IMG/VR virus record: IMGVR_UViG_3300020463_000014
Location: 1 to 64,000 of that record
DNA from: a virus
Lineage: Duplodnaviria > Caudoviricetes
Direction: 5' to 3' (one strand)
Length of the DNA stretch: 64,000 bases
In this document: piece by piece, positions 1-64,000 of the stretch
Layout of the letters: the number at the start of each line of letters is the position of its first letter
Position numbering within the stretch: the first letter of the stretch is position 1
Made by a program: the position numbers and the translations under genes
The notes under the pieces: model-generated
What the model was told of the DNA's origin: nothing
Seen by the model: the letters and a program-made list of their open reading frames with translations, nothing else
Database searches by the model: none

Positions 1-80
1 GGTACGTTGGGTACGCCATTTGTTAAGTCAATTTCTCTTGTAACTACTGCCGGAGACTCTGATGGTGTGTATATTGCCAT
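1..80 (-). CDS. gp18: Tail sheath protein, N-terminus only (runs off window start)
   Basis: Reverse complement of 1-80 reads MAIYTPSESPAVVTREIDLTNGVPNV, matching the SP.V..RE.DLT start of T4-like sheath proteins. It follows gp17 and has an AAGGA RBS and a late promoter upstream. Confidence 0.85.
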   Translation of the reverse strand, partial: MAIYTPSESPAVVTREIDLTNGVPNV

Positions 81-145
81 GTCGTTTCCTTTTCCAATCT
101 AATAGAAATTATAAGTTTCATAATACGGTTATGTTCAATTAGTTA

Positions 146-153
146 TATTTATA
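146..153 (-). promoter_or_regulatory. T4-type late promoter TATAAATA upstream of gp18
   Basis: Exact TATAAATA on the minus strand in the gp17-gp18 intergenic region. Confidence 0.8.
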
Positions 154-172
154 TACATTTGATTTTAGAAGC

Positions 173-1795
173 CTACCACTTATTACCCCATTCTTCAATT
201 TGAATGCCTCGATCTGTCGGATCTAGTGACCAAGGTGTATCAGCTGGAGTTGTTATAGGAGCTGATCCTAATCCATCGTCGACGAATCCCCAATCTAAAA
301 CATCATCTTCTATTTCTTTCATTCTCTGTTGAAACATAAGATCTCGTATACTAATATCAGTTAATTCACCAAATGCACTAGTACCGGCAAAATATCCAAA
401 CATAATTAAATTCATAACAATATCATCATGATTACCATCTGATGCTTCATACGACTGGCCTCTTGCAGTAAATGTAGAAATTTCTATGATTGTATCTTCA
501 TCTACAATTTCAAGTTTATTATTTTCTAGTAAATCTTTAAATGAAGAACATCCAATTCGTTTTACTTTACGAGTCATAAGAATACCAAGCGCATCCGCTT
601 TAATAGCTGATTCAACAAACATATTTTCATATTCTAATTCATGGTATAAACCATTACACACAACCATTCCAGCATCATTTGATTCTATTACAACCATCGC
701 TTGATTATAGGAATTTGCATACTTATATATAATATTAGGGAAGAGGAGAGGAGAGATAAGATTATTGCGATATACAGCAACCTGCTTAAACGGCTCCGCG
801 CTAATATCGATTACACTAAAAGTACTATAGTCCTGTCCTCTTCCTTTAGCAACATCAACTAACATTACATAATTGTGATCTTTGATTAGTTGATTATAAA
901 CTTTTACACCATCCTTCGTAATTTCTAATGGATCATGTCTTCTTAATTCAAGAAGTGTGTTAGCATTAATAAGAGTATCTCCTGTACCAAAGAATGTGTT
1001 TCCAAACTCTTGATCAAATTGTACAGGCGAAGTATTGGCTACTGTAGCTTTTTTCCACTCTTCGTCTCTTCCTGGAACATCCCACCAGTCAACTCGAAAT
1101 GGAATGAATTCATTTGTTTCTTGTATTGCACCTTCCCATATTTTATGAAAAACATTACCTAAACCGTTTGCTGTAGATGTAATAATAACTTTTGTATCTT
1201 TACCTGATGATACAACTGGATAAGTTGAAGTATAAAACTCTGAAGCTCGTTCAACAAATGCAAACTCGTCAAGGTAAAGAAGATTAACTGACATACCGCG
1301 AATAGATGATCCTGATGTTGCAGCAGCAACAATCCTTGAATTATTACTAAATTCAATAGATCCTTTGTTAAGAGCTTTACATCCTGGCTGTAAAAAGAAT
1401 GGTAAGTTTTCTAGCATGAGTGTAACTCTACCAAGCATTTCACGAGCGGTAGCACCTTTGTTTGCCATAACAGCAATAACTTTTTCGCTATTAAAAAGTG
1501 CAAACCAAAGTAGATATGCCACTGATGAAATAGATTTACCAGATTGCCGGCATGCTAAAACAATATTAAATCTGTTTGTATTAAAATGATTAAACATTTT
1601 TTCTTGATATGGGTATAGATCAAATGGAACTAAACCTTTATCAAGGTGAATTACTTTACAATATTTTCTTGCAAAGTATGTAGGATCTTGCATGCATTTA
1701 GCATATTCTTTAACTTCATTATTTGTCCAATTAGTAACAACACCATCACGTTTAACACTTGGGTTGCCTAAATAAGAATCATTCTTTTCCATCAT
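173..1795 (-). CDS. gp17: Terminase large subunit
   Basis: YLGNP N-terminus, Walker A RQSGKS, Walker B LLYLDEFAF, TSTANG coupling motif, nuclease motifs DVAKGRGQDYS and HDDIVM. Confidence 0.97.
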   Translation of the reverse strand: MMEKNDSYLGNPSVKRDGVVTNWTNNEVKEYAKCMQDPTYFARKYCKVIHLDKGLVPFDLYPYQEKMFNHFNTNRFNIVLACRQSGKSISSVAYLLWFALFNSEKVIAVMANKGATAREMLGRVTLMLENLPFFLQPGCKALNKGSIEFSNNSRIVAAATSGSSIRGMSVNLLYLDEFAFVERASEFYTSTYPVVSSGKDTKVIITSTANGLGNVFHKIWEGAIQETNEFIPFRVDWWDVPGRDEEWKKATVANTSPVQFDQEFGNTFFGTGDTLINANTLLELRRHDPLEITKDGVKVYNQLIKDHNYVMLVDVAKGRGQDYSTFSVIDISAEPFKQVAVYRNNLISPLLFPNIIYKYANSYNQAMVVIESNDAGMVVCNGLYHELEYENMFVESAIKADALGILMTRKVKRIGCSSFKDLLENNKLEIVDEDTIIEISTFTARGQSYEASDGNHDDIVMNLIMFGYFAGTSAFGELTDISIRDLMFQQRMKEIEDDVLDWGFVDDGLGSAPITTPADTPWSLDPTDRGIQIEEWGNKW

Positions 1796-2171
1796 CTAAT
1801 CTATCTGTAATATCAATTACGTTATCATTCTTAACAGGGTTATTCATATCTTGTAACATTCTTTGTAAATCTACAGTAGATCCTACAAATAAATTATTTG
1901 TAGTTCCTTCAGGAGCTGTTACCTGCAAAACATCTTTCTTTTCAAATTCTTTCTTTTTCTTATGTAAATCCATAAGACGGTCATTTACATCTGAAACATT
2001 TTTAATCATACCAGACACAACTTCAAAAGCTCGAGGATGTTCGAGATTTCTAGCTACTTCAATCATATCCTCAAGTGCAGCATTACCTTTTTCGATTAAA
2101 TCGTAATATGTTTTACGAGAATAATCGAAGTCATCTTCTGGTAAATTGTCTGATTTTTTCCAATCACTCAT
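1779..2171 (-). CDS. gp16: Terminase small subunit
   Basis: HPRAFEVV and TTNNLFVGST.DLQ motifs of T4-like gp16; overlaps the gp17 start. Confidence 0.92.
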   Translation of the reverse strand: MSDWKKSDNLPEDDFDYSRKTYYDLIEKGNAALEDMIEVARNLEHPRAFEVVSGMIKNVSDVNDRLMDLHKKKKEFEKKDVLQVTAPEGTTNNLFVGSTVDLQRMLQDMNNPVKNDNVIDITDRLDDGKE

Positions 2172-2411
2172 TTATTTAGCTTTTCTTGTTCCACCAATTA
2201 AACCAGCCATAGAATTTTCTGGTCCAGTTGGTCCGCTTTTCATTTTATTCATATGGTCACGAGCAGCTTGTGATATATCAATTCTATCTGGTTGCACTTC
2301 ACGCGCTTTCTTAGATTTATTTGTAGTAACATTTGGTGGTTGATTTCTGCCATAAGGATCCGTTAAGCTACCAATAACCGATTCTGTAGAATATTCTTTA
2401 AATGATAACAT
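2172..2411 (-). CDS. Small hypothetical protein, possible internal head protein
   Basis: 79-aa ORF with AAAGGA RBS; N-terminus MLSFKEYSTE resembles the T4 capsid-targeting sequence MKTYQEFIAE. Confidence 0.55.
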   Translation of the reverse strand: MLSFKEYSTESVIGSLTDPYGRNQPPNVTTNKSKKAREVQPDRIDISQAARDHMNKMKSGPTGPENSMAGLIGGTRKAK

Positions 2412-2432
2412 TATTAATTCCTTTATATTTAT

Positions 2433-3053
2433 TTACGGTGCTTTTCGACCAGTTACGGCTGCATGAGCATTTTTATACATATTTCTAACAGCTTGTGCTC
2501 GTACTGATGGCGCCGCTCTTTTTTGAGCTTTTTGCTGAGTTCTCCAATTTTTAGCTGCTCTTTTTGCAGCATTTTTTACTATTGTCGCATGTTGCTTAAA
2601 ATCAGAATTATCATGAGAAATAGTTGTTGGTTTGCCATCGACACCTCTTAAAACTTTTTTTCCAGTAGAAGTTTTCATAACTTTACCATGATCTGGATGA
2701 ACCACCGATGATGGTGGTGTAGGTTTCATTGCTTCCATACCAGCACGACCAACACTTTTTGCTACTTTTTTAATTCCTCTTCCGGTTGCGTTTACCGCTC
2801 TTTCACCACGTTTTCCATCACCAGTAATAAAGTTGCCAATTTTTCCTCCAATGTTTCCACCAACACTTGCACCTGCAACACCACCTGTGCCAAATCCAAT
2901 AGCATTACCAATTCCAGGAGCAACCAAGCCGCCTGCAGTGCCACCAGCAATTGCTCCACCTAATCCACCAACAGCTGTACCAATCCCTTTACCAATAGCT
3001 TTACCTATTTTGCCTTCATTAAGTTCTTCTCTTAATTGAAAATATGTTTTCAT
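2433..3053 (-). CDS. Glycine-zipper, basic protein; possible internal head protein
   Basis: N-terminus MKTYFQLREELNE (capsid-targeting-like, L-x-E site), long GxxxG segment, Lys/Arg-rich C-terminus; ATGA overlap with gp15. Confidence 0.6.
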   Translation of the reverse strand: MKTYFQLREELNEGKIGKAIGKGIGTAVGGLGGAIAGGTAGGLVAPGIGNAIGFGTGGVAGASVGGNIGGKIGNFITGDGKRGERAVNATGRGIKKVAKSVGRAGMEAMKPTPPSSVVHPDHGKVMKTSTGKKVLRGVDGKPTTISHDNSDFKQHATIVKNAAKRAAKNWRTQQKAQKRAAPSVRAQAVRNMYKNAHAAVTGRKAP

Positions 3054-3847
3054 TGTGATGAATCTCCGTAATATTCTGTGGCAGTTGTAAATCCAAAATC
3101 ACTAAACGGTTGAGCATTTGCTGGATTAGATGTAGTAATTTGTTTAACGTATAAACCATCAGAATCCGCTCCAGAAGTTAATAATGTGGTTTTGTCTATA
3201 TAAACATCGGTTGTAGTTTTCTTAATAATTCTATCTTGACGGATCGGTCCATGAAAATTAACTCTCATTCCAAAATCAAGAGTATAAATTATGGTTCTTC
3301 TTTGTTCTAATGATCCTTCAAAATCATCTTGAAATGCTACTGATTGTAAAGTAATTGGAACATCTTCTTTTATATCTTCAAATCCAGAAAGTGGTTTAAG
3401 AGTTAAGGTATATTGTGGATTAAAATATGGTAAAATTTGCTCAACAATTTGAAGAGCATCATCTTGTAACTTAGCATAAATGTTTAAAGAGAAAAATATA
3501 GTATATGGAGCTGGTGAATATATTTTATTTACATGAGTAGTACTTGCACCGTATGCTTTATTATAGTTATTATTCTTTGGAAGAATTCTTTCTGGATCAT
3601 AAGCTAATGAAGTAATTTCAAAAGACATTCGTGGTAACTTTAAAGCCACTTTAGTATTGTCAACTAAAGATGGATTTTCTCTAATTCTTTCTAAATATTT
3701 ATCTTTTGGTGCATATGCTAAAGGCACTTTTGTTTGGTCTATTATAGAACCATTTTTTGCAGTCCTTTGAACATGAATATCGTTAAATATTGTGCCAAAT
3801 GTAGCAACAGCTTTTCTAATTCTTTCGTGATAAAAATATTGAAACAT
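3050..3847 (-). CDS. gp15: Tail sheath stabilizer / tail completion protein
   Basis: YFYHE.IRK...FG.IFN, VPLAYAPK.K, LPRMSFE and QIVEQILPYFNP motifs; synteny gp13-gp14-gp15. Confidence 0.95.
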   Translation of the reverse strand: MFQYFYHERIRKAVATFGTIFNDIHVQRTAKNGSIIDQTKVPLAYAPKDKYLERIRENPSLVDNTKVALKLPRMSFEITSLAYDPERILPKNNNYNKAYGASTTHVNKIYSPAPYTIFFSLNIYAKLQDDALQIVEQILPYFNPQYTLTLKPLSGFEDIKEDVPITLQSVAFQDDFEGSLEQRRTIIYTLDFGMRVNFHGPIRQDRIIKKTTTDVYIDKTTLLTSGADSDGLYVKQITTSNPANAQPFSDFGFTTATEYYGDSSQ

Positions 3848-4899
3848 TATGGATCCTCTGCATCACCAAATGGGTTACCTTCAGAAAAATCTAAAAAGTC
3901 TATAGATGCTGTTGAATTAGCATCAAATATATCGTTTTGTGCTGAAAGATAACCAGTGTCTTCATTAATTGAAAGAATAGTTCGTGTTCTTGGATATAGG
4001 TATGTGTTTGAATCTACATTTCTTCCATAGAACACATTGAATGGGAATACAAACTGATCATCAGGTCTATCATTAACAATTGTTTTACCAACCGTAAATC
4101 CAATTAATCCAGTTGCACCTGCTCCATTTGAATCAAGAGCGCTATCAACACCAACATGTCCGAGTACAAGTGTTCGAGTAGTAGGACTATATTCAATAAC
4201 TTCTCCAACAATTTTAGGATGTCTACCAGTAATAGTTCTAAGTGCCGAATCAATCTGATAAATATTTTCTCCAACAAAGAAGTCTACACCACCTTCCATT
4301 CTATCACTATCACCAAAGAGAACACCATTTTGATTACGTGCTGAATCAAGACCAAGCGTAATATTTGCTGCATCATTTTCAATACTATCAATTGTTTCTA
4401 TTCCAGTATCTAGATCTTCTCCACTATATACAAATAGCTCACAACGTAAATTATATGTTGGAACATTATTTAACTGATAAAACGGTTGCTCATGTTCGAC
4501 ATGCATAATTTCAAACATTGAATTAGAAAGTGGAAGATATAATACATCACCTTCTCTTGGTCTTTCTGATGAAATTTCATTTGCGTTTTGTTCAACAACA
4601 TGACGCCATCTTCTACGCGATACTACAAAATTAGCAGCGTCTCTGATTTCAACACCAAATTTTGTAAAGAGATCTCCTTCTCCATCAAATCCCTGTTGAT
4701 TCTCAATATACATTTCAATCTTATATGCAGTAGAAAAACGAGAAGGAACATCTTCACCCAAAATTTTATCTTCATTGACGATTTCACGCGGCATGTAATA
4801 AACATCTTGACCATAGATTTTTAACGATTCTATGATAATATCTTCGTATAAATTTTGTTCATTTACCGGTTTATCGGCAAAAAAGAGATTCTTTGCCAT
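3847..4899 (-). CDS. gp14: Neck (head completion) protein with extended C-terminal region
   Basis: EQNLYED.IIES.KIYGQDVYY.PR, RPREGD..Y.P, VEHEQPFYQL and C-terminal FSEGNPFG motifs. Confidence 0.93.
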   Translation of the reverse strand: MAKNLFFADKPVNEQNLYEDIIIESLKIYGQDVYYMPREIVNEDKILGEDVPSRFSTAYKIEMYIENQQGFDGEGDLFTKFGVEIRDAANFVVSRRRWRHVVEQNANEISSERPREGDVLYLPLSNSMFEIMHVEHEQPFYQLNNVPTYNLRCELFVYSGEDLDTGIETIDSIENDAANITLGLDSARNQNGVLFGDSDRMEGGVDFFVGENIYQIDSALRTITGRHPKIVGEVIEYSPTTRTLVLGHVGVDSALDSNGAGATGLIGFTVGKTIVNDRPDDQFVFPFNVFYGRNVDSNTYLYPRTRTILSINEDTGYLSAQNDIFDANSTASIDFLDFSEGNPFGDAEDP

Positions 4900-4902
4900 A
4901 AG

Positions 4903-5667
4903 TTATCCTACAAATAAATCAATGGGTAATTCAAATTCTAGTCTGAGTTTTTCATCTAATTGTTGTATTTCAATATTTGCATCATCATATATTTGTCTAC
5001 CATTTAGCATTACTCCACCTGGTAAAGTCATTCCTTCAAATTTCATGAGGTTTGATCCCCATTGCCTTTTAATTAAAGCAGTAGCATACATCTTTAACCA
5101 CATATCGTTAAAAATAGATTTAGTTCCTGATGTTGTTGATGGATCTACAAGAGCATAACATTCGGCTACAAGATAATCACCTTCTTTAATATCTCTATCT
5201 GAAAAGTCACCAAAAATATGTAATCTATTTTGTCTACGCTGATAAGATACCTGGGGAGTGCCATTTAGCGTCATATTAATAAGATCAAGATATTGTTTCA
5301 TTTGTACAAAGTAGTCTAAACCACCAGTAAAATTATTTAAATTTATCATGTCATTTAGCATCATTTGATATTTAATATCAAACATTCCTGCGCCAGTAGA
5401 TGAACCAACTCGAATAGGAAATAAATGAGTTACAAAAATAATATTATTTGCGACTGGAATGTATTTGTTTGTAACATCAGTTGCAGTAACTAAATGTTTA
5501 AAGTATGTTTTAACAGTAGCATCAGAATGATATTCTTGGTATACTTCAAGAGCTTCATCGATTCTATCATCAATTTGCTCATCAGCAACATTAATATCAA
5601 TTACAGGAGCACCTAGTTTACGTAAACAATATTCCTCTAACTCAGTTCGTGTGGTTACTATAGCCAT
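4903..5667 (-). CDS. gp13: Neck protein
   Basis: YCLRKLGAPVIDINV..EQ..DRIDEAL and ALIKRQWGSNL.KF.G..LPGGV.LNG motifs. Confidence 0.95.
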   Translation of the reverse strand: MAIVTTRTELEEYCLRKLGAPVIDINVADEQIDDRIDEALEVYQEYHSDATVKTYFKHLVTATDVTNKYIPVANNIIFVTHLFPIRVGSSTGAGMFDIKYQMMLNDMINLNNFTGGLDYFVQMKQYLDLINMTLNGTPQVSYQRRQNRLHIFGDFSDRDIKEGDYLVAECYALVDPSTTSGTKSIFNDMWLKMYATALIKRQWGSNLMKFEGMTLPGGVMLNGRQIYDDANIEIQQLDEKLRLEFELPIDLFVG

Positions 5668-5697
5668 ATTGACATCCTATTTAAATAGTCTTTGTAC

Positions 5698-5705
5698 TAT
5701 TTATA
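5698..5705 (-). promoter_or_regulatory. T4-type late promoter upstream of gp13
   Basis: Exact TATAAATA about 30 nt upstream of the gp13 ATG. Confidence 0.8.
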
Positions 5706-5733
5706 TAGTTTTTTGTTTTAACCTATTATTAAA

Positions 5734-5931
5734 TTAGCCATCTGACCAAGATTGAGCGGCAGCACCTGTTGGTGCGGCGCCACCGCCCGCAGGTGGACCA
5801 TATAACTTATTATTCGTAATTTTGGTTACTTTAGTAGATACTAAAACTCCACCATTTTGCACACGTTGAGCGCACCCTATTCCATTAAGACTATGAGGTG
5901 GTGAGGACGATACTGATACCATGAGTGCCAT
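5734..5931 (-). CDS. Small hypothetical protein
   Basis: 65-aa ORF filling the gap in a co-directional gene string, AGGA RBS; Gly/Ala/Pro-rich end. Confidence 0.55.
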   Translation of the reverse strand: MALMVSVSSSPPHSLNGIGCAQRVQNGGVLVSTKVTKITNNKLYGPPAGGGAAPTGAAAQSWSDG

Positions 5932-5946
5932 TTATATTATCCTATC

Positions 5947-7113
5947 CTATGCATAAGGTACATTATCTTCTGGAAATGCATAACATGCATTTACATCAGC
6001 CTCATATCCATATACATAACCACATTTATGAGGTTTAACAATTCGATATCTAGTAGTACCCTCTAATATTACATCTCCATCATCACCAGCATTATCTGAT
6101 ATTCTATACATATTCATCATTCTACCGCGCCTTGGATTTTTATTAATCGCAGTAGCCGTGGTGATCCCCGCAAGCCTAAGCGAATGATGACCAATAAATT
6201 GCACAGGAGTTAGTTGATGAATAGGTGCATCTCCACCAGATACATTAAAATGTTCTTGATTAAGAGCAGGAGGTGGACTTATAGTGGAATACTGTCGAGA
6301 TGAAGTATGATCCACACCAAAATGAAAATTTGCATTGTGTGGAGAAAATTCTGCAGTTCTTACAACACCATTATAATCAATATATCTAGGTTGACCAACT
6401 CCGAAATGAGCATAATTTGAATTAGTTTCAGCAGGAACAGGATTGTCCATAACATTCATCCATGCAGAATGTATAAGAACAGAAGGACAATATGTATCAT
6501 CTACACTATATGCCCAGTTATCTATTGTTGGAGCATATTCAAGATCATTAAGAACAAACCACCCATGATCACGATCAGTATCTGTCCCGCCATTATAAAA
6601 TCCTTCACTAGCAGATACTTTAAACATAAAGGTAGTATCATTTGCAATCATATGAATGGCTTTTACAGCAGCACCATACGCCCCACCTACTCTATTATAA
6701 CCAGCATTGGTATTACCGCCTATACCAACAGAGGTACTTGATGTAGGGGTTGAATTGTTGCCATTATCATCATAAACATTCACTCTCCAACCATCAGCAG
6801 CGTCAACATTTATTATAATTTTATAACTCGGAGTATATCCAGCGGTTTGACCTGTTGCATAATGTTTTTTGTAAAAAATTACTTGACCAGATGCTGATCC
6901 GCCACTGGCTGATATCGTGTGGTAAATACCACTTGTTGGATTTGTGCCAGCATAGTTACCTGCTGAACCGTTAAATCCAGTGGTTCCAGTTGCTTTAGCG
7001 TCATTGCGCCAATCACTACCTTCTAAAAAATCTGCGATACTATAACACATGTCTCTTACATCATAATTATAGTTTGATCCTGGATTTCTAGGAGTTCCGT
7101 AAAAATATGCCAT
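5947..7113 (-). CDS. Hypothetical virion-associated protein
   Basis: Start revised to 7113 (MAYFYG; TAATG overlap with upstream stop, GGAG-rich RBS). Gly/Asn/Thr/Tyr-rich composition among tail genes. Confidence 0.65.
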   Translation of the reverse strand: MAYFYGTPRNPGSNYNYDVRDMCYSIADFLEGSDWRNDAKATGTTGFNGSAGNYAGTNPTSGIYHTISASGGSASGQVIFYKKHYATGQTAGYTPSYKIIINVDAADGWRVNVYDDNGNNSTPTSSTSVGIGGNTNAGYNRVGGAYGAAVKAIHMIANDTTFMFKVSASEGFYNGGTDTDRDHGWFVLNDLEYAPTIDNWAYSVDDTYCPSVLIHSAWMNVMDNPVPAETNSNYAHFGVGQPRYIDYNGVVRTAEFSPHNANFHFGVDHTSSRQYSTISPPPALNQEHFNVSGGDAPIHQLTPVQFIGHHSLRLAGITTATAINKNPRRGRMMNMYRISDNAGDDGDVILEGTTRYRIVKPHKCGYVYGYEADVNACYAFPEDNVPYA

Positions 7114-7397
7114 TATCCTTCTCCCCCTGTCCATTCTACCCATACATTATTTTCATCTTTTAAAGATGATACACCAAAAGTTACAATTTCTAATGGTGAC
7201 CTTAGAGAAAACACACCCATTGTACTTCCGTCAAAATTTTCTACTAAATAGTCTATATTCATATTTGCTTTATTATATTCAGCACCGTCTTTATATCTAT
7301 AAACTTTAAAGTCAGTAATATAATTATCTGCAGCAGAATCATTATTAAGACTATGCCTATGTCTAACTGCTAATTTTTCCGCATCGGTTAATGCCAT
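7113..7397 (-). CDS. Hypothetical protein
   Basis: 94-aa ORF with GAGGA RBS, translationally coupled to the next gene. Confidence 0.65.
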   Translation of the reverse strand: MALTDAEKLAVRHRHSLNNDSAADNYITDFKVYRYKDGAEYNKANMNIDYLVENFDGSTMGVFSLRSPLEIVTFGVSSLKDENNVWVEWTGGEG

Positions 7398-7409
7398 TTT
7401 GTTGTCCTC

Positions 7410-9179
7410 TTATGAATATGTAAACGTAACAGTAAGATCAGATCCCGCTGTAGTGCTACCAATTTGTGTTATATCTACTGTTAAATAATCATCTTCAGCT
7501 AATGTTATACTTGGTGAACTATTTATAATCTTTGTTCCACCGTCAGCAATCACTAAAGTCGCTCCAGATGAACCATTCTTATTTACAGTTATATTTATTG
7601 CTGCTCCTACTGGTGCTGTATTAACTCTTGCAACAATTCTATCTATTGTTACTGCTTTTGGGGCATACCACCTTTTAGTTCCAGTCGTAACTTCTAATAC
7701 GCCAGTTTGAACTAGATTTGTAAAAGAAGATGGTGAAGCGGTCGCAATTTGCCATCCAGTTCCAGTTTTAAAAATATGTAAGTTACTGGTATCTTCAGCA
7801 AAAGCTAAGTCACCATTAACATTACCAATTGCTGGAAGATATGTAGCATCTGCAAAAATACTTACTGACGCAACTAATGAAGTTCCATCTGGCGCAACCA
7901 ACGTTGCAGTGCCAGCAACTTCCTTAATTTTATTTTTAAACGAAGGTGTATTTTCTACATAAGTTGCCATATCTTGAGGAACAAATTTACTATTTGTTGC
8001 GTCGTATACAATACACATCTGATTCACAAGTGATGGAATAGGTCTTAATTCAATCGCATTTTTATGACCTTCTTGATCATGCTGACCATAAATTACATAG
8101 TTTCCATTTTCATTAGTTTCTACTGCTAAGTCTTTTATAACAATAGTGCCTCTCATCGAAGAGTGAATTCCACATTGATAATATAAAGTATCAGGCGCAT
8201 TAGCAGGTACAGTAAATACTAATGAACCAGTTTGATTTCTTGAACCTGTTACTCCAGTTGTATATTCTCCGACATAAGATCCAGAAACATAATTTGTCCC
8301 GTTATCTGTGGTTAAATAAAATGGATGGCCGGTGGCGGTTAAATTGAATGTGTATGTACCGCCTCTACGTAATGGTCCTATTTCAGGATTATTGCCGGAT
8401 TGCGTTCCGCTAAATGTATATACACCAGAACCAGAAGCTACAGTATATGTAACAGTTGGAGCAGTCAAAGTTGGTGGTGTAATACTAGAAGGTACTGTAA
8501 ACGATAATCTTTGTACTGAAGTAGACGCACCACCATTAATACTTGCATGTGTATGATTTACTATTGTAGTTGTTGGCCAACTTACTAAATTTTGATCACC
8601 AGCTCCATCAATCCACTTTAATTTAAAATCATGTCTTTGTGTCATACTTCCATATTGAGTATTTGCAAAGTTATTAATTTGATATGTACCTTGCATATAA
8701 AGAGGAACATTTGTTTGTACTTCATTTGTAATAGAAGTTCTTGCGTAAGGAAGAGAACTTGTTAACCATGTCCATACCCAAGATGTTCCATGTCCAGCAG
8801 TTGGATCAGCAACTTGAATTTCTAATACTTCAGGGGCAATAGTTAAATCAACATTATCAAGCTGTTCAATTTGTTCAACATTAGGTTTTGATGGCTGTTC
8901 AACTCCACCTACAGTAGATTTTGTTTCAAGTTTACCAGAAGCACTCGCTTCTAATTTAATGGTATTTGCTCCAGTACCAATTTTAATTGCTGGCAATGCA
9001 ATTGATCCACCAGATCCTGCTGAAATAGATCCACTATCTCCTAAAAATAATGTATTACCACTTAAATGAAGCGATTTCCATTTTTTTGTCGGTGACCCTA
9101 AATCATAGGCTGAATCTGCGTCTGGAATCCAAGAACCATGTGGTTCTAAGTTAGCTAATGATCTACCTTTAGTTGACAT
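7410..9179 (-). CDS. Virion/tail fibre protein with cupredoxin-like domain
   Basis: YDLGSPTKKWKSL fibre module shared with the 4508-aa protein; GHPFYL...APDTLYYQCGIHSSMRG cupredoxin-like motif; own late promoter. Confidence 0.75.
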   Translation of the reverse strand: MSTKGRSLANLEPHGSWIPDADSAYDLGSPTKKWKSLHLSGNTLFLGDSGSISAGSGGSIALPAIKIGTGANTIKLEASASGKLETKSTVGGVEQPSKPNVEQIEQLDNVDLTIAPEVLEIQVADPTAGHGTSWVWTWLTSSLPYARTSITNEVQTNVPLYMQGTYQINNFANTQYGSMTQRHDFKLKWIDGAGDQNLVSWPTTTIVNHTHASINGGASTSVQRLSFTVPSSITPPTLTAPTVTYTVASGSGVYTFSGTQSGNNPEIGPLRRGGTYTFNLTATGHPFYLTTDNGTNYVSGSYVGEYTTGVTGSRNQTGSLVFTVPANAPDTLYYQCGIHSSMRGTIVIKDLAVETNENGNYVIYGQHDQEGHKNAIELRPIPSLVNQMCIVYDATNSKFVPQDMATYVENTPSFKNKIKEVAGTATLVAPDGTSLVASVSIFADATYLPAIGNVNGDLAFAEDTSNLHIFKTGTGWQIATASPSSFTNLVQTGVLEVTTGTKRWYAPKAVTIDRIVARVNTAPVGAAINITVNKNGSSGATLVIADGGTKIINSSPSITLAEDDYLTVDITQIGSTTAGSDLTVTFTYS

Positions 9180-9210
9180 ATTTAATTTCCATTGCTATAT
9201 TACTTAACTC

Positions 9211-9218
9211 TATTTATA
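9211..9218 (-). promoter_or_regulatory. T4-type late promoter
   Basis: Exact TATAAATA overlapping the upstream stop codon, about 30 nt before the ATG at 9179. Confidence 0.75.
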
Positions 9219-11838
9219 CACTTTTAACACTATAACTATTTTTAGTCTCAAATGTTTGAACTGTACTATTTGCTGATGACGTTCTACCAGTTATATTAAA
9301 TTTATCTCCTCCAGGCCACCAAGATATGCCATGCGCTTCTGCTGATGCAGGTGATGCAACTCCATAACTATTTGAATCAACTGTACTATTATGCAACAAA
9401 GTATCATCTAAATTAATTTGAAAAATTCTATTTGTACTACTAACATTTAATCTTCCATTTGAATCTGCAAATGACATTCCAGTAATTCCTGCTATAGGAA
9501 TATTAGCTGAAGATGAATCTAAACTATAATTCCAAACACTATCACGAGTCATTCCTTCAATTCCAGAATCATAATTATATTTTTGAATTTCATATATATC
9601 ATGACCACCAATATAAAATTTAGTACTAATACTATCTGTAAAATCTATTTCTAAACCACCTGGACCAATATCACTATCAAATGTTATAATCTTTTTTGTA
9701 TGTTCTCTTACAGCAGTATTAGGATCATTTGGTGTATTCATTTTCCATTGTGAAATAATACCAGTTTCATTATGAACATATAGCCTATCATTAAAAGTAT
9801 TAACACTTGAGATATTATTTGTACTAGTCATACTTGAATTTGAATCAGATTTTACTAAATTTGATACTAAATCAAATGAATTTAATTCAATTGTATGAAT
9901 ATACCTATTGCCAGAAAGAAACATTTTATTTGAATCAATTATATTAATACTGTGAAAAGTATCTAAATCATCACCAAGTCTAGAATTAGCTGAGTCTAAA
10001 GTGTTCAATAATATTCTTAAATCATATCCACCTGGTCCAAAATCTTTAGAGCCTGTTATAATAGGAGTAGGTAAATTATATATGCTATATTCGCTATCTG
10101 CAAGTGGCGCAGGAATATTATATTGATATATTATATTTGTATTTTTAGTTAAAACATAAAATTTAGATCCATCTGGACTAAGTCTTATACTTTCGGGCCC
10201 ATGAGGTAATCTAGTATTAGGAAAATTGAAACTTGGATTTTCAAACCTTTCACTAGCAGTTGGAATTCCAATTTCATGCATACCATTCGGAAAACCGGTA
10301 CGAGTTGGTCCAATAGCTGGTCCAGTTGATTGAGACGTCCACTCATTTGTACCATACTTATTTTCAGGATTGCTTCTTGAAGAAGGATCCCATGGTGTAG
10401 ATAAACGATATTCAACAAATCTACCGTGAGTAGCTGCTATTGTTTCACCAATAATCATTCTAGTACCAGAGTAATTAAAACATATTGATTGTGGTAAACC
10501 ATGATGATTATATCTTGCCCATGATTGAGTCACCAACCCATACCGGACCGGGCTAAAGCTTATAAATCCATTATACCTTTTGGACCAACTGTATGCTCCA
10601 TTTGGACCGTATGCTCTAAAATAACCATAAAAACCGCCAGGAAGCTGCTCTTCAAATATTCTTTCATAGCCTGGAACTGTTTCTGTAATTATAGTATCAC
10701 TTGAATCAACAGACAATGAATATATTTGTCCTGAATCTTCTAAACTATATCTATTAATTGTTCCACCAGTTATAACTTGATTGCTTTGATCATAAAATCT
10801 ACTACCAGTTTGTATTGCAACACTAGGCTTTACAAGAGTATAATAGTATTTTCCATCTGGACTTATAAATCCATCTGCTTGATTATTTAATTTTGAAAAA
10901 TGATTTTTAAAGTTATCTTTTCTTATTCCAGTATGCAAATCATATGCAGTAGTTAACCAATATTCTGCAATTTGATTTAAAGTTTTATCAATTACAAATA
11001 ATTTAAGACCATTATAACTAAAACTAAATGTTGAAGCATCATTACTATTCCAAGTATTATTTTTTAAATTTAAAGTTTTTTCAGTAGCATGATCAATGGT
11101 TGAAATATCATAAGCAATATCTAAATTATATGATAATAATTTATTTCCTCCTACATCTAATAAAAATATCATTGTTCCATTTGGATTAAATTTTAAATCA
11201 GAATATCTATCACTAGATGATTTTGTATCTTTACTAGCTAAATATTGTATTAAAGGCACGGTAAAATTACACATAGGTATAACTCTCTCGTGATTAAATT
11301 CAATAAGGTCAGCAGTTTCCCAATTATACAAAAATTTTAATTCTAAATTTGATATATGGTCCCTACCAAAACCTAATGAATCTGCAGTAAAACCACTGTC
11401 TATAATAGGTGTAATATTAACTTCTTTAAACTTTGGACAAGAATCTACTCCAGTAGGATTTATTACTCCATTAAATGTTATAATTGCTGATTTTTCATCA
11501 TCTCCTTCTGATTTTCTTGGAACAAATGAAAATTCTGGACTATTTCCTGTAATTTCTACAATTGGATCAGAAGAACTTGAAGACCATGTAATATTATTAC
11601 CATCACTATCAGTTGAAAATAAAACTAATTGCGCAATAATAGCATTTTGTAAAGGATCAAAAAGAGAATCGTATTCAGCTGATAATCCAATTGTAGTATT
11701 TTTCTTTGATATAGATTTCTCATTACATAATCCAACTGTAACCCAAGAATTGGTTATTTTACTATATTGATAAATTTTGTTTTCTGGAGCAACTAAAACT
11801 TTTCCATTATTTTCTTTTATAAATGTTAAATCTGTCAT
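9214..11838 (-). CDS. Beta-propeller-repeat virion/tail protein
   Basis: Repeated F(N/S)P(N/D)G.K.(F/Y)V.....I.(Q/E)Y.L.T(A/P)(Y/W)D blades typical of beta-propeller phage tail proteins. Confidence 0.7.
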   Translation of the reverse strand: MTDLTFIKENNGKVLVAPENKIYQYSKITNSWVTVGLCNEKSISKKNTTIGLSAEYDSLFDPLQNAIIAQLVLFSTDSDGNNITWSSSSSDPIVEITGNSPEFSFVPRKSEGDDEKSAIITFNGVINPTGVDSCPKFKEVNITPIIDSGFTADSLGFGRDHISNLELKFLYNWETADLIEFNHERVIPMCNFTVPLIQYLASKDTKSSSDRYSDLKFNPNGTMIFLLDVGGNKLLSYNLDIAYDISTIDHATEKTLNLKNNTWNSNDASTFSFSYNGLKLFVIDKTLNQIAEYWLTTAYDLHTGIRKDNFKNHFSKLNNQADGFISPDGKYYYTLVKPSVAIQTGSRFYDQSNQVITGGTINRYSLEDSGQIYSLSVDSSDTIITETVPGYERIFEEQLPGGFYGYFRAYGPNGAYSWSKRYNGFISFSPVRYGLVTQSWARYNHHGLPQSICFNYSGTRMIIGETIAATHGRFVEYRLSTPWDPSSRSNPENKYGTNEWTSQSTGPAIGPTRTGFPNGMHEIGIPTASERFENPSFNFPNTRLPHGPESIRLSPDGSKFYVLTKNTNIIYQYNIPAPLADSEYSIYNLPTPIITGSKDFGPGGYDLRILLNTLDSANSRLGDDLDTFHSINIIDSNKMFLSGNRYIHTIELNSFDLVSNLVKSDSNSSMTSTNNISSVNTFNDRLYVHNETGIISQWKMNTPNDPNTAVREHTKKIITFDSDIGPGGLEIDFTDSISTKFYIGGHDIYEIQKYNYDSGIEGMTRDSVWNYSLDSSSANIPIAGITGMSFADSNGRLNVSSTNRIFQINLDDTLLHNSTVDSNSYGVASPASAEAHGISWWPGGDKFNITGRTSSANSTVQTFETKNSYSVKSV

Positions 11839-14800
11839 ACTGTCAAAGCTCCTATACTATCAACTACTTCAAATAGTAAATTACCTTCAACATATGAATC
11901 AAATCCAACTATTCCTTCACCGGCAAACTGATTTTGACCAATTCTACTAATGGTAGTGTATCGTAATATATGATCTGTTTTCATATCTGTAATACTAAAT
12001 TTATTTCTATCATATCTAAAATTAAATGAAAACTTATCGTTATGCAAATTTCCAAGAATATCAGTTCTTATTATTGGATTAGCTCCAGTAATTCTATTTC
12101 TACCTTCTATTACACCAAATGCCATATTAGGTCTTTGACCAAAAGAATCATCGTAATCAAAATAGTCATTAAAATAAAAATTGGTTTGACTGTATTCACT
12201 ATCTTTAATTGTTTCAACAATAGGTTCAAATAATTGTGAAGTAGAAATTTTCCAATCTATCCAATTATTTGCATCATCTTTATTAAACAAAGAAACTTTT
12301 AATTGTAGACCTGGATTATAACCAATATCCCCAGATTCTTTTACATCATACCAAGCAGGAAAATCAGTACTATCTCTATCAATTACCACTGCATTATTAG
12401 CATCTAAAGTAACAATACCAGATGCATTTAGATCTACATTATTTGTATTAACAATGCTAGTAGTAAACCAATTTACAGATGATACATTAGTGGTTTGATA
12501 TGGTGTAAGAGCAAATGGTGTAACTGTTCCTAAAGAGCTGCTAAAATTAGTTAAAGTTCTTCCGCCATCTAATGTTAAAGGCACAGATGAATCAGTTGGT
12601 AGTATTATAGTATTGCCAACTGCAGTAGTTTGATCTTGAGTAGGTGGATTAAAACTATCTCCAGTAAATTGTAAACCTGTTTGAATTCTAAAATCTTTTA
12701 GCTTTCCATGATATGATTTAAATTCGTTTGCTGTTGATACATTTTTTAAACCTCCAAATGTTCTACCTTTTATTTGATTTCCAGCTCCAATATATAATTT
12801 AGCATTAAAAATAGAAAGATGAGGAGTTAAAAATGGACCATATGCGCTATCAAATTGTTTGCCATCTCTCCATATTCTAATTTTATCGGAATCAACAGTT
12901 ATTGCATTGTGAATCCATCTTGGAGCAAGTATAGCTGCAGAAGTAGAATCTTGAGCATGTATTGTAGCAATTTCTCTTTGATTAGCTGTATATTGATAAT
13001 TTGAATTTTTTGCTACTACCATTTGCCCTAAAGTATCAAGAGATAATAAAGTTCCGCCCTTAAATTCTCCACCACCTTGAGCTTGAATTCCGCCCATTAT
13101 TTTAAACGATGAATCGATTGAAGCATATCCAGATAAATCATTATTCCAACTATTAATATGATATGTAGAATAACTATCGTTTGGTAATCCAAAATGTTGA
13201 TGTAAATTTGGTGGATGTGTATATGAATATACTACATACGAATCAGGTTGATTATGAAAATTGATTCCTGAATTGACTATATTCCAACCACCTGCTCTTT
13301 GAGAATCAGCTCCGGCACCAAAATCTGCAATTCTATTATCAGCAATATCATCATAGATATGAAAATCTTTTAAATATCCTTTAAATGGAGAAGTTATAAT
13401 ATTAGAGTCTTTAATTGCACTAAAATCATTATTATTCCACCAAGGATCTAAAGTAGTATATTTATAAATGTCATGAGAATATTTTCCGCCGGCAGTTCCA
13501 AATAAAATATCATCATTTATTCCGCTTCCCTTTGAAAATATAGGATCAATAACGTTAACATTAGATTTAAAATCTGTAAGAGTTCCACCTATTGTACTAC
13601 TATTTTCATTTTCAGCGCTTACATAATTTGAAAATACACATTTATTAAATGTTGTTGTTGATCCTAAGATTGTGTCATTGCTAGTTGGTTTATTGAAGAA
13701 ATTATGAGTCCATGTAAATTTTTCTGTGCCAGATAAATCAAAATGAACTTTATATGCAGTTGGACCAGTTGATAAAAATGATAATGCGGTATGACCAAGT
13801 AAAGGATTATTAGAATTATTATCAAATTTCTTAAACGTTAAAAATGCTAGTTCAGTATTACTAGTTTGATTTGGTCCAAATATTGGAGAAATAATATCGG
13901 TTGCTGTTCCAGTATAATTAATGTGAACAAGTTTAATGTCATTAGTGTTTCCACAAATCATAATATCTTTAATACCAAATGGTGTTTTAAGAGATGCTAA
14001 ATGTGTTCCCATTGAAGTGGTAACACCCCATGATCCACCGTTTATTGCAGTTACTGAATAATTACCTGGTTCTAATAATAAACAATCTCCATCAGTCATA
14101 CCAGCTATAGTAGATGTAATATCTCCAGGAGTTGAATAGTTTACAATTGATCCACCTGTTCTTAGAATGTAAGATCTAGCTTTATTAATACCATGATCGG
14201 AGCCTTTATATTTTGCTAATCTTCCACCCCAACTTACATGAGAATTTTTGTATTCATCAGTTTCTCCTAAAACAGTTTTATTAACATTAGTTGTTATTGT
14301 AGGAGTATATGCTTCTTTATAATATAACAAATTGTTAGATAAAGGCCATTCTCTACTACCCGATCCATATGAATCTCTGTTAAAATAATAATTTCTTACA
14401 TTTTCGTTAGGCATAATACTAGTATCAATAAAGGGATTTATATTATGTGGTTCTGATAAACCTGTGCTAGAATAATAAATACCATCATTTAAAAATAGAT
14501 CTATACCTAAAGAAGCTCGAGCGTTATTTACTAATTTTACTGGATCATACACCCAATCTTTTTTAATTAACGCAACTTTCAGTTCGAGCTGCTGTTTTAC
14601 AGTTGCATCTTCAAGCCATCCTCTATACGATCCTACGTAATCAGTTCCAGCTCCGTATGTCGCACCTAATTTTGTTAATGTCGTTGCAGCAACTGAATTA
14701 GTTAAAGGATCATTATCTATGCCTTCAGGGTGAAATGTACCACTAAAATCTATATGAGCATGAACATAGTTAATCAGTTTAACATAATCCCACCTGTTAT

Positions 14801-16943
14801 CAAATTGAAATCCAAGTTCAAGGCTAGTATCTGCTCCTATATTTGAAGTAAAATTGACACTTGAAACATATACACCATCTTTATATGTATGCATTTGACC
14901 AGATTGTTCATCAATAATATAACTAGGTATAGCGTACTGTAGACTTTTTGTAGAACTTATTGTTGGAAATTTATATGAATTTGGATAACCAATATGATCT
15001 ATAATTGTAGATCCAGCTCCGGCCATAATATTTTTAACGTTAAAAGTATCTGCAGAAGTATTTGCGGTCAACTGATGCACCATATTACTTGATGTTAAAA
15101 ATGGCGTAATTTTTTCTAATCCAAACATGCTTGCAGGTAAGACATTGTCTAAATTACCAGCTGAACCTCGATGATGTATTTCAAAATATATTATTCTACC
15201 ATTAAGGTTTAAATTTGAACTAGTTCCACAATTAGACAATACTACATTATCGTTTAAACCACCATCAGCGCTTAAAACAGAATAGCCTTCTACTCTTTTT
15301 TCTCCTAATCTTAAAAACAGATTTCCTGCAGCGTCTGTTCTAAATGGATCTGGACCGGGCGGCCCCCATGCTAATGTTTGAGGTGGGAATGTGCTATATA
15401 TTCTTCTATCACCTTCGTGTTTTGTTCCCATATTTGGCTGGTTTTTTAAAATTTTAAATTCTGAAACACCGCCTGGTCCGCCATTTGCCCATCTTAATAA
15501 ACCACTTGTATTACTTGGCCTATGATTAGAAATTTTTATATCATCTTTTCCATTTGGAAAATATCTTTGATTTGAATTATAGTAACTTGGTAAATTTCCA
15601 ATCTTTTTAGTCATTAATGTTATTTCAGCAGGCTGTAATTTAACTGACATTCTTACTTCGTGCCATCTATTTCCTCTTCGCCTCGGAGTGCCAACATCGG
15701 CTTCAAGTTGGCTGTAAGGTATAGGTAAACTGCATGCTAAATAACCGTTGCCAGCTGAAAGATGTAAGTTACTGCCACTTACCTTTAATTCTAAAGCCTC
15801 ATCATCAGCTCCAACTTTAAATACCGTTTTATTGTTAACTGGTGCGCTGTCAAACCAAATATATCCAGCAAATGTAGCATCGTTATATGTGTCAAAATTA
15901 GCTGCAATTATATTTCTTTTTCCAGTAAGATAGCTACTATTAATTACATCATTTGTTCTATACAGTCGATCTGAATCTGGATATAAAAAAGCGCCTTTTT
16001 TATAATCATATACACTAATCATATCATTGACACTAAGGTATCCCATTTTTGGGGCAGTTAAATCAATATCAGTAGTAATATTTTCCCAATTTAAATTTTT
16101 TCCTATAGTATATTGACCTAATTCTGTACTATCATAATAAGACCAATCCAATCCTTTAATACGAATTCCATTAGTATGAACCATTGCTATATTATCTAGA
16201 CCATCATCTATACTTTGATAAGAAAAATTTGAAGTGGCATAGTCATGATTATTATATCCAGGATAAGTTTGTCCAGAAAGTCCATCATTTTTTCTATACC
16301 ATCCACCCATAGATATATGAGTAGATTTTGAAGAATCTAAAACATCATTAGAAGTTAAAACATATGCACCAGAATCTGTTCCTAATGAAGAACTTCTTTC
16401 ATTTACTGTTGAAGTACCAGAAACAAATGATGGAGAACTAACTGACCCAGAAGGATGTGATACTGAACTATGACTTGTTTCACCAAATAAATATGAACTA
16501 CCACCGTGACCACTTCTATATGGATTAATTCCTCTAGAAATTTGAATAGGGCCACCAGCACTAGTAAGAGAGTATGGTTGGTTTGGAATTAAATTTATTG
16601 CTTCAGGAGTACTTGAATCTTTTTCAACAATATCAAAAAGAACTTCTGCATCGTCTTGAGTTTTTGATAATGTATATTGTGAAAAATCTATACTAAACTT
16701 ATCATCAATTGGATCATTATAACCAGTAATTGGAAACTTAAAAGCGCTATCCATAAATAAGTGCGGACCAAGAAAGTTACTTGATGTATGGCCAGCAAAA
16801 AATAAACTATTGCTTGAAGAAACATTTAAGTTAAGTTTAATTACTGTAGAACCAGTTTCTTTTACAAATGCTTCTAGTCCTAAATCAACTGGATCAGAAG
16901 TAGGTGATAAATCACTTGTTAAATTTTTAATATAATCAACCAA
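11835..16943 (-). CDS. Large tail-associated protein with probable LamG/ConA-like lectin domains
   Basis: 1702 aa; TTG start with AAGGA RBS and late promoter. WIHNAITVD..KIRIWRDGK...LYIGA...YHGKLKDFRI is LamG-like. Confidence 0.7.
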   Translation of the reverse strand: MVDYIKNLTSDLSPTSDPVDLGLEAFVKETGSTVIKLNLNVSSSNSLFFAGHTSSNFLGPHLFMDSAFKFPITGYNDPIDDKFSIDFSQYTLSKTQDDAEVLFDIVEKDSSTPEAINLIPNQPYSLTSAGGPIQISRGINPYRSGHGGSSYLFGETSHSSVSHPSGSVSSPSFVSGTSTVNERSSSLGTDSGAYVLTSNDVLDSSKSTHISMGGWYRKNDGLSGQTYPGYNNHDYATSNFSYQSIDDGLDNIAMVHTNGIRIKGLDWSYYDSTELGQYTIGKNLNWENITTDIDLTAPKMGYLSVNDMISVYDYKKGAFLYPDSDRLYRTNDVINSSYLTGKRNIIAANFDTYNDATFAGYIWFDSAPVNNKTVFKVGADDEALELKVSGSNLHLSAGNGYLACSLPIPYSQLEADVGTPRRRGNRWHEVRMSVKLQPAEITLMTKKIGNLPSYYNSNQRYFPNGKDDIKISNHRPSNTSGLLRWANGGPGGVSEFKILKNQPNMGTKHEGDRRIYSTFPPQTLAWGPPGPDPFRTDAAGNLFLRLGEKRVEGYSVLSADGGLNDNVVLSNCGTSSNLNLNGRIIYFEIHHRGSAGNLDNVLPASMFGLEKITPFLTSSNMVHQLTANTSADTFNVKNIMAGAGSTIIDHIGYPNSYKFPTISSTKSLQYAIPSYIIDEQSGQMHTYKDGVYVSSVNFTSNIGADTSLELGFQFDNRWDYVKLINYVHAHIDFSGTFHPEGIDNDPLTNSVAATTLTKLGATYGAGTDYVGSYRGWLEDATVKQQLELKVALIKKDWVYDPVKLVNNARASLGIDLFLNDGIYYSSTGLSEPHNINPFIDTSIMPNENVRNYYFNRDSYGSGSREWPLSNNLLYYKEAYTPTITTNVNKTVLGETDEYKNSHVSWGGRLAKYKGSDHGINKARSYILRTGGSIVNYSTPGDITSTIAGMTDGDCLLLEPGNYSVTAINGGSWGVTTSMGTHLASLKTPFGIKDIMICGNTNDIKLVHINYTGTATDIISPIFGPNQTSNTELAFLTFKKFDNNSNNPLLGHTALSFLSTGPTAYKVHFDLSGTEKFTWTHNFFNKPTSNDTILGSTTTFNKCVFSNYVSAENENSSTIGGTLTDFKSNVNVIDPIFSKGSGINDDILFGTAGGKYSHDIYKYTTLDPWWNNNDFSAIKDSNIITSPFKGYLKDFHIYDDIADNRIADFGAGADSQRAGGWNIVNSGINFHNQPDSYVVYSYTHPPNLHQHFGLPNDSYSTYHINSWNNDLSGYASIDSSFKIMGGIQAQGGGEFKGGTLLSLDTLGQMVVAKNSNYQYTANQREIATIHAQDSTSAAILAPRWIHNAITVDSDKIRIWRDGKQFDSAYGPFLTPHLSIFNAKLYIGAGNQIKGRTFGGLKNVSTANEFKSYHGKLKDFRIQTGLQFTGDSFNPPTQDQTTAVGNTIILPTDSSVPLTLDGGRTLTNFSSSLGTVTPFALTPYQTTNVSSVNWFTTSIVNTNNVDLNASGIVTLDANNAVVIDRDSTDFPAWYDVKESGDIGYNPGLQLKVSLFNKDDANNWIDWKISTSQLFEPIVETIKDSEYSQTNFYFNDYFDYDDSFGQRPNMAFGVIEGRNRITGANPIIRTDILGNLHNDKFSFNFRYDRNKFSITDMKTDHILRYTTISRIGQNQFAGEGIVGFDSYVEGNLLFEVVDSIGALTV

Positions 16944-16971
16944 TAGGAATTTCCTTAATAGTATTTTCTAC

Positions 16972-16979
16972 TATTTATA
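16972..16979 (-). promoter_or_regulatory. T4-type late promoter
   Basis: Exact TATAAATA in the short intergenic region upstream of the 1702-aa gene. Confidence 0.78.
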
Positions 16980-16982
16980 TAC

Positions 16983-18356
16983 TTAATTCCAACCAAAAGA
17001 TCCATTTCCAGTGAATGAATAATATGTATAAGTTCCAACTGTTGTTATTGTAGGAGATCCAGTTACATTTTGTGGTTGCGTTTTTGCAGTTAATACTCTA
17101 AATCTTACTGTCCCATCAGCACCAGCTGCAGGCGATCCACTACTATTAAACATACCTCCACCACCTGAACCCGTATTTGCCGCACCTGATGATGCTGTAG
17201 ATGCTGGACCACTTGTACCACCAACTCCGGATGCACTTGTAGTTGTTCCATATTTCTGTGCTCCAGAGCCACCAGCAGCGTACCAGTTCCCATCTACCCA
17301 TTGTTTACCAATACCACCGGCACCACCAGTATTATGAGAGCCATTACCTCCAGCCCCTCCAGCACCACCGCCACCGCCAGAACCTGGATCACCACTAGTA
17401 AAATTACCACCAGTATTTCTATAACCAGGCGGAGTCTGAAGGTCGGTTGGAGTTCTAAGATTTGCAGCTGGATTACTACTACCACCAGTAGAACCACCAG
17501 CACTTACTGCAGCTTGATAACCATAGCCAGGACCAGCACCACCGCCACCAGATTGTATGTCTGTAGATGCATCAGATGCTAGTACACGACTTAATGTTCC
17601 TGGGTTTGCTGGACCTTGCGAACCACTCCATCCAGTAACGGCAGCGCCTCCAGTCCCAACTGTGACAGCGTATGTAACACCTGCAACTGGAACTAATGTA
17701 CTTTCTCTATATTCACCAGCACCACCGCCACCGCCGTGGCGCATAGCTCCAGAGCCGCCACCACCAACAATTAATAAATCAATTGTTGGTATGAATGCTA
17801 ATGTAAATGCACTTACAGTACTAACTGATCCATTGATTCCATCATTAACATTAAATGTAATGCTAAAAGTTCCCGCATCTGATTCTGATGAAGATGGAGT
17901 TATTGTAAATACATTATCAGCCTGAGCCACTGTTGCTGTACTACCAAGAGAACCTGTTGTAACTGCATAAGACCAAGTTAAAGCAAATCCTTCTGGATCA
18001 GTTGACACCGCAGTAATTACGGTTGGAGTTGCATCTTGTGTTAGTGCATACGTAGCATCAACTCCAGTAATTGCAGTTGGAGATGCATTTGTAACAGTAG
18101 CAATAATAAACCAACCAACTCCATTATAAACATATATTTTATTAGTGGCAGTAACTAACACTGTATCACCAGTATTCATTCCTGTTAATGTTGCAAGATC
18201 ATTAAATGATGCTACCACAGATTGTCCACTTGCACCTGCACCCATACCTGCTGAAGATATTTTTCTATTAGAAGCAGGTGTTGAAGCTTCAGCTACTGAT
18301 GCTAAAGCTCCAGATTTTCCAAATGCTCTTGAGATAAGAGATGCTCTCGATACCAT
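16983..18356 (-). CDS. Glycine-rich domain tail fibre protein
   Basis: Ig/cadherin-like middle segment, then LLIVGGGGSG...GGGGGAG...YAAGGSG...YTYYSFTGNGSF, the glycine-rich C-terminal domain common in marine phage fibres. Confidence 0.75.
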   Translation of the reverse strand: MVSRASLISRAFGKSGALASVAEASTPASNRKISSAGMGAGASGQSVVASFNDLATLTGMNTGDTVLVTATNKIYVYNGVGWFIIATVTNASPTAITGVDATYALTQDATPTVITAVSTDPEGFALTWSYAVTTGSLGSTATVAQADNVFTITPSSSESDAGTFSITFNVNDGINGSVSTVSAFTLAFIPTIDLLIVGGGGSGAMRHGGGGGAGEYRESTLVPVAGVTYAVTVGTGGAAVTGWSGSQGPANPGTLSRVLASDASTDIQSGGGGAGPGYGYQAAVSAGGSTGGSSNPAANLRTPTDLQTPPGYRNTGGNFTSGDPGSGGGGGAGGAGGNGSHNTGGAGGIGKQWVDGNWYAAGGSGAQKYGTTTSASGVGGTSGPASTASSGAANTGSGGGGMFNSSGSPAAGADGTVRFRVLTAKTQPQNVTGSPTITTVGTYTYYSFTGNGSFGWN

Positions 18357-18368
18357 TACTTTTGTCCT

Positions 18369-21300
18369 TTATTTTTCTGTAAATAACCAACCATTAGCCA
18401 CATTATAATATACCAATCCAAACGCAGCTCTATTAACATCAATTGTTAAATCTGAATCAGTACCTTCAATTTTATGACCATTTCTTCCAATTGTAATAGC
18501 GTTTGTAGAAGCTTGTCCTGTTCCATCAATAATTCTAACTTCATCTCCAAGCGTTGCTGTTGCTGGAAGATTAACTGTTTTAGCAGTACTTGTATCAACA
18601 ATTAATCTTTGACCAGCAGTTAATGTTAATGGTGTTGTAGTAACCTCTATCCAAGTATCAGGAGCAGTGGATGATGGTGTTCTTGCTATAACGTACGCAC
18701 TATCAACTAAATTAAATAGAGCCTGGGCATCTACTGTAACATTTGAAGCTTTATTTTCAATTGCAGTAATTACAATTTCATCAGATGTAGAAGCACCAGA
18801 CGTTAGCGTAATAGTATTTGTTATTGGATTAGATGCAAAGTCATCTGAATCCATAAGTTTAATACCATTTTGGAATACATTAAAGTTACTTGAATCAATT
18901 CCTAATGTTTTAGAATTAGCATCAGCACCAGTAAACACTGTTTGACCGTTTGTAGCGATAAACTTAAAGGTGTTCATAAATGTATCGCCAACAACTATAT
19001 GCGATTGTGTAACAGTTTGTGATAAAGTATTAATTACAAGATCATCACCTGAGTCAGCAGTAAATCCATTTAATGTTACTGAATTTGCTGCAGCATTAAC
19101 TGTATAATCTACACCAGATACTAATCGAATACCATTATTAAATACTTGATAATTAGCAGTATCAATTGCAAGAGCTGCACCGTTAGCATCATTTCCAGAG
19201 AATACTGTTTGACCAGAATCTGCTACATAATAATAATTAGCAAAGTTAACAGCATTTGTAAATGTTCCACCCGATGTTCTAGCTTCAATGTATGCGCTAT
19301 CAATCATTCCAGTTACAGCAGCTGAATCTGTACCTGCTGGTAACACACCTGGAGCCCAATAACTATTTGAGTTATCCCAAATTAATATCTGACCTTCAGT
19401 TGGCGCAGTTGTATGAACATCAGCTAATGAAGTAATTGAAGATGTATTATCTAATTTTGTTCCAAGAGCTGTTGCTGTAGTAGCAGCATAATTCGCATCA
19501 TCGCCAAGAGCGGCAGCTAATTCATTTAAAGTATTTAATGTAGCAGGAGCAGCATCTACTAGAGCGGCAACTGCCGAATCAACTGAAGATGAAACTGCAG
19601 CTCCAAGAACATTACCCGTTGGTGATGTAGTTAATGTTTGAATAATTACATCATCTGAATCAGCAGCAGCTAATGTTAAAGTAACAGTATTAGTACTAGC
19701 GTTAACATTATAATCTTCAACTCTATTTAAACGAATACCATTTATGAATACTTGATGATTACTATCTGTTATTGATAGAGATTGTGAATTAAGATCATTG
19801 CCAGTAAATGCCGTTTGGCCAGCTGTTGCTCTAAACTTATAGTCTTTAAAATTAGCTTGACCAGCTACAATGTAGTTAGCTTTAGCGCCAGTGCTAATAT
19901 TAGTTATGACTAAATCATCTCCAACATTTGCTCCAGTAGTAAGAACAACTGCTGTTTTTCCAGATACTGTATAATCAATATCTTTAAGAAGGTGAATACC
20001 ATTTAAATATACTTGAATTCCAGTAGCAGTTACTGCAAGAGTATTACCAGCAACATCTGCGCCACTATATGTTGTTTGGTTAGCAGTTGCAGTAAATCTA
20101 AAGTTAGAATATTCAGATGAAACTGCAGCACCACTAGAAGTTTGTCTTGCTTGAATATAATCGCTATCAATTAAAGCTATTATTGCTGCACTATCTGCAG
20201 AACCTCCACCACTTGCGACAGTACCTGGAATCCAGCTACTTGTTCCAGCATCATATACTAATGCTTGACCATCTGTTGGAGATGAATAAGTAACATCTGT
20301 AAGCCCACCAAGTGTTGTTACACCAGCTGAAGATCTTGCAAGGATATAATCACTATCAATTAACTGAAGAACTTCAGCAGAATCAAATGATGATAATATT
20401 TGTCTTGCTTGAACATATGCTGAATCAACCATTCCACTTACAGCTGAACTATCAATACCAGCCGGAACAACTCTTGCTTGGACATATGCTGAATCGATAA
20501 GAGTAATTGCTTTATCAGAATCTAATTTTGATCCAATAAGAGCAGTAATAGTAGTTGCAAAGTTTTCATCATTTCCAAGTGCAGTTGCAAACTCATTTAA
20601 AGTATCCATTGCAGCTGGAGCGCCATCAATTAAGTTATTAATAGCGGTTGTAATATCAGCACCAGAAGCAAGATCTATCCAGGCTCCGGCATGGGCAAAA
20701 TATGCTTTGCCAGTTGCGTGTACATGAGCAAACATACCGTGATAAGATGAAGCACTTGGAAGATCACCTAATGTTGCATAAACATTAGAATATAGGATCT
20801 TATTTGCGCCCATGTCCAGATCTTTACCAGTAATATTGCTATCTACTCTAGCATCTGTGTAATAAAGATTTGAACCTTCAGCTAATTGACCAGTATTTGC
20901 TCCACTTAGATCAAGCGCAGTTGCAACTCCAAGAGAATCAGTAGTAAGGAATACTCCTCCACTATCTTTAAGTCTTAATCCACCAAGATGAATAGTTGAA
21001 CCGCTTATATACAAATCTTTCCATGCAGCAGTTGGGCTACCAAGATCATATAACTTATCTCCACCTGGAAGAATAGTATTGAACGTTACATTAGTATTTT
21101 CTAATGGAATAGCAGTCCAAGATCCACCTTTAGATATTCTTGCTTTATTATCACTTGTTGTTACTGCAGTCATACCAGGATATGTTACAGGATTTGGTAA
21201 TGATCCAGCAGCAGCTCCTACAGACTTAAAGGTAATTTGATGCGGGCCAAAATCAACTGGTCGGCTACCTATTCCAGTTATTAGATCAACATGAGCACTA

Positions 21301-24300
21301 TCAACGATGCCTTTAATATAATCTGAATCTGCGATTGACTTAACATAATCACTATCAGCAATTGACTTAATATAGTCAGAATCTGCGATCGACTTAACAT
21401 AATCACTATCAGCAATTGATTTAATATAGTCACTATCAGCAATTGATTTAATATAGTCACTATCAGCAATAAACTTAATGTAATCTGAATCCGCAATTGA
21501 TTTGATATAATCTGAATCAGCTATGCCTTTAATGTAATCTGAATCTGCGATACCTTTAATATAATCACTATCAGCTACAAATTTTATATAGTCTGAATCT
21601 GCGATACCTTTAATATAATCACTATCAGCTACAAACTTGATATAGTCTGAATCTGCAATTAATTTGACATAATCACTATCAGCTACAAACTTGATATAGT
21701 CACTATCAGCTACAAACTTGATATAGTCTGAATCGATAATAAATTTAAAATGATCTGAATCAAGTTTACCAGAAGCAGTTAAATCTTCTTTTTGAACTCT
21801 AATATTAACAAAATTAGAATCTAATACTGATGTAAAAATATCTTGACCATCAATATAATACGACATACCTGCAGCAACATTAATACCGTCTTTTAATCCA
21901 CCACCAACAATATCTGTACCAACATTGATTGCATATAAACTACCAGGAGAATTATGATCAATACCAATACCAGATCTGCTACCAGTTGCAGCTGGCAAAT
22001 ATACTGTACCACCAAAAGTTTGTACTAATGGAGATTCAGTTTCTAATTTAACAAAACTGCCACTTGGTTGCTTTATTTTAATATCGCCATCAACTTGAAG
22101 ATCTCCATCAACAATATTGACAATACCTTTAATATTCATGGTATATGCAGGATCAAAGTTAGTACGTACACCCATTCTAAATAAGTTAGATGGTTCTGAT
22201 GCTTTTTGCGAGACATTTTTCTGGAAAGCATAATTTGATGTTTCACTTGCAATTAAAGACACTGCTTCGGCAGAATCTAAGAATCTATCGTCGTCAATTA
22301 AAGCATTAATATAATTTGCATTAATTACACCCTGATATGTTTCATACTGATTAAATCCATAATTTTGTTGTCTTGCAAAAATATAATCAGAATCAAAGAA
22401 ATGTGTCGCAGAATCAGGATCAATGAAGAATTGAGCAACCTGGTGTGTAAGATAAACTTGATTGCCTTGATTTGAATCAAGAATTCTATCACCTTGCCAA
22501 TATAGTGATTGTACATTAACACTACCATTAACATCTAAATTATATCCAGGTGTAGCTGTGTTAATACCAACTCTTGGAGCAGTTGTATGAAGATAACCAG
22601 ATCCAGCTGTATTATAAAAATACTGAGATGCTGGCATACTTGCACGATAATGTGATGTATCAATATGTGACCGAACATAAGTAGCATTAGCATTTGCTCT
22701 AATCCATGCTTGGTTAGCAACATCCTGTTGAATATATTGATATAACGGTTTGGTATTAATAGCAATATTACTTGTAAAGTTTGCTAAATCTTGAACATCT
22801 AATCCATATGTTGCTCCAGCAGCTACTTTACCAATTGCTACTGCGCCACCCATGATAGACAGTGTATTATTAGCAGATACAGTATTAGTATTTGCATCCA
22901 AACCAATTCCAATGGAACCTTCGCCTGTAGCTTTAATTTTTCTACCAATAGCAACAGAACCTACGCCTGTGGCTTCTACTTCGGTACCTAATGTGATACC
23001 ACCATTTGCAGCTACAGTAGTAATACCAATGCCAATGCCACCTAAAGTTGCTTGGTTACCTTCACCAAATCCATATGCCTTTGTTGTAGTGCCATCGACA
23101 ATATTAGCAAATCCATAAGCAAAAGCTTCATTATCAACTGTATTCGAATGCCCGAACGCATAACCAAAATCAGTTATTGTATTGTCTCTACCGTATGCAT
23201 CTCCACCATCAGTAATTATATTATTTGATCCATAAATATTACCGCCGCCGGTTTGCTGGTTTATCCCACCAAAGATATATCCACCATTTGCAGATGCAGC
23301 AGAACCAGCACCAGAACCAAAGTTTCCGCTGCCGTAGATTTTAATATCATAGAAATCTTTATTATCATCACCAAAAATATTAGAAAGTTGTTTAAAGTTT
23401 TTATTATTATCACCATATGCTGCTGTATTGTCTATAAGGCTTTCATTACCATCACCCCAAACCTTTGACTGTTTGTTAATGCTTTTATTATTATCACCAT
23501 GGACTGTGGCTTCATCAATAGAAGTATTATTTCTACCAGCTACAAAGTTGCTTCTAGAAACACTATTACTTCTACCGAAAACTGTAGCATTATTGCCATT
23601 TGTTGTATTTCCGTAACCAATTCCAACAGAGTTATTACCTCTTACTACATTAGATCGACCCATGGCCACGGCACTATTACCCATGCCTTCTGAACTAATA
23701 CCAATTCCAATACCTGAAGCTCCAGATTTTACTGATGTACCAAAAGAAACACCACCAGTTCCTGTTGTAGTATTAATACCAACACTAAATCCATTTGTTC
23801 CAGCATTAGCAGTATGTCCAATTGCAACTCCATTATTGCTAGCTGAGCTATTTACTCCAATTACCAAACTATTAGTACCAACAGTACCAGTATTATCTCT
23901 ACCAATATTTAAAGCGCCCTGGCCACCTTTGAGGTTATATCCTATTACAACAGAATTTCTTGCGGTGTTAGTAAGCTTATTACCAATAGCAGTATTTTTG
24001 AAACAATCATTATGATTACCAGGATCACCAGTAATTTCTTTACCAATTACAACACCAATACCAGTTTCTAGATCTTTACCGATAGCAATTCCGCCGTCAA
24101 GTGTAATTCCAGTCCCGGTTCGACCTGTATTTGTAATTTCAAGACCAATAGATACTGATTTTTGCTTATTGCTGTTTGTAATATCTTTACCAAGAGCAAC
24201 GCTAAATTGACCTGGATTAGTAACAGTATGTCCTACTGAAACTGATGCAGTAGTATGAAGAGGACCTTTTGATATTCCAACATAAGATACATTACCAGCT

Positions 24301-27300
24301 TTTGCGTCATAACCAATAGCCGTTGAATAATCAGTAGCTAAAGTATTATAGCCAATGCCTTGTGATTGATAACCAACTTCATTACTATCCCATGTTACAT
24401 TTGTTCCATCAACTTCACCAGCTCTGAAAGCGCCATATTCTGGGATCCACATAAGTCTTGAACCAGCACCAATTTGAGTACCAGTTTTACTTAATGGAAC
24501 AACACCAGCTTTTGGATGTTGAGCAATAGTTGCAATATTTGAGCTAAGGAATAATACATTACCAGAATCCACTGCAAATCTTGTTGTTGGATCATTTGGA
24601 TGAATAGTATTCTTTTGACCAACAATTACAGCACCTTCTTCATCATAATAAATTTGTTGATTACCACCTGCTGGACCTATTCTATTCCAAGGAGTAATTA
24701 ATCTTTCGCCAATATAAGTTGAATCTATAACTCTCATAAGGTTAGAATCGAAAGATCTTCCAATATAAGGATTAACTAAATTAAAACCTAGCGCTGAATC
24801 ATAAGAAGATGGATAATAAGGGCCAAAATAGAATTCAGCGCTATCTCCGGCCGTCATAGTTTGATTAGTATTATCCCAAAGTAGTCCGCCATTAATTACT
24901 CTATAATCAGAATCAGCTCTGCGAGTACCACCAAATAATAACCCGCCGTTTTGTATTTTAGCAATTTTACCGTCTACAGTAAATCCAGTTTTAAATATTG
25001 CACTATCTTTAAATGTAAATTGAGTATTCGTCTGAGCGGAACCACTATCTTCACCAGTAGCACTTTTGCTACTTGTAATATTAAGATTACCACTTAAGGT
25101 AATAGGTGGATTTTCTAATTGAAACCCTGATGCTACTGTAAGAGGACCTCTAACTGTAAGTGACGCATCATTCTTTCTACTTCTTGCTTCAACTCTAATT
25201 ACATCATTTAATTTTAATCTTGTATTTGCGGTAGAGTCAAAGATATGAATAAGACTATTAGATACTTCTTCCCATTTTTCTCCATCTGATTCAAGTTCAA
25301 CACCATTAATATATACTTTTGTTAGACCATTTTTAACATAGTTAAGAATTTTACTTGGGCTTGAGTTGTCACTATCTTGAAGTCTCAAAGCAGTAAGATT
25401 TGGAGTACCTTTAAGAGATGTTATTTGGTGATGCAGTCCTCTATTATCAATTCTAATATCTGTTATACTAGAAGTATTTAATCGAGGTGTGCCTGTACCC
25501 CATTGAGGAAGTGATGCTAGCCTTAATTCAATAGTATTGGTTCCAGTTACTACAAAATCTCCAGTTTGGACGCCGAGAGCTGCGCTTCCTGTACCATGCT
25601 GTAAACCTCCAGCTTGCAGTGGACCTACAGAATCGCCTATAGCAGACCAAGTACCAGGTCTAAATGATACTACAATATGACTATCATCTAAAGCTGGACC
25701 AGGTATTCCAATTATAGTAATTGAAGAATCACCGAGTGGTAAATTGGTATCTGTTCCGGATGCGATTGCAAGAAATGATGCTAAAGTTCCATCAGTATTA
25801 CTAATGGTTTTATGACCTCTTGAAACTACATAGCTATCAGCATGATCAATCGTAGGATCTTGATTATCAATAAAATTAAATATAAATGTATCGTCTGGTG
25901 TTATTGTATGTCCTTCAATAAGGCTATGTCCACCAGCACTAAATCCAGAATCAACTCTTACATCACCTTTAACATATAATCTAGATCCTGGATGATCAAT
26001 AGGAGCACTATCTGCACCAATTGCAACTTGAGTTTCAGCATTAAATCCAACACCACCAAAATAAAGAGTATGACCATCAACAGATCTTCTCCAATGTGAA
26101 CTATCATTAGCATTATGAAGAATATAGTTAGGACTAATAACAGTTTTCAGATAACCAGAATCGATAACAGAAGCAATTACTGCTGAGTCAATGTTCATTC
26201 TATCTTTTACATAATCATTAGTAACAATTGTTGCAATATAGTCTTGAGTTGGCCAAGCGACCTGAGTACCTTGAGCAGATGTAGTAATAATAGGAGATTT
26301 ATGATCAATTGCGGCTTGTAAAGAAGCATTATCTTCTGCAGGCCTATTTCCTAAAGATGCGCCTGCTACCTGATAATTTGGAAGATCAATGCGAGCTTTA
26401 CCAAGAACATCAAGCGAAAATTTCTTATACTGTATTCCATCAACAATATCTTTATAAGCTATATCACCTACACTAACATCATTTCTAGCAATTGTAACAG
26501 CATTACCTTGTGGAATGTCTGCAGCAAGAGATGCATCTGGTTGAAAGTTAATAAGTTGATCGCCCTCTTTTAAGGCCCAGAAATTATCAATAGAAACTCT
26601 TGCTTGAACATATGCGGAATCTAGATGATTTTCTAGAATTGGAATAAGTCCACCAGTTGGTCTTACAACAAAACTGTCAAATGACATTCTTTCGCCAGTA
26701 CCAGGATTATCACCAATTGTAAATGTACTACCTGAAACAGATTGTCTAAAATGAATTGAGCCTTCTACAGTAGCGCTATCACCGACAGTTAATTTTCCAA
26801 TTACATTTAAATCAGCGCTTGGTGTAGTAGCTACAGCTGGAACAACTTGAGCATAAAGTGCTGATGATGTATCAAATGTTCCGCTGTAATCTGTGGTAGT
26901 AACTGGTTGAGTTAATGCTTGATCGTGAAATAATTCAAATACATTAGTATTAGTTATATTTCCAGTTCCATCATCTGGTCCAACAAAGAAAGTAATTGCA
27001 TCAATAATACCAGCGGGTGATGTAATATTAACTCCTTGGAATCGAACAGCATCGCCTATTACTAAACCATGAGTGCCACCGCTTGGTAAAGTAACTTCTG
27101 TTTTTGTGGCAAATGCAGCAATAGTAAAATTTGATACTAAGGCTGCAACATTTATAACTTCATAGGTACCATTGACCGTATATATACTAGGTTCGCTTGA
27201 CATATCAAGTGCTACTGTACATGCTCTATCAGTAAATAAATTAAATGTATTCGCATCAACTGCCTGAACAAAATATATATTATCGGCTGTGCTATTATAA

Positions 27301-30300
27301 TTAAAACTACTAGAAGTTCCAGAAGTACTATCAGTCTCAACATTAACAAATTTAATAGCTAATCCGCTACCTGGGCCACCTGCAGTAGCCATCGAACTGG
27401 ATGGTGCAAGTTTATGACCACCGAGTGGAGTTACTGTTAAATTATTGTAGGGAGTATTTGCTGTTACACTTCCATTTCCACTAGTGGCGTCAATATTAAT
27501 AGTAAATCCATCGGGAAATGTAGAAACTGGTGTTGTAACTTGTGTATGTGTAACAATAACAGTCGGGGCTGTGCCTTTAATAAAGTCTTTGATATTCACA
27601 TCACCAATATAAAGTGTAGCACCACTATCAATATTTACATCACCATGAATGTCAAGAGTATAATTTGGATTAAATCCAGAAGCATATTTTGCAGTATTAT
27701 TATGAGGTCTCTTAGCAGTTTTACCAATCATAATATTGGTATTATTTAAACCTTTATTTACATAATTACTATCAATAATATTAGTACCAGAATCATTAAA
27801 GATCTCTGGCTTCATAATTACAATGCCATTAGTTAATCCAGTTGGAATGAATGTATTACCACCAATGAATATAGTCTTATTAGCAGTACCACCTACTACA
27901 GTTCCGCCATACTGCGCATTTGCTCCAGTTGTGTGTGAATCTTTCCAACCTGTACCAATTACAATATTATTAGCACTAGTATTATTAAGAAGACTATTAT
28001 CTTTACCAATTACATAATTATTATCTCCAGCGTTATCAAGTATATTACCTTCACCAATAATAATTGATTTATTAGCAGCCTTTGGAGCAGTATTAGATAA
28101 TCCAAATTTATTATCAATACCAAATGCATAAAGTTGAGTTCCAGTGTTGTTTGAATCTTGTAAATTACCTTCACCTAGGAACATGTTTTGATCTGTTATG
28201 ATTTCATTACTTTTACCAATCGCAATGGAATGATGACCCAAGTTGCCTGTTCGGCCAAGAGTCTGTTGACCTTTACTTACTCTTTGTCCAACTCTATTTT
28301 TATAACCAAGAGATACAGAAGCTCTTCCTTTGGCATAGGGTTGTTCACCCATTCCCATAGAAAAATAGCCTAAATCAGAATTTTGATGTTCACCTAAATC
28401 TATTTTACCAGCTCTTACTATAGCAGCTCTTGAGCTATATAAGAACATATTATTATATGTAAGACTTGCTGGCCCACCATCAGAATCAAATACTGCCGAA
28501 TCACCCGCATCATATAAAGTACTTTTTAGAATACCATCAACTTGAAAATCACCACGAACATCAAACTCAGTATTAGGATCTGTTTTTTGTACACCTATAT
28601 TTCTTGGCGCAGCTGTAAGAATAAATCTTCCATCATCTACAAATGGATTGCCGGCAATTGGAGCGCCACCTTCCGGATTGTTCTGAAAAATATTTCCGCC
28701 ATATATAATATTGCCGCCAACAAATAAGTTACCCGCACCGTCAATGGCATCAAACATATCAGATTCTCTACCAATTGATACGTTACCACCTTGAATAGCC
28801 ATAAGGTTATCATCTACAACAACACCCGGTATTGTTCTATTTGGATTACCTATGAGATCTGCACCAGCTCCATATATAGGAGTAGTAGTGACCATTTGAA
28901 AATTTATGCTTTTATTAGCAGTATTAGCAATGTGGCCATTCATACCAAATGCGTAAGAACTTTGTCCTGAGACTATATTTTCTCTACCAAATGCAAACGC
29001 ATCGCCGCCACCAACTTTATTATAAGAGCCAATTGCAAACGATAAAGCACCACCAACAGAATCTTCCACACCGAAAGCAAAACCAGCATTACTTTGAGCT
29101 GTGTTGTTTTGTCCAAGTAGAAAATTAAAATTGCCACCGGCCGATTTATTGCCAAGACCAATAAATACTTGTTCTTTACCACCATTTGATACAATATTGC
29201 TTTTACCTAAAATAAATGTATCATCACCCTTTGCAGCGTTTTCTGCACCAAGTAAAACATTTCTATCACCACCATCAGAATTGTTTGATCCAATACCAAC
29301 TGAATATATACCAGTTATTTTATTTTTGAAACCCATAGCAATAGAAGCAAGCCCGGCGGCTCGACTACTATCACCAGTTGCAAAGCTACTTTGACCAGAA
29401 GCTTTAACATTTAAACCAAAGGCTGCTGAAAAAAGACCTAACTCATCCCAAGCAAAATCCTTATGGTTTGTAAAGTATCCACCACGCGTTGATGCTTTTC
29501 CTGGAACAAACGAAAATCTAGATCCTTTAGCTGAATCAGCAAGAGCGCTTAGTGACGGATCGCCGTAATTAATTACAAGATCATGCGCCATAGAAATCTC
29601 GCCAGAGATAGCATCATTATAGTCTGCGCTTTGTGGAATTGATCCAACTCCTTGAAAGCCACCTTTTACCTGAAATGGCCCTCCATGAACTTCGAACCTA
29701 GATTTAGGTTTATCTGTACCAACTGCAATTCTACCAAATCCACCATATGGATAAGTTGCTTTAAAATCTCTTGGAACAAAAAATGCATCGTCTAGAGCGG
29801 TAGCAGTAAATAATCCACCACCTGTAAATGGTACACCATTTTGTAAGAGCTCGCCAGTAAAGTTAATACTACCATCTTTATGAACTTCAAATAAAGAACT
29901 ATCTTCAAGTGATATAGCTCTTATTAAAACTGAAACATCTGAATCGTTAGCGCTAACTCCATCACCTGGAAATCTTCTAAGATCTCTTCCACTATCTTTA
30001 TGTAAATCACTTTTAAAATAGTTAATAGGTAGAGTAGAAGTTAATGAATATTTACGCCCTGCAAATTCGGTAGAGTCACCATCAGTAGTTACGGTTAAAC
30101 CATAAAAGTCTCTGGCTTGAGAATCATTAGGATAAATTATTGAGTTTGGATCAATTGTTAACAATCCAGGTTTTGATTTGTATGAACCTACTTTAACTCC
30201 TGCAGCATCAACTACACCTGTATTCTTATCAACAACAAATCTATACCAGCCAGAATCTTGTATGATTTGTTCTGCAACCATAAGACCAAATCGAGTACCA

Positions 30301-31895
30301 TTAGCTCTATCAGTTTTTTCACCGTAAAATAATTCTCCACCTTCAATAGAGTCTAAATTGCCAGAAGTTAAAACAGAACCCGGAAGTAAATCTGTAACTC
30401 TTAAATTTTTAAACATTGCTGGAGAATATGATACTATTTCTCCAGTTGGCTTAATAGTTAAACCTTTAAAGCTACCTTGAGTATGCCCAATTTTTAAACC
30501 ATTGGTCGAATCATACATGAAATCTGAATCGCCGCCAAGTGTTTTGTCAGTGTTAACAAATGGAACTGTACCAGGTGCAAGTGATGTGCCTGGCGCATCA
30601 AATTCTAATCTATTGACTCTAAGAAAATCAACATCGCCAGAATCCGCTCTAAAGTATTTAAAATATGCTGAGTCAGCTTGTAAATCTTTATTATAAAAAA
30701 GTCTATTTGTTGTCCAATAATTTTCGTATTGTGTTCCAGCAGCCCCGGCCTGCCAGGTAAAAGCTGCTCCAACTGGACCACCAACTGTAATACCTGCCCC
30801 AGATGCAAATGCAGAATCTGCCGCAGAATCTGCTAAAAGAATATTAGTATCTTTAATAACGACTTCTGTAGATCTAACAGATGTCATTTGACCAGCAACA
30901 AATAAGTCACCTTTAATATTTACCCGACCTTCGGGTGCTCCAAACGGAAATGGATCAATATTAATTACACCTGGTCCACGATATTCTGGGCTATGTGCAA
31001 TATTGAAACTATGATATACGGAATGACCACTATCAACATCAAGTTGACTAATATATGCATTTGTTATTTTTGCAGAATCAGCATCAAATTGGCCAATATA
31101 ACCAGAATCAGCGCTTATTCTCGAAATATATGCGCTATCAACATCTAACTGGCTAATATATGCGCTATCACCTTTTAATCTTGAAATGAATGCGCTATCA
31201 ACATCAAGTTGACTGATATAGGCACTATCACCTTTCAATCTAGAAATAAATGCTGAGTCTACATCTAACTGGCTAATATAGGCACTATCACCTTTCAATC
31301 TAGAAATAAATGCTGAGTCTACATCTAACTGGCTAATATAAGCCGAATCTGACATTAATCTTGAAATGAATGCGCTATCAACATCAAGTTGACTGATATA
31401 TGCCGAGTCAACCATCAATCGACTAATATAACCACTATCAACATCAAGTTGTAAAATATGAGATGAGTCAGCAGTTAGTCTTGAAATGTATGCTGAATCT
31501 ACGTCCAATTTCCATATAAATGCAGAATCTGCTGTTAAACGTTTTAAATGTGCGCTATCAACATCTAAATCTTTAATATGAGCTGAGTCTGCAGTCAGTC
31601 CATGAACGTATAATAGATCAACTGCTCTTTCTGAATCAAGAAGAAGAAATTTATTTCCAACAGCAATACCAGGATTTCCTGCTGTCTCCAAGAGAGTCAT
31701 GAATTTTTCACCACCAATAGCCGCTACTCGACTTGCTATTTGAGGAACTGCAAGTGAATCAACAGCTGGCCCAATGCCGGCATATAAAACTCCACCATTA
31801 ATACTATCATAATATGAATATGCAAGTTCACCTAGTGCTAAACTTGAAGGGGTAGCTTGTGTGCCTGATCTCTTAATCTGGATTATAGATGCCAT
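18369..31895 (-). CDS. Giant tail fibre / adhesin, 4508 aa
   Basis: N-terminal IQIKRSGT...P..LA.GELAY fibre anchor; YadA-head-like repeats (A.G..S.AIG..N); 10-aa and 9-aa DS tandem repeats; two APAA.DTLNE.A.ALG.D fibre motifs; four C-terminal ATAGQT.F.G...QVF.NGI.L modules. Confidence 0.85.
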   Translation of the reverse strand: MASIIQIKRSGTQATPSSLALGELAYSYYDSINGGVLYAGIGPAVDSLAVPQIASRVAAIGGEKFMTLLETAGNPGIAVGNKFLLLDSERAVDLLYVHGLTADSAHIKDLDVDSAHLKRLTADSAFIWKLDVDSAYISRLTADSSHILQLDVDSGYISRLMVDSAYISQLDVDSAFISRLMSDSAYISQLDVDSAFISRLKGDSAYISQLDVDSAFISRLKGDSAYISQLDVDSAFISRLKGDSAYISQLDVDSAYISRISADSGYIGQFDADSAKITNAYISQLDVDSGHSVYHSFNIAHSPEYRGPGVINIDPFPFGAPEGRVNIKGDLFVAGQMTSVRSTEVVIKDTNILLADSAADSAFASGAGITVGGPVGAAFTWQAGAAGTQYENYWTTNRLFYNKDLQADSAYFKYFRADSGDVDFLRVNRLEFDAPGTSLAPGTVPFVNTDKTLGGDSDFMYDSTNGLKIGHTQGSFKGLTIKPTGEIVSYSPAMFKNLRVTDLLPGSVLTSGNLDSIEGGELFYGEKTDRANGTRFGLMVAEQIIQDSGWYRFVVDKNTGVVDAAGVKVGSYKSKPGLLTIDPNSIIYPNDSQARDFYGLTVTTDGDSTEFAGRKYSLTSTLPINYFKSDLHKDSGRDLRRFPGDGVSANDSDVSVLIRAISLEDSSLFEVHKDGSINFTGELLQNGVPFTGGGLFTATALDDAFFVPRDFKATYPYGGFGRIAVGTDKPKSRFEVHGGPFQVKGGFQGVGSIPQSADYNDAISGEISMAHDLVINYGDPSLSALADSAKGSRFSFVPGKASTRGGYFTNHKDFAWDELGLFSAAFGLNVKASGQSSFATGDSSRAAGLASIAMGFKNKITGIYSVGIGSNNSDGGDRNVLLGAENAAKGDDTFILGKSNIVSNGGKEQVFIGLGNKSAGGNFNFLLGQNNTAQSNAGFAFGVEDSVGGALSFAIGSYNKVGGGDAFAFGRENIVSGQSSYAFGMNGHIANTANKSINFQMVTTTPIYGAGADLIGNPNRTIPGVVVDDNLMAIQGGNVSIGRESDMFDAIDGAGNLFVGGNIIYGGNIFQNNPEGGAPIAGNPFVDDGRFILTAAPRNIGVQKTDPNTEFDVRGDFQVDGILKSTLYDAGDSAVFDSDGGPASLTYNNMFLYSSRAAIVRAGKIDLGEHQNSDLGYFSMGMGEQPYAKGRASVSLGYKNRVGQRVSKGQQTLGRTGNLGHHSIAIGKSNEIITDQNMFLGEGNLQDSNNTGTQLYAFGIDNKFGLSNTAPKAANKSIIIGEGNILDNAGDNNYVIGKDNSLLNNTSANNIVIGTGWKDSHTTGANAQYGGTVVGGTANKTIFIGGNTFIPTGLTNGIVIMKPEIFNDSGTNIIDSNYVNKGLNNTNIMIGKTAKRPHNNTAKYASGFNPNYTLDIHGDVNIDSGATLYIGDVNIKDFIKGTAPTVIVTHTQVTTPVSTFPDGFTINIDATSGNGSVTANTPYNNLTVTPLGGHKLAPSSSMATAGGPGSGLAIKFVNVETDSTSGTSSSFNYNSTADNIYFVQAVDANTFNLFTDRACTVALDMSSEPSIYTVNGTYEVINVAALVSNFTIAAFATKTEVTLPSGGTHGLVIGDAVRFQGVNITSPAGIIDAITFFVGPDDGTGNITNTNVFELFHDQALTQPVTTTDYSGTFDTSSALYAQVVPAVATTPSADLNVIGKLTVGDSATVEGSIHFRQSVSGSTFTIGDNPGTGERMSFDSFVVRPTGGLIPILENHLDSAYVQARVSIDNFWALKEGDQLINFQPDASLAADIPQGNAVTIARNDVSVGDIAYKDIVDGIQYKKFSLDVLGKARIDLPNYQVAGASLGNRPAEDNASLQAAIDHKSPIITTSAQGTQVAWPTQDYIATIVTNDYVKDRMNIDSAVIASVIDSGYLKTVISPNYILHNANDSSHWRRSVDGHTLYFGGVGFNAETQVAIGADSAPIDHPGSRLYVKGDVRVDSGFSAGGHSLIEGHTITPDDTFIFNFIDNQDPTIDHADSYVVSRGHKTISNTDGTLASFLAIASGTDTNLPLGDSSITIIGIPGPALDDSHIVVSFRPGTWSAIGDSVGPLQAGGLQHGTGSAALGVQTGDFVVTGTNTIELRLASLPQWGTGTPRLNTSSITDIRIDNRGLHHQITSLKGTPNLTALRLQDSDNSSPSKILNYVKNGLTKVYINGVELESDGEKWEEVSNSLIHIFDSTANTRLKLNDVIRVEARSRKNDASLTVRGPLTVASGFQLENPPITLSGNLNITSSKSATGEDSGSAQTNTQFTFKDSAIFKTGFTVDGKIAKIQNGGLLFGGTRRADSDYRVINGGLLWDNTNQTMTAGDSAEFYFGPYYPSSYDSALGFNLVNPYIGRSFDSNLMRVIDSTYIGERLITPWNRIGPAGGNQQIYYDEEGAVIVGQKNTIHPNDPTTRFAVDSGNVLFLSSNIATIAQHPKAGVVPLSKTGTQIGAGSRLMWIPEYGAFRAGEVDGTNVTWDSNEVGYQSQGIGYNTLATDYSTAIGYDAKAGNVSYVGISKGPLHTTASVSVGHTVTNPGQFSVALGKDITNSNKQKSVSIGLEITNTGRTGTGITLDGGIAIGKDLETGIGVVIGKEITGDPGNHNDCFKNTAIGNKLTNTARNSVVIGYNLKGGQGALNIGRDNTGTVGTNSLVIGVNSSASNNGVAIGHTANAGTNGFSVGINTTTGTGGVSFGTSVKSGASGIGIGISSEGMGNSAVAMGRSNVVRGNNSVGIGYGNTTNGNNATVFGRSNSVSRSNFVAGRNNTSIDEATVHGDNNKSINKQSKVWGDGNESLIDNTAAYGDNNKNFKQLSNIFGDDNKDFYDIKIYGSGNFGSGAGSAASANGGYIFGGINQQTGGGNIYGSNNIITDGGDAYGRDNTITDFGYAFGHSNTVDNEAFAYGFANIVDGTTTKAYGFGEGNQATLGGIGIGITTVAANGGITLGTEVEATGVGSVAIGRKIKATGEGSIGIGLDANTNTVSANNTLSIMGGAVAIGKVAAGATYGLDVQDLANFTSNIAINTKPLYQYIQQDVANQAWIRANANATYVRSHIDTSHYRASMPASQYFYNTAGSGYLHTTAPRVGINTATPGYNLDVNGSVNVQSLYWQGDRILDSNQGNQVYLTHQVAQFFIDPDSATHFFDSDYIFARQQNYGFNQYETYQGVINANYINALIDDDRFLDSAEAVSLIASETSNYAFQKNVSQKASEPSNLFRMGVRTNFDPAYTMNIKGIVNIVDGDLQVDGDIKIKQPSGSFVKLETESPLVQTFGGTVYLPAATGSRSGIGIDHNSPGSLYAINVGTDIVGGGLKDGINVAAGMSYYIDGQDIFTSVLDSNFVNIRVQKEDLTASGKLDSDHFKFIIDSDYIKFVADSDYIKFVADSDYVKLIADSDYIKFVADSDYIKGIADSDYIKFVADSDYIKGIADSDYIKGIADSDYIKSIADSDYIKFIADSDYIKSIADSDYIKSIADSDYVKSIADSDYIKSIADSDYVKSIADSDYIKGIVDSAHVDLITGIGSRPVDFGPHQITFKSVGAAAGSLPNPVTYPGMTAVTTSDNKARISKGGSWTAIPLENTNVTFNTILPGGDKLYDLGSPTAAWKDLYISGSTIHLGGLRLKDSGGVFLTTDSLGVATALDLSGANTGQLAEGSNLYYTDARVDSNITGKDLDMGANKILYSNVYATLGDLPSASSYHGMFAHVHATGKAYFAHAGAWIDLASGADITTAINNLIDGAPAAMDTLNEFATALGNDENFATTITALIGSKLDSDKAITLIDSAYVQARVVPAGIDSSAVSGMVDSAYVQARQILSSFDSAEVLQLIDSDYILARSSAGVTTLGGLTDVTYSSPTDGQALVYDAGTSSWIPGTVASGGGSADSAAIIALIDSDYIQARQTSSGAAVSSEYSNFRFTATANQTTYSGADVAGNTLAVTATGIQVYLNGIHLLKDIDYTVSGKTAVVLTTGANVGDDLVITNISTGAKANYIVAGQANFKDYKFRATAGQTAFTGNDLNSQSLSITDSNHQVFINGIRLNRVEDYNVNASTNTVTLTLAAADSDDVIIQTLTTSPTGNVLGAAVSSSVDSAVAALVDAAPATLNTLNELAAALGDDANYAATTATALGTKLDNTSSITSLADVHTTAPTEGQILIWDNSNSYWAPGVLPAGTDSAAVTGMIDSAYIEARTSGGTFTNAVNFANYYYVADSGQTVFSGNDANGAALAIDTANYQVFNNGIRLVSGVDYTVNAAANSVTLNGFTADSGDDLVINTLSQTVTQSHIVVGDTFMNTFKFIATNGQTVFTGADANSKTLGIDSSNFNVFQNGIKLMDSDDFASNPITNTITLTSGASTSDEIVITAIENKASNVTVDAQALFNLVDSAYVIARTPSSTAPDTWIEVTTTPLTLTAGQRLIVDTSTAKTVNLPATATLGDEVRIIDGTGQASTNAITIGRNGHKIEGTDSDLTIDVNRAAFGLVYYNVANGWLFTEK
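18760..20110 (-). repeat. Four dispersed copies of a ~75-aa module in the giant fibre C-terminus
   Basis: (F/Y).A..GQT.F.G.D.N...L......QVF.NGI.L...D(Y/F)......V.L...A...D..VI occurs four times. Confidence 0.75.
21290..21740 (-). repeat. 27-bp / 9-aa tandem repeat (ADSDYIKxI), about 16 copies
   Basis: Directly visible in DNA (e.g. atagtcactatcagcaattgatttaat) and in the protein. Confidence 0.95.
22850..24400 (-). repeat. YadA-head-like / beta-roll repeat tract in the giant fibre
   Basis: Dozens of ~12-14 aa G..(N/S)...(A/V)(I/F)G..N units; similar tracts at about 27950-28350 and 28900-29420. Confidence 0.7.
31023..31592 (-). repeat. 30-bp / 10-aa tandem repeat (DSAYISQLDV / DSAFISRLKG), about 19 units
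   Basis: Directly visible alternating decapeptides; near-identical 60-bp DNA units at 31141-31400. Confidence 0.95.
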
Positions 31896-31935
31896 GAAAT
31901 AAACAACCTATCTAAATGCTTTTATTATTTAATCT

Positions 31936-31943
31936 TATTTATA
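31936..31943 (-). promoter_or_regulatory. T4-type late promoter upstream of the giant fibre gene
   Basis: Exact TATAAATA about 40 nt upstream of the ATG at 31895. Confidence 0.78.
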
Positions 31944-31948
31944 TGATT

Positions 31949-32188
31949 TTAGAAGGTATCTCCACCATCTACTATTTGCCCTTGATTTAAATGTTTTGTA
32001 GCTGTCCATTTTTCGGTTACACCATTAAATGCAATCATTGTTCCTTCTGGAATTTGCCCTGCGCCAATAGCAGTATCACTTACATCTCTAAGACTATTTC
32101 TAATTCTAATTTCTTTAATAGCTGGAAGAGGAGTTCCAACTTTAATATTTTTAACGATTGTACGATTTGATGTTATTTTAATTGCCAT
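31949..32188 (-). CDS. Small hypothetical virion protein
   Basis: 79 aa with AGGA RBS; fibre-like L.DV.D......G..I.FNG..EKW motif and terminal DGG.F. Confidence 0.65.
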   Translation of the reverse strand: MAIKITSNRTIVKNIKVGTPLPAIKEIRIRNSLRDVSDTAIGAGQIPEGTMIAFNGVTEKWTATKHLNQGQIVDGGDTF

Positions 32189-32197
32189 ATCGTTATC

Positions 32198-32587
32198 CTA
32201 TGTTGTTACTTGAGGAGAAAGTGTTAATTTTCCTTCTAGTATTCTTTCAACTACACCTAATCCTGTATTACTATCTGTTCCTTCTAACTCAACATCATAC
32301 ACATATCTACCAGCTTTCATACGGGTTGTTTGTGCATTTGTTAATGATAGTTGTAAAATATTTTCTTGATTAAGTGGGTTAAATGCTGTAACGTTAAATA
32401 ATTCAGCTGAATCTGTAGAATTATAGCTTTTTTTAATCTTACCTCTCATGAGATAATATGATCCAAACGTACCAGCATCTGAATCCCAATTGATTAAAAG
32501 TTTTCTACTTCCATCAGGATTAAATAATTCAAGTTGGATAGTAACGTCTGATCCTTGGTCGATTGTTAAGTCTTCGTAGTGTGCCAT
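32198..32587 (-). CDS. Ig-like (BppU-N-like) fibre/baseplate adaptor protein
   Basis: Start revised to ATG 32587 (GAGGT RBS). L.IDQGSD...LSLT..QT...KAGRYVYDVE....RILEG.....P.VT pattern common in marine T4-like phages. Confidence 0.7.
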   Translation of the reverse strand: MAHYEDLTIDQGSDVTIQLELFNPDGSRKLLINWDSDAGTFGSYYLMRGKIKKSYNSTDSAELFNVTAFNPLNQENILQLSLTNAQTTRMKAGRYVYDVELEGTDSNTGLGVVERILEGKLTLSPQVTT

Positions 32588-32611
32588 ACCCACCTCTTAT
32601 CTATTTTACTG

Positions 32612-32619
32612 TATTTATA
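32612..32619 (-). promoter_or_regulatory. T4-type late promoter (second copy at 32665-32672)
   Basis: Two exact TATAAATA sites upstream of the 32587 start. Confidence 0.72.
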
Positions 32620-32704
32620 ATGCTTTACACATGTAGGTGTAGGCAGAATAATGATCTATTCTGCTATTTATATATTTTTATTTTCAAAAAGTTGAAAATA
32701 GTCC

Positions 32705-32733
32705 TTTACAATCGCTCAAAAATGTGTTATAAA
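32705..32733 (+). promoter_or_regulatory. Sigma70-type (early) promoter
   Basis: TTTACA (32705-32710), 17-nt spacer, TATAAA (32728-32733) with extended -10 TG; AAAGGAG RBS follows before ATG 32758. Confidence 0.75.
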
Positions 32734-32757
32734 GGTATTAACAAAGGAGAACACTAA

Positions 32758-33288
32758 ATGGAACAGATCATTTCAAACTTAGAAAATGTCTTTACCGATC
32801 TCGATAAAAAATTCATCAAAGGGCAAATTGAATGGGCCTTAGGACGGAAAGTAGCTCTTAAAGAATGGCGGATGGATAACATCCTCGGACATCCTTATGG
32901 CGCAAAAGTAAACGAAGGTTACAAAAATTGGGGTAGAGATAGCTGGGGTTTCTACGAAGAAATGTTTCGGATTTGCGGTGGTAAAGGTCACTATAACACA
33001 ATCACTCAAAATAACAATGCAGGAATTACTCAGATATTTGAAAAGAACTGCAAAAAAACAATTGAAGCAAGAAATGCTAAAGTAGCTAAAAAGCTGGAAA
33101 AATTTGGCATTACAGAAGTTAAAGACTCAAATATTTCTAAAACCTCAGATGGTTTTCACGGAGTCTTTAATGTAGAAACAGACAAAGGAAACAAGCGGAT
33201 TGAAATCGATACAATCTTAGCTGGTGGATATAACATCCAATGTCTCCACCTTCGTACTTTAGTAAAAATGAAAAAAGGAGTTTTATAA
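32758..33288 (+). CDS. Phage hypothetical protein (AGGYNIQCLH.R motif)
   Basis: 176 aa, strong RBS and own promoter. The C-terminal TILAGGYNIQCLHLRTLV motif is recalled from phage hypothetical proteins; function unknown. Confidence 0.8.
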   Translation: MEQIISNLENVFTDLDKKFIKGQIEWALGRKVALKEWRMDNILGHPYGAKVNEGYKNWGRDSWGFYEEMFRICGGKGHYNTITQNNNAGITQIFEKNCKKTIEARNAKVAKKLEKFGITEVKDSNISKTSDGFHGVFNVETDKGNKRIEIDTILAGGYNIQCLHLRTLVKMKKGVL

Positions 33289-33533
33289 TGCAAGTCGTAA
33301 CAGTTAGATTTACAGGATCGATGGTTGAACCATCACATCACGATTGTCAAATCGTAGAAGGTTCTATGAATATGAGATATGATGTACGGAAAGATTCTTC
33401 CGCACTCGTATTATATGATGTACGAAAAGATGATATTAATCCGCCAGTATGTAAAATTATCTCTCCATTTGGTAAAGATAATACATTAGAAGCATTTTAT
33501 ATGAATGAACAATGGAATTGTAACTTAGATTAA
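33288..33533 (+). CDS. Hypothetical protein, 81 aa
   Basis: Start revised to ATG 33288 (AAAGGAG RBS; TAATG overlap with upstream stop); contains YDVRKD twice. Confidence 0.7.
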   Translation: MQVVTVRFTGSMVEPSHHDCQIVEGSMNMRYDVRKDSSALVLYDVRKDDINPPVCKIISPFGKDNTLEAFYMNEQWNCNLD

Positions 33534-33546
33534 AAAAGATAGTAAT

Positions 33547-33572
33547 AAAGAGCTCTTAGGAGCTCTTTTTTT
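33547..33572. terminator. Rho-independent terminator between convergent units
   Basis: Perfect 9-bp stem AAAGAGCTC-ttag-GAGCTCTTT followed by a T-run on plus; an A-rich flank on the other side suggests bidirectional use. Confidence 0.85.
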
Positions 33573-34131
33573 GTTTAATAAAAATATCGACTGGAACAGC
33601 CAGTCTGAGATTAGAATGATATGTTTTTACTAGATGATAAACATATCCTGGCATAATTATTACATCACCAGTTTTAGGTGCGTACTCAATAGGTTTAAAC
33701 ATTTCGGCGGTTTTACCAAAATAACCTCTATTGGCATTTGCTCTTGGATCATATGACACTAGTTCTCCACCTTTATCAATATCATCAGAAAGAACATAAA
33801 ATACTGCAGCAAATTGAGCTCCAGAATGATTATGAATATTCATTGAATATCCCTTTTGAGATCCTGTTAACCAAGAACTAAATTCGTAAGACATATCATT
33901 TAGGTCGATACTAAATACTTCTTTAAAAAATTCTGAATATTTTTCTATAGCCAAATCTTTTAACAATGGAATTTTATCTGTAAGTGAACCACTATCGTAT
34001 TCAGCCTGTGGTTTCATAATATTAGTACTAAGTAAAATTTCTTGAACTAATTCTTCACATTGGTCTAAAGTAATTTGAGTTTTGTATATTGGTGTGGACC
34101 AACACTGATTAATACCCGATTTCAACATCAT
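33556..34131 (-). CDS. Fe(II)/2OG-dependent oxygenase (TIGR02466-like)
   Basis: HNH.....AAVFYV, GGEL...DPR, P..GD.IIMPGY.YH.V and terminal R motif. Confidence 0.85.
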   Translation of the reverse strand: MMLKSGINQCWSTPIYKTQITLDQCEELVQEILLSTNIMKPQAEYDSGSLTDKIPLLKDLAIEKYSEFFKEVFSIDLNDMSYEFSSWLTGSQKGYSMNIHNHSGAQFAAVFYVLSDDIDKGGELVSYDPRANANRGYFGKTAEMFKPIEYAPKTGDVIIMPGYVYHLVKTYHSNLRLAVPVDIFIKQKKSS

Positions 34132-34513
34132 AATATCCTTTTATGTCACGAACCATACCATGAATTACCATCAATGGCCAATCTATATTGTTAAGTATAC
34201 TATCGTATATTTCCTTACTATTTTCGTATGTTTTAAAATATGGATCATTACCGGCTAAAAGCATTGGTTCATTTAACAAATCATAAAAATCTTCGTTAAA
34301 ATCTCTACTAATCCAATAAGCATAACATATTGCTACAACATAACTCTTGGCTGGATATAACCACTCATCTACTTTCTCATTAAAGTGTCGAATAGCATTT
34401 TTAATAATGACCTCTTGATTATCGTCAAAAACTATTTCTACTTTATTCAAATCATCTGTATGATTTTTATTTAATCTATGATAAACTTCTTGTTTAACTT
34501 GCCATTCTTTCAT
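34109..34513 (-). CDS. Hypothetical protein in the radical SAM cassette
   Basis: 134-aa ORF overlapping both neighbours; no recognised motif. Confidence 0.7.
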   Translation of the reverse strand: MKEWQVKQEVYHRLNKNHTDDLNKVEIVFDDNQEVIIKNAIRHFNEKVDEWLYPAKSYVVAICYAYWISRDFNEDFYDLLNEPMLLAGNDPYFKTYENSKEIYDSILNNIDWPLMVIHGMVRDIKGYYDVEIGY

Positions 34514-35402
34514 GATACCAATCCAATAATCCTCTATATCCGTTACAGCTATTATTTAAATCTTTGACATATCGATAATGCTCTGTTAAGCAGTTTCCAA
34601 AATACTTACATGAGGCGCATATAGGACTTATCATTTCTTCTTTTTCTTTGTTTGTCCAATCAATGTATTGTTTCCAAGAATCCAATTCAAGAAAGAATTC
34701 TTTATCCTCTTCATCAAATTCCAAGACACCAAATTTGCCAGAAGGAGTGATGTATATATGATCATCCGAAAATGCATTGTATCTTCCTTTCACTGATTCT
34801 ATAATTCTATCTTCATTTACAAATTCAAACTTCATAGTGTCTTTTAACTTAAGCCACTTTATAACAAAATCTTCAAAGTCTTTGTGGGTCACGTTATGTG
34901 CATTTGCTTGATTTATTGAATATGGTTTAATCTCAACAGATGTAATTGACGAGCACATATTCAACATATTAATCATTTCAGATACATCTTTTTCTAGCAC
35001 CTTTGGAGAAGCTAAAATCAAAACTGCAATAGGTACTGTACTCATTAACATATTATTAAATACAAGTTCAGACTTTTCTCTTGCTTCAAAATCATATGAG
35101 ACAGAAAGATATACATCATCATCAAAAAAGCCTGGATGCATCATAGAATAATTAGTATTGATGCTAATTTCACCTGAATAATATTTTCTTATAACATCTT
35201 TAATACCATAAAAATATGACTTTTTCATTGCACCAACTTCACCACCATATAAGTCAATATGTTCTATATCTGGCACTTGAGATAGCAACTCATCTAGTTT
35301 ATCAAATGAAATTTGTTTCTGATCACCAAGTTGCTTAGTAGATAGGTAGCAAAAATCACATCTAAAATTACAAAAATATGAAGGATTGATCGATACAATC
35401 AT
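34494..35402 (-). CDS. Radical SAM protein with C-terminal Cys cluster (SPASM/twitch-like)
   Basis: CNFRCDFC, LYGGEV, YITPSG, C-terminal CASCKYFGNC...C. Confidence 0.9.
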   Translation of the reverse strand: MIVSINPSYFCNFRCDFCYLSTKQLGDQKQISFDKLDELLSQVPDIEHIDLYGGEVGAMKKSYFYGIKDVIRKYYSGEISINTNYSMMHPGFFDDDVYLSVSYDFEAREKSELVFNNMLMSTVPIAVLILASPKVLEKDVSEMINMLNMCSSITSVEIKPYSINQANAHNVTHKDFEDFVIKWLKLKDTMKFEFVNEDRIIESVKGRYNAFSDDHIYITPSGKFGVLEFDEEDKEFFLELDSWKQYIDWTNKEKEEMISPICASCKYFGNCLTEHYRYVKDLNNSCNGYRGLLDWYHERMAS

Positions 35403-36013
35403 TACCTAGATGGAAAGGAAATATTCATTACTACTGCAAGTCTATCTTCTTCACCATAATAAGGAGTTACTTCATGCCATACATGTGCCGGAACAATAAT
35501 AATTGTATTTTTTTCAGTCTCAATAGACATTTTAGATTTAGGTCTTGTTTTTATAACCTGGTTAAATGCTGGGTCATGAAAAATTAATTTGCCTCCATCT
35601 TTATCATTATCTACACAGTCTAAATAATAAACTGCAACCATCGAAGCACCACTATGACAATGCAAACCTTTATAATCACCATTTCTCATAAAGGGTAATC
35701 TTCCGGTGGTCTGTTCCATACGTTCTAAAATTTCAGCATGTGTAATTGATTCATCATATTCATTAGCTAGTTTTAAAAATGATTTCGCAAAAAAATCATA
35801 TAAATTTTTTATTTCATTATAATTTTTAATATTATCATCGGTAAAAAGCGGAATGTGTACTCCATCATCTCCACCATCTTGATATGAAAGACCGGCCATA
35901 GCTAAATGATTTCTAAATATTGCTTGGCATACTGAATTAAGAGTACTACTTTCTTCTTCATTAATATTATGTAACTCATGTAACATTTTTATTGGAAAAA
36001 TAGTTTTTATCAT
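35402..36013 (-). CDS. Fe(II)/2OG-dependent oxygenase (TIGR02466-like)
   Basis: HCHSGASMVAVYY, GGKLIFHDP, P..VWHEV....DRLAVVMN. Confidence 0.85.
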   Translation of the reverse strand: MIKTIFPIKMLHELHNINEEESSTLNSVCQAIFRNHLAMAGLSYQDGGDDGVHIPLFTDDNIKNYNEIKNLYDFFAKSFLKLANEYDESITHAEILERMEQTTGRLPFMRNGDYKGLHCHSGASMVAVYYLDCVDNDKDGGKLIFHDPAFNQVIKTRPKSKMSIETEKNTIIIVPAHVWHEVTPYYGEEDRLAVVMNISFPSR

Positions 36014-37044
36014 GCGTATTCCCTCTCATACGGCGTCAATTGTCTATCGATGCTATTTATACTGATTATATCAGTTGCTAAAGTCTTCATATGTTTACAA
36101 TGATCTTCTACCATATTATGCTGTTTTAAATCTTTAATAGTTTTTTTACATCCATTACAAATTTCAAACATTGGACAAGTATAACACGCATTTTTTAAAC
36201 TCATTAAACTTAAATCTGTTGCAAGAGGTGTTGAAAACCCACCACTCATTTCATAATCAAAATCAATAGCCTTATCTAAATCATCACCAAATGCACCACA
36301 TGAATAGTAGTCACCTTCAGGTTGAAGTGTTCGAATGCCAGAATCACATGTTCTTGTCTGTGGACATATAGTAGATTCTCCTCTTAATCGTACCATCATC
36401 TGTTGAGTGTTATGTTCCCAATCGCTTAATCCAGCTTTCCATATTTCAACATAACGTTCATATATTTTTGATAATTGATATGGAGCAGACTGAGAACCTG
36501 ATGCCATGGCATAATTTACTTTACAGACTACATCCATTTTTTTTGCAAGTTCAACTGTCTTAATATGAGTATCTTCATTCTCTTCAACAATCACTGCTAT
36601 GAATGATGGTCTATATCCAACATGTTCTAGCATCGCATCTGAACACTTCCAAAAATCTTCTTCTGTAAACTCACTATAATCACCTTTTAATCTTCCTCCA
36701 CCATATTGAAATGATGTAGCTACACCAATTCGAGGATGGTTAAAAAGTTCTTTCCATTTCATTGGTTTCATAAGAAATGGATATAAATTTGTTGTAAGTG
36801 ATATTGTTGCCGGCAGATCATACTTATCAAGATACTCTATAATTTTCCAATAGTAATTTGGTTTCATCATTAATGGATCGCCACCATTAACAATAATTGT
36901 TTGAGTATCTGGAAAACGTTTTAAAAACTTAAATATCTTATTTAAATCAAGAGTAGCAGTATTATCTTCAAACGTAATTTTAGATGATGAACAAAATGAA
37001 CATTTAAAATTACACAATTCTGTTGGTTTGACAATTAGGTCCAT
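36010..37044 (-). CDS. Radical SAM/SPASM protein
   Basis: KPTELCNFKCSFC, NGGDPL, C.....C...GDYYSC, CYTCPMFEICNGC...C. Confidence 0.92.
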   Translation of the reverse strand: MDLIVKPTELCNFKCSFCSSSKITFEDNTATLDLNKIFKFLKRFPDTQTIIVNGGDPLMMKPNYYWKIIEYLDKYDLPATISLTTNLYPFLMKPMKWKELFNHPRIGVATSFQYGGGRLKGDYSEFTEEDFWKCSDAMLEHVGYRPSFIAVIVEENEDTHIKTVELAKKMDVVCKVNYAMASGSQSAPYQLSKIYERYVEIWKAGLSDWEHNTQQMMVRLRGESTICPQTRTCDSGIRTLQPEGDYYSCGAFGDDLDKAIDFDYEMSGGFSTPLATDLSLMSLKNACYTCPMFEICNGCKKTIKDLKQHNMVEDHCKHMKTLATDIISINSIDRQLTPYEREYA

Positions 37045-37580
37045 GGCGAATTATTAACTTTAAACCCAAAATTCATAGTGATTCTATGCATATCTGGATC
37101 TCTGAAATGTTCAACTCTATGTTCAAACTGTTTATCTTGGCTTCCTACTACTACATCGTATTTTTGAGGTAAATGAAAGGCTGTGATTCTATTATTCTGT
37201 GATATATTTCTAAACATAATTTCACCACCAGCGTCTTTATTCATATCAGTAAAATATAAAAGAAACATTATATTTGCACCTTCACAAAAATCATTATGCC
37301 AATTACACGAAGTTTGTTCAGTGCCATTCCAACAGTGATAATAAATCAAATCTTTTTTTTCTGAATATGGTCTTAAATACTGATTAAAAAGATAATCAGC
37401 AGTCATTAGCATTTTCTTTCGCATACCCAATATATAATAATTTAAAGGGAATCGATAATCTTTTCTATTACCAATACCTCTAAGCCATTTTATATTAGGA
37501 ATAGTATCTTCTAAATATTGAAACGCTTGAACGTTATTTTCTGTGTAAAATCCATCATCCATTTTCCAACCATTTTTCAC
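37035..37580 (-). CDS. Fe(II)/2OG-dependent oxygenase (prolyl-hydroxylase-like fold)
   Basis: WHND (HxD), LLYF...GGEI.F, FEHRV, RITMNF. Start may be GTG 37580 or ATG 37562. Confidence 0.8.
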   Translation of the reverse strand: MKNGWKMDDGFYTENNVQAFQYLEDTIPNIKWLRGIGNRKDYRFPLNYYILGMRKKMLMTADYLFNQYLRPYSEKKDLIYYHCWNGTEQTSCNWHNDFCEGANIMFLLYFTDMNKDAGGEIMFRNISQNNRITAFHLPQKYDVVVGSQDKQFEHRVEHFRDPDMHRITMNFGFKVNNSPWT

Positions 37581-38722
37581 AGCATTTTTACCTTTTGTCT
37601 AAATCCATATGATAGATCATCTTCACCATCGCGTTTTGGTTTAAATCCTTTTGTTTTTTTAACGTAGTTAAACGTTTCTTTAAAAACACATTCTTCCATA
37701 TCGTTATGATCACCTGGCATATCAGCTTTTACAAAGCATGTGAATGGACAGTTTTCATAATATTCACACTCAAAACAATTATATTTTTTTAAAAACTTTT
37801 CTACCATCTCTCCTGTTTCAAAGGGTGTTTCACCAGTTTTTTTATCTCGCTGATATGCTACACCACAACATCCACCGGGTGATGAACCATCAGGCTGAAT
37901 AGTTATTGAATTACCTCTTGTACACATCATTGCACCAGTTTGATTCAATGGATCATGAAACGCATCCATGTTTTCACAATCAGGATAGTTATCCACTAAG
38001 TATTTGTTAAACGCTAATAGCTCACTATCTTTAGGAATTAATTTTGCATCTGCTTTAATTAATGGTGATGGCATATAAGCATCAAAATCAACTGGAAAGT
38101 TTTTATACAAATAATCAAAAGTGCTTTTATCGTTACTCTTTATAATTGTTTGTATATTTTGGCTAGTAGTAACAATTGAAACGTTTCTAATATAATCTTT
38201 AAAAGTCTCAACATTTTCTAAGAATATTTCTAGTTGACCTTTATTAAATCTACCTCTTGGATCATAAGAAGTTGAAAGCTTTATATCATGCTTATTACAA
38301 AAGTCCATAACTTTATCTGAATTTTTTTTATCAAACATAAAATTAGTAAGATAATTAAAATAAATTCTTTTGTTGCCGATGTTAATCTTGGATCTAACTA
38401 AATTCATAAATTCTTCATATACATCTAAAAAGCCTTTTTCAATCCATAGATCTTCAAATAATTCTCCACCTAATAGATGTAATTTATAGTCTTTTGATCT
38501 TGGCGAATTGTTAATAAATTTAGCAACAGTATCGCTTTTTGCTAAAATTTCTTCTCGAGTAGCTCCAACCATTGAGTTATGATCTTGCGGACAGAACACA
38601 CATTTTAAATTACAATGTTCAAAAAATATTATAACAAGCTCACTTGATCGAGTAATCTTGCTTCCTAAAATTTTGTATATATCAAAATCAAGTGGAGCTG
38701 GATTAATAGGTGCTACAGACAT
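37577..38722 (-). CDS. Radical SAM protein with SPASM-like C-terminus
   Basis: CNLKCVFC, LLGGELF, C.....I.PDG....CC, CFECEYYENCPFTC...C. Confidence 0.9.
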   Translation of the reverse strand: MSVAPINPAPLDFDIYKILGSKITRSSELVIIFFEHCNLKCVFCPQDHNSMVGATREEILAKSDTVAKFINNSPRSKDYKLHLLGGELFEDLWIEKGFLDVYEEFMNLVRSKINIGNKRIYFNYLTNFMFDKKNSDKVMDFCNKHDIKLSTSYDPRGRFNKGQLEIFLENVETFKDYIRNVSIVTTSQNIQTIIKSNDKSTFDYLYKNFPVDFDAYMPSPLIKADAKLIPKDSELLAFNKYLVDNYPDCENMDAFHDPLNQTGAMMCTRGNSITIQPDGSSPGGCCGVAYQRDKKTGETPFETGEMVEKFLKKYNCFECEYYENCPFTCFVKADMPGDHNDMEECVFKETFNYVKKTKGFKPKRDGEDDLSYGFRQKVKML

Positions 38723-40383
38723 TCTTTACTTACCTCTGACATAATTATATGTCTATTTTTTTCTATAAATTTATTTATAGTATTTGCTCTAAACTCTTGA
38801 TTTAAAACTTTAATGCTTTTTGGTTGAGAATTTGGATTAAATATATCTCTTATTTCAGAATGTATATCATCCCATCTATCTAATTTACTTATAACTTCAT
38901 ATGCTTTTTTAGTAAAGACTGACGGTGATAGACTATTTTCAAGCATAGGATAAAAGTGCTGCAGTAAATAATTTCCAGCACTATTCATAAACCACATTTC
39001 ATGCATTTCTTCAGTTGTAAACGAAAAGCATGATGATATTGTTTTAAAATACGATTTTTTATTTTTATACAAATTATTCCAACTATCTATCCCTTGTTCA
39101 TCTGCAATATCAGTGTAAACTTCAACGGTTCGAATATCATATTTAATTTTATATTCCTGAGAATTAAGCGCTGAATCTGGAAGAAACATATAATCATGTC
39201 TGTAAGAACCAAACGATTTAAAATTCCAGATATATTCCATTTCATTATAAAAGTCATCTATTGTAGAACCTGGCATTGCAAGGATCATTTCTAAATTAGG
39301 TATTGGAAACCCGTGCTTTGAACATTGCTCATTAATGTGTTTACTTAATTCTAATTTATCTTCTGTATTTAAATCAACTCTTTCAGCTATTTTCATTGCA
39401 ATGTCAGAACTGCTTTGAATAGACACTGATGGAACTATCGATATATTGGCCATCTCACTCCACATATCTTTTCCATTTTTCATATTTGGAGAAGTATAAT
39501 TTGTTCCAACGATTTCAAAATACTTATCAATTAATTTTTTTCTTCTATTTAAATCCTTAGATTTCATGGTAGAAATATCAGTTAAATTAAAACCATTTGT
39601 CCAAGCGTATTCGAATATTTCAAAGTCTCTTTCAAAAAAGGCTCCAAAGTTTGCATCATTTAAATAAGCAGATCTATAACCGGCTTTTAGCATAGCATTG
39701 ATATCACGTTTCACTATGCCCAAGGATTTCTTATAAATCTTTGTATTAATACCTCCACCCCATTCGCAGAACACACACTTATAAGGACAACCTCTTGTCG
39801 TCTCTAAAACAATAAACGGTTCCATTTTATTATTACGAGCGTATTTAAGTAATTTTGTAAGATATTCTAAATGATCTTCGTATACTGAATAATCTTCTTT
39901 TGACAAATCATGTATTAATTTTACATCAGATCTTAATTCCCATGGAATACTTGTTGGATCTATTCTGTTTTCAATAAACTGATCGATAAGCTCAGCCATA
40001 AATGGCTCACCTGGTTTAGTAGGTCTACAAATTAAATCGTACTGAGGACGTGATGTTAATAGTTCTGGTTCATTGGTTCCAATATGTGGACCACCTAAAA
40101 CTAGTATTTTTTCTGGATATTTATTTTTAATTTTATTAGAAATTTCATCACATATCATATAGTTCCAAGTATAAGAAGAAAACATAATTATATCTGCTTC
40201 GATTATATCATCTATTACTTCATCATAAGATTTATAGCTATTCCATTTATATGGTGATTCTAACCACTTTACTTTTTTACTATATTTGCCAAAACGAGAA
40301 TAGTAACTTTGCATTAATAAAAATGTAAAGTTATTTGCTAGTGACCAGTCAGCGTGAGGAGGATTAATAAATGCTATAATCAT
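38713..40383 (-). CDS. B12-binding-domain radical SAM protein (class B methyltransferase-like)
   Basis: N-terminal DII.FSSYTWN...KIK..YP....VLGGPH cobalamin-binding-type domain; ETTRGCPYKCVFCEWG; DANFG; SIQS. Confidence 0.88.
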   Translation of the reverse strand: MIIAFINPPHADWSLANNFTFLLMQSYYSRFGKYSKKVKWLESPYKWNSYKSYDEVIDDIIEADIIMFSSYTWNYMICDEISNKIKNKYPEKILVLGGPHIGTNEPELLTSRPQYDLICRPTKPGEPFMAELIDQFIENRIDPTSIPWELRSDVKLIHDLSKEDYSVYEDHLEYLTKLLKYARNNKMEPFIVLETTRGCPYKCVFCEWGGGINTKIYKKSLGIVKRDINAMLKAGYRSAYLNDANFGAFFERDFEIFEYAWTNGFNLTDISTMKSKDLNRRKKLIDKYFEIVGTNYTSPNMKNGKDMWSEMANISIVPSVSIQSSSDIAMKIAERVDLNTEDKLELSKHINEQCSKHGFPIPNLEMILAMPGSTIDDFYNEMEYIWNFKSFGSYRHDYMFLPDSALNSQEYKIKYDIRTVEVYTDIADEQGIDSWNNLYKNKKSYFKTISSCFSFTTEEMHEMWFMNSAGNYLLQHFYPMLENSLSPSVFTKKAYEVISKLDRWDDIHSEIRDIFNPNSQPKSIKVLNQEFRANTINKFIEKNRHIIMSEVSKECL

Positions 40384-40416
40384 ATTTCATTCTATACATT
40401 ACAAATTAAAAAATAT

Positions 40417-41547
40417 TTAAACTGTTACATATTTAGCAATAGTTGTTTTATCAGAAACAGAATTAGCATCCAGCAGTGAATGAATTAAATAATGATTTAC
40501 AGTTTCAAGTTCTAATGCAAAGAATTTTTCAGGTTCTTTATCATCTGATGATTCAATTAAAATAAGCTTATCTAATAGTTCATCTGTTAATTCAGTATTA
40601 ATTGCTGGTAAGAATTCTAATATGCTATCATCTCTTAAAGTAAAATCAGACCATTGACTTTCTATAATAGCTACAAACTCTTTAATAGTATTAAGATCTG
40701 AATCAGAAATATTTTCGAATATTACATTATCACTACTAGAAGCGCCACTTAGATATTTTATAGACCACATATCGTCTTTAATAAACAGTTGAGCAAATTT
40801 AGAAGTATCTGTAAAAATGTCATTAATATTATTTAATGTGTAAGTTTTGTCTAAATTTAATTTATCAGCAAAAGATTTAGTTAAGAAATGTTGGAAAAAT
40901 ATTTCCTTTAATTCGTAAAGATATTGTTCAAACACTTTTTTCAGCAAAGGTCTGACTACGCCTTTTAACTCTGCTTTTGAAGATTTGTCATTAAGATAAT
41001 TTGCTAGTAGATGTTCAACACTTATTGTGCTTTTATATTTTGCCATAAATGCTTTTTTCTTGGCAGCAGAAGGAGCTTTAACACTATCATAAATGGTATT
41101 GAAATTTTCTACTTTTAAAATTTCACCAGATCCTAATTTTGCATTATTACTTGAAAACCTGCCTCTAAAAAATGTATTAAATTTAAAAGCATGGGCTTTT
41201 ACTAATGATTCTACTGAATCAACTTTCGGAGTTTTTAAAATAAATTTATACCAAGTAGACATAATAAATTGAAATGCTGCACTATCACAATAAACAACGA
41301 TTCTTTTATTTGTAGAATCACATTTGGCAGCTAATTCATCAAAAAGAGTTGTAGCATCTTTAAACGTTTTATCTTTTCCTAGAATATCATTCCATTCAAG
41401 TCCATATGCAATGAGTTGACCAGATAATATTTTTTGAAGATCTTCTAAAAGATTAAAACCGTTACTTTGCGATACAACAATACGATCAAAATTTGGATCG
41501 ATGATATTATCTGTTGTTACATAAATCTTTTTAAACAGATGTATCAT
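40417..41547 (-). CDS. Hypothetical protein in the radical SAM cassette
   Basis: 376-aa ORF with ATGA overlap to the upstream gene; no confident motif. Confidence 0.75.
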   Translation of the reverse strand: MIHLFKKIYVTTDNIIDPNFDRIVVSQSNGFNLLEDLQKILSGQLIAYGLEWNDILGKDKTFKDATTLFDELAAKCDSTNKRIVVYCDSAAFQFIMSTWYKFILKTPKVDSVESLVKAHAFKFNTFFRGRFSSNNAKLGSGEILKVENFNTIYDSVKAPSAAKKKAFMAKYKSTISVEHLLANYLNDKSSKAELKGVVRPLLKKVFEQYLYELKEIFFQHFLTKSFADKLNLDKTYTLNNINDIFTDTSKFAQLFIKDDMWSIKYLSGASSSDNVIFENISDSDLNTIKEFVAIIESQWSDFTLRDDSILEFLPAINTELTDELLDKLILIESSDDKEPEKFFALELETVNHYLIHSLLDANSVSDKTTIAKYVTV

Positions 41548-42191
41548 AACTGTTCTCCTGTGGCGATAGCGCTTGTTATTAAAAACATTGGGTTATTAAC
41601 ATTCGCCCAATAACTAAATAGATTATTTCCTTTAAACATATACTCATTAAAGTATGATTTATAATATGTTTTATGATGTTCAATTACATTGGCATAAAAT
41701 AGATAAAAGCTTTCATATTTAAGTAAATTTACAAAATTTATTCCAGTTAGATCTTTTGTGTCATCTTCTGGAAATGATTTAACATAGTCTTTTAATTCAT
41801 CGCATTCAACTGTGTACAAATTATAAAGCGAAAGTGAATCTAATTTCTTAGCCCAAGTAGTAAGTATTTCAACGTTATCATCAATAAAATCTTTTTCTAT
41901 TAATTCACTAATACCTTTCATCTGTAATAATAAACTAATTACTCTTTCTTCAAGGATAGGAATACTTATAATAAAATTAGCTAAAAGATATTCTCTAGTA
42001 AGATCATCAAAATCTTTTTGATCAGTAAAACCAATATTACATGGCAATTCCAGATTACTGAGATATGTTAATAGCTTTGTTCCCTGCAATTGTGAATTTT
42101 CATAATCAACTATATAAAAAGTTTGATCATCTTCAAAATACAATTTCAAATCTTCAATACTAAATGGTGCAGTAACATCAATAACTTTCAT
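41544..42191 (-). CDS. Hypothetical acidic protein coupled to the putative precursor gene
   Basis: Start revised to 42191 (MKVIDV; ATGA overlap with the precursor stop; GAGGA RBS inside the RGRR codons). Confidence 0.75.
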   Translation of the reverse strand: MKVIDVTAPFSIEDLKLYFEDDQTFYIVDYENSQLQGTKLLTYLSNLELPCNIGFTDQKDFDDLTREYLLANFIISIPILEERVISLLLQMKGISELIEKDFIDDNVEILTTWAKKLDSLSLYNLYTVECDELKDYVKSFPEDDTKDLTGINFVNLLKYESFYLFYANVIEHHKTYYKSYFNEYMFKGNNLFSYWANVNNPMFLITSAIATGEQL

Positions 42192-42751
42192 CTTCTTCCT
42201 CTCGAGCCATGGCAACTGCTATGACAACTTGCATGACAAATATTAATATTTACAGTAACGGTATTGGAAACTAAATTATTAAAACGTGTCTGTAAGTCTG
42301 TAAATTTAGCTTCAAGACCAGAAGCACTAATTTGAGTACCAGCAGTTAAAGTAACTCCAGCTGCAGATAACGTTTGTGCATAACTACTGTTTAAATAAGC
42401 TTTTGCTGTTTGATTAAAAATTTGTCCAGGATTAGGATATGTTCCTGTATTACCACCAGGACCTGTTACTGTTCGAATTGCATTTAAATTTCTAATTTGA
42501 CTATACGCAGCGGTTTCATTTTCAATTGCAGTATTGATAACAGAAGCAGTGATTGGATTTTGATTTATATCAGCTCCAGTAATTCCAATGCTTCTACCAG
42601 CAGTTGTTCCACCAAAATATGATGTAGCAAATCCACTAAACGGAACTGAATTGGTACCCCAAACAATACCAGAGTTTGCACTTGCCGGCGCAAAATCCGC
42701 AAATCTATCTATTATATTCTGTGCGTTAATTGGACTTGTTAATGTAGCCAT
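42188..42751 (-). CDS. Putative radical-SAM substrate: virion-like protein with C-terminal (Cys-His-Xaa-Ser)3-RGRR tail
   Basis: 187 aa; Thr/Ala/Gly/Asn-rich body containing no Cys or His until the terminal CHASCHSSCHGSRGRR; GAGGA RBS; dedicated late promoter. Confidence 0.75.
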   Translation of the reverse strand: MATLTSPINAQNIIDRFADFAPASANSGIVWGTNSVPFSGFATSYFGGTTAGRSIGITGADINQNPITASVINTAIENETAAYSQIRNLNAIRTVTGPGGNTGTYPNPGQIFNQTAKAYLNSSYAQTLSAAGVTLTAGTQISASGLEAKFTDLQTRFNNLVSNTVTVNINICHASCHSSCHGSRGRR

Positions 42752-42777
42752 TTCATTCCTCTTTTGTTATATACGTG

Positions 42778-42785
42778 TATTTATA
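42778..42785 (-). promoter_or_regulatory. T4-type late promoter driving the putative precursor and downstream enzymes
   Basis: Exact TATAAATA 27 nt upstream of ATG 42751, overlapping the upstream stop codon. Confidence 0.8.
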
Positions 42786-43800
42786 CATGTTTTGCGAGTT
42801 CCATCATTAAACTTTTTGGTGCACCACAAATATCTCCATCCCATCCTAATTGATGACAATCACCTCCACAAAATCTAGATACAGGGCAAGATAAACAATT
42901 AGGATTACGCATTTTTTCTTCTAATATAGTACGAATTCTTTTTGGACTTTTTAACAATGTATCAATTGAATCATCTAAACTTCCAAAAGCTTGTTCAGGC
43001 GCACTATTTGGGCAGCCTGCAATAGTTCCATCTCCATTTATGGTAAATAGTTTTTGTTCACAATCTCTACAAAATGTTCCACACGTAGTCATAGTCTTTT
43101 CAAATTTGGCATATACATTTTCTAAAAAGTCATTTTCAAACCAATCCCTTGCTCCGTGCTTTTCACTTTGCATGTGCATTTTTAAAAAATATTCATCAAG
43201 TTCTTTATTGCTTGGAAATATTTCTGATGCTTCTCGGGCACTACCATTATTAGTTAGTCTTTCCAGTGAAACTTCTTGTACACCAAGTCGCCGGCACCAT
43301 CTTAATAATACTATAGGATCTTTTGCAAGTGTATCTTTTGTAAGACTAATAAACAAACGAATAGTAACACCGTTTGCTAAAAGTGTTTTAACATTTTTAT
43401 GCCAAAGATTATATTGGTTTTTATTTTCAAATCGAATCTTACGATCCCACGATGTGCCAAGTCTATTTCCAAGAGGACCTTTAATAAAATCCATATGTTG
43501 ATCTTTTAATTTGAAAACTAAATTAGTTGTAGCACCCCACGACATTTGATTCCATAAACCATCACATGCATCATATACCTTTCGCATTTGGCCAACCGGT
43601 ACAAGAAACGGTTCACCACCATGAAATTCCATATGTATAGAATCTTGTGTTGCAGGTTTTTCTTTTCTAAATCTATGAATCCAGTCAACTAGCTTATCAG
43701 TATTCCAATAAATCTTTTGACCGCTTCTTCCACTGGTAAAACAGTGTGCACAATTAAGCTGACATGTTTCTGTTGTTTTGAGATACATCAGCCAGTTCAT
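42781..43800 (-). CDS. Radical SAM/SPASM peptide-maturase-like protein
   Basis: KTTETCQLNCAHC, FHGGEPFL, CRDC....TINGDG.IAGCPN, CLSCPVSRFCGGDC...C (full SPASM-type Cys pattern). Confidence 0.93.
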   Translation of the reverse strand: MNWLMYLKTTETCQLNCAHCFTSGRSGQKIYWNTDKLVDWIHRFRKEKPATQDSIHMEFHGGEPFLVPVGQMRKVYDACDGLWNQMSWGATTNLVFKLKDQHMDFIKGPLGNRLGTSWDRKIRFENKNQYNLWHKNVKTLLANGVTIRLFISLTKDTLAKDPIVLLRWCRRLGVQEVSLERLTNNGSAREASEIFPSNKELDEYFLKMHMQSEKHGARDWFENDFLENVYAKFEKTMTTCGTFCRDCEQKLFTINGDGTIAGCPNSAPEQAFGSLDDSIDTLLKSPKRIRTILEEKMRNPNCLSCPVSRFCGGDCHQLGWDGDICGAPKSLMMELAKHV

Positions 43801-44281
43801 TATTAATTTTATCCTCTGTATAATTTTCTAAACCAAAGCTTAACGTCAATGCTTCATCTTTATTTAATGCTTGATGAGGTGTATAAGCTGGTATATGTAT
43901 ATATTCTCCTTGGATAATAGTCACTGGCTTATTATCAATTATTAAAGATTTAGATCCTTCACAGCAATATATAACAACATCATCTGGATCAGTATGCATA
44001 TCGAAAGAATAAGATCCAGCCGCTGCAAAAAATAAATGACATGTTACATGCTGTTCATGTTTCCAATCAGTTTTTATTTTCCAACAATATTCATATATTG
44101 TTGAATTAAAGTTTTCCATACGTTCGATTTTTATAGAATGGTTTTGTTTTTGCACTTTGCAAAAATCACTGAAACTAGTAATTAGCTGTTCACGACCCTG
44201 TTCATCTATAGCATAAACCATATTTTGTTCATACATATGACTCGCAGTAAGTGCAGATATGAGTTGAGATTTATTAATCAT
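43754..44281 (-). CDS. JmjC/cupin-4 (ROX/YcfD-like) oxygenase
   Basis: SFDMHTDPDDV....CEGSK and G.YIHIPAYTPHQA...LTLSFG resemble the HxD...H cupin of ribosomal oxygenases. Confidence 0.8.
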   Translation of the reverse strand: MINKSQLISALTASHMYEQNMVYAIDEQGREQLITSFSDFCKVQKQNHSIKIERMENFNSTIYEYCWKIKTDWKHEQHVTCHLFFAAAGSYSFDMHTDPDDVVIYCCEGSKSLIIDNKPVTIIQGEYIHIPAYTPHQALNKDEALTLSFGLENYTEDKINNELADVSQNNRNMSA

Positions 44282-44287
44282 TATTTA

Positions 44288-44316
44288 ATTATATACTATT
44301 TTTAATCAAATGTAAA
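44288..44316 (-). promoter_or_regulatory. Sigma70-type promoter, probably giving a leaderless mRNA
   Basis: Minus strand TTTACA-N17-TATAAT; the A of ATG 44281 lies 7 nt after the -10 box and there is no RBS. Confidence 0.7.
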
Positions 44317-44323
44317 TAGTTAT

Positions 44324-45883
44324 TTACACTTTAAGGATACATTCTATCAATTTTTCTTCATCTACAGTAGACGATTCTAAAGCTACACCTACCATCATAG
44401 CTCCATTAAATTCTTTACTTGCTCGGCCATTATGGTGTGTATATACTGGATCACCTTTATGAACTCCACCAATAACCCTTACTGGAACTCTTCCCTTAAG
44501 ACCTAAAGCTTGACCAGGAGCGTCTGCATTCATTAAATAAGCAGGTTGAGCTGAAATTACGCCGACTGGAATTCCGCTTGATGTGCAAGGAGTAGTTTCT
44601 TCAGTTTTATTAAATGACGCCATCATTACTGTTCCAACTGGATGCTCTTCACTTGTAGTATATTTTTCTGCAAGGTCAGCATAATTTGCAGTTTGAGCAT
44701 TACCAGCAACTGTACCGGCAGATAATGTTTGTGTTGATGGATTATACATTAAATGCCCATTATCAGTATCAATATAAGGTCTTTGATAACCTGTACCATT
44801 ATTATCGCTAAATAATACTTGGTAATTTACATCGTCATTTTTTTCATCAACTTTTACAAAATCGGCCTCGCCTCCAGAAACTGTACAAGCACCAGTATTT
44901 GCCATTGTAACATGACCAGATAATGCTGCAGTAGTAAAACCTGAGCCATTACCAATTAGAATTTGAGTGTCTGCTACTATAATATCTGAAGGATCTGATG
45001 CTGAAGAACTATTTCCAACTTTTACTGAATTTGCTGGCATATTAGCAAGCTTATCATTAGTCACAGCATCATCAGTTATTTGACCTGTTATTACTTGTCC
45101 TGCCTGAATACCTCCAGATGCTTGGCGACCAATTACAGTATTAGTTCCTGCTTGTACAGAGCCAATATCACCAGCAGCTGATCTACCAATAACTGAATGA
45201 TCTGGTATTGCTAAATCTCCTGGATCACCACTAGTACCTGCCTGGCGAGTTTTTATTGTATATCCTGCCATATTAGCAAGCTTAGCATTAGTTACTTGAT
45301 CATCTGATATCATATCAGTTTGAATTTGCACTTCTTCAACTGTGCCCGCTGTTGTTTTGCCAAGAACTCTATTTGCAGTTACAATGTCTTGCATTTTATC
45401 ATAGGTCACAACATCAGGCTGAATTGTGACCACGCCGGCGTTTGTCATAAGAACATCTTGAGATAAAGCGGTAGATGTAAAACCAGTTCCATTACCAATT
45501 AAAATTTGTTCGTTAGTAACTGCCTTATTTGATGATGCTCCAGTAGTTCCTGCATCTCTTACTTTAACAGTGTTTGCTGGCATATCTTCTAATTTAAGAC
45601 CAGATGCTTCTTGAGTTAAACCGTGACCACCTGCTACTGAAAATGTTCCACTTGAATCTCCAGTAAGGTTTCCACCAACGCTAGTCTTTAAAATTCCATT
45701 TCCTGCATTATAGTTTCTTCGCACTGCTTTACTAAAATTTAAGGCTGTTACTATACTTGAATCATGGCCAGCATAGTCACTACTAAGATTATCTAGATCA
45801 CCGATCTGAGCAGCAATAGTATTAGATTTTACTCTAAAAGTGTTAATTGTATCACTTAAATTTATAACTGTCTGTCTAGCCAT
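44324..45883 (-). CDS. Tail fibre-like protein with C-terminal chaperone/peptidase-like domain
   Basis: Internal repeats (VT..KLANM.AN.VKV; ILIGNG.GFT..ALS); C-terminal YADLAEKY...GVIS..PAYLMN...L.GRVPVRV.G motif typical of fibre C-termini. Confidence 0.75.
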   Translation of the reverse strand: MARQTVINLSDTINTFRVKSNTIAAQIGDLDNLSSDYAGHDSSIVTALNFSKAVRRNYNAGNGILKTSVGGNLTGDSSGTFSVAGGHGLTQEASGLKLEDMPANTVKVRDAGTTGASSNKAVTNEQILIGNGTGFTSTALSQDVLMTNAGVVTIQPDVVTYDKMQDIVTANRVLGKTTAGTVEEVQIQTDMISDDQVTNAKLANMAGYTIKTRQAGTSGDPGDLAIPDHSVIGRSAAGDIGSVQAGTNTVIGRQASGGIQAGQVITGQITDDAVTNDKLANMPANSVKVGNSSSASDPSDIIVADTQILIGNGSGFTTAALSGHVTMANTGACTVSGGEADFVKVDEKNDDVNYQVLFSDNNGTGYQRPYIDTDNGHLMYNPSTQTLSAGTVAGNAQTANYADLAEKYTTSEEHPVGTVMMASFNKTEETTPCTSSGIPVGVISAQPAYLMNADAPGQALGLKGRVPVRVIGGVHKGDPVYTHHNGRASKEFNGAMMVGVALESSTVDEEKLIECILKV

Positions 45884-46115
45884 TTGATTCTACCATTTTC
45901 TTTGTTATTTGCGCCAGCATTTGTTTTATTTCGCTTACATCATTTTTCAACTCGGCAAGTTCTTTTTCTTTTTCAGCATCTAATTTTTTCTTCATTCTAG
46001 CTCTATTAATAGCATCACTATTAATATTTAATATAGCACCACTATTTAAATCTTTAACTAAATTGGGATGGCCCTGAATTTTTATACTGTTTATTTTACT
46101 TTTCAATTTAAACAC
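45876..46115 (-). CDS. Small conserved-type T4-like phage protein following VrlC
   Basis: KIQGHPNLVKD..SGAILN plus coiled-coil L..LKNDVSEIK.ML. Confidence 0.7.
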   Translation of the reverse strand: MFKLKSKINSIKIQGHPNLVKDLNSGAILNINSDAINRARMKKKLDAEKEKELAELKNDVSEIKQMLAQITKKMVESNG

Positions 46116-49100
46116 CTAATGCTATAACTCTTAAATCTTTAATTGTCGGAACTTTTGAACTATTATTAGCAAAAAGTACTATTTTTACTTGGAACGTAGT
46201 AAATGCTGGTATAGTTCCATCAGTTCCACCAATTAAATAATTGTATTCTTTATATGAATATGGATCATCTGATATTGAAACTGGCGCTTCAAGTGTGGCA
46301 AGTGTCCAATTAATATCTGTCAATATAGTATCTTCTGTACCTGTTTTAAAATATACATCAAATAAAGCACCAGTTGGTCTATTTGCTGCTAACATTACTT
46401 TTAAACCAACTGCAGTGTTTGTTAATGTTACAGGTTTTGTAATATGTTTAGCAAGAGCACTTCCACTAAATGGTGTTGTTTCTGCAGCATAATCAAAGAC
46501 CACATTTTGGCCAGAAGTAGCTACATCAATAGGTCTATCAATTTCATTTTTTGTAAGTACTAATGAAGCTCTTTGTAAATCTATTACTGGAGAAACAAAT
46601 GAGCTTGTTGTACTTAATGATATTCTTAAAGATCCAGTATTAACTCCACCTAATCCACCAATACCTGTTGCAGTATCTTCTTTTACAGCATTCGCCACCA
46701 TTATTGAATTTTCAAAATGATTTTTCTGATTAAGCGCAATATCAGTATATCCTCCAGCCGGTGCAATATATGGCGTTTCTAATGCAACATTAGAATATCC
46801 ACTATAAATGCTGGCTTTTGGAATTACACTTGTTAAAGGTGGATTAAGCATTTGAACAATAGGATATAAAGTATTTCCTTGAATATTTTTAGTTGCAAAT
46901 ACTGCACTACCGCCACCTTGAGCAGCTGAAGTAGCTGATCCAGCTGCTAATGTAATTTTATATCCTGTTGGATCTATATGCGTTATTGTATGAGTAACAT
47001 TAAGTTGAACGGCTGTAACACCACCAACTGCTGTTGCTCCAGTAATAGCAACTTTATCTCCAACAAATAAATTATGATTCTTATGGAAAACTCTTATTGA
47101 AGTTGGAGCTGAAGTATTTGTTAAAATTGGACTAGGACCTAATAGTGCAAGAGGTAAATCTGCTGTATTAAGTTGAGCAACTGCTTGTATATTAGTAGCA
47201 AAATCAGCTCTATATAATGTAAATTTCATATCTTGTTCTTGACAAGCTTCCCAGGTCGTACTGTTTTGTGATTTAAAGAAAGATCCTAAGAATGGTTGTT
47301 TTGTAATTCTTCTTGCAGTAGAACCTAATTCAAAATCACCCATAAATGATGTCCACAATAAATAATCAGTATTGTCGGTTATGCATACAATTGCATATTC
47401 AGTTCTACCAGAAAGATATATCGGCTCATCAAATTCAAATGTTGTAGGAAGAGATGCATCATCAGAAATACTAACATTTCCAGGTGATAAGTATTTTCTA
47501 GATCCTGGTACAATTGTATTAGACGCTGGATAGCCATTTATAAGAGGTCTTAATTCAATCCATACTGGTAATGTAGCATGTTTTGTTTTAAAGTATAAGT
47601 CAACTTTACAAGTAAATATACCTTCATCTTGAGGAACATAAAACGATTGCGCTAAAGGATCACGTTGATCATTCCTATTTGAATCATTGTCCCCTATAAA
47701 ATCCTCTCTTGGCTGCAATCTAGATCCAGTAACTACTCTACTACTACTTGAAACTCTAGAGCCAACTACAGTAAGATGTCGAGTGGACAATATTTCTTCT
47801 TGAAAAGTTTCTAGAGCACCAGAAGCATTATATGATGTTACTGCAGATGATCCTGGAACACCTCCATTTTTAGGAGTTTCTGTAACATCAAGTAACATAA
47901 AATCAGCTTGACCAGTTCTAAATTTAGTTGTACTATTATTAGGAATAAAAAATGATCCTGAGATTCCTCCTAGTGCATCACTAAGTAAAGCACCAGACCC
48001 ATCTGGGTGAGTTGTAAGATTATTTGGTGATTCAAATTCAACTCTTGCTGAATTAATTCTATCAAAGTTTCCAGTACTTCTAACAAAATCATTCATTTTA
48101 AAGTCATTAAAATATGCAAAATGATATGCGTTTGGTCTTAATCCAATAGCTTCAAAACTAACTTTTCTACTTCTCATAAATGGTATAACTGCTACATCAA
48201 TAATTCTATCGCCTAATGATGTTCTAATAGTTTCAGAAGCTACTACTCTATTTACAATTGAACTTGTGGTTTGATCAAATCCCCAAACTGTTAACCTTCC
48301 ACTGGTCTGAGAGAATGCTCGACTAGATGATGTTGTAGTTCCTGCTACTGTATTTTCATCACCTACTTCTAATCCTTCAATATCATTACCTAACCAACCC
48401 CATTCGGATTGATCAAAGAGAAGTGCTTGGTCAAGATTTAATCTTGTTCCACCATCTATTACTTTTGCTGCTGCTCTTTGATCCACTTTCCATTCATCTG
48501 ATTGAGGAGATAGATTTATTGACCCACTATAAGTAGAAATCATATATGGATTAACATTTTCTGTACGAGATACAACTGTTTGACTAATATATTCAGCATG
48601 TCCATATTTAATATAAACGTTATCGCCCATTAAAACAGTATCTGGAGTATCTACACCACTAACAGTCCTTGAAGAAGAAGTTGCAGCATCATAAATAAGT
48701 CCTACATTGTATTCAGTAAATGGTGGATGTAAAGTCATAGTTTTTGGATTAACTGAAGCTCTATATTCTACTGAATTAGTATTTGAATGAAATAAATCTT
48801 TAAAGTTGTCTACAAGAAATCCAGATTTAGTTCTATTATTTCCACTACCGTCAACTACTTCAAAAGCGTTTGTATCAAGTTCTAATAAACTAAGTGATAC
48901 TGTTTCTTCAAGTAGATCTACTCGCTTATCGATTTTACCAATATCTTTCATGGTATAACCTTTATTTTCAATAAACTTAACAACCATGTCGGAAGCAGAA
49001 ATTGTACCACCGTTAAGTGATGATCTATATAGTTCTAAAGATTTGGGTGGCTGAGATGGTAATACTGGATTATCGGCTGGAGTTCCTTCTAAATTTTCTA

Positions 49101-51381
49101 AAATGCCCTCAGCATTTATAATAATTCTATCTTGTCTTGGTAGATAGTGCTCGATTCTAACATTTATGAGTGTATCATTTTGAGGCAATTCGTTAACTAC
49201 ACCACCAGTTGCTCCACCAGTGTCGTTAAATACTGTTCCACCTGGTGCAATTGCTGATCTAAAATCTACTACATCTCTTAATTGAACTACTGTTCCATCT
49301 CTCATAATATATTCTGGAATATCACCATATGCTGCTGGAAGACCAGGATAAGATCCTACAGCAAAACACACACCAGCTCCATGTTGATAATATGTAAATT
49401 CAACATAAACATTACCTGTAAGACCACTTGTAGATTTTCTTATTAATTTCCCAAGACCATAAAAGCCATCTCGCTGACCATTATCGACTACAAATTGATC
49501 GCTTACATCAGCGCCACTTGAAGATCCAGCTTTAATCATTGTTACTGCAATAATATCATTTTGATCTAAATCGACTGTACCAATACCACCACTTACAGAA
49601 ATAGCAATTGTTTTTTGCTGATTAGTAGAGATTGTTTTTGATCTAACAGAGATATTACTTGATTTTTTAACATAAGCTAAAACTTCTACGTCATTTGTAG
49701 CATGTGGTAACCCAGTAATTTGAATTGTTTGACTACCTGGCGATCCTATTGTTGCTGCTGTTGTAACTGTTCCACCTTGCATTACAATCCAATCACCAGT
49801 ATTATCAAATACTTCTCCAGAAAGTGCTGTAAGTGTTATGGAATTACTTGAAGGTGTTCCAGTAAATTTTCTCATTACTGTTAAATCAACAATTGCAATA
49901 TCTTTAGGTCTTTTATAAGGGACTTCAAAGAATAAATTATTATCATTTGCTTCTTTAAGAACTGCTCCAGCAGGGCTTCCTTCTAATACTAATGTTGAAC
50001 GAGCACTTGTACTAGGACCAATTTTAACTGCATCTCTAAAGCTATTTGTACCTGTCATTACTACATCAAATATAAAGACTCTAAAGTTTGAACCAAATGC
50101 TGCTGGTGCATCTACATGACGTACTCTACAAGTTCCTAATACTGAATCATCAGCTTTGTAAATATTGACTGCTGGAAATGTAGTTTTTTGATTACCACTT
50201 GGTGAATCCATAGGTAATGCGCCAACAAATTCTGATACAATTACATAACTTCCATATTCTGCAGGAATAGAACTAATATCGCCAGTTGAAGTATTTCCAG
50301 CAAATGAAGTTGCTTTATTAACAGACAATGTTGTTTGAGTAGGACGATTAATTCTATGTCCATTCACATATGCTTTACCTGAACTTAATACTGCATTAAG
50401 TGTTGAAGCTGATCCAGAATCATATGTTAAATAAAATGGATCTACAACATAATTACCAGATTCTTCAGAAGTTCTTTGAGCAATTAAATCATTAATTTTA
50501 TTGTATTGATTAAAGCCAGTTGCTTGTTCGACTATTACGGAATTAATTATATTTGCAATATACATAAACGTTTCTAAACCTGGAGTAGATGGTTTAGTTG
50601 CAAGTGCTAACGTTATTCTATAACGATCAGCTCCAGGAGCAGAAATATTTGGAAATTGTCCTTGATTATCAAATAACGAAACGTCGTCAGATGCTGTAAC
50701 AATATCTTGAACTACATTAAATCCTACAATTCCTGTAAAATCATTACTATATTTAGAAATAATTTTTGATTGTGATTTAGCATGGACAAAATGTCCTTGA
50801 GCAAAATAATCACCAGCCGCAACCGATAGTCTTACACCTTGACCATATGATGGATCAGCATCTGTATGGTTAGCTTTAATTTTATATGACTCACTACCAT
50901 TGTCTATTTGAATAGTTTCATCTGGTAAAAATCTTAATGTAGATGTTCCAGCAGTTTGCGATCCTCCACTTCGATACATAATATAAAGTGTAGGTGGACA
51001 ACTTGCAGTGCCATCGCCATTTTCAGCAGAAATAATTTCAGCACTAATACCAGATGTTAATCCATTAAATATGGCGCCTGGTACAGCTAATGTATTTGCC
51101 GGCCATTCAATTGCAGGAGCTTGTAAAACACTAGGTTGTAATTTAACAAATTCAATACGAGAATTAATACTAATGCCGCCGGGATTAACCATTGCTCCTT
51201 CTTTAAATATATTTCTACCAAACCGCTCCAGATCTTTTTGAATAATAGTTTGAGACTGAGTTAGTTCTCTAGCCTGTAGAGCTCGCCGAGGATTAAAAAG
51301 AATTCTTTTAAAACCGTCACTATCGGAAAAATCATCCTTATAGGTAGCCCTCATTAAGTTTTCTGAAAAAGTTACTGTCAT
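46108..51381 (-). CDS. VrlC-like (DUF4815-like) large virion structural protein
   Basis: Y.DDF....F.RILF.P..ALQARELTQ.Q, APGADRY.I.L, RT.EESGNY.V, KSGFLVDNF, DPLAQSF, FKSQN..TW, C-terminal P.IKDLR.IAL. Confidence 0.88.
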   Translation of the reverse strand: MTVTFSENLMRATYKDDFSDSDGFKRILFNPRRALQARELTQSQTIIQKDLERFGRNIFKEGAMVNPGGISINSRIEFVKLQPSVLQAPAIEWPANTLAVPGAIFNGLTSGISAEIISAENGDGTASCPPTLYIMYRSGGSQTAGTSTLRFLPDETIQIDNGSESYKIKANHTDADPSYGQGVRLSVAAGDYFAQGHFVHAKSQSKIISKYSNDFTGIVGFNVVQDIVTASDDVSLFDNQGQFPNISAPGADRYRITLALATKPSTPGLETFMYIANIINSVIVEQATGFNQYNKINDLIAQRTSEESGNYVVDPFYLTYDSGSASTLNAVLSSGKAYVNGHRINRPTQTTLSVNKATSFAGNTSTGDISSIPAEYGSYVIVSEFVGALPMDSPSGNQKTTFPAVNIYKADDSVLGTCRVRHVDAPAAFGSNFRVFIFDVVMTGTNSFRDAVKIGPSTSARSTLVLEGSPAGAVLKEANDNNLFFEVPYKRPKDIAIVDLTVMRKFTGTPSSNSITLTALSGEVFDNTGDWIVMQGGTVTTAATIGSPGSQTIQITGLPHATNDVEVLAYVKKSSNISVRSKTISTNQQKTIAISVSGGIGTVDLDQNDIIAVTMIKAGSSSGADVSDQFVVDNGQRDGFYGLGKLIRKSTSGLTGNVYVEFTYYQHGAGVCFAVGSYPGLPAAYGDIPEYIMRDGTVVQLRDVVDFRSAIAPGGTVFNDTGGATGGVVNELPQNDTLINVRIEHYLPRQDRIIINAEGILENLEGTPADNPVLPSQPPKSLELYRSSLNGGTISASDMVVKFIENKGYTMKDIGKIDKRVDLLEETVSLSLLELDTNAFEVVDGSGNNRTKSGFLVDNFKDLFHSNTNSVEYRASVNPKTMTLHPPFTEYNVGLIYDAATSSSRTVSGVDTPDTVLMGDNVYIKYGHAEYISQTVVSRTENVNPYMISTYSGSINLSPQSDEWKVDQRAAAKVIDGGTRLNLDQALLFDQSEWGWLGNDIEGLEVGDENTVAGTTTSSSRAFSQTSGRLTVWGFDQTTSSIVNRVVASETIRTSLGDRIIDVAVIPFMRSRKVSFEAIGLRPNAYHFAYFNDFKMNDFVRSTGNFDRINSARVEFESPNNLTTHPDGSGALLSDALGGISGSFFIPNNSTTKFRTGQADFMLLDVTETPKNGGVPGSSAVTSYNASGALETFQEEILSTRHLTVVGSRVSSSSRVVTGSRLQPREDFIGDNDSNRNDQRDPLAQSFYVPQDEGIFTCKVDLYFKTKHATLPVWIELRPLINGYPASNTIVPGSRKYLSPGNVSISDDASLPTTFEFDEPIYLSGRTEYAIVCITDNTDYLLWTSFMGDFELGSTARRITKQPFLGSFFKSQNSTTWEACQEQDMKFTLYRADFATNIQAVAQLNTADLPLALLGPSPILTNTSAPTSIRVFHKNHNLFVGDKVAITGATAVGGVTAVQLNVTHTITHIDPTGYKITLAAGSATSAAQGGGSAVFATKNIQGNTLYPIVQMLNPPLTSVIPKASIYSGYSNVALETPYIAPAGGYTDIALNQKNHFENSIMVANAVKEDTATGIGGLGGVNTGSLRISLSTTSSFVSPVIDLQRASLVLTKNEIDRPIDVATSGQNVVFDYAAETTPFSGSALAKHITKPVTLTNTAVGLKVMLAANRPTGALFDVYFKTGTEDTILTDINWTLATLEAPVSISDDPYSYKEYNYLIGGTDGTIPAFTTFQVKIVLFANNSSKVPTIKDLRVIALGV

Positions 51382-51396
51382 ATTATTACTCTACTT

Positions 51397-52806
51397 TTAT
51401 AGTTGGATGATGACTTTAATGTCTTCGGATTGGTTTGCAGTTCGTTGAACTGATGCTCTATTATCTAGATATAATACATCTCCAGTTAATCTATCAACTT
51501 CAGCGTTATTATCAAATGATTCCATTACACCTTCACCATTTCCATCTACTTCTTGAATAGTTTCACCTACATTAAATAATTTAAATCCTGTATCAGGAGA
51601 TTGATGATAGTGAATTCTTGTTCCACCTGAAACACTTGAATCTACATTATCTATATACGCTTGTGCACTTGAGCTTATACCTTTAATTTTACGATCTTTA
51701 CTAAATGCAACAGTATAAGACGATAATTTCATATTTCTTGTAGCTATGCCAGTAAGCTCTGTAAAAAGGCCTGTAGAATCAGGTTGAAGTGGATTTTTAA
51801 TAAGACCAACTTGTCTAAAATCCTGAGATAAAATAAAATCTTCATCATTATCTAAAATTTTAGATCTAAACATTACTGCATCAGCTTTTAAATCTTTTCT
51901 AGCGTCAAATCCAAATCCTGGAGTTGGACCTACGACTGCCCTTGCTCGTGCACTATCACCACCAGAGCCATCTGGTAAAATAATAAGTTCAGCATAATCA
52001 TAACTATCTAAATAATTTAAAGTAGCACCAGATGTTTTAGTTTGAATTGCTGTAATTGTTCCATTATCTGAGTCAATTATAGGTTTTAAAAAGTTTGCAG
52101 CAGAATCACCGAATGTTAGTGTACCGTTACCTCTAAGAACAAGATTAGGAAATGCACCAGCAGTGCCATATCCACTGCCGCCATTTGTCATCACAAATGA
52201 AGTAATTCTACCTGGTATAGCATTTTGTTGAATTTCATGTTGTTTAATTTCAATACCAGTAGAGTTAGAATCAGGCGCGGTTTCCTGAATATGAACAGGC
52301 ATATATTGAGAAGATAAAAAGAAATTTGCTTTCAAGGCACTAATTGTATAAAGAAATTTCCACACATAACCATCAGATGTAGAAAACGGAGCAACATTTT
52401 CATTGCCACTGGGTTTAACAAGAGATGGTTGAGGAACTCCTTGTTTATTTACACCTGTTCTTAAACAAATATATACTCCAAAATTATCTGTTAAAACATA
52501 ATATCTTTTACCGACACTTAAAGTTCCTGCTCGTTGGTCATCCCATTGTGGATAAATTGTTCCATATACCCAATCTTGTCTTGGTACAATAAAACTGGCT
52601 GCTTCTACTTTTTTAACAGCTTGAAGTTTTTCTTTAAATTCAATTACATCAAATTTTGAGTTTAATGGGGTGGTAGCGGCGTCATTACTATCCCATTGTT
52701 CAGATCTTCCAATTCCAATATAATACTCACTACCAGCTGAATTATAATCAGCTAATAACTCTTTTAAAATATTGTGTTTTAAATCATCAGTGACGATAGC
52801 TACCAT
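51397..52806 (-). CDS. gp8: Baseplate wedge subunit
   Basis: YYIGIGRS..W, PR.DW..GT.Y, YYVLT..F.VYICL, DGYVWKFLYTI, DFRQVGLIKNP, terminal QSEDIKVIIQL. Confidence 0.92.
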   Translation of the reverse strand: MVAIVTDDLKHNILKELLADYNSAGSEYYIGIGRSEQWDSNDAATTPLNSKFDVIEFKEKLQAVKKVEAASFIVPRQDWVYGTIYPQWDDQRAGTLSVGKRYYVLTDNFGVYICLRTGVNKQGVPQPSLVKPSGNENVAPFSTSDGYVWKFLYTISALKANFFLSSQYMPVHIQETAPDSNSTGIEIKQHEIQQNAIPGRITSFVMTNGGSGYGTAGAFPNLVLRGNGTLTFGDSAANFLKPIIDSDNGTITAIQTKTSGATLNYLDSYDYAELIILPDGSGGDSARARAVVGPTPGFGFDARKDLKADAVMFRSKILDNDEDFILSQDFRQVGLIKNPLQPDSTGLFTELTGIATRNMKLSSYTVAFSKDRKIKGISSSAQAYIDNVDSSVSGGTRIHYHQSPDTGFKLFNVGETIQEVDGNGEGVMESFDNNAEVDRLTGDVLYLDNRASVQRTANQSEDIKVIIQL

Positions 52807-52871
52807 AGTTTATTTCCTATCTTAATATGTTCAAATTGTAATACTAAAAATATTAATTCTATTGTTGGTTA

Positions 52872-52879
52872 TATTTATA
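52872..52879 (-). promoter_or_regulatory. T4-type late promoter upstream of gp8
   Basis: Exact intergenic TATAAATA. Confidence 0.75.
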
Positions 52880-52892
52880 TAGTTTTTTGCCT

Positions 52893-54071
52893 TTATGGTC
52901 TTAAATCTGAATCATAAAGTGGATAAGCTTGTGTCATATCAGAATCTGCAGCAAAGTGAGATGCACCAAGTTCAGCATATGCAAGCGATGTAGTAATAAT
53001 AGATGGATACGGAGTTTTCATATAGCTTGGATTATCTCCAGTGCCAACATAGAATGATGGATATGTTCCATAGTAACCATAAGAATCTATACCGTTTCCA
53101 AGATGAAGCGATGGATTACTATCAACTCTAATTAAAGTAGCACTATCAGTTGTTGTATTCCAACTTTTTCGTGTTTGTGCTGCCCAAGCATATGTAGTAG
53201 GGTATGCTGCATTTAATTCAGCTATAGTTCTATTTAAATAAATATCTTCGCTTAATGGTCTAACATGTAATCGATAGTTATAAGAAATTCCATTATATAC
53301 TTCTGATACAAGAGCAGTAATGTCAACTAATTGTAAAGTATCTTCAACTGGTCTTGTTCCAATCGAATCATATAGAAAATTATCTGATAAATTTGCACTA
53401 CCAGTTACAGAAAATGGAAAAATATCTGCGAATGGTACAGGTGCAGCTGAGATTGCAGTATTAATTGCCGGCTCTTGAATTACTATTTCAGCCGCTAAAT
53501 GAAAACCTGCAGGATGCACAAATTTCTTATATAACTCTTCCCAATCTGGCATACCTCTATCTGTTCTGATAAGGTGTGATAATAACTGATATATTCCGCC
53601 GTCTTGTAAAACTTTTTGTTGGTCCACACCAATTTCAGAACTACTATCATTAAGATAAAACAAATCATTTTTTGGATAATGTATTTCGGCATCGGTTAAA
53701 AAGAAAGCTCTAAAAAATCCTTCAGATGAATATTTAGAACCTTTTACTCGATAAAATTTTGCAAAATTACGAATAATTTCTCTTGGGTTAACTGGAAATT
53801 TTTTAATGCCTACACCTAAAGCAACTTCATTTAATAATAAATCTAATTGCTGTAAAGAATTATCTTCAATATCTCTACATGTGTAAATATCTTTTATTAA
53901 ACTGCCAAATCCTTCAGCATCCATAAAGTCATAATAATATTCTAAAAATAAAATAATATTTGGATATTCTGTAATAAAATATTCTGGTAAGATTTCTTTT
54001 ACAGAACTCCTATGTAATTCTAATGGAAGTCTATTAAAATCTTTTAATGTTCTTTCGCGGCCATTTGACAT
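52893..54071 (-). CDS. Baseplate wedge initiator-like protein (short gp7-like)
   Basis: P.YF...YP....FLE.YY, FYR.KGS..S...FFR and LQD...YQ..S....K.VHPAGF motifs; sits between gp6 and gp8. Confidence 0.75.
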   Translation of the reverse strand: MSNGRERTLKDFNRLPLELHRSSVKEILPEYFITEYPNIILFLEYYYDFMDAEGFGSLIKDIYTCRDIEDNSLQQLDLLLNEVALGVGIKKFPVNPREIIRNFAKFYRVKGSKYSSEGFFRAFFLTDAEIHYPKNDLFYLNDSSSEIGVDQQKVLQDGGIYQLLSHLIRTDRGMPDWEELYKKFVHPAGFHLAAEIVIQEPAINTAISAAPVPFADIFPFSVTGSANLSDNFLYDSIGTRPVEDTLQLVDITALVSEVYNGISYNYRLHVRPLSEDIYLNRTIAELNAAYPTTYAWAAQTRKSWNTTTDSATLIRVDSNPSLHLGNGIDSYGYYGTYPSFYVGTGDNPSYMKTPYPSIITTSLAYAELGASHFAADSDMTQAYPLYDSDLRP

Positions 54072-54073
54072 TA

Positions 54074-56005
54074 TTAATACCCGCCTCCACCAGAACCACT
54101 AGAACTAGATGATGTGCTGGAACTGCCAGTTGATGATGTACCTACCACAGTTCTACCACTTGAACTATTTAATACTATATTTGTATTTTGATAATCAATA
54201 TTAACACCAACAACTAAATTTGTTTCAGCAACTTTTAAAATATAATTTCTAAGAGGTTTAACCGATGTTTGATCTTGAGGAGTAGCTGAAATTTTAATGG
54301 TTGTTGAACCATCAATAATTGCTCTTGGTTCAAATCCATTTAATTGAACCAATCCACTTTGTGGAAAGTAAGATCCAATATTATCAACTAACACTGAACT
54401 ATTTGCATCAATAATTTGAAGTATTGTAGTATTTAATTTATTTCTCATTCTTGCAATAGTATTATTTTCACCATATGTAAAAGATGTAGATGTAATACTA
54501 TAAGAATCTAAACCAGGCTGTTCTAATCTTATTGGAAAATATATGCTATAAGTATCTTGTAAATTTAATGTCGGTTTAAATTCAATTTGAAGCCTAACAT
54601 CCATGCTTGAAGAAAGAATTGATTGGTCATATGCATCAATCTGAGTTAGTAATGTTGATCTTCTAAAGGTTTTACCAAATCCTCTTAATACTGTATTAAA
54701 ATGAGTAGTAATAAGTTCTTTTACTCTGCCTTCAATATTACCAGATTTTAGACCAGTAAGATTAGGATCCCATTGAACTCTTGTATCTAGTTCAAAATTT
54801 AAAACTACTGGATCTACAAATTTTGTTCCAATAGCCATAATTCCAAGATTGTTTGCATATGTATTAACTATATTTGCTTTAATATCTGTTTGTTCTGCTG
54901 CAGTAGTAGTATCAGCAAATTGAGTGCTAATATAAACACATCCATAATCAACCGGAATATTATCTTGACTACCCCAACAAGCTACTGCTTCTATTTGCGG
55001 AAAATTAGCTTTGATCATTGATTCATAATCTAATGCAGTGACTAATCTTTGTTGAGTAGCAAATGCTGCTGGAGCTAACTGTTTAATAGTATCAATAGAC
55101 TGTAATTCTGAACCACTAATAGATTTTGTAATTCCAATAACATTTACGGGGTAACTTTGACCAAGTACACCAATGGTATCATTAGCTGTAAATGTAACTC
55201 CACCATTACCAGCAGATCCTGCTGTACTAAGATAATTAATAATAATTTTATTACCAGCAACTGGTGCTCGACCAAATGATACACCATCACCAAAATTTAA
55301 CTCATAATATCCATTAGGCATTTCTCTTAATGTATAATAAGCTGAAGTAGAATCTACTGTTACTGCTCTACTTAATTCAGTATAAGTGTCAAAATCTTCT
55401 GATGTTGTAGAATTATATACACTTACAACTGCAGTTTTAATATCCATATTTGGATCTGGTATTATATAAACTTGTCTATCAGATGTCTCACCAACATAAA
55501 AAGTTTTTGTAGTTACTTTACCCTCAAATGCTGTAATTTCTTGAACACCAGTATCTGTTGTAAATGTATATACGCCATTTGCTTCTGTACCAGTATATTT
55601 TTGCCTAGTATGAAATTGATATGTGTTGCCATCAATATTTGTATTAAAGGTAAAACCAGAAGGAAGAAGAATTGAAGTAGGTCTTCCTACAACTAAACCA
55701 GTATTGATACTTACTCTTAATGTAACTTTTGAAGATGTTTTTGATGCAACATCTAAACCAAGCATTTCTGCGTGTGATACTACCGAAGGTCTTAATTGTG
55801 CTGTATCAAGAAATGATTCGTTTAATGCAAAATTAGCTATAAGTCCATTGTAGTGTGTATTATATGCTAATACATCTAAGATATTATTTAAACCCGATGC
55901 TTCAAAATCATAATCCGCAAACTCAGATTTTGCTTCAAAAAAAGTTTTTAATGAAGACTTAATATTTTCAAAGTCAAGCTGTGTTGATGTAATATTAGTT
56001 GCCAT
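54074..56005 (-). CDS. gp6: Baseplate wedge subunit
   Basis: LDFENIK.SLK, F.DYDFEASGL..ILDVLAYNTHY, NESFLDTAQLR.SVVS.A, FGDG..G, QQR.VTA.DY. Confidence 0.95.
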   Translation of the reverse strand: MATNITSTQLDFENIKSSLKTFFEAKSEFADYDFEASGLNNILDVLAYNTHYNGLIANFALNESFLDTAQLRPSVVSHAEMLGLDVASKTSSKVTLRVSINTGLVVGRPTSILLPSGFTFNTNIDGNTYQFHTRQKYTGTEANGVYTFTTDTGVQEITAFEGKVTTKTFYVGETSDRQVYIIPDPNMDIKTAVVSVYNSTTSEDFDTYTELSRAVTVDSTSAYYTLREMPNGYYELNFGDGVSFGRAPVAGNKIIINYLSTAGSAGNGGVTFTANDTIGVLGQSYPVNVIGITKSISGSELQSIDTIKQLAPAAFATQQRLVTALDYESMIKANFPQIEAVACWGSQDNIPVDYGCVYISTQFADTTTAAEQTDIKANIVNTYANNLGIMAIGTKFVDPVVLNFELDTRVQWDPNLTGLKSGNIEGRVKELITTHFNTVLRGFGKTFRRSTLLTQIDAYDQSILSSSMDVRLQIEFKPTLNLQDTYSIYFPIRLEQPGLDSYSITSTSFTYGENNTIARMRNKLNTTILQIIDANSSVLVDNIGSYFPQSGLVQLNGFEPRAIIDGSTTIKISATPQDQTSVKPLRNYILKVAETNLVVGVNIDYQNTNIVLNSSSGRTVVGTSSTGSSSTSSSSSGSGGGGY

Positions 56006-56449
56006 TTATCTTAGCCTCGCTACTGATGTTTCAATGACTTCTATTGAGCCTGTTGAAATTACTTGAAACTCTATTCTACAAAAAATATTGTTTAAGTCTG
56101 GTTGAATTACTGATTGAACATTTATAAGCCTAGCTCTTGGTTCCCAATTTTTTATTGCCATTGCAATTTCTTGATTTACATCATCTTCTATCAAATCATC
56201 ATTTAATTCAAATAATAAACCTGATAAATCAGCACCAAAATTATGTGAAAACGGTTTTTCAAATTTATTGGTCATTAATAAATTCTTTACAGCTTGTTTA
56301 ACTGCTGCAGCATCTTCTTTTTTAAAAATATCGCCATTAGTTTTTTTATTAAATGATAAATTAACATCCTTGCTCAGCCGCGTTCCCGAAGTAATAATAC
56401 TCGGAGTAGATAAAATGCCATCTTCTGTTGCAAAAGCTCTTGTTACCAT
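56006..56449 (-). CDS. gp25: Baseplate wedge / sheath nucleator
   Basis: AVKQAVKNL..TN..EKPF...FG..L..LLFE...I...EPR. Confidence 0.92.
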   Translation of the reverse strand: MVTRAFATEDGILSTPSIITSGTRLSKDVNLSFNKKTNGDIFKKEDAAAVKQAVKNLLMTNKFEKPFSHNFGADLSGLLFELNDDLIEDDVNQEIAMAIKNWEPRARLINVQSVIQPDLNNIFCRIEFQVISTGSIEVIETSVARLR

Positions 56450-56474
56450 TTTGTTTATCTTCTATTGTTTATTC

Positions 56475-56482
56475 TATTTATA
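56475..56482 (-). promoter_or_regulatory. T4-type late promoter upstream of gp25
   Basis: Exact intergenic TATAAATA. Confidence 0.78.
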
Positions 56483-56492
56483 CATTTATTTG

Positions 56493-59400
56493 TTAACTTA
56501 AACTCCAATTAAGACTTGTTTGTCCCAGCATAAACTCTTCCTGGCCAGATCCTATTTCAGCAGCCATGTATAGATGATTAGATGGAATAGCTCTGCTTAT
56601 ATAAACTCTATATTCAGTAGGACCAAAGTCATAGCCGTAGTTTCCATATTTTTTAAACCATTCCTGTTCACCATCAACATCATGATATATGAGAATACTT
56701 CCTGGAGCGTGTTTACCCGCTTTTGCTGCTGCTGTTAATTCTTCTACACTGCCATATGTGCCAAATGGTAATTTTGTTTCTATTCTATCTTTCTTTGGTT
56801 TAGGTTCTGGTACTTGTTTTTTCTCTTCAACTGGTTTTGCTGCTTCAGCTTTTGTTTCAGCAGTTTGATAAATTTTATTTGTCCTCGGGGCTGGAATAGA
56901 TCCACCTTCTTCATCTCTCATAGAAAACAAACTAGCATCTTTATATACAGAAAAATCACCGCCCCAGCCAAGACCATGTGCTCGAGCAATAAATGATATT
57001 GCATTAGGAAAATCATGAACTAATGTAGTACCTTTTAAATTTTGAGAAATATTTATGTTTATTCCTAATCCAGATGCATTTGATGTCCATAAATCTTCAC
57101 CAGTAAATTCATCTGGAAGATTTGAATATCTTTGAGTAGTAGTTGCATATCCATCAAGAGTTTTAATTTCATAATTATAATCTGGTCCTTCAAGCTTATT
57201 AATAAATGCTTGAAAGTTATTCCATACAGCAGCAGAAACAAATGTATAAAAGCCATTTTTTGTTTTAATTTTCTTTAAACCTTCATCAGTAATTGCTGGC
57301 GTTGTTGGTTCTTCAAGTTCAATTGATCCAGTTTCACTTAAAGCGATTTCAATTAAATCTTTAGTTGATTGAACTTCATTATTAAAGTGAGTTTCTATTT
57401 CTTGCTTAAAAGTAACATTATAATTTTGAGGTATTTCTGGCATTACTACAATAATACTAGCGTACAATATTTTTTCACCAGAAGATAATTCATCAACTTC
57501 ATAAGTGTCATAAGACATTATTAATTTATCGTATTCAGCATTATCTTTTAAGTATGCTGCTAAATCAAATGTAACACCTGGAGATAGATCTCCACTTCTT
57601 GAGTTACGTACTTCAAAACCAACTACTCTTCCCGTTGCAGATAATTTTGTTATAGAATCACTTGGTGCAGAAACATCTGTTGTTCCTAATTTTTGTACAC
57701 CTTCAACTATTTTTATGTTAAAGCCTTCCATAAACTTTGGTACTTTTACTAATTTTAATAATTTAACAGTTGCAACTAAATTTCTTGCCATTCTATGTCT
57801 TTCGACTTGACTCATATCATTCATTGTTTCAGAGTTCGGAAAGAATTTGGCTACTGGTATTCCAGGTGAAAGAAGCGTACCCATTTTAATGTCTTTTATA
57901 TTATTTGGATTATATTGCGCTTCAGGAACAATAAATTTAATTTGCTTTTTAGATGTGTCTGTTGGTTTATATCTAATAGTTTTAGCTCCTGGATCAGCAG
58001 CTCCAATAGTATTAGAACCCATTCGTGATTGAGTTTTCTTTCCTAATATTCTATTGACATGTTCCGGAACTTTTTCTGAATACGAAGAAGATAATGTGTC
58101 ATTTGCAATGCACTCATTAACAAATGCTAAGTTAGATTTATTTGCAGGGTTGCGCAATTTAATTCTTATTTCAGATGTGGTAAGTGGTTTATCAGTAACT
58201 CCAGCGGTTGTAACTGTTTTATCCATATAATTGTATATGCCATCATCGTCATCTACAAAAACTGATTGTACCATATAAGCAGATTTATCTAAAAATACTG
58301 ATGTTGTCGTTTCAGTTGGTAATGGTTTTAAATTATCTAATCCACTTGGACCATAATCACTTGCAGCATCAGTTGGCCATTTCTTTGGTCCTTTTGTAGT
58401 ATTTGCTGCAGTCACAGCTATAGCATCTTGTGTGCTACTTGTATAAGGATAAGGAGTACCAGTTGTTCCTCCCCCTGGATCCGGGTCAGCATAATTTTGA
58501 GCGGCTGTAATATTAGCTTGTAATGCAGTTCCATTTAAACTACCATGAAATGTAGTTGCATGCATAGATGTTGAATTTACTCGAGTTGAATTAATTGTTT
58601 GAGTATCTAATGTATCAGTTGCATACACACTTTTTGTAGTAACAGTGTCAATTGCATTTATTGAATGACCAGTAAACATATTATAGTTATACATTACAAT
58701 ATTCTCACCACCAATAGTTCCAGTATTACCTGTAGCAGTTAAATCTTGTGCAACAACATTAATGTTAGGTGATGTTAAACTAATTTCGGTTTGTGATGTA
58801 AGAGTTGTAGATCCTTTGTGATTATAATCTGATTCACCTCTTACAATAAATTCATAATCTTCTTTTACTGAAGTGCTTAGTTTTCCAAGAAATGTATTTG
58901 TAACATCTTTCAATACTGTAGTGCTTTTTACTTTTTGAATAGTTTCAGCCATCATACCAATAATTCGTTTAGTATAAGACCCAAAAACATTTACAATCCA
59001 ATGACCTCCAACTTTTAAATTATAATTACCACCAACATCAAGATTAAAATCTCCACCAATATTCATAGTCAAATCACCTGAATATGTAAGATTTCCATTA
59101 CCTTCTGTAAATAAATGATGATTGCCAGTTATTAAATCAACTCTATTGCCTCTTGCATTAACAATAACAGAACCATCTGGTTTTATTTCAACACCTGCAC
59201 CACATAAATGTTTTAAAAGAATTCTTTCACTTCCAATTGTATCATCATATAATGCTACATGACCTTTTGGCGTTGTTTTAATTGAAACCTGCGCGGCGTC
59301 AGATGGTGTTGAATGTGTCAATGATATATCTTCACGGCCAATTACAGTACTTACATCAGTTTCTAAATTATGAATCGAAACACCACGTGTGCTTTTTTCA

Positions 59401-59540
59401 GTACCCTGTTCAAAGAAATAATCAGCTGTTGGATTTTCACCTGATGCATCTTCAAAACCAGTTCCTCGAACAGTTCCTAATAGAAGAGCTCTTCTATCTC
59501 GTGCAGCTACATTTTCAAGTTCTTTATTATTTAAACTCAT
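56493..59540 (-). CDS. gp5 C-terminal half (beta-helix spike) fused to degenerate M15 peptidase-like domains
   Basis: TPKGHVALYDDTIGSERI.L.H..G matches the gp5 SGH..EFDDTPG.ER...H..G segment; 8-residue (V/I).G repeats; C-terminal SNASGLGININ...WGGDF...DASLF. Confidence 0.75.
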   Translation of the reverse strand: MSLNNKELENVAARDRRALLLGTVRGTGFEDASGENPTADYFFEQGTEKSTRGVSIHNLETDVSTVIGREDISLTHSTPSDAAQVSIKTTPKGHVALYDDTIGSERILLKHLCGAGVEIKPDGSVIVNARGNRVDLITGNHHLFTEGNGNLTYSGDLTMNIGGDFNLDVGGNYNLKVGGHWIVNVFGSYTKRIIGMMAETIQKVKSTTVLKDVTNTFLGKLSTSVKEDYEFIVRGESDYNHKGSTTLTSQTEISLTSPNINVVAQDLTATGNTGTIGGENIVMYNYNMFTGHSINAIDTVTTKSVYATDTLDTQTINSTRVNSTSMHATTFHGSLNGTALQANITAAQNYADPDPGGGTTGTPYPYTSSTQDAIAVTAANTTKGPKKWPTDAASDYGPSGLDNLKPLPTETTTSVFLDKSAYMVQSVFVDDDDGIYNYMDKTVTTAGVTDKPLTTSEIRIKLRNPANKSNLAFVNECIANDTLSSSYSEKVPEHVNRILGKKTQSRMGSNTIGAADPGAKTIRYKPTDTSKKQIKFIVPEAQYNPNNIKDIKMGTLLSPGIPVAKFFPNSETMNDMSQVERHRMARNLVATVKLLKLVKVPKFMEGFNIKIVEGVQKLGTTDVSAPSDSITKLSATGRVVGFEVRNSRSGDLSPGVTFDLAAYLKDNAEYDKLIMSYDTYEVDELSSGEKILYASIIVVMPEIPQNYNVTFKQEIETHFNNEVQSTKDLIEIALSETGSIELEEPTTPAITDEGLKKIKTKNGFYTFVSAAVWNNFQAFINKLEGPDYNYEIKTLDGYATTTQRYSNLPDEFTGEDLWTSNASGLGININISQNLKGTTLVHDFPNAISFIARAHGLGWGGDFSVYKDASLFSMRDEEGGSIPAPRTNKIYQTAETKAEAAKPVEEKKQVPEPKPKKDRIETKLPFGTYGSVEELTAAAKAGKHAPGSILIYHDVDGEQEWFKKYGNYGYDFGPTEYRVYISRAIPSNHLYMAAEIGSGQEEFMLGQTSLNWSLS

Positions 59541-61771
59541 TTTTTACCTACACTTTCATTATACGATTTAAGGCTATTAATAGGAATCCCTAACATATTT
59601 TTTATACCAAGCGCGCCTCGAGTAGCTTCAATTATAGATTTTCCTTCAGCTATAAATTCAGCTTGTTTTTCTCTATCTAGCACAACATTTACAACTTCAT
59701 CTGTAATTAATTCTTTTGGTTTTATTATATCACCTTCTTTTAATATATCATTATTAAGAAGTTGTACAATTTCATCATATCCATGAGCTAAAATAGGTAT
59801 AGCTCCAGGTAATGGCGCTGCAGTTTTTACTTGCTCTTTATCTGGTACAGGAGGAATTACAGCTGGAGCTGGAGAAGGTGTGACAAATGGAGCATTATTT
59901 TCTGTAATAGCATCAGATAACATAACTTGCTCTGCAACTAATGCATCTTGGTCTATATTTTCTAATTCTGGATCTGTTTGATTAGTAGTTTTAAATCTAT
60001 TTTTTAAATATCCTCCAACATCAAATCCAGGATCTTGAGCCCAATGTTCAACATCATTATGTCCAAAAACACTACAGCCCGGCCATATTGCATAATAAGA
60101 TTTTACTATTATATCAAGAGTTTTCATTTGAGCAGTCGTTAAAGATTCTTTACCTTGTTTCCAATATTCTTTCTTTTCAGTTGAATAAGAATTCAATCCG
60201 CCTATAAAGACTACACCAATACTATATTTGTCATGATTATCAGCATGACGGCCTTCAATATAAACTGGCCGGCCTCTTTCTATTTGTCCATTTTTCTTTA
60301 CAACATAATGATAACCAATACCATCTTGATTCAGCGCTATAGCTCTTTCATGTACTTCTTCAGCACCTGCATGAGATTGATCTAGAAAATGTTCACTCCA
60401 GTGCAATATGAGTTCTGTAACTTCTCTTTTAACACTATTAAATTCTGCAACTAATTCTTCAGGTGAATTAACTCGAGTAAATGCGTATTCACCTGGATTT
60501 TTAACTTTTCTTTTACTTTCAGAAATTACCGTTTGCGCACCTGACCAATTAGATGCAGCTTGACCTATTTCAATTCTTTCAGATGAAAGAGGAGGACTAT
60601 CTGCATCATCTGGCACAATATTGGTAGAAAGATCTGTTGTAAGACTATTAACCTTTGTTTCAATATCAGTAGTAAGTTTACCCATTTGATTTTCAATAAT
60701 AGCTCTGGCCTGTTCGGCTGGCATTCCTGGTATTGTTATTTTACCTGTGTCTGGATCTAAGTATGGAACAATCTCTGCGCCAAATGTTGTTAACTTACCT
60801 GTGTCTGGATCTAAGTATGGAACAATTTTTCCTAAGTTAGCACTTTGTGCTATTGCAGCTGAATTAATGTCATTAATCACTGATGTAAATTTTTCATTTT
60901 TTAAATTTTTTACAGCTTGTGCAACTTGGCTAACAGACAAAACACCGCCAGCTAAATCTTTTATTCCTCTTGTCAAATGATCATCTGCCGCTAATTTAGC
61001 ATTTTGAATTAATCCTAGTGCATTATTAATTCCAAAATCAACATTTGTTACTGTGTCTAAAATGTTATCTACATCTCTAATTGATACATTTAAATCCACA
61101 TTCAATGCGTTTTGCAAACCACCTAAGCCATTAGTTAATTTTTTTAGCTGATTAGGAAAAGCAGTTACATTATTTAATGCACCAGTTAGATTTGTGCCAA
61201 GAGCATTAGCAGCAGACTCTAATATAGCAACTTTTGCTAAACCATCTTTTGCAAAATCTGATAATTCTGCAGGAACAATTCCCTTCATAATTTTATCAAA
61301 ATCAGGAAGTTCACCTGTAACTTTATTAATAGCAGATTGAATTGATTGTGGCGTTCCAACTAATTTATTAGCTTTTTTTATTCCAGCTCTAAGTGTTGTA
61401 TATTCAGTTTTTGGTGTAAACACTTCTCCATCAGGATTTGTCCATGGTCGAGCACTCATTTGTTGAACAATTTCTTCTTCTGCAGTAGTTAAAGCCTTAT
61501 TCATTTTATCTTCAAGACCAGGCATTTCATTAGTTAAAGTTGCAATAGGTGCTACTGCTACTAAATTTGCTATGCTTTCTTTTGCTACTGGCAAAGATTC
61601 GGTAAGTGATTTAATACCATTGATAGAATTACCAACTTTATTTAAAGCCAATTTAGTTTCATTTAAAGCTTTTATTCCATTACTAACTTTATCTATTTTA
61701 GAAGTCAAGTTTTGAAAGTCTAATGTACCTCGTACATTATTTAATTTATCGTTTAATCCTCTAATATCCAT
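59537..61771 (-). CDS. Virion-associated N-acetylmuramoyl-L-alanine amidase with long helical N-terminus
   Basis: LILHWS, IGYHYVV..NG.IERGRP, SIGVVFIGG, T.AQ..TL, GHNDV....DPGFDV (Amidase_2 / T7-lysozyme family). Confidence 0.85.
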   Translation of the reverse strand: MDIRGLNDKLNNVRGTLDFQNLTSKIDKVSNGIKALNETKLALNKVGNSINGIKSLTESLPVAKESIANLVAVAPIATLTNEMPGLEDKMNKALTTAEEEIVQQMSARPWTNPDGEVFTPKTEYTTLRAGIKKANKLVGTPQSIQSAINKVTGELPDFDKIMKGIVPAELSDFAKDGLAKVAILESAANALGTNLTGALNNVTAFPNQLKKLTNGLGGLQNALNVDLNVSIRDVDNILDTVTNVDFGINNALGLIQNAKLAADDHLTRGIKDLAGGVLSVSQVAQAVKNLKNEKFTSVINDINSAAIAQSANLGKIVPYLDPDTGKLTTFGAEIVPYLDPDTGKITIPGMPAEQARAIIENQMGKLTTDIETKVNSLTTDLSTNIVPDDADSPPLSSERIEIGQAASNWSGAQTVISESKRKVKNPGEYAFTRVNSPEELVAEFNSVKREVTELILHWSEHFLDQSHAGAEEVHERAIALNQDGIGYHYVVKKNGQIERGRPVYIEGRHADNHDKYSIGVVFIGGLNSYSTEKKEYWKQGKESLTTAQMKTLDIIVKSYYAIWPGCSVFGHNDVEHWAQDPGFDVGGYLKNRFKTTNQTDPELENIDQDALVAEQVMLSDAITENNAPFVTPSPAPAVIPPVPDKEQVKTAAPLPGAIPILAHGYDEIVQLLNNDILKEGDIIKPKELITDEVVNVVLDREKQAEFIAEGKSIIEATRGALGIKNMLGIPINSLKSYNESVGKK
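60741..60826. repeat. Perfect 32-bp direct repeat, 54-bp period (IVPYLDPDTGK x2)
   Basis: ttacctgtgtctggatctaagtatggaacaat at 60741-60772 and 60795-60826. Confidence 0.95.
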
Positions 61772-61781
61772 AACTTATCTC

Positions 61782-62888
61782 CTATGTGCCACTAACAAAT
61801 TTACGATGATACACTAAAGCATGTGTAATTCGAGTTCTTAAAGTTGGTGACCAATATCTTCTGCCAGCAGAATTTTTATGAGTTCCTTGTGCTGTGTAAG
61901 GACACGCCCCAAATGATCCACCATACCTTACAAATTTACTTGATGGTCTTTCATAAAATCTACATACACTATAAGTAGCATTTGGAACATCAGCGCCACA
62001 TGCATTAACATATCCCCATGCTTTCTTTTCATTATGTGGCCCAGAATCTGTGCATTCGTGCCAAATAAATCTGCATTGAGCATCTAAACTTTGCCATGGT
62101 AATCCAACATTTTCTGAAAATTTTATTAAATTTTCCCAACGCTGACCTCTCCATTGGCATAAACCAAAAGCTGGCAAACCAACATCATCTGGATTAACTA
62201 TTTCACTCCATGGGCCGCTTTTAATAAATAGATTTTGGCCTTCGTATATGCTATCATAATCTTGCGATTCACTTACTTTACTTGTTGTATAGATTGCATT
62301 AAAATCTTTTCCTTGTCCAGGTCCGGATTCGGCTTTTATATTTCCCATGAATCCACAAACTTGCGCCGGTTCCATAAAGTTACTAAGTGAAGTAAATATT
62401 TTTTCTTCTACACCATTTCCTGGCATTGCCTTTGCAATTGCTTCAATTTCGGCAGCATTTGGCTGAACTGACGGAGCTTCTCCTGCTGAATACGTATTAT
62501 TTGTTCTTGAAGATGTAACACCACCTGCATCTACTAATGGTGATATAAGAGTGGGATCAGAGGCTTGTATATAAGAAGGTTCTTGTATAGTAACATAGCT
62601 TCCAAGAATTAGTGGTATTTGAGATAATTCTCCATCTAAAAACATGCCATGAACCATTGCACCTTTAGCCAATACTGAATTCTCTCCTTGGCCTGAAATT
62701 CCTGGAGAAGTTGTAGGAATTAAACATTGTGCCCAAGGCAGATCATTATCTTCTATTTCAAGATTATCATGAATGCCAAATATTCTAACTTGCACTCTTC
62801 CCATGCCTTTTGGATCGTCATTTCTTCTGACTTTTCCTATAAAAAATCTTGGATTATCACCCCAATATTCATTAGATATACTTTTCAT
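61782..62888 (-). CDS. gp5 N-terminal OB-fold fused to phage tail lysozyme (Phage_lysozyme2-like)
   Basis: FFIG.V....DP...GRV.VRIFGIH....LPWA...V.G.FLDG...Q.P.ILG (gp5 OB-fold); GF.GNI.AES...FGLCQW...R...LDAQ..FI..E...YERP. Confidence 0.85.
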   Translation of the reverse strand: MKSISNEYWGDNPRFFIGKVRRNDDPKGMGRVQVRIFGIHDNLEIEDNDLPWAQCLIPTTSPGISGQGENSVLAKGAMVHGMFLDGELSQIPLILGSYVTIQEPSYIQASDPTLISPLVDAGGVTSSRTNNTYSAGEAPSVQPNAAEIEAIAKAMPGNGVEEKIFTSLSNFMEPAQVCGFMGNIKAESGPGQGKDFNAIYTTSKVSESQDYDSIYEGQNLFIKSGPWSEIVNPDDVGLPAFGLCQWRGQRWENLIKFSENVGLPWQSLDAQCRFIWHECTDSGPHNEKKAWGYVNACGADVPNATYSVCRFYERPSSKFVRYGGSFGACPYTAQGTHKNSAGRRYWSPTLRTRITHALVYHRKFVSGT

Positions 62889-62898
62889 TTATAAGCCT

Positions 62899-64000
62899 TT
62901 ATCTTTTCTGATGTGATAATTTACATAATCCTAAAGTGGTAGAAAAAGCACCATCACCTGCAGGACTAAATGTATGTTTAGCTGTGTATATTAAATAATT
63001 GCCAGACTTTTTTATATCTAATTCTTGACTATTTTCAATGTTATCATGCATTGCATTTTTTTTAATTTCTACACTTATTCTATTACTTATAGTCATATTT
63101 GCATCTTTTGCTAAAAAGTTTCTACCTGGTACTTCGATAGTTAAACTTGATTTATGCAAATACCCTCTCAATCCACGGGCCGTTACTTTTAAGTTATGTA
63201 AATCACCTGTATGATATTCGTTATACCCTCTAATAAGATCAGGTGAACCATTTGAAACTCCACTTTGTGAGCGAGTTGTAGTAATGTTAGTTATTGTTGA
63301 TGCATTATATTGACTCATATTTTTACCACCTAACATTGCTTTATCGTCATAAACTGGTATATCATCTTCAGGCATAATTCCTAACATTTTTGCTCGGGCA
63401 AATGTTTCTCCAGGATTATGTTTTCGTACATGTATTGTTCCACGATACGTATCGATAAAATTATATGTTGAAGGGCCTAAACCAATATTATTATATGTAT
63501 TCTGGCTTTCAGAGTTTTTCATTGAATAGCTTTTTATTATGAAAAGTTTTTCTATTGGTTTTAATGTATGAGCTTTAGCTGCAATCGATTCAGAATAAGT
63601 GTATGGTAATAATCCACTTCCAGGATTATTTACTGTTGGTAATTTAAGCATTGTTTCTAAATCTAAAAATCTAATTCTATCATCGCCCATACTAGCAAAA
63701 ACATAAAATGGATACCCATTGCCGCTTATACATCTATCACATAACCACAAAAGTGCATCTAAAGGGCCAATATTTGGTATCAATATTTTTAAAGTTCCAT
63801 CTATTAATGGTTCAATATCATCATTAAATAATAATTCATTATTTAAAAAATAATCTGATCCACTAAATGTGTATCTATTTAATTCATTTAATAAGCTTTG
63901 CATTATTTCAACTGGGTTACTTACAAACCCTCCGTCGTTAAATCCGCCGCGACTTTCAACTGCTTTAAATACTTTATTGATTGCCATTAAATTAGATTGG
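62899..64000 (-). CDS. Baseplate hub protein (gp27-like), 5' end outside the window
   Basis: The frame stays open from 63987 to the window end. IPN..PL.A..WL and I.VPG.....G.....D...SG.YLI...KH.F are hub-type motifs; upstream of gp5. Confidence 0.65.
   Translation of the reverse strand, partial: QSNLMAINKVFKAVESRGGFNDGGFVSNPVEIMQSLLNELNRYTFSGSDYFLNNELLFNDDIEPLIDGTLKILIPNIGPLDALLWLCDRCISGNGYPFYVFASMGDDRIRFLDLETMLKLPTVNNPGSGLLPYTYSESIAAKAHTLKPIEKLFIIKSYSMKNSESQNTYNNIGLGPSTYNFIDTYRGTIHVRKHNPGETFARAKMLGIMPEDDIPVYDDKAMLGGKNMSQYNASTITNITTTRSQSGVSNGSPDLIRGYNEYHTGDLHNLKVTARGLRGYLHKSSLTIEVPGRNFLAKDANMTISNRISVEIKKNAMHDNIENSQELDIKKSGNYLIYTAKHTFSPAGDGAFSTTLGLCKLSHQKR

Follow-up and report, generated by a model that had tools for sequence, protein, structure and literature searches.

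What does a marine jumbo phage do with five radical SAM enzymes, several oxygenases and a protein ending in regularly spaced Cys-His pairs, all encoded among its tail genes? We addressed this question in a window of 64,000 nucleotides (positions 1 to 64,000 of the IMG/VR record IMGVR_UViG_3300020463_000014; Duplodnaviria, Caudoviricetes), for which a first-pass annotation had proposed a cassette that modifies one of the phage's own proteins. The underlying observation, a 13-gene cassette with a tailed 187-aa protein, is confirmed by the gene layout and by profile searches. Specifically, the minus strand of positions 33556-44281 carries 13 co-directional genes (g01 to g13, running from 44281 to 33556 by ORF coordinates), which by their coordinates overlap by 1-47 nt at 10 of 12 junctions; the only two gaps are 29 nt between g02 and g03 and 33 nt between g05 and g06. 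Encoded are five radical SAM proteins, four with SPASM- or twitch-type Cys tails and one B12-type, together with the 187-aa tailed protein g03, two firm 2OG oxygenases (g10 and g13), one probable 2OG oxygenase (g08) and one small cupin (g01). As annotated at first, three proteins (g04, g05 and g12) are unknowns: profile searches assigned them to no Pfam or NCBIfam family, and the same searches found no protease or exporter (transporter) family among the window's cassette genes. The flanking genes encode a fibre-like protein (519 aa), a phrog_358 protein (1757 aa) and T4-type baseplate wedge and hub components, and there is also an ORF of 4508 aa. Two signals lie at the ends of the cassette:

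44288..44316, minus strand: sigma-70-like promoter TTTACA-17-TATAAT just before g01 (best scan match, 11/12 positions; a consensus match only)
33547..33568, either strand: palindromic 9-bp hairpin between convergent genes, terminator-like on both strands (-12.2 kcal/mol, z -2.85)

The hairpin overlaps the last codons of g13 and is followed by an interrupted U tract. It had been called a strong terminator; the hairpin is there, but as a terminator it is plausible and not outstanding.

The presumed substrate of the cassette enzymes is g03, which ends in ICHASCHSSCHGSRGRR:

42188..42751, minus strand: g03, 187 aa, presumed substrate, modelled by AlphaFold2 as a compact alpha/beta body over residues 1-172 followed by a disordered C-terminal tail
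42191..42238, minus strand: tail CHASCHSSCHGSRGRR, the last 16 residues of g03 (DNA pattern match; family invariance)

The CHxS-repeat end noticed at first is present, and a DNA pattern encoding three CHxS units has a single match in the window versus none in 100 shuffles. The 16-residue tail has the form hydrophobic-(C-H-x-[S/N/A])x3-R-x-R-R and, among the matches listed, is found at the exact C-terminus, immediately before the stop codon, in all 144 ORFs that bear the motif, with tailed ORFs in 114 of the 119 viral loci fetched. In a 42-sequence alignment the C, H and R-x-R-R positions are invariant and body columns average 36% identity, and across the 76 evaluable motif-blind loci described below the Cys and His residues, the four-residue period and the closing R-x-R-R are constant. 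Ser, which had been read as a fixed position, gives way to Asn or Ala in 25 of these 76 tails, an argument against any mechanism needing Ser; Arg aside, invariant side chains are limited to three Cys and three His. The tail is constant while bodies span about 110 to 600 aa (among the matches listed), and the same tail also occurs on unrelated bodies of 483-609 aa. One longer family member has a Gly_rich_2 domain, and homologues of g03 form at least 862 clusters, all unnamed. In the AlphaFold2 model (pLDDT 84.2, pTM 0.76) the tail lies outside the fold with pLDDT below 50, and structure searches with this model matched the body to no known fold. Judged from these sequences, the tail is under selection.

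A motif-blind test was carried out on 80 loci fetched with a profile of g04, 76 of which are evaluable for the tail gene. The tail gene is directly upstream of g04 in 76 of 76, and homologous clusters lacking a tailed gene, which in the first-pass annotation counted as evidence against its reading, were looked for and did not appear. The co-occurrence search in viral loci that it had suggested likewise finds tail gene and enzymes together, with g02 as the immediate upstream neighbour of the tail gene in 71 of the 76 and about 1-2 kb further upstream in the other five. Short tandem pairs of tailed genes also occur apart from the enzymes; a g02 homologue is present in 8 of 10 such contigs, and the two without one are fragments, 15-22% complete. 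The cassette is also observed in 12 isolated jumbo phages and in the chromosomes of Bdellovibrio-like predators (Bdellovibrionota). Thus, its description as phage-encoded holds for the window and for other phages, but the cassette is not confined to phages. These comparisons support treating the tailed protein and the enzymes as a single conserved unit.

The radical SAM genes of this unit are as follows:

42781..43800, minus strand: g02, radical SAM/SPASM enzyme, 339 aa, constant upstream neighbour of the tailed protein (CxxxCxxC at 13; TIGR04085; phrog_1802, E 1e-57)
38713..40383, minus strand: g06, B12-binding-type radical SAM, 556 aa (weak B12-binding-like N-terminus; KedN5 subfamily match)
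37577..38722, minus strand: g07, radical SAM with a SPASM-like Cys tail, 381 aa (Fer4_12, 22.6 bits; phrog_1802, E 1e-30; Cys pattern)
36010..37044, minus strand: g09, radical SAM with a SPASM-type tail, 344 aa (Radical_SAM, 36.6 bits; phrog_1802, E 4e-56)
34494..35402, minus strand: g11, radical SAM with a short twitch-like Cys tail, 302 aa (Radical_SAM, 29.8 bits; Cys at 262, 265, 271 and 286)

The initial assignment of all five is borne out by CxxxCxxC at residues 13 (g02), 199 (g06), 37 (g07), 11 (g09) and 11 (g11), and by C-terminal Cys clusters in g07, g09 and g11. The SPASM model TIGR04085 (cut-off 27) is passed by g02 with 35.7 bits, the SPASM motif of g02 being complete, and g09 scores below the cut-off with 21.7 bits. 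The g02 family has 11 invariant Cys, 8 of them C-terminal, and its best full-length family matches (DynA, anSME, PapB, CbpB, DarE and QhpD) are all peptide- or protein-modifying enzymes, with anSME and the sactionine synthase entry 5wgg among the best solved relatives. A match of g09 to DynA is full-length but weak (E 5e-14). As for g06, its N-terminus is B12-binding-like at 28.6 bits, below the cut-off of 32.1, and it matches the KedN5 B12-rSAM subfamily with E 1e-22 and 80 bits (cut-off 700). Of the 80 motif-blind loci, g07 is present in 77 and g06 in 46; g06 is also present in 12 of 116 motif-selected loci (a set drawn from the matches listed). The B12-rSAM and several of the oxygenases are accessory and do not belong to the core. 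Note that all enzyme matches to named maturase families are far below the curated cut-offs, so the chemistry cannot be read from homology; in the profile search, no cassette protein approached the threshold of any Hxs family.

The remaining cassette genes code for the oxygenases, the cupin and the proteins of no known family:

43754..44281, minus strand: g01, small cupin metalloprotein, 175 aa, H96-T-D, paired with g02 (Cupin_2, 32.4 bits; phrog_8014)
41544..42215, minus strand: g04, no known family, 223 aa, always directly downstream of g03 (phrog_20767, E 4e-54)
40417..41547, minus strand: g05, no family in any library searched, 376 aa
37035..37580, minus strand: g08, probable Fe/2OG oxygenase, 181 aa (invariant W94, H95, D97, H154 and R166)
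35402..36013, minus strand: g10, 2OG-Fe(II) oxygenase, 203 aa (2OG-FeII_Oxy_5, 40.0 bits, cut-off 27; phrog_81)
34109..34513, minus strand: g12, no known family, 134 aa (synteny)
33556..34131, minus strand: g13, 2OG-Fe(II) oxygenase, 191 aa (2OG-FeII_Oxy_5, 40.9 bits, cut-off 27)

The first count, of four 2OG oxygenases including a JmjC protein, stands for g10 and g13 and was overstated for g01, a generic cupin, and for g08, a probable oxygenase. Although g01 passes JmjC_2 for the whole protein only (30.5 bits), the 'JmjC' label is not firm because its nearest solved relatives are quercetin-dioxygenase-type cupins; g01 is found in 67 of the 80 motif-blind loci. With g08, there is a weak match to 2OG-FeII_Oxy_4 (E 0.074), no Pfam match at E<=0.01, and weak hhalign alignment to g10 and g13 (probability 1.7% and 16%, respectively). 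The adjacency of g03 and g04 holds in phages and in Bdellovibrionota. An alternative g04 start, the ATG at 42191 with an ATGA overlap, gives 215 aa, and the Atlas entry of this sequence begins at residue 9; the AlphaFold2 model of g04 (pLDDT 90.7) had no fold match in a structure search. No PDB profile matched g05, which is present in 66 of the 80 motif-blind loci, and g12 travels with g11 and g02, also in Bdellovibrionota.

Two further features connect the cassette with the fibre module and with late expression:

44324..45883, minus strand: 'up', fibre-like 519-aa protein, usual upstream neighbour of the cassette (DUF5907 repeat, 28.1 bits; phrog_22593 at residues 388-504)
42778..42785, minus strand: TATAAATA, T4-type late promoter word, 27 nt before the g03 ATG and followed by a GAGGA-type ribosome-binding site (word search)

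The C-terminal 135 aa of 'up' resemble the Peptidase_G2 intramolecular chaperone (E 2.8e-5, 24.1 bits versus a cut-off of 25), and the invariant columns of this protein, start Met aside, all fall at residues 399-486. It is upstream in 63 of the 80 motif-blind loci, and it abuts the tandem pair of tailed genes in eight loci (L021, L041, L044, L048, L053, L063, L071 and L115), with the enzymes several kb away in the same locus in L048 and L063. Next to the cassette in two chromosomes of Halobacteriovoraceae is a protein that bears a Peptidase_S74 chaperone domain. Overall, in phages and predatory bacteria the cassette usually lies beside fibre genes bearing an intramolecular-chaperone domain, and this synteny upholds the fibre-module link proposed at first. 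An indirect hint comes from the virion proteome of phage Atu_ph07: the available part of that paper places most virion-proteome proteins in clusters, one being 'CDS 170-215', and gp170, in a numbering that matches the RefSeq record, is the tailed protein, so that the hint rests on a cluster boundary. Counted against the fibre reading are the direct adjacency of 'up' to g01 in only 34 of 64 evaluable loci and the failure to detect 'up' in RSL2-type phages, and counted against a surface role is that inspection by eye of the Bdellovibrionota homologues revealed no obvious signal peptide. The word TATAAATA is also found before baseplate and giant-fibre genes. The window has 14 copies, each on the coding strand, 10 of them within about 70 nt upstream of an ORF start, but their total is no higher than in shuffles (16.0 expected), and the word also precedes the enzyme genes g07 and g10, which we counted on the negative side.

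We lean, if only slightly, toward an explanation in which a late protein associated with the fibre module has its tail cross-linked or oxidised by the enzymes, with a chemistry and a virion location that we infer. In such a dedicated protein-maturation system g03 would be a late product in which a flexible C-terminal tail of 16 residues follows a folded part of about 170 residues. The SPASM radical SAM g02 (with the cupin g01), g07, g09 and g11 would abstract hydrogen atoms in this tail and install intramolecular cross-links on its Cys and/or His, the candidate modifications being sactionine- or ranthionine-type thioethers, His-to-C-beta cyclophanes, or conversion of Cys to formylglycine. The Fe/2OG-type oxygenases may add hydroxyl groups and the B12-type g06, where present, methyl groups, with g04 and g05 as putative partners that have no recognisable catalytic motif. 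The modified tail would stay attached to the g03 body with no release of a peptide, and modified g03, acting together with the fibre next to it, would be a rigid, possibly metal-binding component of unusual chemistry in the attachment apparatus, serving attachment to prey in the phage or in the Bdellovibrio-like predator.

An unlikely alternative is that matured g03 is no part of the fibre and serves in counter-defence or as an effector, host-directed or injected, with DNA or the envelope as the target of its modified cationic tail. Such a role would mirror HXS defence where, according to the available part of PMC13128918, radical SAM enzymes mature a His-x-Ser-repeat protein that binds DNA and blocks phage DNA entry; g03 resembles that effector in its His-x-[S/N/A] units and basic end, and the Atu_ph07 hint would also fit an ejected protein. 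However, the Hxs thresholds are not approached, the synteny is with fibre genes and not with head or internal-protein genes, and the cassette is carried by predatory bacteria, which inject no DNA. We consider it quite unlikely that the tail is an unmodified metal or Fe-S site, with g03 a metallochaperone, Fe-S carrier or electron donor for phage radical SAMs that act elsewhere. Three Cys and three His are classic metal ligands that could bind a metal or Fe-S cluster without modification, five Fe-S enzymes lie beside g03, an Mrp/NUBPL-type Fe-S P-loop NTPase is encoded about 2 kb from the cassette in one Halobacteriovoraceae genome, and we counted in the same direction the available part of a survey reporting T4-like marine viral genomes in which up to 12 radical SAM genes occur alongside genes for Fe-S assembly (PMC5332604). 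Yet profile and structure searches matched the g03 body to no ferredoxin, flavodoxin, IscU or A-type carrier, and the structure prediction shows a disordered tail separate from the fold. The presence of the tail on unrelated bodies is more in keeping with a tag or substrate than with a cofactor site. A metal or Fe-S site would not account for the invariant R-x-R-R or for the small or polar residues found at positions 3 and 4, and the cassette conserves no alternative substrate gene.

Mycofactocin-type precursors have a conserved C-terminal core beside a SPASM enzyme, a layout like that of g03, and the tail could accordingly be the product of a classical RiPP or peptide-derived cofactor pathway (cf. 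mycofactocin, PQQ), cut off from a long leader, the g03 body, as an antibiotic, signal, metallophore or redox cofactor. The constancy of the tail on bodies of widely different length fits this very unlikely alternative, as does a peptidase of the clostripain family, whose members are Arg-specific, near the cassette in one bacterial genome. That peptidase, however, is present in only one of three bacterial loci examined, protease and transporter families are missing from the window's cassette, the g03 body is a folded, conserved domain (pLDDT 84; 53 of 112 bodies still match after removal of the tail), and g03 has the late-promoter word and a fibre context. It is highly improbable that nucleotides, DNA, lipid or some other non-protein substrate is what the enzymes act on, with g03 merely a neighbouring structural gene. 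In favour of such a substrate, the available part of one phage paper speculates on DNA repair (PMC8541153). The N-terminal cores do weakly match viperin, MoaA and NrdG models, but only the cluster-binding N-terminus is covered; SPASM domains are typical of peptide and protein modifiers, and co-occurrence in every evaluable locus together with genome-level linkage is hard to explain for unrelated genes.

The first-pass annotation knew of no characterised phage system like this cassette, and our literature search found no paper describing one. Maturation of the g03 tail is probably a means, not described before, by which part of the prey-gripping apparatus is chemically finished, in phages as well as in predatory bacteria.

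The window lies on a 76-kb IMG/VR contig of 37% estimated completeness and has a G+C content of ~33%. Its ORF layout and family scores bore out the first-pass annotation of a 13-gene cassette near the tail genes that codes for five radical SAM (rSAM) proteins and for a tailed protein, here g03 (g01 to g13 are the cassette genes in order of transcription). The features are as follows.

Features of the cassette region in the window
18369-31895, minus strand: giant ORF of 4508 aa downstream of the cassette, with its own TATAAATA (a T4-type late promoter word) upstream at 31936-31943
32758-33533, plus strand: two small ORFs (176 and 97 aa) that converge on the cassette end and have no family match
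44281-33556, minus strand: the 13 cassette ORFs, which overlap by 1-47 nt at 10 of the 12 junctions (from coordinates)
44324-45883, minus strand: the fibre-like gene 'up' (519 aa)

Upstream of the cassette 'up' is accompanied by a gene for a 1757-aa phrog_358 protein and by T4-type baseplate genes. The 176- and 97-aa plus-strand ORFs share a hairpin at 33547-33568 with the cassette end. Close to each of its ends the 4508-aa ORF contains short 'DSAYI/DSDYIK'-type repeats in long arrays. The isolated jumbo phage Atu_ph07 has a comparably sized gene, gp180 (13.3 kb), which lies on the opposite side of the Atu_ph07 cassette, 'up'-wards.

The CxxxCxxC motif is present in all five rSAM proteins, which are g02, g06, g07, g09 and g11. 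The SPASM motif of g02 is complete (TIGR04085, 35.7 bits versus a cut-off of 27) with 11 Cys residues invariant in the g02 family, and by its sequence g02 is a member of the SPASM-domain rSAM superfamily. SPASM-like Cys clusters are also seen in g07 and in g09, where the TIGR04085 score of 21.7 bits is under the cut-off of 27, and the C-terminus of g11 has only four Cys in a shorter twitch-like cluster. In g06 a B12-binding-like domain is followed by the rSAM core, an architecture that fits class B (cobalamin-dependent) rSAM methyltransferases, with scores below the thresholds for B12-binding (28.6 bits, cut-off 32.1) and Radical_SAM (26.1 bits, cut-off 29.5) in Pfam; the match to the KedN5 subfamily has an E of 1e-22, yet only 80 bits versus a cut-off of 700. 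A BLASTP comparison among the five rSAM proteins detected similarity only between g09 and g11, limited to 86 residues, and the five genes are not recent duplicates.

Regarding the four Fe/2OG oxygenases, one of them JmjC, that had been proposed for the cassette, the assignment stands for g10 (40.0 bits) and g13 (40.9 bits), which both pass 2OG-FeII_Oxy_5 (PF13759, cut-off 27), but the JmjC label of g01 is not firm and g08 passes no model. Specifically, g01 is a small cupin (Cupin_2, 32.4 bits) with H96-T-D present, for which JmjC_2 gives 30.5 bits over the whole protein (cut-off 22) with no individual stretch passing, and its closest solved proteins are quercetin dioxygenase cupins. The g08 family conserves an H-x-D...H...R signature (Oxy_4, E 0.074), and hhalign places its motifs in register with those of g10 and g13, with weak statistics. 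No family was found for g04, g05 and g12 in Pfam or NCBIfam. The earlier remark that the cassette has no protease or exporter also held, with family searches of the 13 genes finding no protease or transporter family.

The presumed substrate, g03 (187 aa), has the C-terminus ICHASCHSSCHGSRGRR, in which the last 16 residues consist of three C-H-x-S units followed by R-x-R-R. The DNA pattern of this tail has one match in the window versus none in 100 shuffles, and scanning IMG/VR with a degenerate version of the pattern gave at least 119 stretches. Among the matches listed (119 loci), there are 144 motif ORFs in 114 loci, all 144 with a stop codon directly after the motif, and the tailed ORFs are ~170-210 aa or ~260 aa in size or form tandem pairs of ~125-145 aa. 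A simple-sequence or chance origin of the repeat was rejected in view of this recurrence in hundreds of otherwise divergent genes, always ending at the stop codon. When stripped of its tail, the g03 body matches 53 of the 112 distinct full-length members, indicating that the body is a real domain family, and a g03 profile run against 5.8 billion proteins hit at least 862 clusters, all unnamed and none with a Pfam domain. The same tail also ends longer proteins (P0127 and P0128 of 587 and 609 aa, P0125 of 483 aa), one of which has a Gly_rich_2 domain and two of which have bodies without detectable similarity to g03. Thus the tail behaves as a portable module.

AlphaFold2 (42-sequence alignment) predicts a compact alpha/beta body for g03 (mean pLDDT 84.2, pTM 0.76) with the last 12-15 residues disordered, and the corresponding g04 model has a pLDDT of 90.7. 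A Foldseek search of the PDB gave no match to the g03 fold at E<=1e-3, and a VIA wide search gave no convincing match (best Z 3.8, rmsd 5.2, 141 aligned); for g04 Foldseek gave none and the best VIA hit (Z 4.8) covers residues 7-64 only, such weak or missing fold matches being no proof of a new fold. Sequence-profile searches of the PDB with the g03, g04 and g05 families found nothing below E 0.1, the single g02 sequence and the C-terminus of 'up' had no PDB sequence match, and ESM Atlas look-ups with g04 and g05 gave no usable match. Within BFVD the g03 model found only orthologues and three long proteins of one uncultured myovirus. These three (A0A8S5USJ8, A0A8S5USJ7 and A0A8S5USV2; 504-660 aa) weakly resemble the fold of the g03 body (E 9e-4 to 3e-3, TM 0.44-0.51) and, going by the models, may be fused or expanded relatives of g03. 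A complex prediction for g03 with g04 scored 0.05, a value that speaks neither for nor against binding.

Cassette homologues are also present in cultured phages. Searching by tblastn with g02 and with g04 returned the same 15 records each, from 12 isolated jumbo phages (Atu_ph07, Phosso, RSL2, RSF1, the FLC phages, SURPRISE13, RsoM3USA and pPa_SNUABM_DT01), with T4-like and phiKZ-related lineages among them. In the three that were inspected, the g02 and g04 homologues flank a gene whose product ends in CHxSCHxSCHxSRxRR. Cassette DNA gave no megablast match to isolated phages, and neither did tblastn with g03.

Since the earlier loci had been picked by the tail motif itself, we fetched 80 further viral loci by a profile of g04, of which 76 were evaluable. 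A tailed gene is directly upstream of g04 in 76 of these 76 motif-blind loci, the opposite of the homologous clusters without a CHxS-tailed gene that the first-pass annotation had named as grounds for refutation. The g02 homologue is directly upstream of the tailed gene in 71 of the 76, and ~1-2 kb further upstream in the remaining five. Gene counts in this set are as follows.

Occurrence of cassette genes and 'up' in the 80 motif-blind loci, counted within 5-kb flanks that cut off distal genes
g04: 80/80
g03: 78/80
g07: 77/80
g02: 76/80
g01: 67/80
g05: 66/80
up: 63/80
g08: 50/80
g06: 46/80
g09: 40/80

The tails of this set are exactly (CHxS)3-RxRR in 51 of 76, with Asn or Ala in place of at least one Ser in the other 25. 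This split shows Cys, His, the four-residue period and the R-x-R-R end to be invariant and Ser to be preferred, not required. Four-unit CHxS tails occur in two Bacteriovoracia loci (L137:846-1430 and L142:120-761). Where short tandem tailed pairs lie apart from the enzymes, a g02 homologue is still found on 8 of 10 contigs, the two contigs that have none being fragments of 15-22% completeness. Both arrangements occur on one 151-kb IMG/VR contig (loci L056 and L069), as one gene for a 205-aa tailed protein and a tandem pair for tailed proteins of ~130 aa; the two g02 homologues on this contig are 84% and 45% identical to the g02 of the window. Judged by these comparisons of sequence, the cassette is a widespread conserved unit.

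The tail pattern also matched 27 stretches in one-genome-per-species bacterial and archaeal assemblies, with 23 tail-ending ORFs in 21 loci, one further match that is internal and four that are chance. Bdellovibrionota account for 12 of the 27 stretches (taxonomy from the records). Several of the matches outside Bdellovibrionota are on contigs of ~30-230 kb with a phage-like gene order in metagenome bins, and may represent phage sequence binned together with bacterial DNA. The contigs of three Bdellovibrionota copies measure 1.29 Mb, 382 kb and 299 kb, and the first has ordinary cellular flanks (serine dehydratase, an Mrp/NUBPL-type ATPase, a lytic transglycosylase and a class A penicillin-binding protein). 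The gene order of the Bdellovibrionota copies is shuffled with the g03-g04 pair retained, and they also hold g02, g07, g09, g11, g12, g01 and g08, and sometimes g06. In genome G001 an Mrp/NUBPL-type Fe-S cluster P-loop NTPase (L152:8649-9800) is located ~2 kb from the bacterial cassette. In genome G002 (Halobacteriovoraceae; L153:12533-15344 and L153:15510-16658) the cassette is adjoined by a Peptidase_C11 clostripain-family peptidase, a transglutaminase-elicitor-like protein and an FHA protein. The Peptidase_C11 family is Arg-specific, and its occurrence, in a single genome, next to a tail with R-x-R-R is suggestive.

Several observations tie the cassette to the fibre module. The usual upstream neighbour of the cassette is 'up', whose conservation is confined to a C-terminal domain with invariant A-D-L-A-E...G...S..P..MN...G motifs and which scores 24.1 bits (cut-off 25, E 2.8e-5) to the Peptidase_G2 intramolecular chaperone. 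The tailed genes of eight tandem-pair loci directly adjoin 'up', and in two of the eight (L048 and L063) the enzymes are several kb off in the same locus. Peptidase_S74 domains are characteristic of trimeric fibres and spikes, and a Peptidase_S74 'chaperone of endosialidase' protein adjoins the cassette in two of the three Bdellovibrionota genomes (51.9 and 48.9 bits versus a cut-off of 22). The promoter word TATAAATA sits 27 nt upstream of the g03 start codon and is also found upstream of g07 and g10. The window has 14 copies of the word, all on the minus (coding) strand; this total is not above shuffle expectation, and 10 of the 14 are within ~70 nt upstream of ORF starts (from coordinates), with the baseplate wedge gene and the giant ORF among the ORFs concerned. 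Finally, the Atu_ph07 paper assigns the majority of its 131 virion-proteome proteins to gene clusters, one being 'CDS 170-215'. The tailed protein is gp170 of Atu_ph07, with the numbering of the paper in agreement with the RefSeq record, and its place at the boundary of this virion-proteome cluster is only a hint of a virion location. The papers on phage S13, FLC6, RP12/RP31 and pPa_SNUABM_DT01, searched for virion-proteome evidence, do not name the tailed protein.

We propose that the tail would be a substrate of the rSAM battery. The main rival explanation sees the tail as no more than a binding site, made of three Cys and three His, for a metal or an Fe-S cluster; we favor the substrate reading because of the strict co-occurrence with SPASM enzymes, the predicted disorder of the tail and the fact that the best full-length matches of g02 are all peptide or protein maturases. 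These maturase matches are far below every curated cut-off, so the bond type is not readable from homology, and several reactions are candidates. One would be the formation of Cys-to-carbon thioethers, as made by the SPASM-containing sactipeptide and ranthipeptide maturases (CteB, PDB 5wgg; PapB) that join a Cys sulfur to a carbon in a residue close by, within Cys motifs of regular spacing. PapB has C-x3-D repeats as its target, and the period-4 Cys spacing of the tail is comparable to ranthipeptide repeats. However, the substrates of these enzymes are short, leader-bearing peptides, usually encoded alongside proteases or exporters, from which g03 differs, and the PapB model gives 41.3 bits versus a cut-off of 340. 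A canonical RiPP pathway, with a short leader-core precursor and a leader protease and/or exporter, does not fit the cassette, as the precursor is a folded 187-aa protein in the model and no protease or transporter family is found among the 13 genes. Several Cys thioethers are also installed by the SPASM rSAM enzyme QhpD in the QhpC subunit of quinohemoprotein amine dehydrogenase, a modified subunit that stays within a larger assembly as proposed for g03. Here the match is full-length and weak (TIGR03906, 26.5 bits versus 453), the setting of QhpC is an enzyme, not the virion or fibre proposed for g03, and QhpC has no repeat tail.

A second candidate would be His-to-C-beta cyclophanes of the triceptide type on His-x-[S/N/A]. 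Sugiyama and colleagues, in JACS in 2022, reportedly described triceptides as three-residue cyclophanes that rSAM/SPASM enzymes make on aromatic-x-x motifs, His included. Each tail unit has such a His-x-[S/N/A]. Ser and Asn are common as the third residue of triceptide motifs, whereas an invariant Cys like that of the tail is not part of them, and the cyclophane families YhhB, AmcB, FxsB and GrrM gave weak matches far below cut-offs, mostly to the N-terminal core only.

Conversion of Cys to formylglycine at the last tail unit is a further candidate. The SPASM rSAM enzyme anSME/AtsB modifies a Cys in a full-size sulfatase protein, within the motif C-x-[P/A]-x-R, and the last tail unit, C-H-x-[S/N/A]-R, has the same Cys-to-Arg spacing. 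Furthermore, anSME is among the best full-length NCBIfam matches of g02, and its structures (PDB 4k36-4k39) are among the solved relatives of g02, with only the N-terminal core (residues 11-84) aligning. In contrast, the Arg context exists at one of the three Cys, Pro or Ala is at position 3 in a minority of tails, and there are four different rSAM enzymes, not one. Membership in sulfatase maturation was rejected, with TIGR03942 at 42.6 bits versus 349 and no sulfatase domain in g03. In any of these schemes the oxygenases would add hydroxyl groups and the B12-type enzyme methyl groups; g06 and several oxygenases are accessory. Mechanisms that depend on the Ser hydroxyl are disfavoured by the tails in which Asn or Ala takes the place of Ser.

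Among characterised systems the HXS antiphage system comes nearest (Li et al., Nat Commun 2026, PMC13128918). HXS is bacterial and defensive, and in it the rSAM enzymes HxsB and HxsC, together with HxsD, mature HxsA, a protein that is processed at its N-terminus and combines five HxS repeats with a peptidoglycan-binding domain. Both systems have several rSAM enzymes beside a protein, not a short peptide, with basic-rich His-x-Ser-type repeats, and the HXS product remains a protein and acts at the cell envelope, much like the product proposed for the cassette. Unlike HxsA, g03 has three (in the family, rarely four) C-H-x-x units at its extreme C-terminus, invariant Cys and a different body, and unlike HXS the cassette has a cupin and 2OG oxygenases and is without HxsD and without a peptidoglycan-binding domain. 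Every test of HXS membership failed: g02 scores 34.8 bits to HxsB (TIGR03978, cut-off 370), g09 scores 27.7 bits to HxsC (TIGR03977, cut-off 267.9), g11 scores 15.3 bits, and g03, with three C-H-x-S units and no Pfam or NCBIfam domain, is not an HxsA-type effector. A defence-system reading was also rejected, with PADLOC giving only generic rSAM-core similarity to viperins and PDC-M51A.

In papers on the isolated phages the cupin, radical SAM and 2OG genes appear as list entries only, or with a speculative role in DNA repair (PMC8541153), and a marine virome paper mentions T4-like genomes with up to 12 radical SAM genes (PMC5332604). The term 'radical SAM' has 0 occurrences in a comparative study of jumbo phages (PMC7824862), and full-text literature searches on radical SAM in phages, RiPPs, tail fibres and Bdellovibrio found no description of the cassette. 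This matches the initial impression that no phage system of this kind had been characterised. The feature is genuine and highly conserved, and the literature searched does not describe it. Secreted peptides, cofactors and a few enzymes are known to undergo radical SAM/SPASM maturation, as is, since 2026, one defence effector. The cassette probably represents a new form of rSAM-dependent maturation whose target, in jumbo phages and Bdellovibrio-like predators, would be a late protein associated with the fibre.

A bolder and, we think, rather improbable reading is that phages and Bdellovibrio-like predators share a 'warhead' in which the rSAM battery would turn the covalently tethered, RiPP-like tail into either a metallophore-mimicking polycyclic metal claw that docks on prey outer-membrane receptors, or a reactive group, such as a formylglycine aldehyde, by which the fibre is fixed to the envelope for good. 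If so, natural-product chemistry would be a general, so far unseen, part of prey recognition. Under the maturation reading, if four or five conserved enzymes do serve one late fibre-linked protein, this would put natural-product-type chemistry on the particle, a new layer of virion biology. It would also give a function to the unexplained clusters of radical SAM, cupin and 2OG genes of marine T4-like and soil jumbo phages, and would add a new substrate class and several enzyme families with chemistry still to be assigned. The existing isolates Atu_ph07 and pPa_SNUABM_DT01 make the system testable, and the cassette points to attachment machinery that is common to phages and predatory bacteria.

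Follow-up and report, generated by a model that had tools for sequence, protein, structure and literature searches.

The HXS antiphage system provides a precedent for radical-SAM maturation of a protein rather than a peptide. As described in the available part of the report (PMC13128918), its target HxsA is a protein of ~200 aa that combines a folded domain with short, basic His/Ser-rich repeats, and works at the phage-envelope interface; its maturation takes more than one radical-SAM enzyme (HxsB, HxsC) and a small helper (HxsD). We analysed a window of viral DNA (the whole stretch of 64,000 nt) that encodes a protein of similar layout. According to the same part of the report (PMC13128918), HxsA differs in that its five HxS repeats span 3 residues each and contain no Cys, that it includes a peptidoglycan-binding domain and that it is processed at the N-terminus, and it is a bacterial defence effector, whereas the tail system described here is phage-encoded. 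Furthermore, the repeats studied here have a 4-residue period and an invariant Cys-His pair, lie at the extreme C-terminus, end in R-x-R-R, and are accompanied by 4-5 radical-SAM enzymes plus oxygenases.

In the CXXX-repeat maturase family (TIGR04115), the target likewise has a Cys at every fourth residue and lies beside radical-SAM/SPASM genes; the tail studied here contains three such C-x-x-x units. Judged by the model names, our system differs from this family in its paired His, its R-x-R-R end, its long folded body and its multi-enzyme set. In the ESM Atlas, a neighbouring cluster has 25% of its members labelled with the Pfam entry tSAM_targ_Cxxx_rpt (PF27846, Pfam 38.1). Triceptides (GrrM/OscB, FxsB, AmcB and YhhB models) resemble the tail through the His-x-Ser triplet present in most of its repeats, and the available text of PMC11499958 names His as a possible cyclophane donor. 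However, Ser is replaced in 8-18% of the sequences here, and triceptides have no use for the Cys that is invariant in the tail.

Like the enzymes studied here, anaerobic sulfatase-maturing enzymes have no recognition domain, and their substrate is a protein, as we propose for the present system. The sulfatase site Cys-x-Pro/Ala-x-Arg resembles the last tail repeat, which has the consensus C-H-[GSNTA]-[SAN]-R in 382 motif-bearing sequences; we treat this resemblance as a possible lead. In contrast to the sulfatase system, no sulfatase domain is found here, and Gly or Ser usually takes the place of Pro/Ala. Cys thioether crosslinks made by radical-SAM/SPASM enzymes in proteins that are retained in an assembly are known for QhpC/QhpD (quinohemoprotein amine dehydrogenase gamma subunit) and, as described in the available part of PMC13692751, for methanogen proteins; the tail studied here differs from QhpC/QhpD in having no Asp or Glu acceptors.

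Our literature search found no published description of the tail and no published role for the module. In their available parts, the papers on phages FLC6, S13 and RP12/RP31 merely list enzyme genes of the module type, with no role given, and 11-12 radical-SAM genes are reported for the Campylobacter phages CP220 and CPt10. The latter two phages were not among the tblastn matches of rSAM1 or rSAM4.

The tail-bearing protein

The features of the locus are listed in Table 1. Translation of the open reading frame of the tail-bearing protein (prec) gives 187 aa terminating in NINICHASCHSSCHGSRGRR*. All three Cys and all three His fall in the final 16 residues and recur strictly every four residues, as the preliminary description had stated. 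The 64 kb window contains a single match to the DNA pattern for (Cys-His-x-x)x3, and 100 dinucleotide-preserving shuffles contain none; its presence exceeds chance.

Table 1. Positions of prec, the module genes and adjoining features in the window.
Feature	Position	Strand	Basis or remark
Fibre-like protein, 519 aa (fib519), directly upstream of module	44324..45883	(-)	phrog_19602 tail fiber, DUF5907
Cupin (Cupin_2 / JmjC_2-like), presumed metal-dependent oxygenase; first gene of module	43754..44281	(-)	32.4, 30.5 bits
rSAM1, radical-SAM/SPASM, 339 aa	42781..43800	(-)	CxxxCxxC at residue 13; no N-terminal recognition domain
TATAAATA, presumed T4-type late-promoter core	42778..42785	(-)	27 nt upstream of prec ATG; overlaps end of rSAM1 gene
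prec, 187 aa, ~170-aa globular body plus tail	42188..42751	(-)	ORF; AlphaFold
C-terminal tail CHASCHSSCHGSRGRR plus TGA stop codon (last 16 codons of prec and stop); presumed modification site	42188..42238	(-)	Conservation
unk223 (phrog_20767), 215 aa from ATG at 42191	41544..42191	(-)	Fold unassigned
unk376, conserved protein	40417..41547	(-)	
B12-binding radical-SAM, methyltransferase-like; optional member	38713..40383	(-)	
rSAM3, radical-SAM/SPASM, 381 aa	37577..38722	(-)	
'cup', small protein, putatively cupin-like	37035..37580	(-)	phrog_19592; by eye from sequence
rSAM4, radical-SAM/SPASM, 344 aa	36010..37044	(-)	Best-conserved member
2OG-Fe(II) oxygenase	35402..36013	(-)	2OG-FeII_Oxy_5, phrog_81
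rSAM5, radical-SAM, 302 aa	34494..35402	(-)	Four-Cys C-terminal twitch-like motif
unk134 (phrog_20737), small conserved protein	34109..34513	(-)	
Second 2OG-Fe(II) oxygenase; last gene of block	33556..34131	(-)	2OG-FeII_Oxy_5, phrog_81

The exact end C-H-x-x-C-H-x-x-C-H-x-x-R-x-R-R was found in 118 of the best 120 of 405 homologues, down to ~50% identity. A profile search against cluster representatives at 50% identity gave 608 matches at E<=1e-3, and 138 of the best 150 had the same three C-H-x-x units and R-x-R-R end. The fourth repeat position is Ser in 82-92% of 382 distinct motif-bearing sequences, and N, A, Q, D, K or R in the others. Because Ser is merely this common, the invariant residues are Cys, His and the three Arg, and not His-x-Ser. 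Hence, the core (Cys-His-Xaa-Ser)x3-Arg-Gly-Arg-Arg proposed in the preliminary description holds for its Cys, His and three Arg, while its Ser is not part of the invariant unit, which consists of three times C-H-x-x, then R-x-R-R, then the stop codon. Four C-x-x-x units occur in three of the 382 sequences, and many units in one genome locus (L031).

AlphaFold predicts a compact alpha/beta fold for the body of prec (pLDDT 84.6), with no fibre-like features, so that the earlier suggestion of a phage fibre is not supported. The tail protrudes beyond the last beta-strand, with pLDDT dropping from 60 to 49, and has no ordered structure in the model. Foldseek gave no PDB match for prec at E<=1e-3, and the best match of VIA-align wide had a Z of just 3.9. 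The stop codon of prec overlaps the ATG of unk223 (ATGA). For unk223 (pLDDT 92.5), there was neither a PDB match by Foldseek nor a usable ESM Atlas match; for both proteins, the lack of a PDB match proves neither a new fold nor a function. A predicted complex of unk223 with prec scored 0.01 against a mark of 0.32, a value that was obtained without controls and weighs neither for nor against binding.

Matches of prec in BFVD are uncharacterised phage proteins only. No Pfam family (in a set scanned without the PF27846 model) and no NCBIfam family was found for prec, nor did any curated precursor, metal-site or Fe-S family match. The absence of a matching precursor model agrees with the proposal that this is a new core type. 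The family phrog_35144 matches prec over the last 26 residues only.

The tail occurs on diverse bodies. After removal of the last 20 residues, 142 bodies fell into 13 groups unlinked by blastp, and gp170 of Atu_ph07 (296 aa) and gp068 of RSL2 (186 aa) carry the same tail on blast-unrelated bodies. In one relative (P0155), a Gly-rich N-terminal region of 272 aa is fused to body and tail. The body family carries insertions and fusions, as a functional domain would. Longer forms of prec were present in the profile search; a separate length-restricted search found no longer homologues at E<=1e-3, a result of little weight. Neither tblastn of the 187-aa protein against 50,697 phage records nor megablast of 10 kb of the window gave a match, and the jumbo-phage counterparts were reached only via the rSAM1 search. 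Contigs from RNA libraries of two studies (X15, X16; X17) cover relatives of the prec region that are 95-99% alike, which does not imply transcription.

The enzyme genes and their distribution

The prec gene sits in a late-gene block of 13 genes (33556..44281). Besides prec, the block contains four diverged radical-SAM paralogues, one B12 radical-SAM, four cupin/2OG oxygenases and three unknowns. Pairwise identities between rSAM1, rSAM3, rSAM4 and rSAM5 are 24-31%. Yet each keeps orthologues at 40-62% identity in marine phages, jumbo phages and Bdellovibrionota. Low identity between these enzymes, combined with conservation of each across lineages, fits four non-redundant steps. Homologues of rSAM1 at 41-51% identity were found in 15 jumbo-phage records; rSAM4 reaches 53-62% in jumbo phages and 54-58% in five Bdellovibrionota genomes, and orthologues of rSAM5 are found at 42-68%. 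All four begin at the CxxxCxxC motif (residues 11-37). The SPASM cysteine set is full in three and twitch-like in one, and none has a fused recognition domain. Furthermore, neither a recognition (RRE) domain nor a known leader-binding protein was identified in the module.

Of the 80 viral loci, 68 had at least one radical-SAM orthologue in the DNA examined, and so had 34 of the 39 genome loci; the other 12 viral and five genome loci had no radical-SAM gene there. The genome loci, which are mostly Bdellovibrionota chromosomes, were obtained from 47 pattern matches on genome contigs by removing eight simple-repeat matches in GC-rich DNA (L004, L005, L006, L008, L009, L026, L034, L037). Among five contigs that seemed to have no radical-SAM gene, four carry rSAM4 (58-63% identical) elsewhere, and the remaining one is a fragment of 22% completeness. 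The tail motif is conserved, under selection and accompanied by radical-SAM/SPASM genes. Lack of conservation of the motif in homologues, or its equally frequent occurrence away from radical-SAM genes, had been set beforehand as a possible refutation of the earlier idea; since the motif is conserved and travels with these genes, that refutation fails.

The recurring gene order in viral loci is fibre, cupin, rSAM1, prec, unk223, unk376, rSAM3, (B12), rSAM4, rSAM5, unk134, oxygenase. Individual members vary in frequency. The viral loci contain rSAM1 in 60 of 80 cases, unk223 in 55, rSAM3 and the cupin in 42 each, unk376 orthologues in 22 and the B12 radical-SAM in seven; unk223 was also found in 22 and the B12 radical-SAM in five of the 39 genome loci. 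Similar N-termini of unk376, judged by eye, lie beside the motif gene in the Bdellovibrionota genomes G002 and G004, and homologues of 'cup' recur in other modules (blastp). Taken together, the invariant tail and the conserved enzyme set point to what appears to be an undescribed protein-modification system beside fibre genes. The size of the enzyme set (five radical-SAM enzymes and four oxygenases) and its spread into jumbo phages and Bdellovibrionota go beyond the preliminary description.

By their curated models, the system is outside the Hxs, CXXX-repeat and triceptide families. The HxsB model (TIGR03978) gave 34.8 bits for rSAM1 and 23.6 bits for rSAM3 against a cut-off of 370, and the HxsC model (TIGR03977) gave 27.7 bits for rSAM4 and 26.3 and 17.7 bits for orthologues in L031 against 267.9. 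HxsA and HxsD models were not among the NCBIfam matches listed for 10 module proteins and six other targets. Similarly, the cyclophane synthase models (TIGR04261, TIGR04269, NF041718, NF041707) gave 20.3-28.4 bits against cut-offs of 310-445. With such scores (20-35 bits against 268-445) and a Ser that is not invariant, the kinship with HxsA and triceptides suggested earlier reduces to an analogy. With TIGR04115, whose cut-off is 350 bits, rSAM1 scored 37.8 bits in an alignment confined to residues 8-66, and the QhpD model reached 26.5 bits against 453. Among the full-length matches of rSAM1 (42.6 bits), rSAM4 (38.7 bits) and the L031 orthologue, the anaerobic sulfatase maturase (TIGR03942) ranked first or second, with a range of 38.7-46.2 bits that lies far below its cut-off of 349.45. 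Full-length alignments were obtained with models that start at the radical-SAM core (DynA, anaerobic sulfatase maturase, PapB), and alignments to HxsB, DarE, CbpB and QhpD start at model positions 66-98. The B12 radical-SAM scored 80 bits with a KedN5-type model, under the cut-off of 700.

Comparison of unk376, unk134, rSAM1, rSAM4, the cupin and oxyB with solved structures gave only generic cupin and MoaA-core matches, and unk376 had neither a family match nor a solved relative. The best solved relatives of the cupin are quercetin dioxygenase cupins, over the motif region only. A role of the cupin as a ribosomal-oxygenase-type His/Arg hydroxylase, suggested by the JmjC_2 match, is retained only as a lead: no stretch of that match passed alone, and the solved relatives are generic cupins.

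Late-gene and fibre context

The module is flanked by baseplate-wedge and fibre genes. All 14 copies of TATAAATA in the window, which we take to be the T4 late-promoter core, are on the coding (-) strand, many of them 19-50 nt before gene starts. A scan of the window for sigma-70 promoters and terminators performed no better than on shuffles. The C-terminal domain of fib519 recurs adjoining the module, and 40 of the 80 viral loci contain a homologue of this protein. Three proteins that contain a Peptidase_S74 fibre-chaperone domain, two of them together with a pilin N-terminal motif, adjoin the module in the Bdellovibrionota genomes G002 and G004. The main text of the paper on Atu_ph07 (PMC6102473), a study that analysed virions by mass spectrometry, does not name gp170.

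Proposed maturation and alternative explanations

The reading that we favour, with modest confidence, is that the enzymes of the module modify the tail step by step, that it remains on the body and that the protein works with a fibre or adsorption structure. The multi-enzyme module would have the 187-aa protein as its dedicated substrate for maturation; this protein presents a flexible 16-residue tail, (Cys-His-x-x)x3-Arg-x-Arg-Arg-COOH, on a folded body of ~170 aa. The co-occurrence of the tail with the enzymes suggests that the tail is the substrate. Four distinct radical-SAM enzymes, an optional B12 radical-SAM methyltransferase and several cupin/2OG oxygenases may successively rework the tail. 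Hydrogen abstraction at Cys, His or neighbouring side chains would probably come first, leading to crosslinks or Cys oxidation, and hydroxylation or methylation of the tail would probably follow. The product would be a modified protein that keeps its tail, as opposed to a peptide set free. The phage would make it late in infection along with the tail and fibre proteins, and it may be part of the adsorption apparatus or act on it. The same module may serve fibre-like proteins in some Bdellovibrionota.

Several observations count against this reading. The i, i+4, i+8 spacing of Cys and His is also expected of a plain metal site. Short tandem forms of the motif (124-140 aa) adjoin a fibre gene and lie kilobases away from the enzymes. 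In addition, the modelled body lacks features of a fibre. Further points against this reading are the 12 viral and five genome loci with no radical-SAM gene in the DNA examined, and the failure to identify in the module a recognition domain or a known leader-binding protein. Radical-SAM enzymes are oxygen-sensitive, which is an odd fit with phages of surface-ocean hosts.

The first two of these observations favour an explanation in which the protein is fibre-associated and its three Cys and three His form a site for Fe, Zn, Cu or Ni, either within one chain or in an oligomer, with no covalent modification, while the enzymes act elsewhere, for instance on the fibre. Cys and His are classic metal ligands that, as we read the sequence, would share one face of a helix, and in the T4 fibre tip iron is bound by His motifs. 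We nevertheless consider a plain metal site unlikely. It leaves unexplained why four diverged sets of radical-SAM orthologues lie beside the motif, in phages as well as on bacterial chromosomes, and why the R-x-R-R end is invariant; moreover, the disorder of the tail in the AlphaFold model and the lack of a match to curated metal-site families argue against it.

The locus also has the general make-up of a RiPP system, i.e. a ribosomal precursor with a conserved core beside putatively dedicated modifying enzymes. In such a system, the 170-aa body would be a long leader, and the modified 16-residue core would be cut off and released as a bioactive peptide. A C-terminal repeat core beside radical-SAM/SPASM enzymes is the hallmark layout of this class, the nearest curated models for the module enzymes, among the matches listed, are RiPP-type maturases only, and long folded leaders do exist (NHLP and Nif11 types). 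However, none of the 13 module genes matched a family of peptidases or transporters; three of them have no known family. The body is conserved and confidently folded, with the insertions and fusions described above, and the gene is placed among late structural genes. We regard a released peptide as quite improbable.

Several radical-SAM enzymes next to several oxygenases also recall cofactor pathways. As in the formation of PQQ or mycofactocin, the tail might be crosslinked, oxidised and excised to yield a compound that is redox-active or binds metal; the weak matches include models of mycofactocin and quinohemoprotein maturases, and the target in MftA is C-terminal, as it is here. Yet all such models score far under their cut-offs, and the module contains no peptidase or excision enzyme that we could see and no obvious enzyme that would use the product. 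A phage structural context is also unfit for a metabolic cofactor, and we regard this explanation as very doubtful. Finally, a CxxxCxxxC tail that carries an Fe-S cluster and reduces or supplies the radical-SAM enzymes, with the fibre as their true substrate, would suit three closely spaced Cys near enzymes that need reduction and clusters, and phage radical-SAM enzymes would presumably need a reductant in the host, but we give it hardly any credence: the spacing and paired His of the tail do not match ferredoxin-type motifs, no Fe-S family matched, and the late-promoter-like site of prec itself and the tandem copies fit a stoichiometric product better.

Extending the favoured reading of a tail that is modified and retained, phages of several unrelated lineages (marine T4-like phages, phiKZ-like and Atu_ph07-like jumbo phages) and some predatory Bdellovibrionota might share one dedicated pathway, with 4-5 radical-SAM enzymes plus oxygenases, that converts the tail into a novel prosthetic structure with crosslinks and metal or redox activity. 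On the fibres, this structure could act at or inside the envelope of prey or host, in recognition, penetration or DNA escort, as the attacker-side counterpart of the radical-SAM-matured HxS-repeat effector that blocks DNA entry. We offer this extension as a speculation that is rather unlikely to hold in full.

Heavy radical-SAM maturation is well known in small secreted peptides, and has few examples in proteins. Here, phages keep a putative pathway of up to nine enzymes beside their fibre genes, generally together with a 16-residue tail. For enzymologists, the locus offers what appear to be four new radical-SAM families with a candidate substrate that is short, defined and easily synthesised. 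If the favoured reading is true, prec would be the first such modified component tied to the phage adsorption apparatus. It would also assign a role to the jumbo-phage genes named 'radical SAM / Fe-S oxidoreductase / cupin / 2OG oxygenase', which are listed without comment in the available parts of the genome reports, and would tie phages and predatory bacteria together by common equipment for attacking the envelope.

Conservation of the tail on differing bodies

The tail-bearing protein ends in ...NINICHASCHSSCHGSRGRR and, as the preliminary description had stated, all three of its Cys and all three of its His lie within the last 16 residues at a four-residue spacing. The DNA pattern of this tail occurred once in the window and never in 100 shuffles. 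A word-index search (E ≤ 1e-3) found 405 homologues, all of metagenomic origin (marine or other), with contigs reaching 206 kb. The motif, which the preliminary description had considered a new core type, was conserved among them: in 118 of the 120 listed homologues C-H-x-x-C-H-x-x-C-H-x-x-R-x-R-R was terminal, while the other two had one His altered. Furthermore, when a profile was run against 1.84 billion cluster representatives, 608 were hit at E ≤ 1e-3; the exact tail was present in 138 of the best 150, and the other 12 were mostly near-variants or fragments. Mean column identity over the whole alignment of 39 members was 60%, and the invariant tail columns were the three Cys, three His and three Arg. 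Across 382 distinct motif-bearing sequences, Ser occupied the fourth position of repeats 1, 2 and 3 in 92%, 82% and 91%, respectively, and 279 sequences were Cys-free outside the tail; since the motif served to select this set, the counts of 100% for its Cys, His and Arg follow from the selection.

Scans with the back-translated tail pattern returned 47 loci in one-genome-per-species contigs and at least 119 stretches in IMG/VR (80 loci analysed). An in-frame ORF ended in the motif at 79 of the 80 viral loci, and 39 genome loci were real (37 whole ORFs, two cut by the locus end). The other genome matches (L004, L005, L006, L008, L009, L026, L034, L037) were Cys-His/Arg-coding simple repeats in GC-rich bacterial DNA and were dropped; such false matches call for caution in regex mining of the motif. 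When the last 20 residues were removed, the bodies fell into 13 groups without mutual blastp link at 1e-4. The largest group (87 members) includes the protein of the window, and a second, of 37, holds short forms of 124-140 aa that are found as tandem pairs. These pairs directly follow a fibre gene (~1800-2000 aa where the ORF is complete), with the enzymes kilobases away on the same contig. In P0155, a 453-aa relative from the profile search, a Gly-rich N-terminal region of 272 aa is fused to body and tail, and other relatives (258-319 aa) have insertions or N-terminal extensions.

The whole protein had no tblastn match in 50,697 phage records. Homologues of rSAM1 (41-51% identity) were found in 15 jumbo-phage records, with Atu_ph07, Phosso, RSL2, RSF1, FLC phages, SURPRISE13, RsoM3USA and pPa_SNUABM_DT01 as carriers. 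The gene directly after the rSAM1 homologue ends in ...CHSSCHASCHNSRSRR in Atu_ph07 and in ...CHSSCHTSCHGSRGRR in RSL2; a cupin gene lies before it and further radical-SAM genes come after it. The tail predates the body.

AlphaFold2 on the 39-sequence alignment predicted a compact alpha/beta body (pLDDT 84.6, pTM 0.78). The first Cys is located where the last strand finishes, and the tail, modelled with low confidence, extends outward from the body. Neither Foldseek nor VIA-align (best Z 3.9) found a PDB match to this model. Matches in a viral predicted-structure library were uncharacterised phage proteins, including Atu_ph07 gp170; therefore, bodies unrelated by blast share the fold, at least partly. 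The model of unk223 was confident (pLDDT 92.5) and had no PDB match. Because its alignment contains few conserved polar residues, we infer that unk223 is probably not an enzyme but a binding protein.

The module and its carriers

In the sequence ATGA, the start codon of unk223 and the stop codon of the tail-bearing gene overlap, and unk223 homologues align from the corresponding Met. A 519-aa fibre-like gene lies directly upstream of the module, with baseplate-wedge genes farther out. The window is a portion of a 76-kb virus record, whose source is a marine T4-like myovirus, since its baseplate protein has its nearest relatives in Phage C48C1 (40% identity) and pelagimyophage HTVC008M (33%).

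Features of the window and of related loci (module genes in order of transcription; the position given for them is that of the whole 13-gene block)
Feature	Position	Strand	Content
Module, genes 1-5	33556..44281	-	cupin, rSAM1 (SPASM), tail-bearing protein, unk223, unk376
Module, genes 6-9	33556..44281	-	B12 radical-SAM, rSAM3 (SPASM), small protein (cupin-like by eye), rSAM4 (SPASM)
Module, genes 10-13	33556..44281	-	2OG oxygenase, rSAM5 (four-Cys C-terminal motif), unk134, 2OG oxygenase
Tail-bearing gene	42188..42751	-	187 aa
Tail	42188-42238	-	stop codon and last 16 codons
TATAAATA, examples	5698, 9211, 16972, 31936, 32612, 36054, 38772, 42778, 52872, 56475	-
Giant ORF, structural region	18369..31895	-	4508 aa
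Giant ORF, structural region	11835..16943	-	1702 aa
Giant ORF, structural region	46108..51381	-	1757 aa
131-aa ORF	32198..32593		match to tail-fibre assembly family
Peptidase_S74 protein	L065:4597-5643	+
Peptidase_S74 protein	L065:6252-7262	-
Peptidase_S74 protein	L062:15765-17006	-
Dysosmobacter segnis target	L031:3907-4266	-	ORF open at locus end
Short-form loci	L066, L091, L099, L104, L118, L123, L127, L130, L132, L137, L139, L141, L142; also L020, L030, L047

The octamer TATAAATA, the T4 late-promoter core, occurs 14 times in the window, a total not above chance (16 expected), and all 14 copies are on the coding strand. Most of the 14 are 19-66 nt upstream of gene starts: one precedes the ATG of the tail-bearing gene by 27 nt, and others stand before rSAM3, a 2OG oxygenase and structural genes. 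This strand bias and placement fit T4-type late promoters. RNA-library contigs from two marine studies (runs X15, X16 and X17) cover relatives of the module (window positions 33500-46200) that are 95-99% alike, including the tail-coding end, with DNA carry-over being possible.

When every ORF of the loci was compared by blastp with the proteins of the window, the same gene families were found around the motif at nearly all loci, often in identical order. The link with radical-SAM neighbours drawn in the preliminary description held: of the 80 viral loci, 68 had at least one radical-SAM orthologue in the DNA examined, as did 34 of the 39 real genome loci. The 17 loci without one were short, or carried the tandem short form right after a large fibre gene. 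When the whole records of five such viral contigs were searched, an rSAM4 orthologue (58-63% identical) was found elsewhere in four; the remaining contig is fragmentary (estimated completeness 22%). The four non-B12 radical-SAM enzymes share only 24-31% identity with each other, and each has orthologues at ~40-62% identity across all carriers.

Most real genome matches came from Bdellovibrionota, on contigs of up to 2.8 Mb. Three of these genomes contain the full module amid housekeeping-like genes, and no phage structural genes were recognised around it (both by eye, from N-termini in the ORF listing). Proteins with a C-terminal Peptidase_S74 domain, which acts as an intramolecular chaperone in phage fibres and spikes, flank the module in two of the three; both such proteins at L065, but not the third, have a pilin-type N-terminal methylation motif and look like pilin/fibre hybrids. 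The third genome has a 2355-aa ORF within the module. The distribution is patchy: of 301 Bdellovibrionota genomes searched, 10 had an rSAM4 orthologue (E ≤ 1e-60), and four of these 10 were search seeds. Lone carriers were one Dysosmobacter and assemblies of Bacilli, Flavobacteriaceae and Vicingus. The ORF of the Dysosmobacter segnis target encodes at least 119 aa with 15 Cys and 14 His. CHxS-type repeats follow one another over a long stretch up to the same RGRR end, and the gene adjoins rSAM3, rSAM4 and unk223 orthologues; judged by its sequence, this target represents a Firmicutes form in which the repeats are far more numerous.

Known maturation systems and a proposed modification of the tail

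All curated maturase models scored far under cut-off against the module enzymes: HxsB (34.8 bits; cut-off 370), HxsC (27.7; 267.9), CXXX-repeat maturase (37.8; 350), cyclophane synthases (20-28; 310-445), anSME (42.6; 349.45) and DynA (45.7 and 52.1; 450). None of the target types tested matched a Pfam or NCBIfam model. In a neighbouring ESM Atlas cluster (score 0.79), one member in four is labelled with the Pfam 38.1 family tSAM_targ_Cxxx_rpt, and this Cxxx-repeat target model may already touch part of the tail-bearing family. The four non-B12 enzymes begin at CxxxCxxC, like DynA, PapB and sulfatase maturase, whereas models of maturases with a fused recognition domain (RRE) align to them only from position 66-98.

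In the recently described HXS defence (PMC13128918), two radical-SAM enzymes mature a 214-aa protein with five HxS repeats, one of which shows a +8 Da change; the protein blocks phage DNA entry in the periplasm and offers a precedent for a radical-SAM-matured repeat protein. For Campylobacter phages CP220 and CPt10, PMC2853527 reports 11-12 radical-SAM genes, five of which form an exchangeable block. Neither phage was among the tblastn matches of rSAM1 and rSAM4, and their genes may represent a different phage module.

We propose, with moderate confidence, that the tail is modified by the module enzymes and stays attached to the body. The tail is a candidate substrate because it is invariant on changing bodies, is constantly accompanied by four non-redundant radical-SAM orthologue groups, belongs to a gene translationally coupled to unk223, and meets enzymes whose start at CxxxCxxC leaves no room for a fused recognition domain. 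The product would remain on the protein, since no peptidase or exporter family was found among the 13 module genes, the body has a conserved fold tolerating insertions and fusions, and the gene carries late-gene signals amid structural genes. Candidate chemistries are Cys thioethers, His crosslinks, hydroxylation via 2OG enzymes and cupins, C-methylation in modules that contain the B12 enzyme, and Cys oxidation in the final C-H-x-x-R unit, whose sequence resembles a sulfatase site.

Our literature search found no description of the tail and no role given for the module; three jumbo-phage papers give the enzyme genes in lists only. Ribosomal products matured by radical-SAM enzymes are already known as a kind of system. 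New here are the Cys-His repeat ending in RxRR, the number of enzymes in the set, the location among phage tail genes, and a system common to phages and predatory bacteria.
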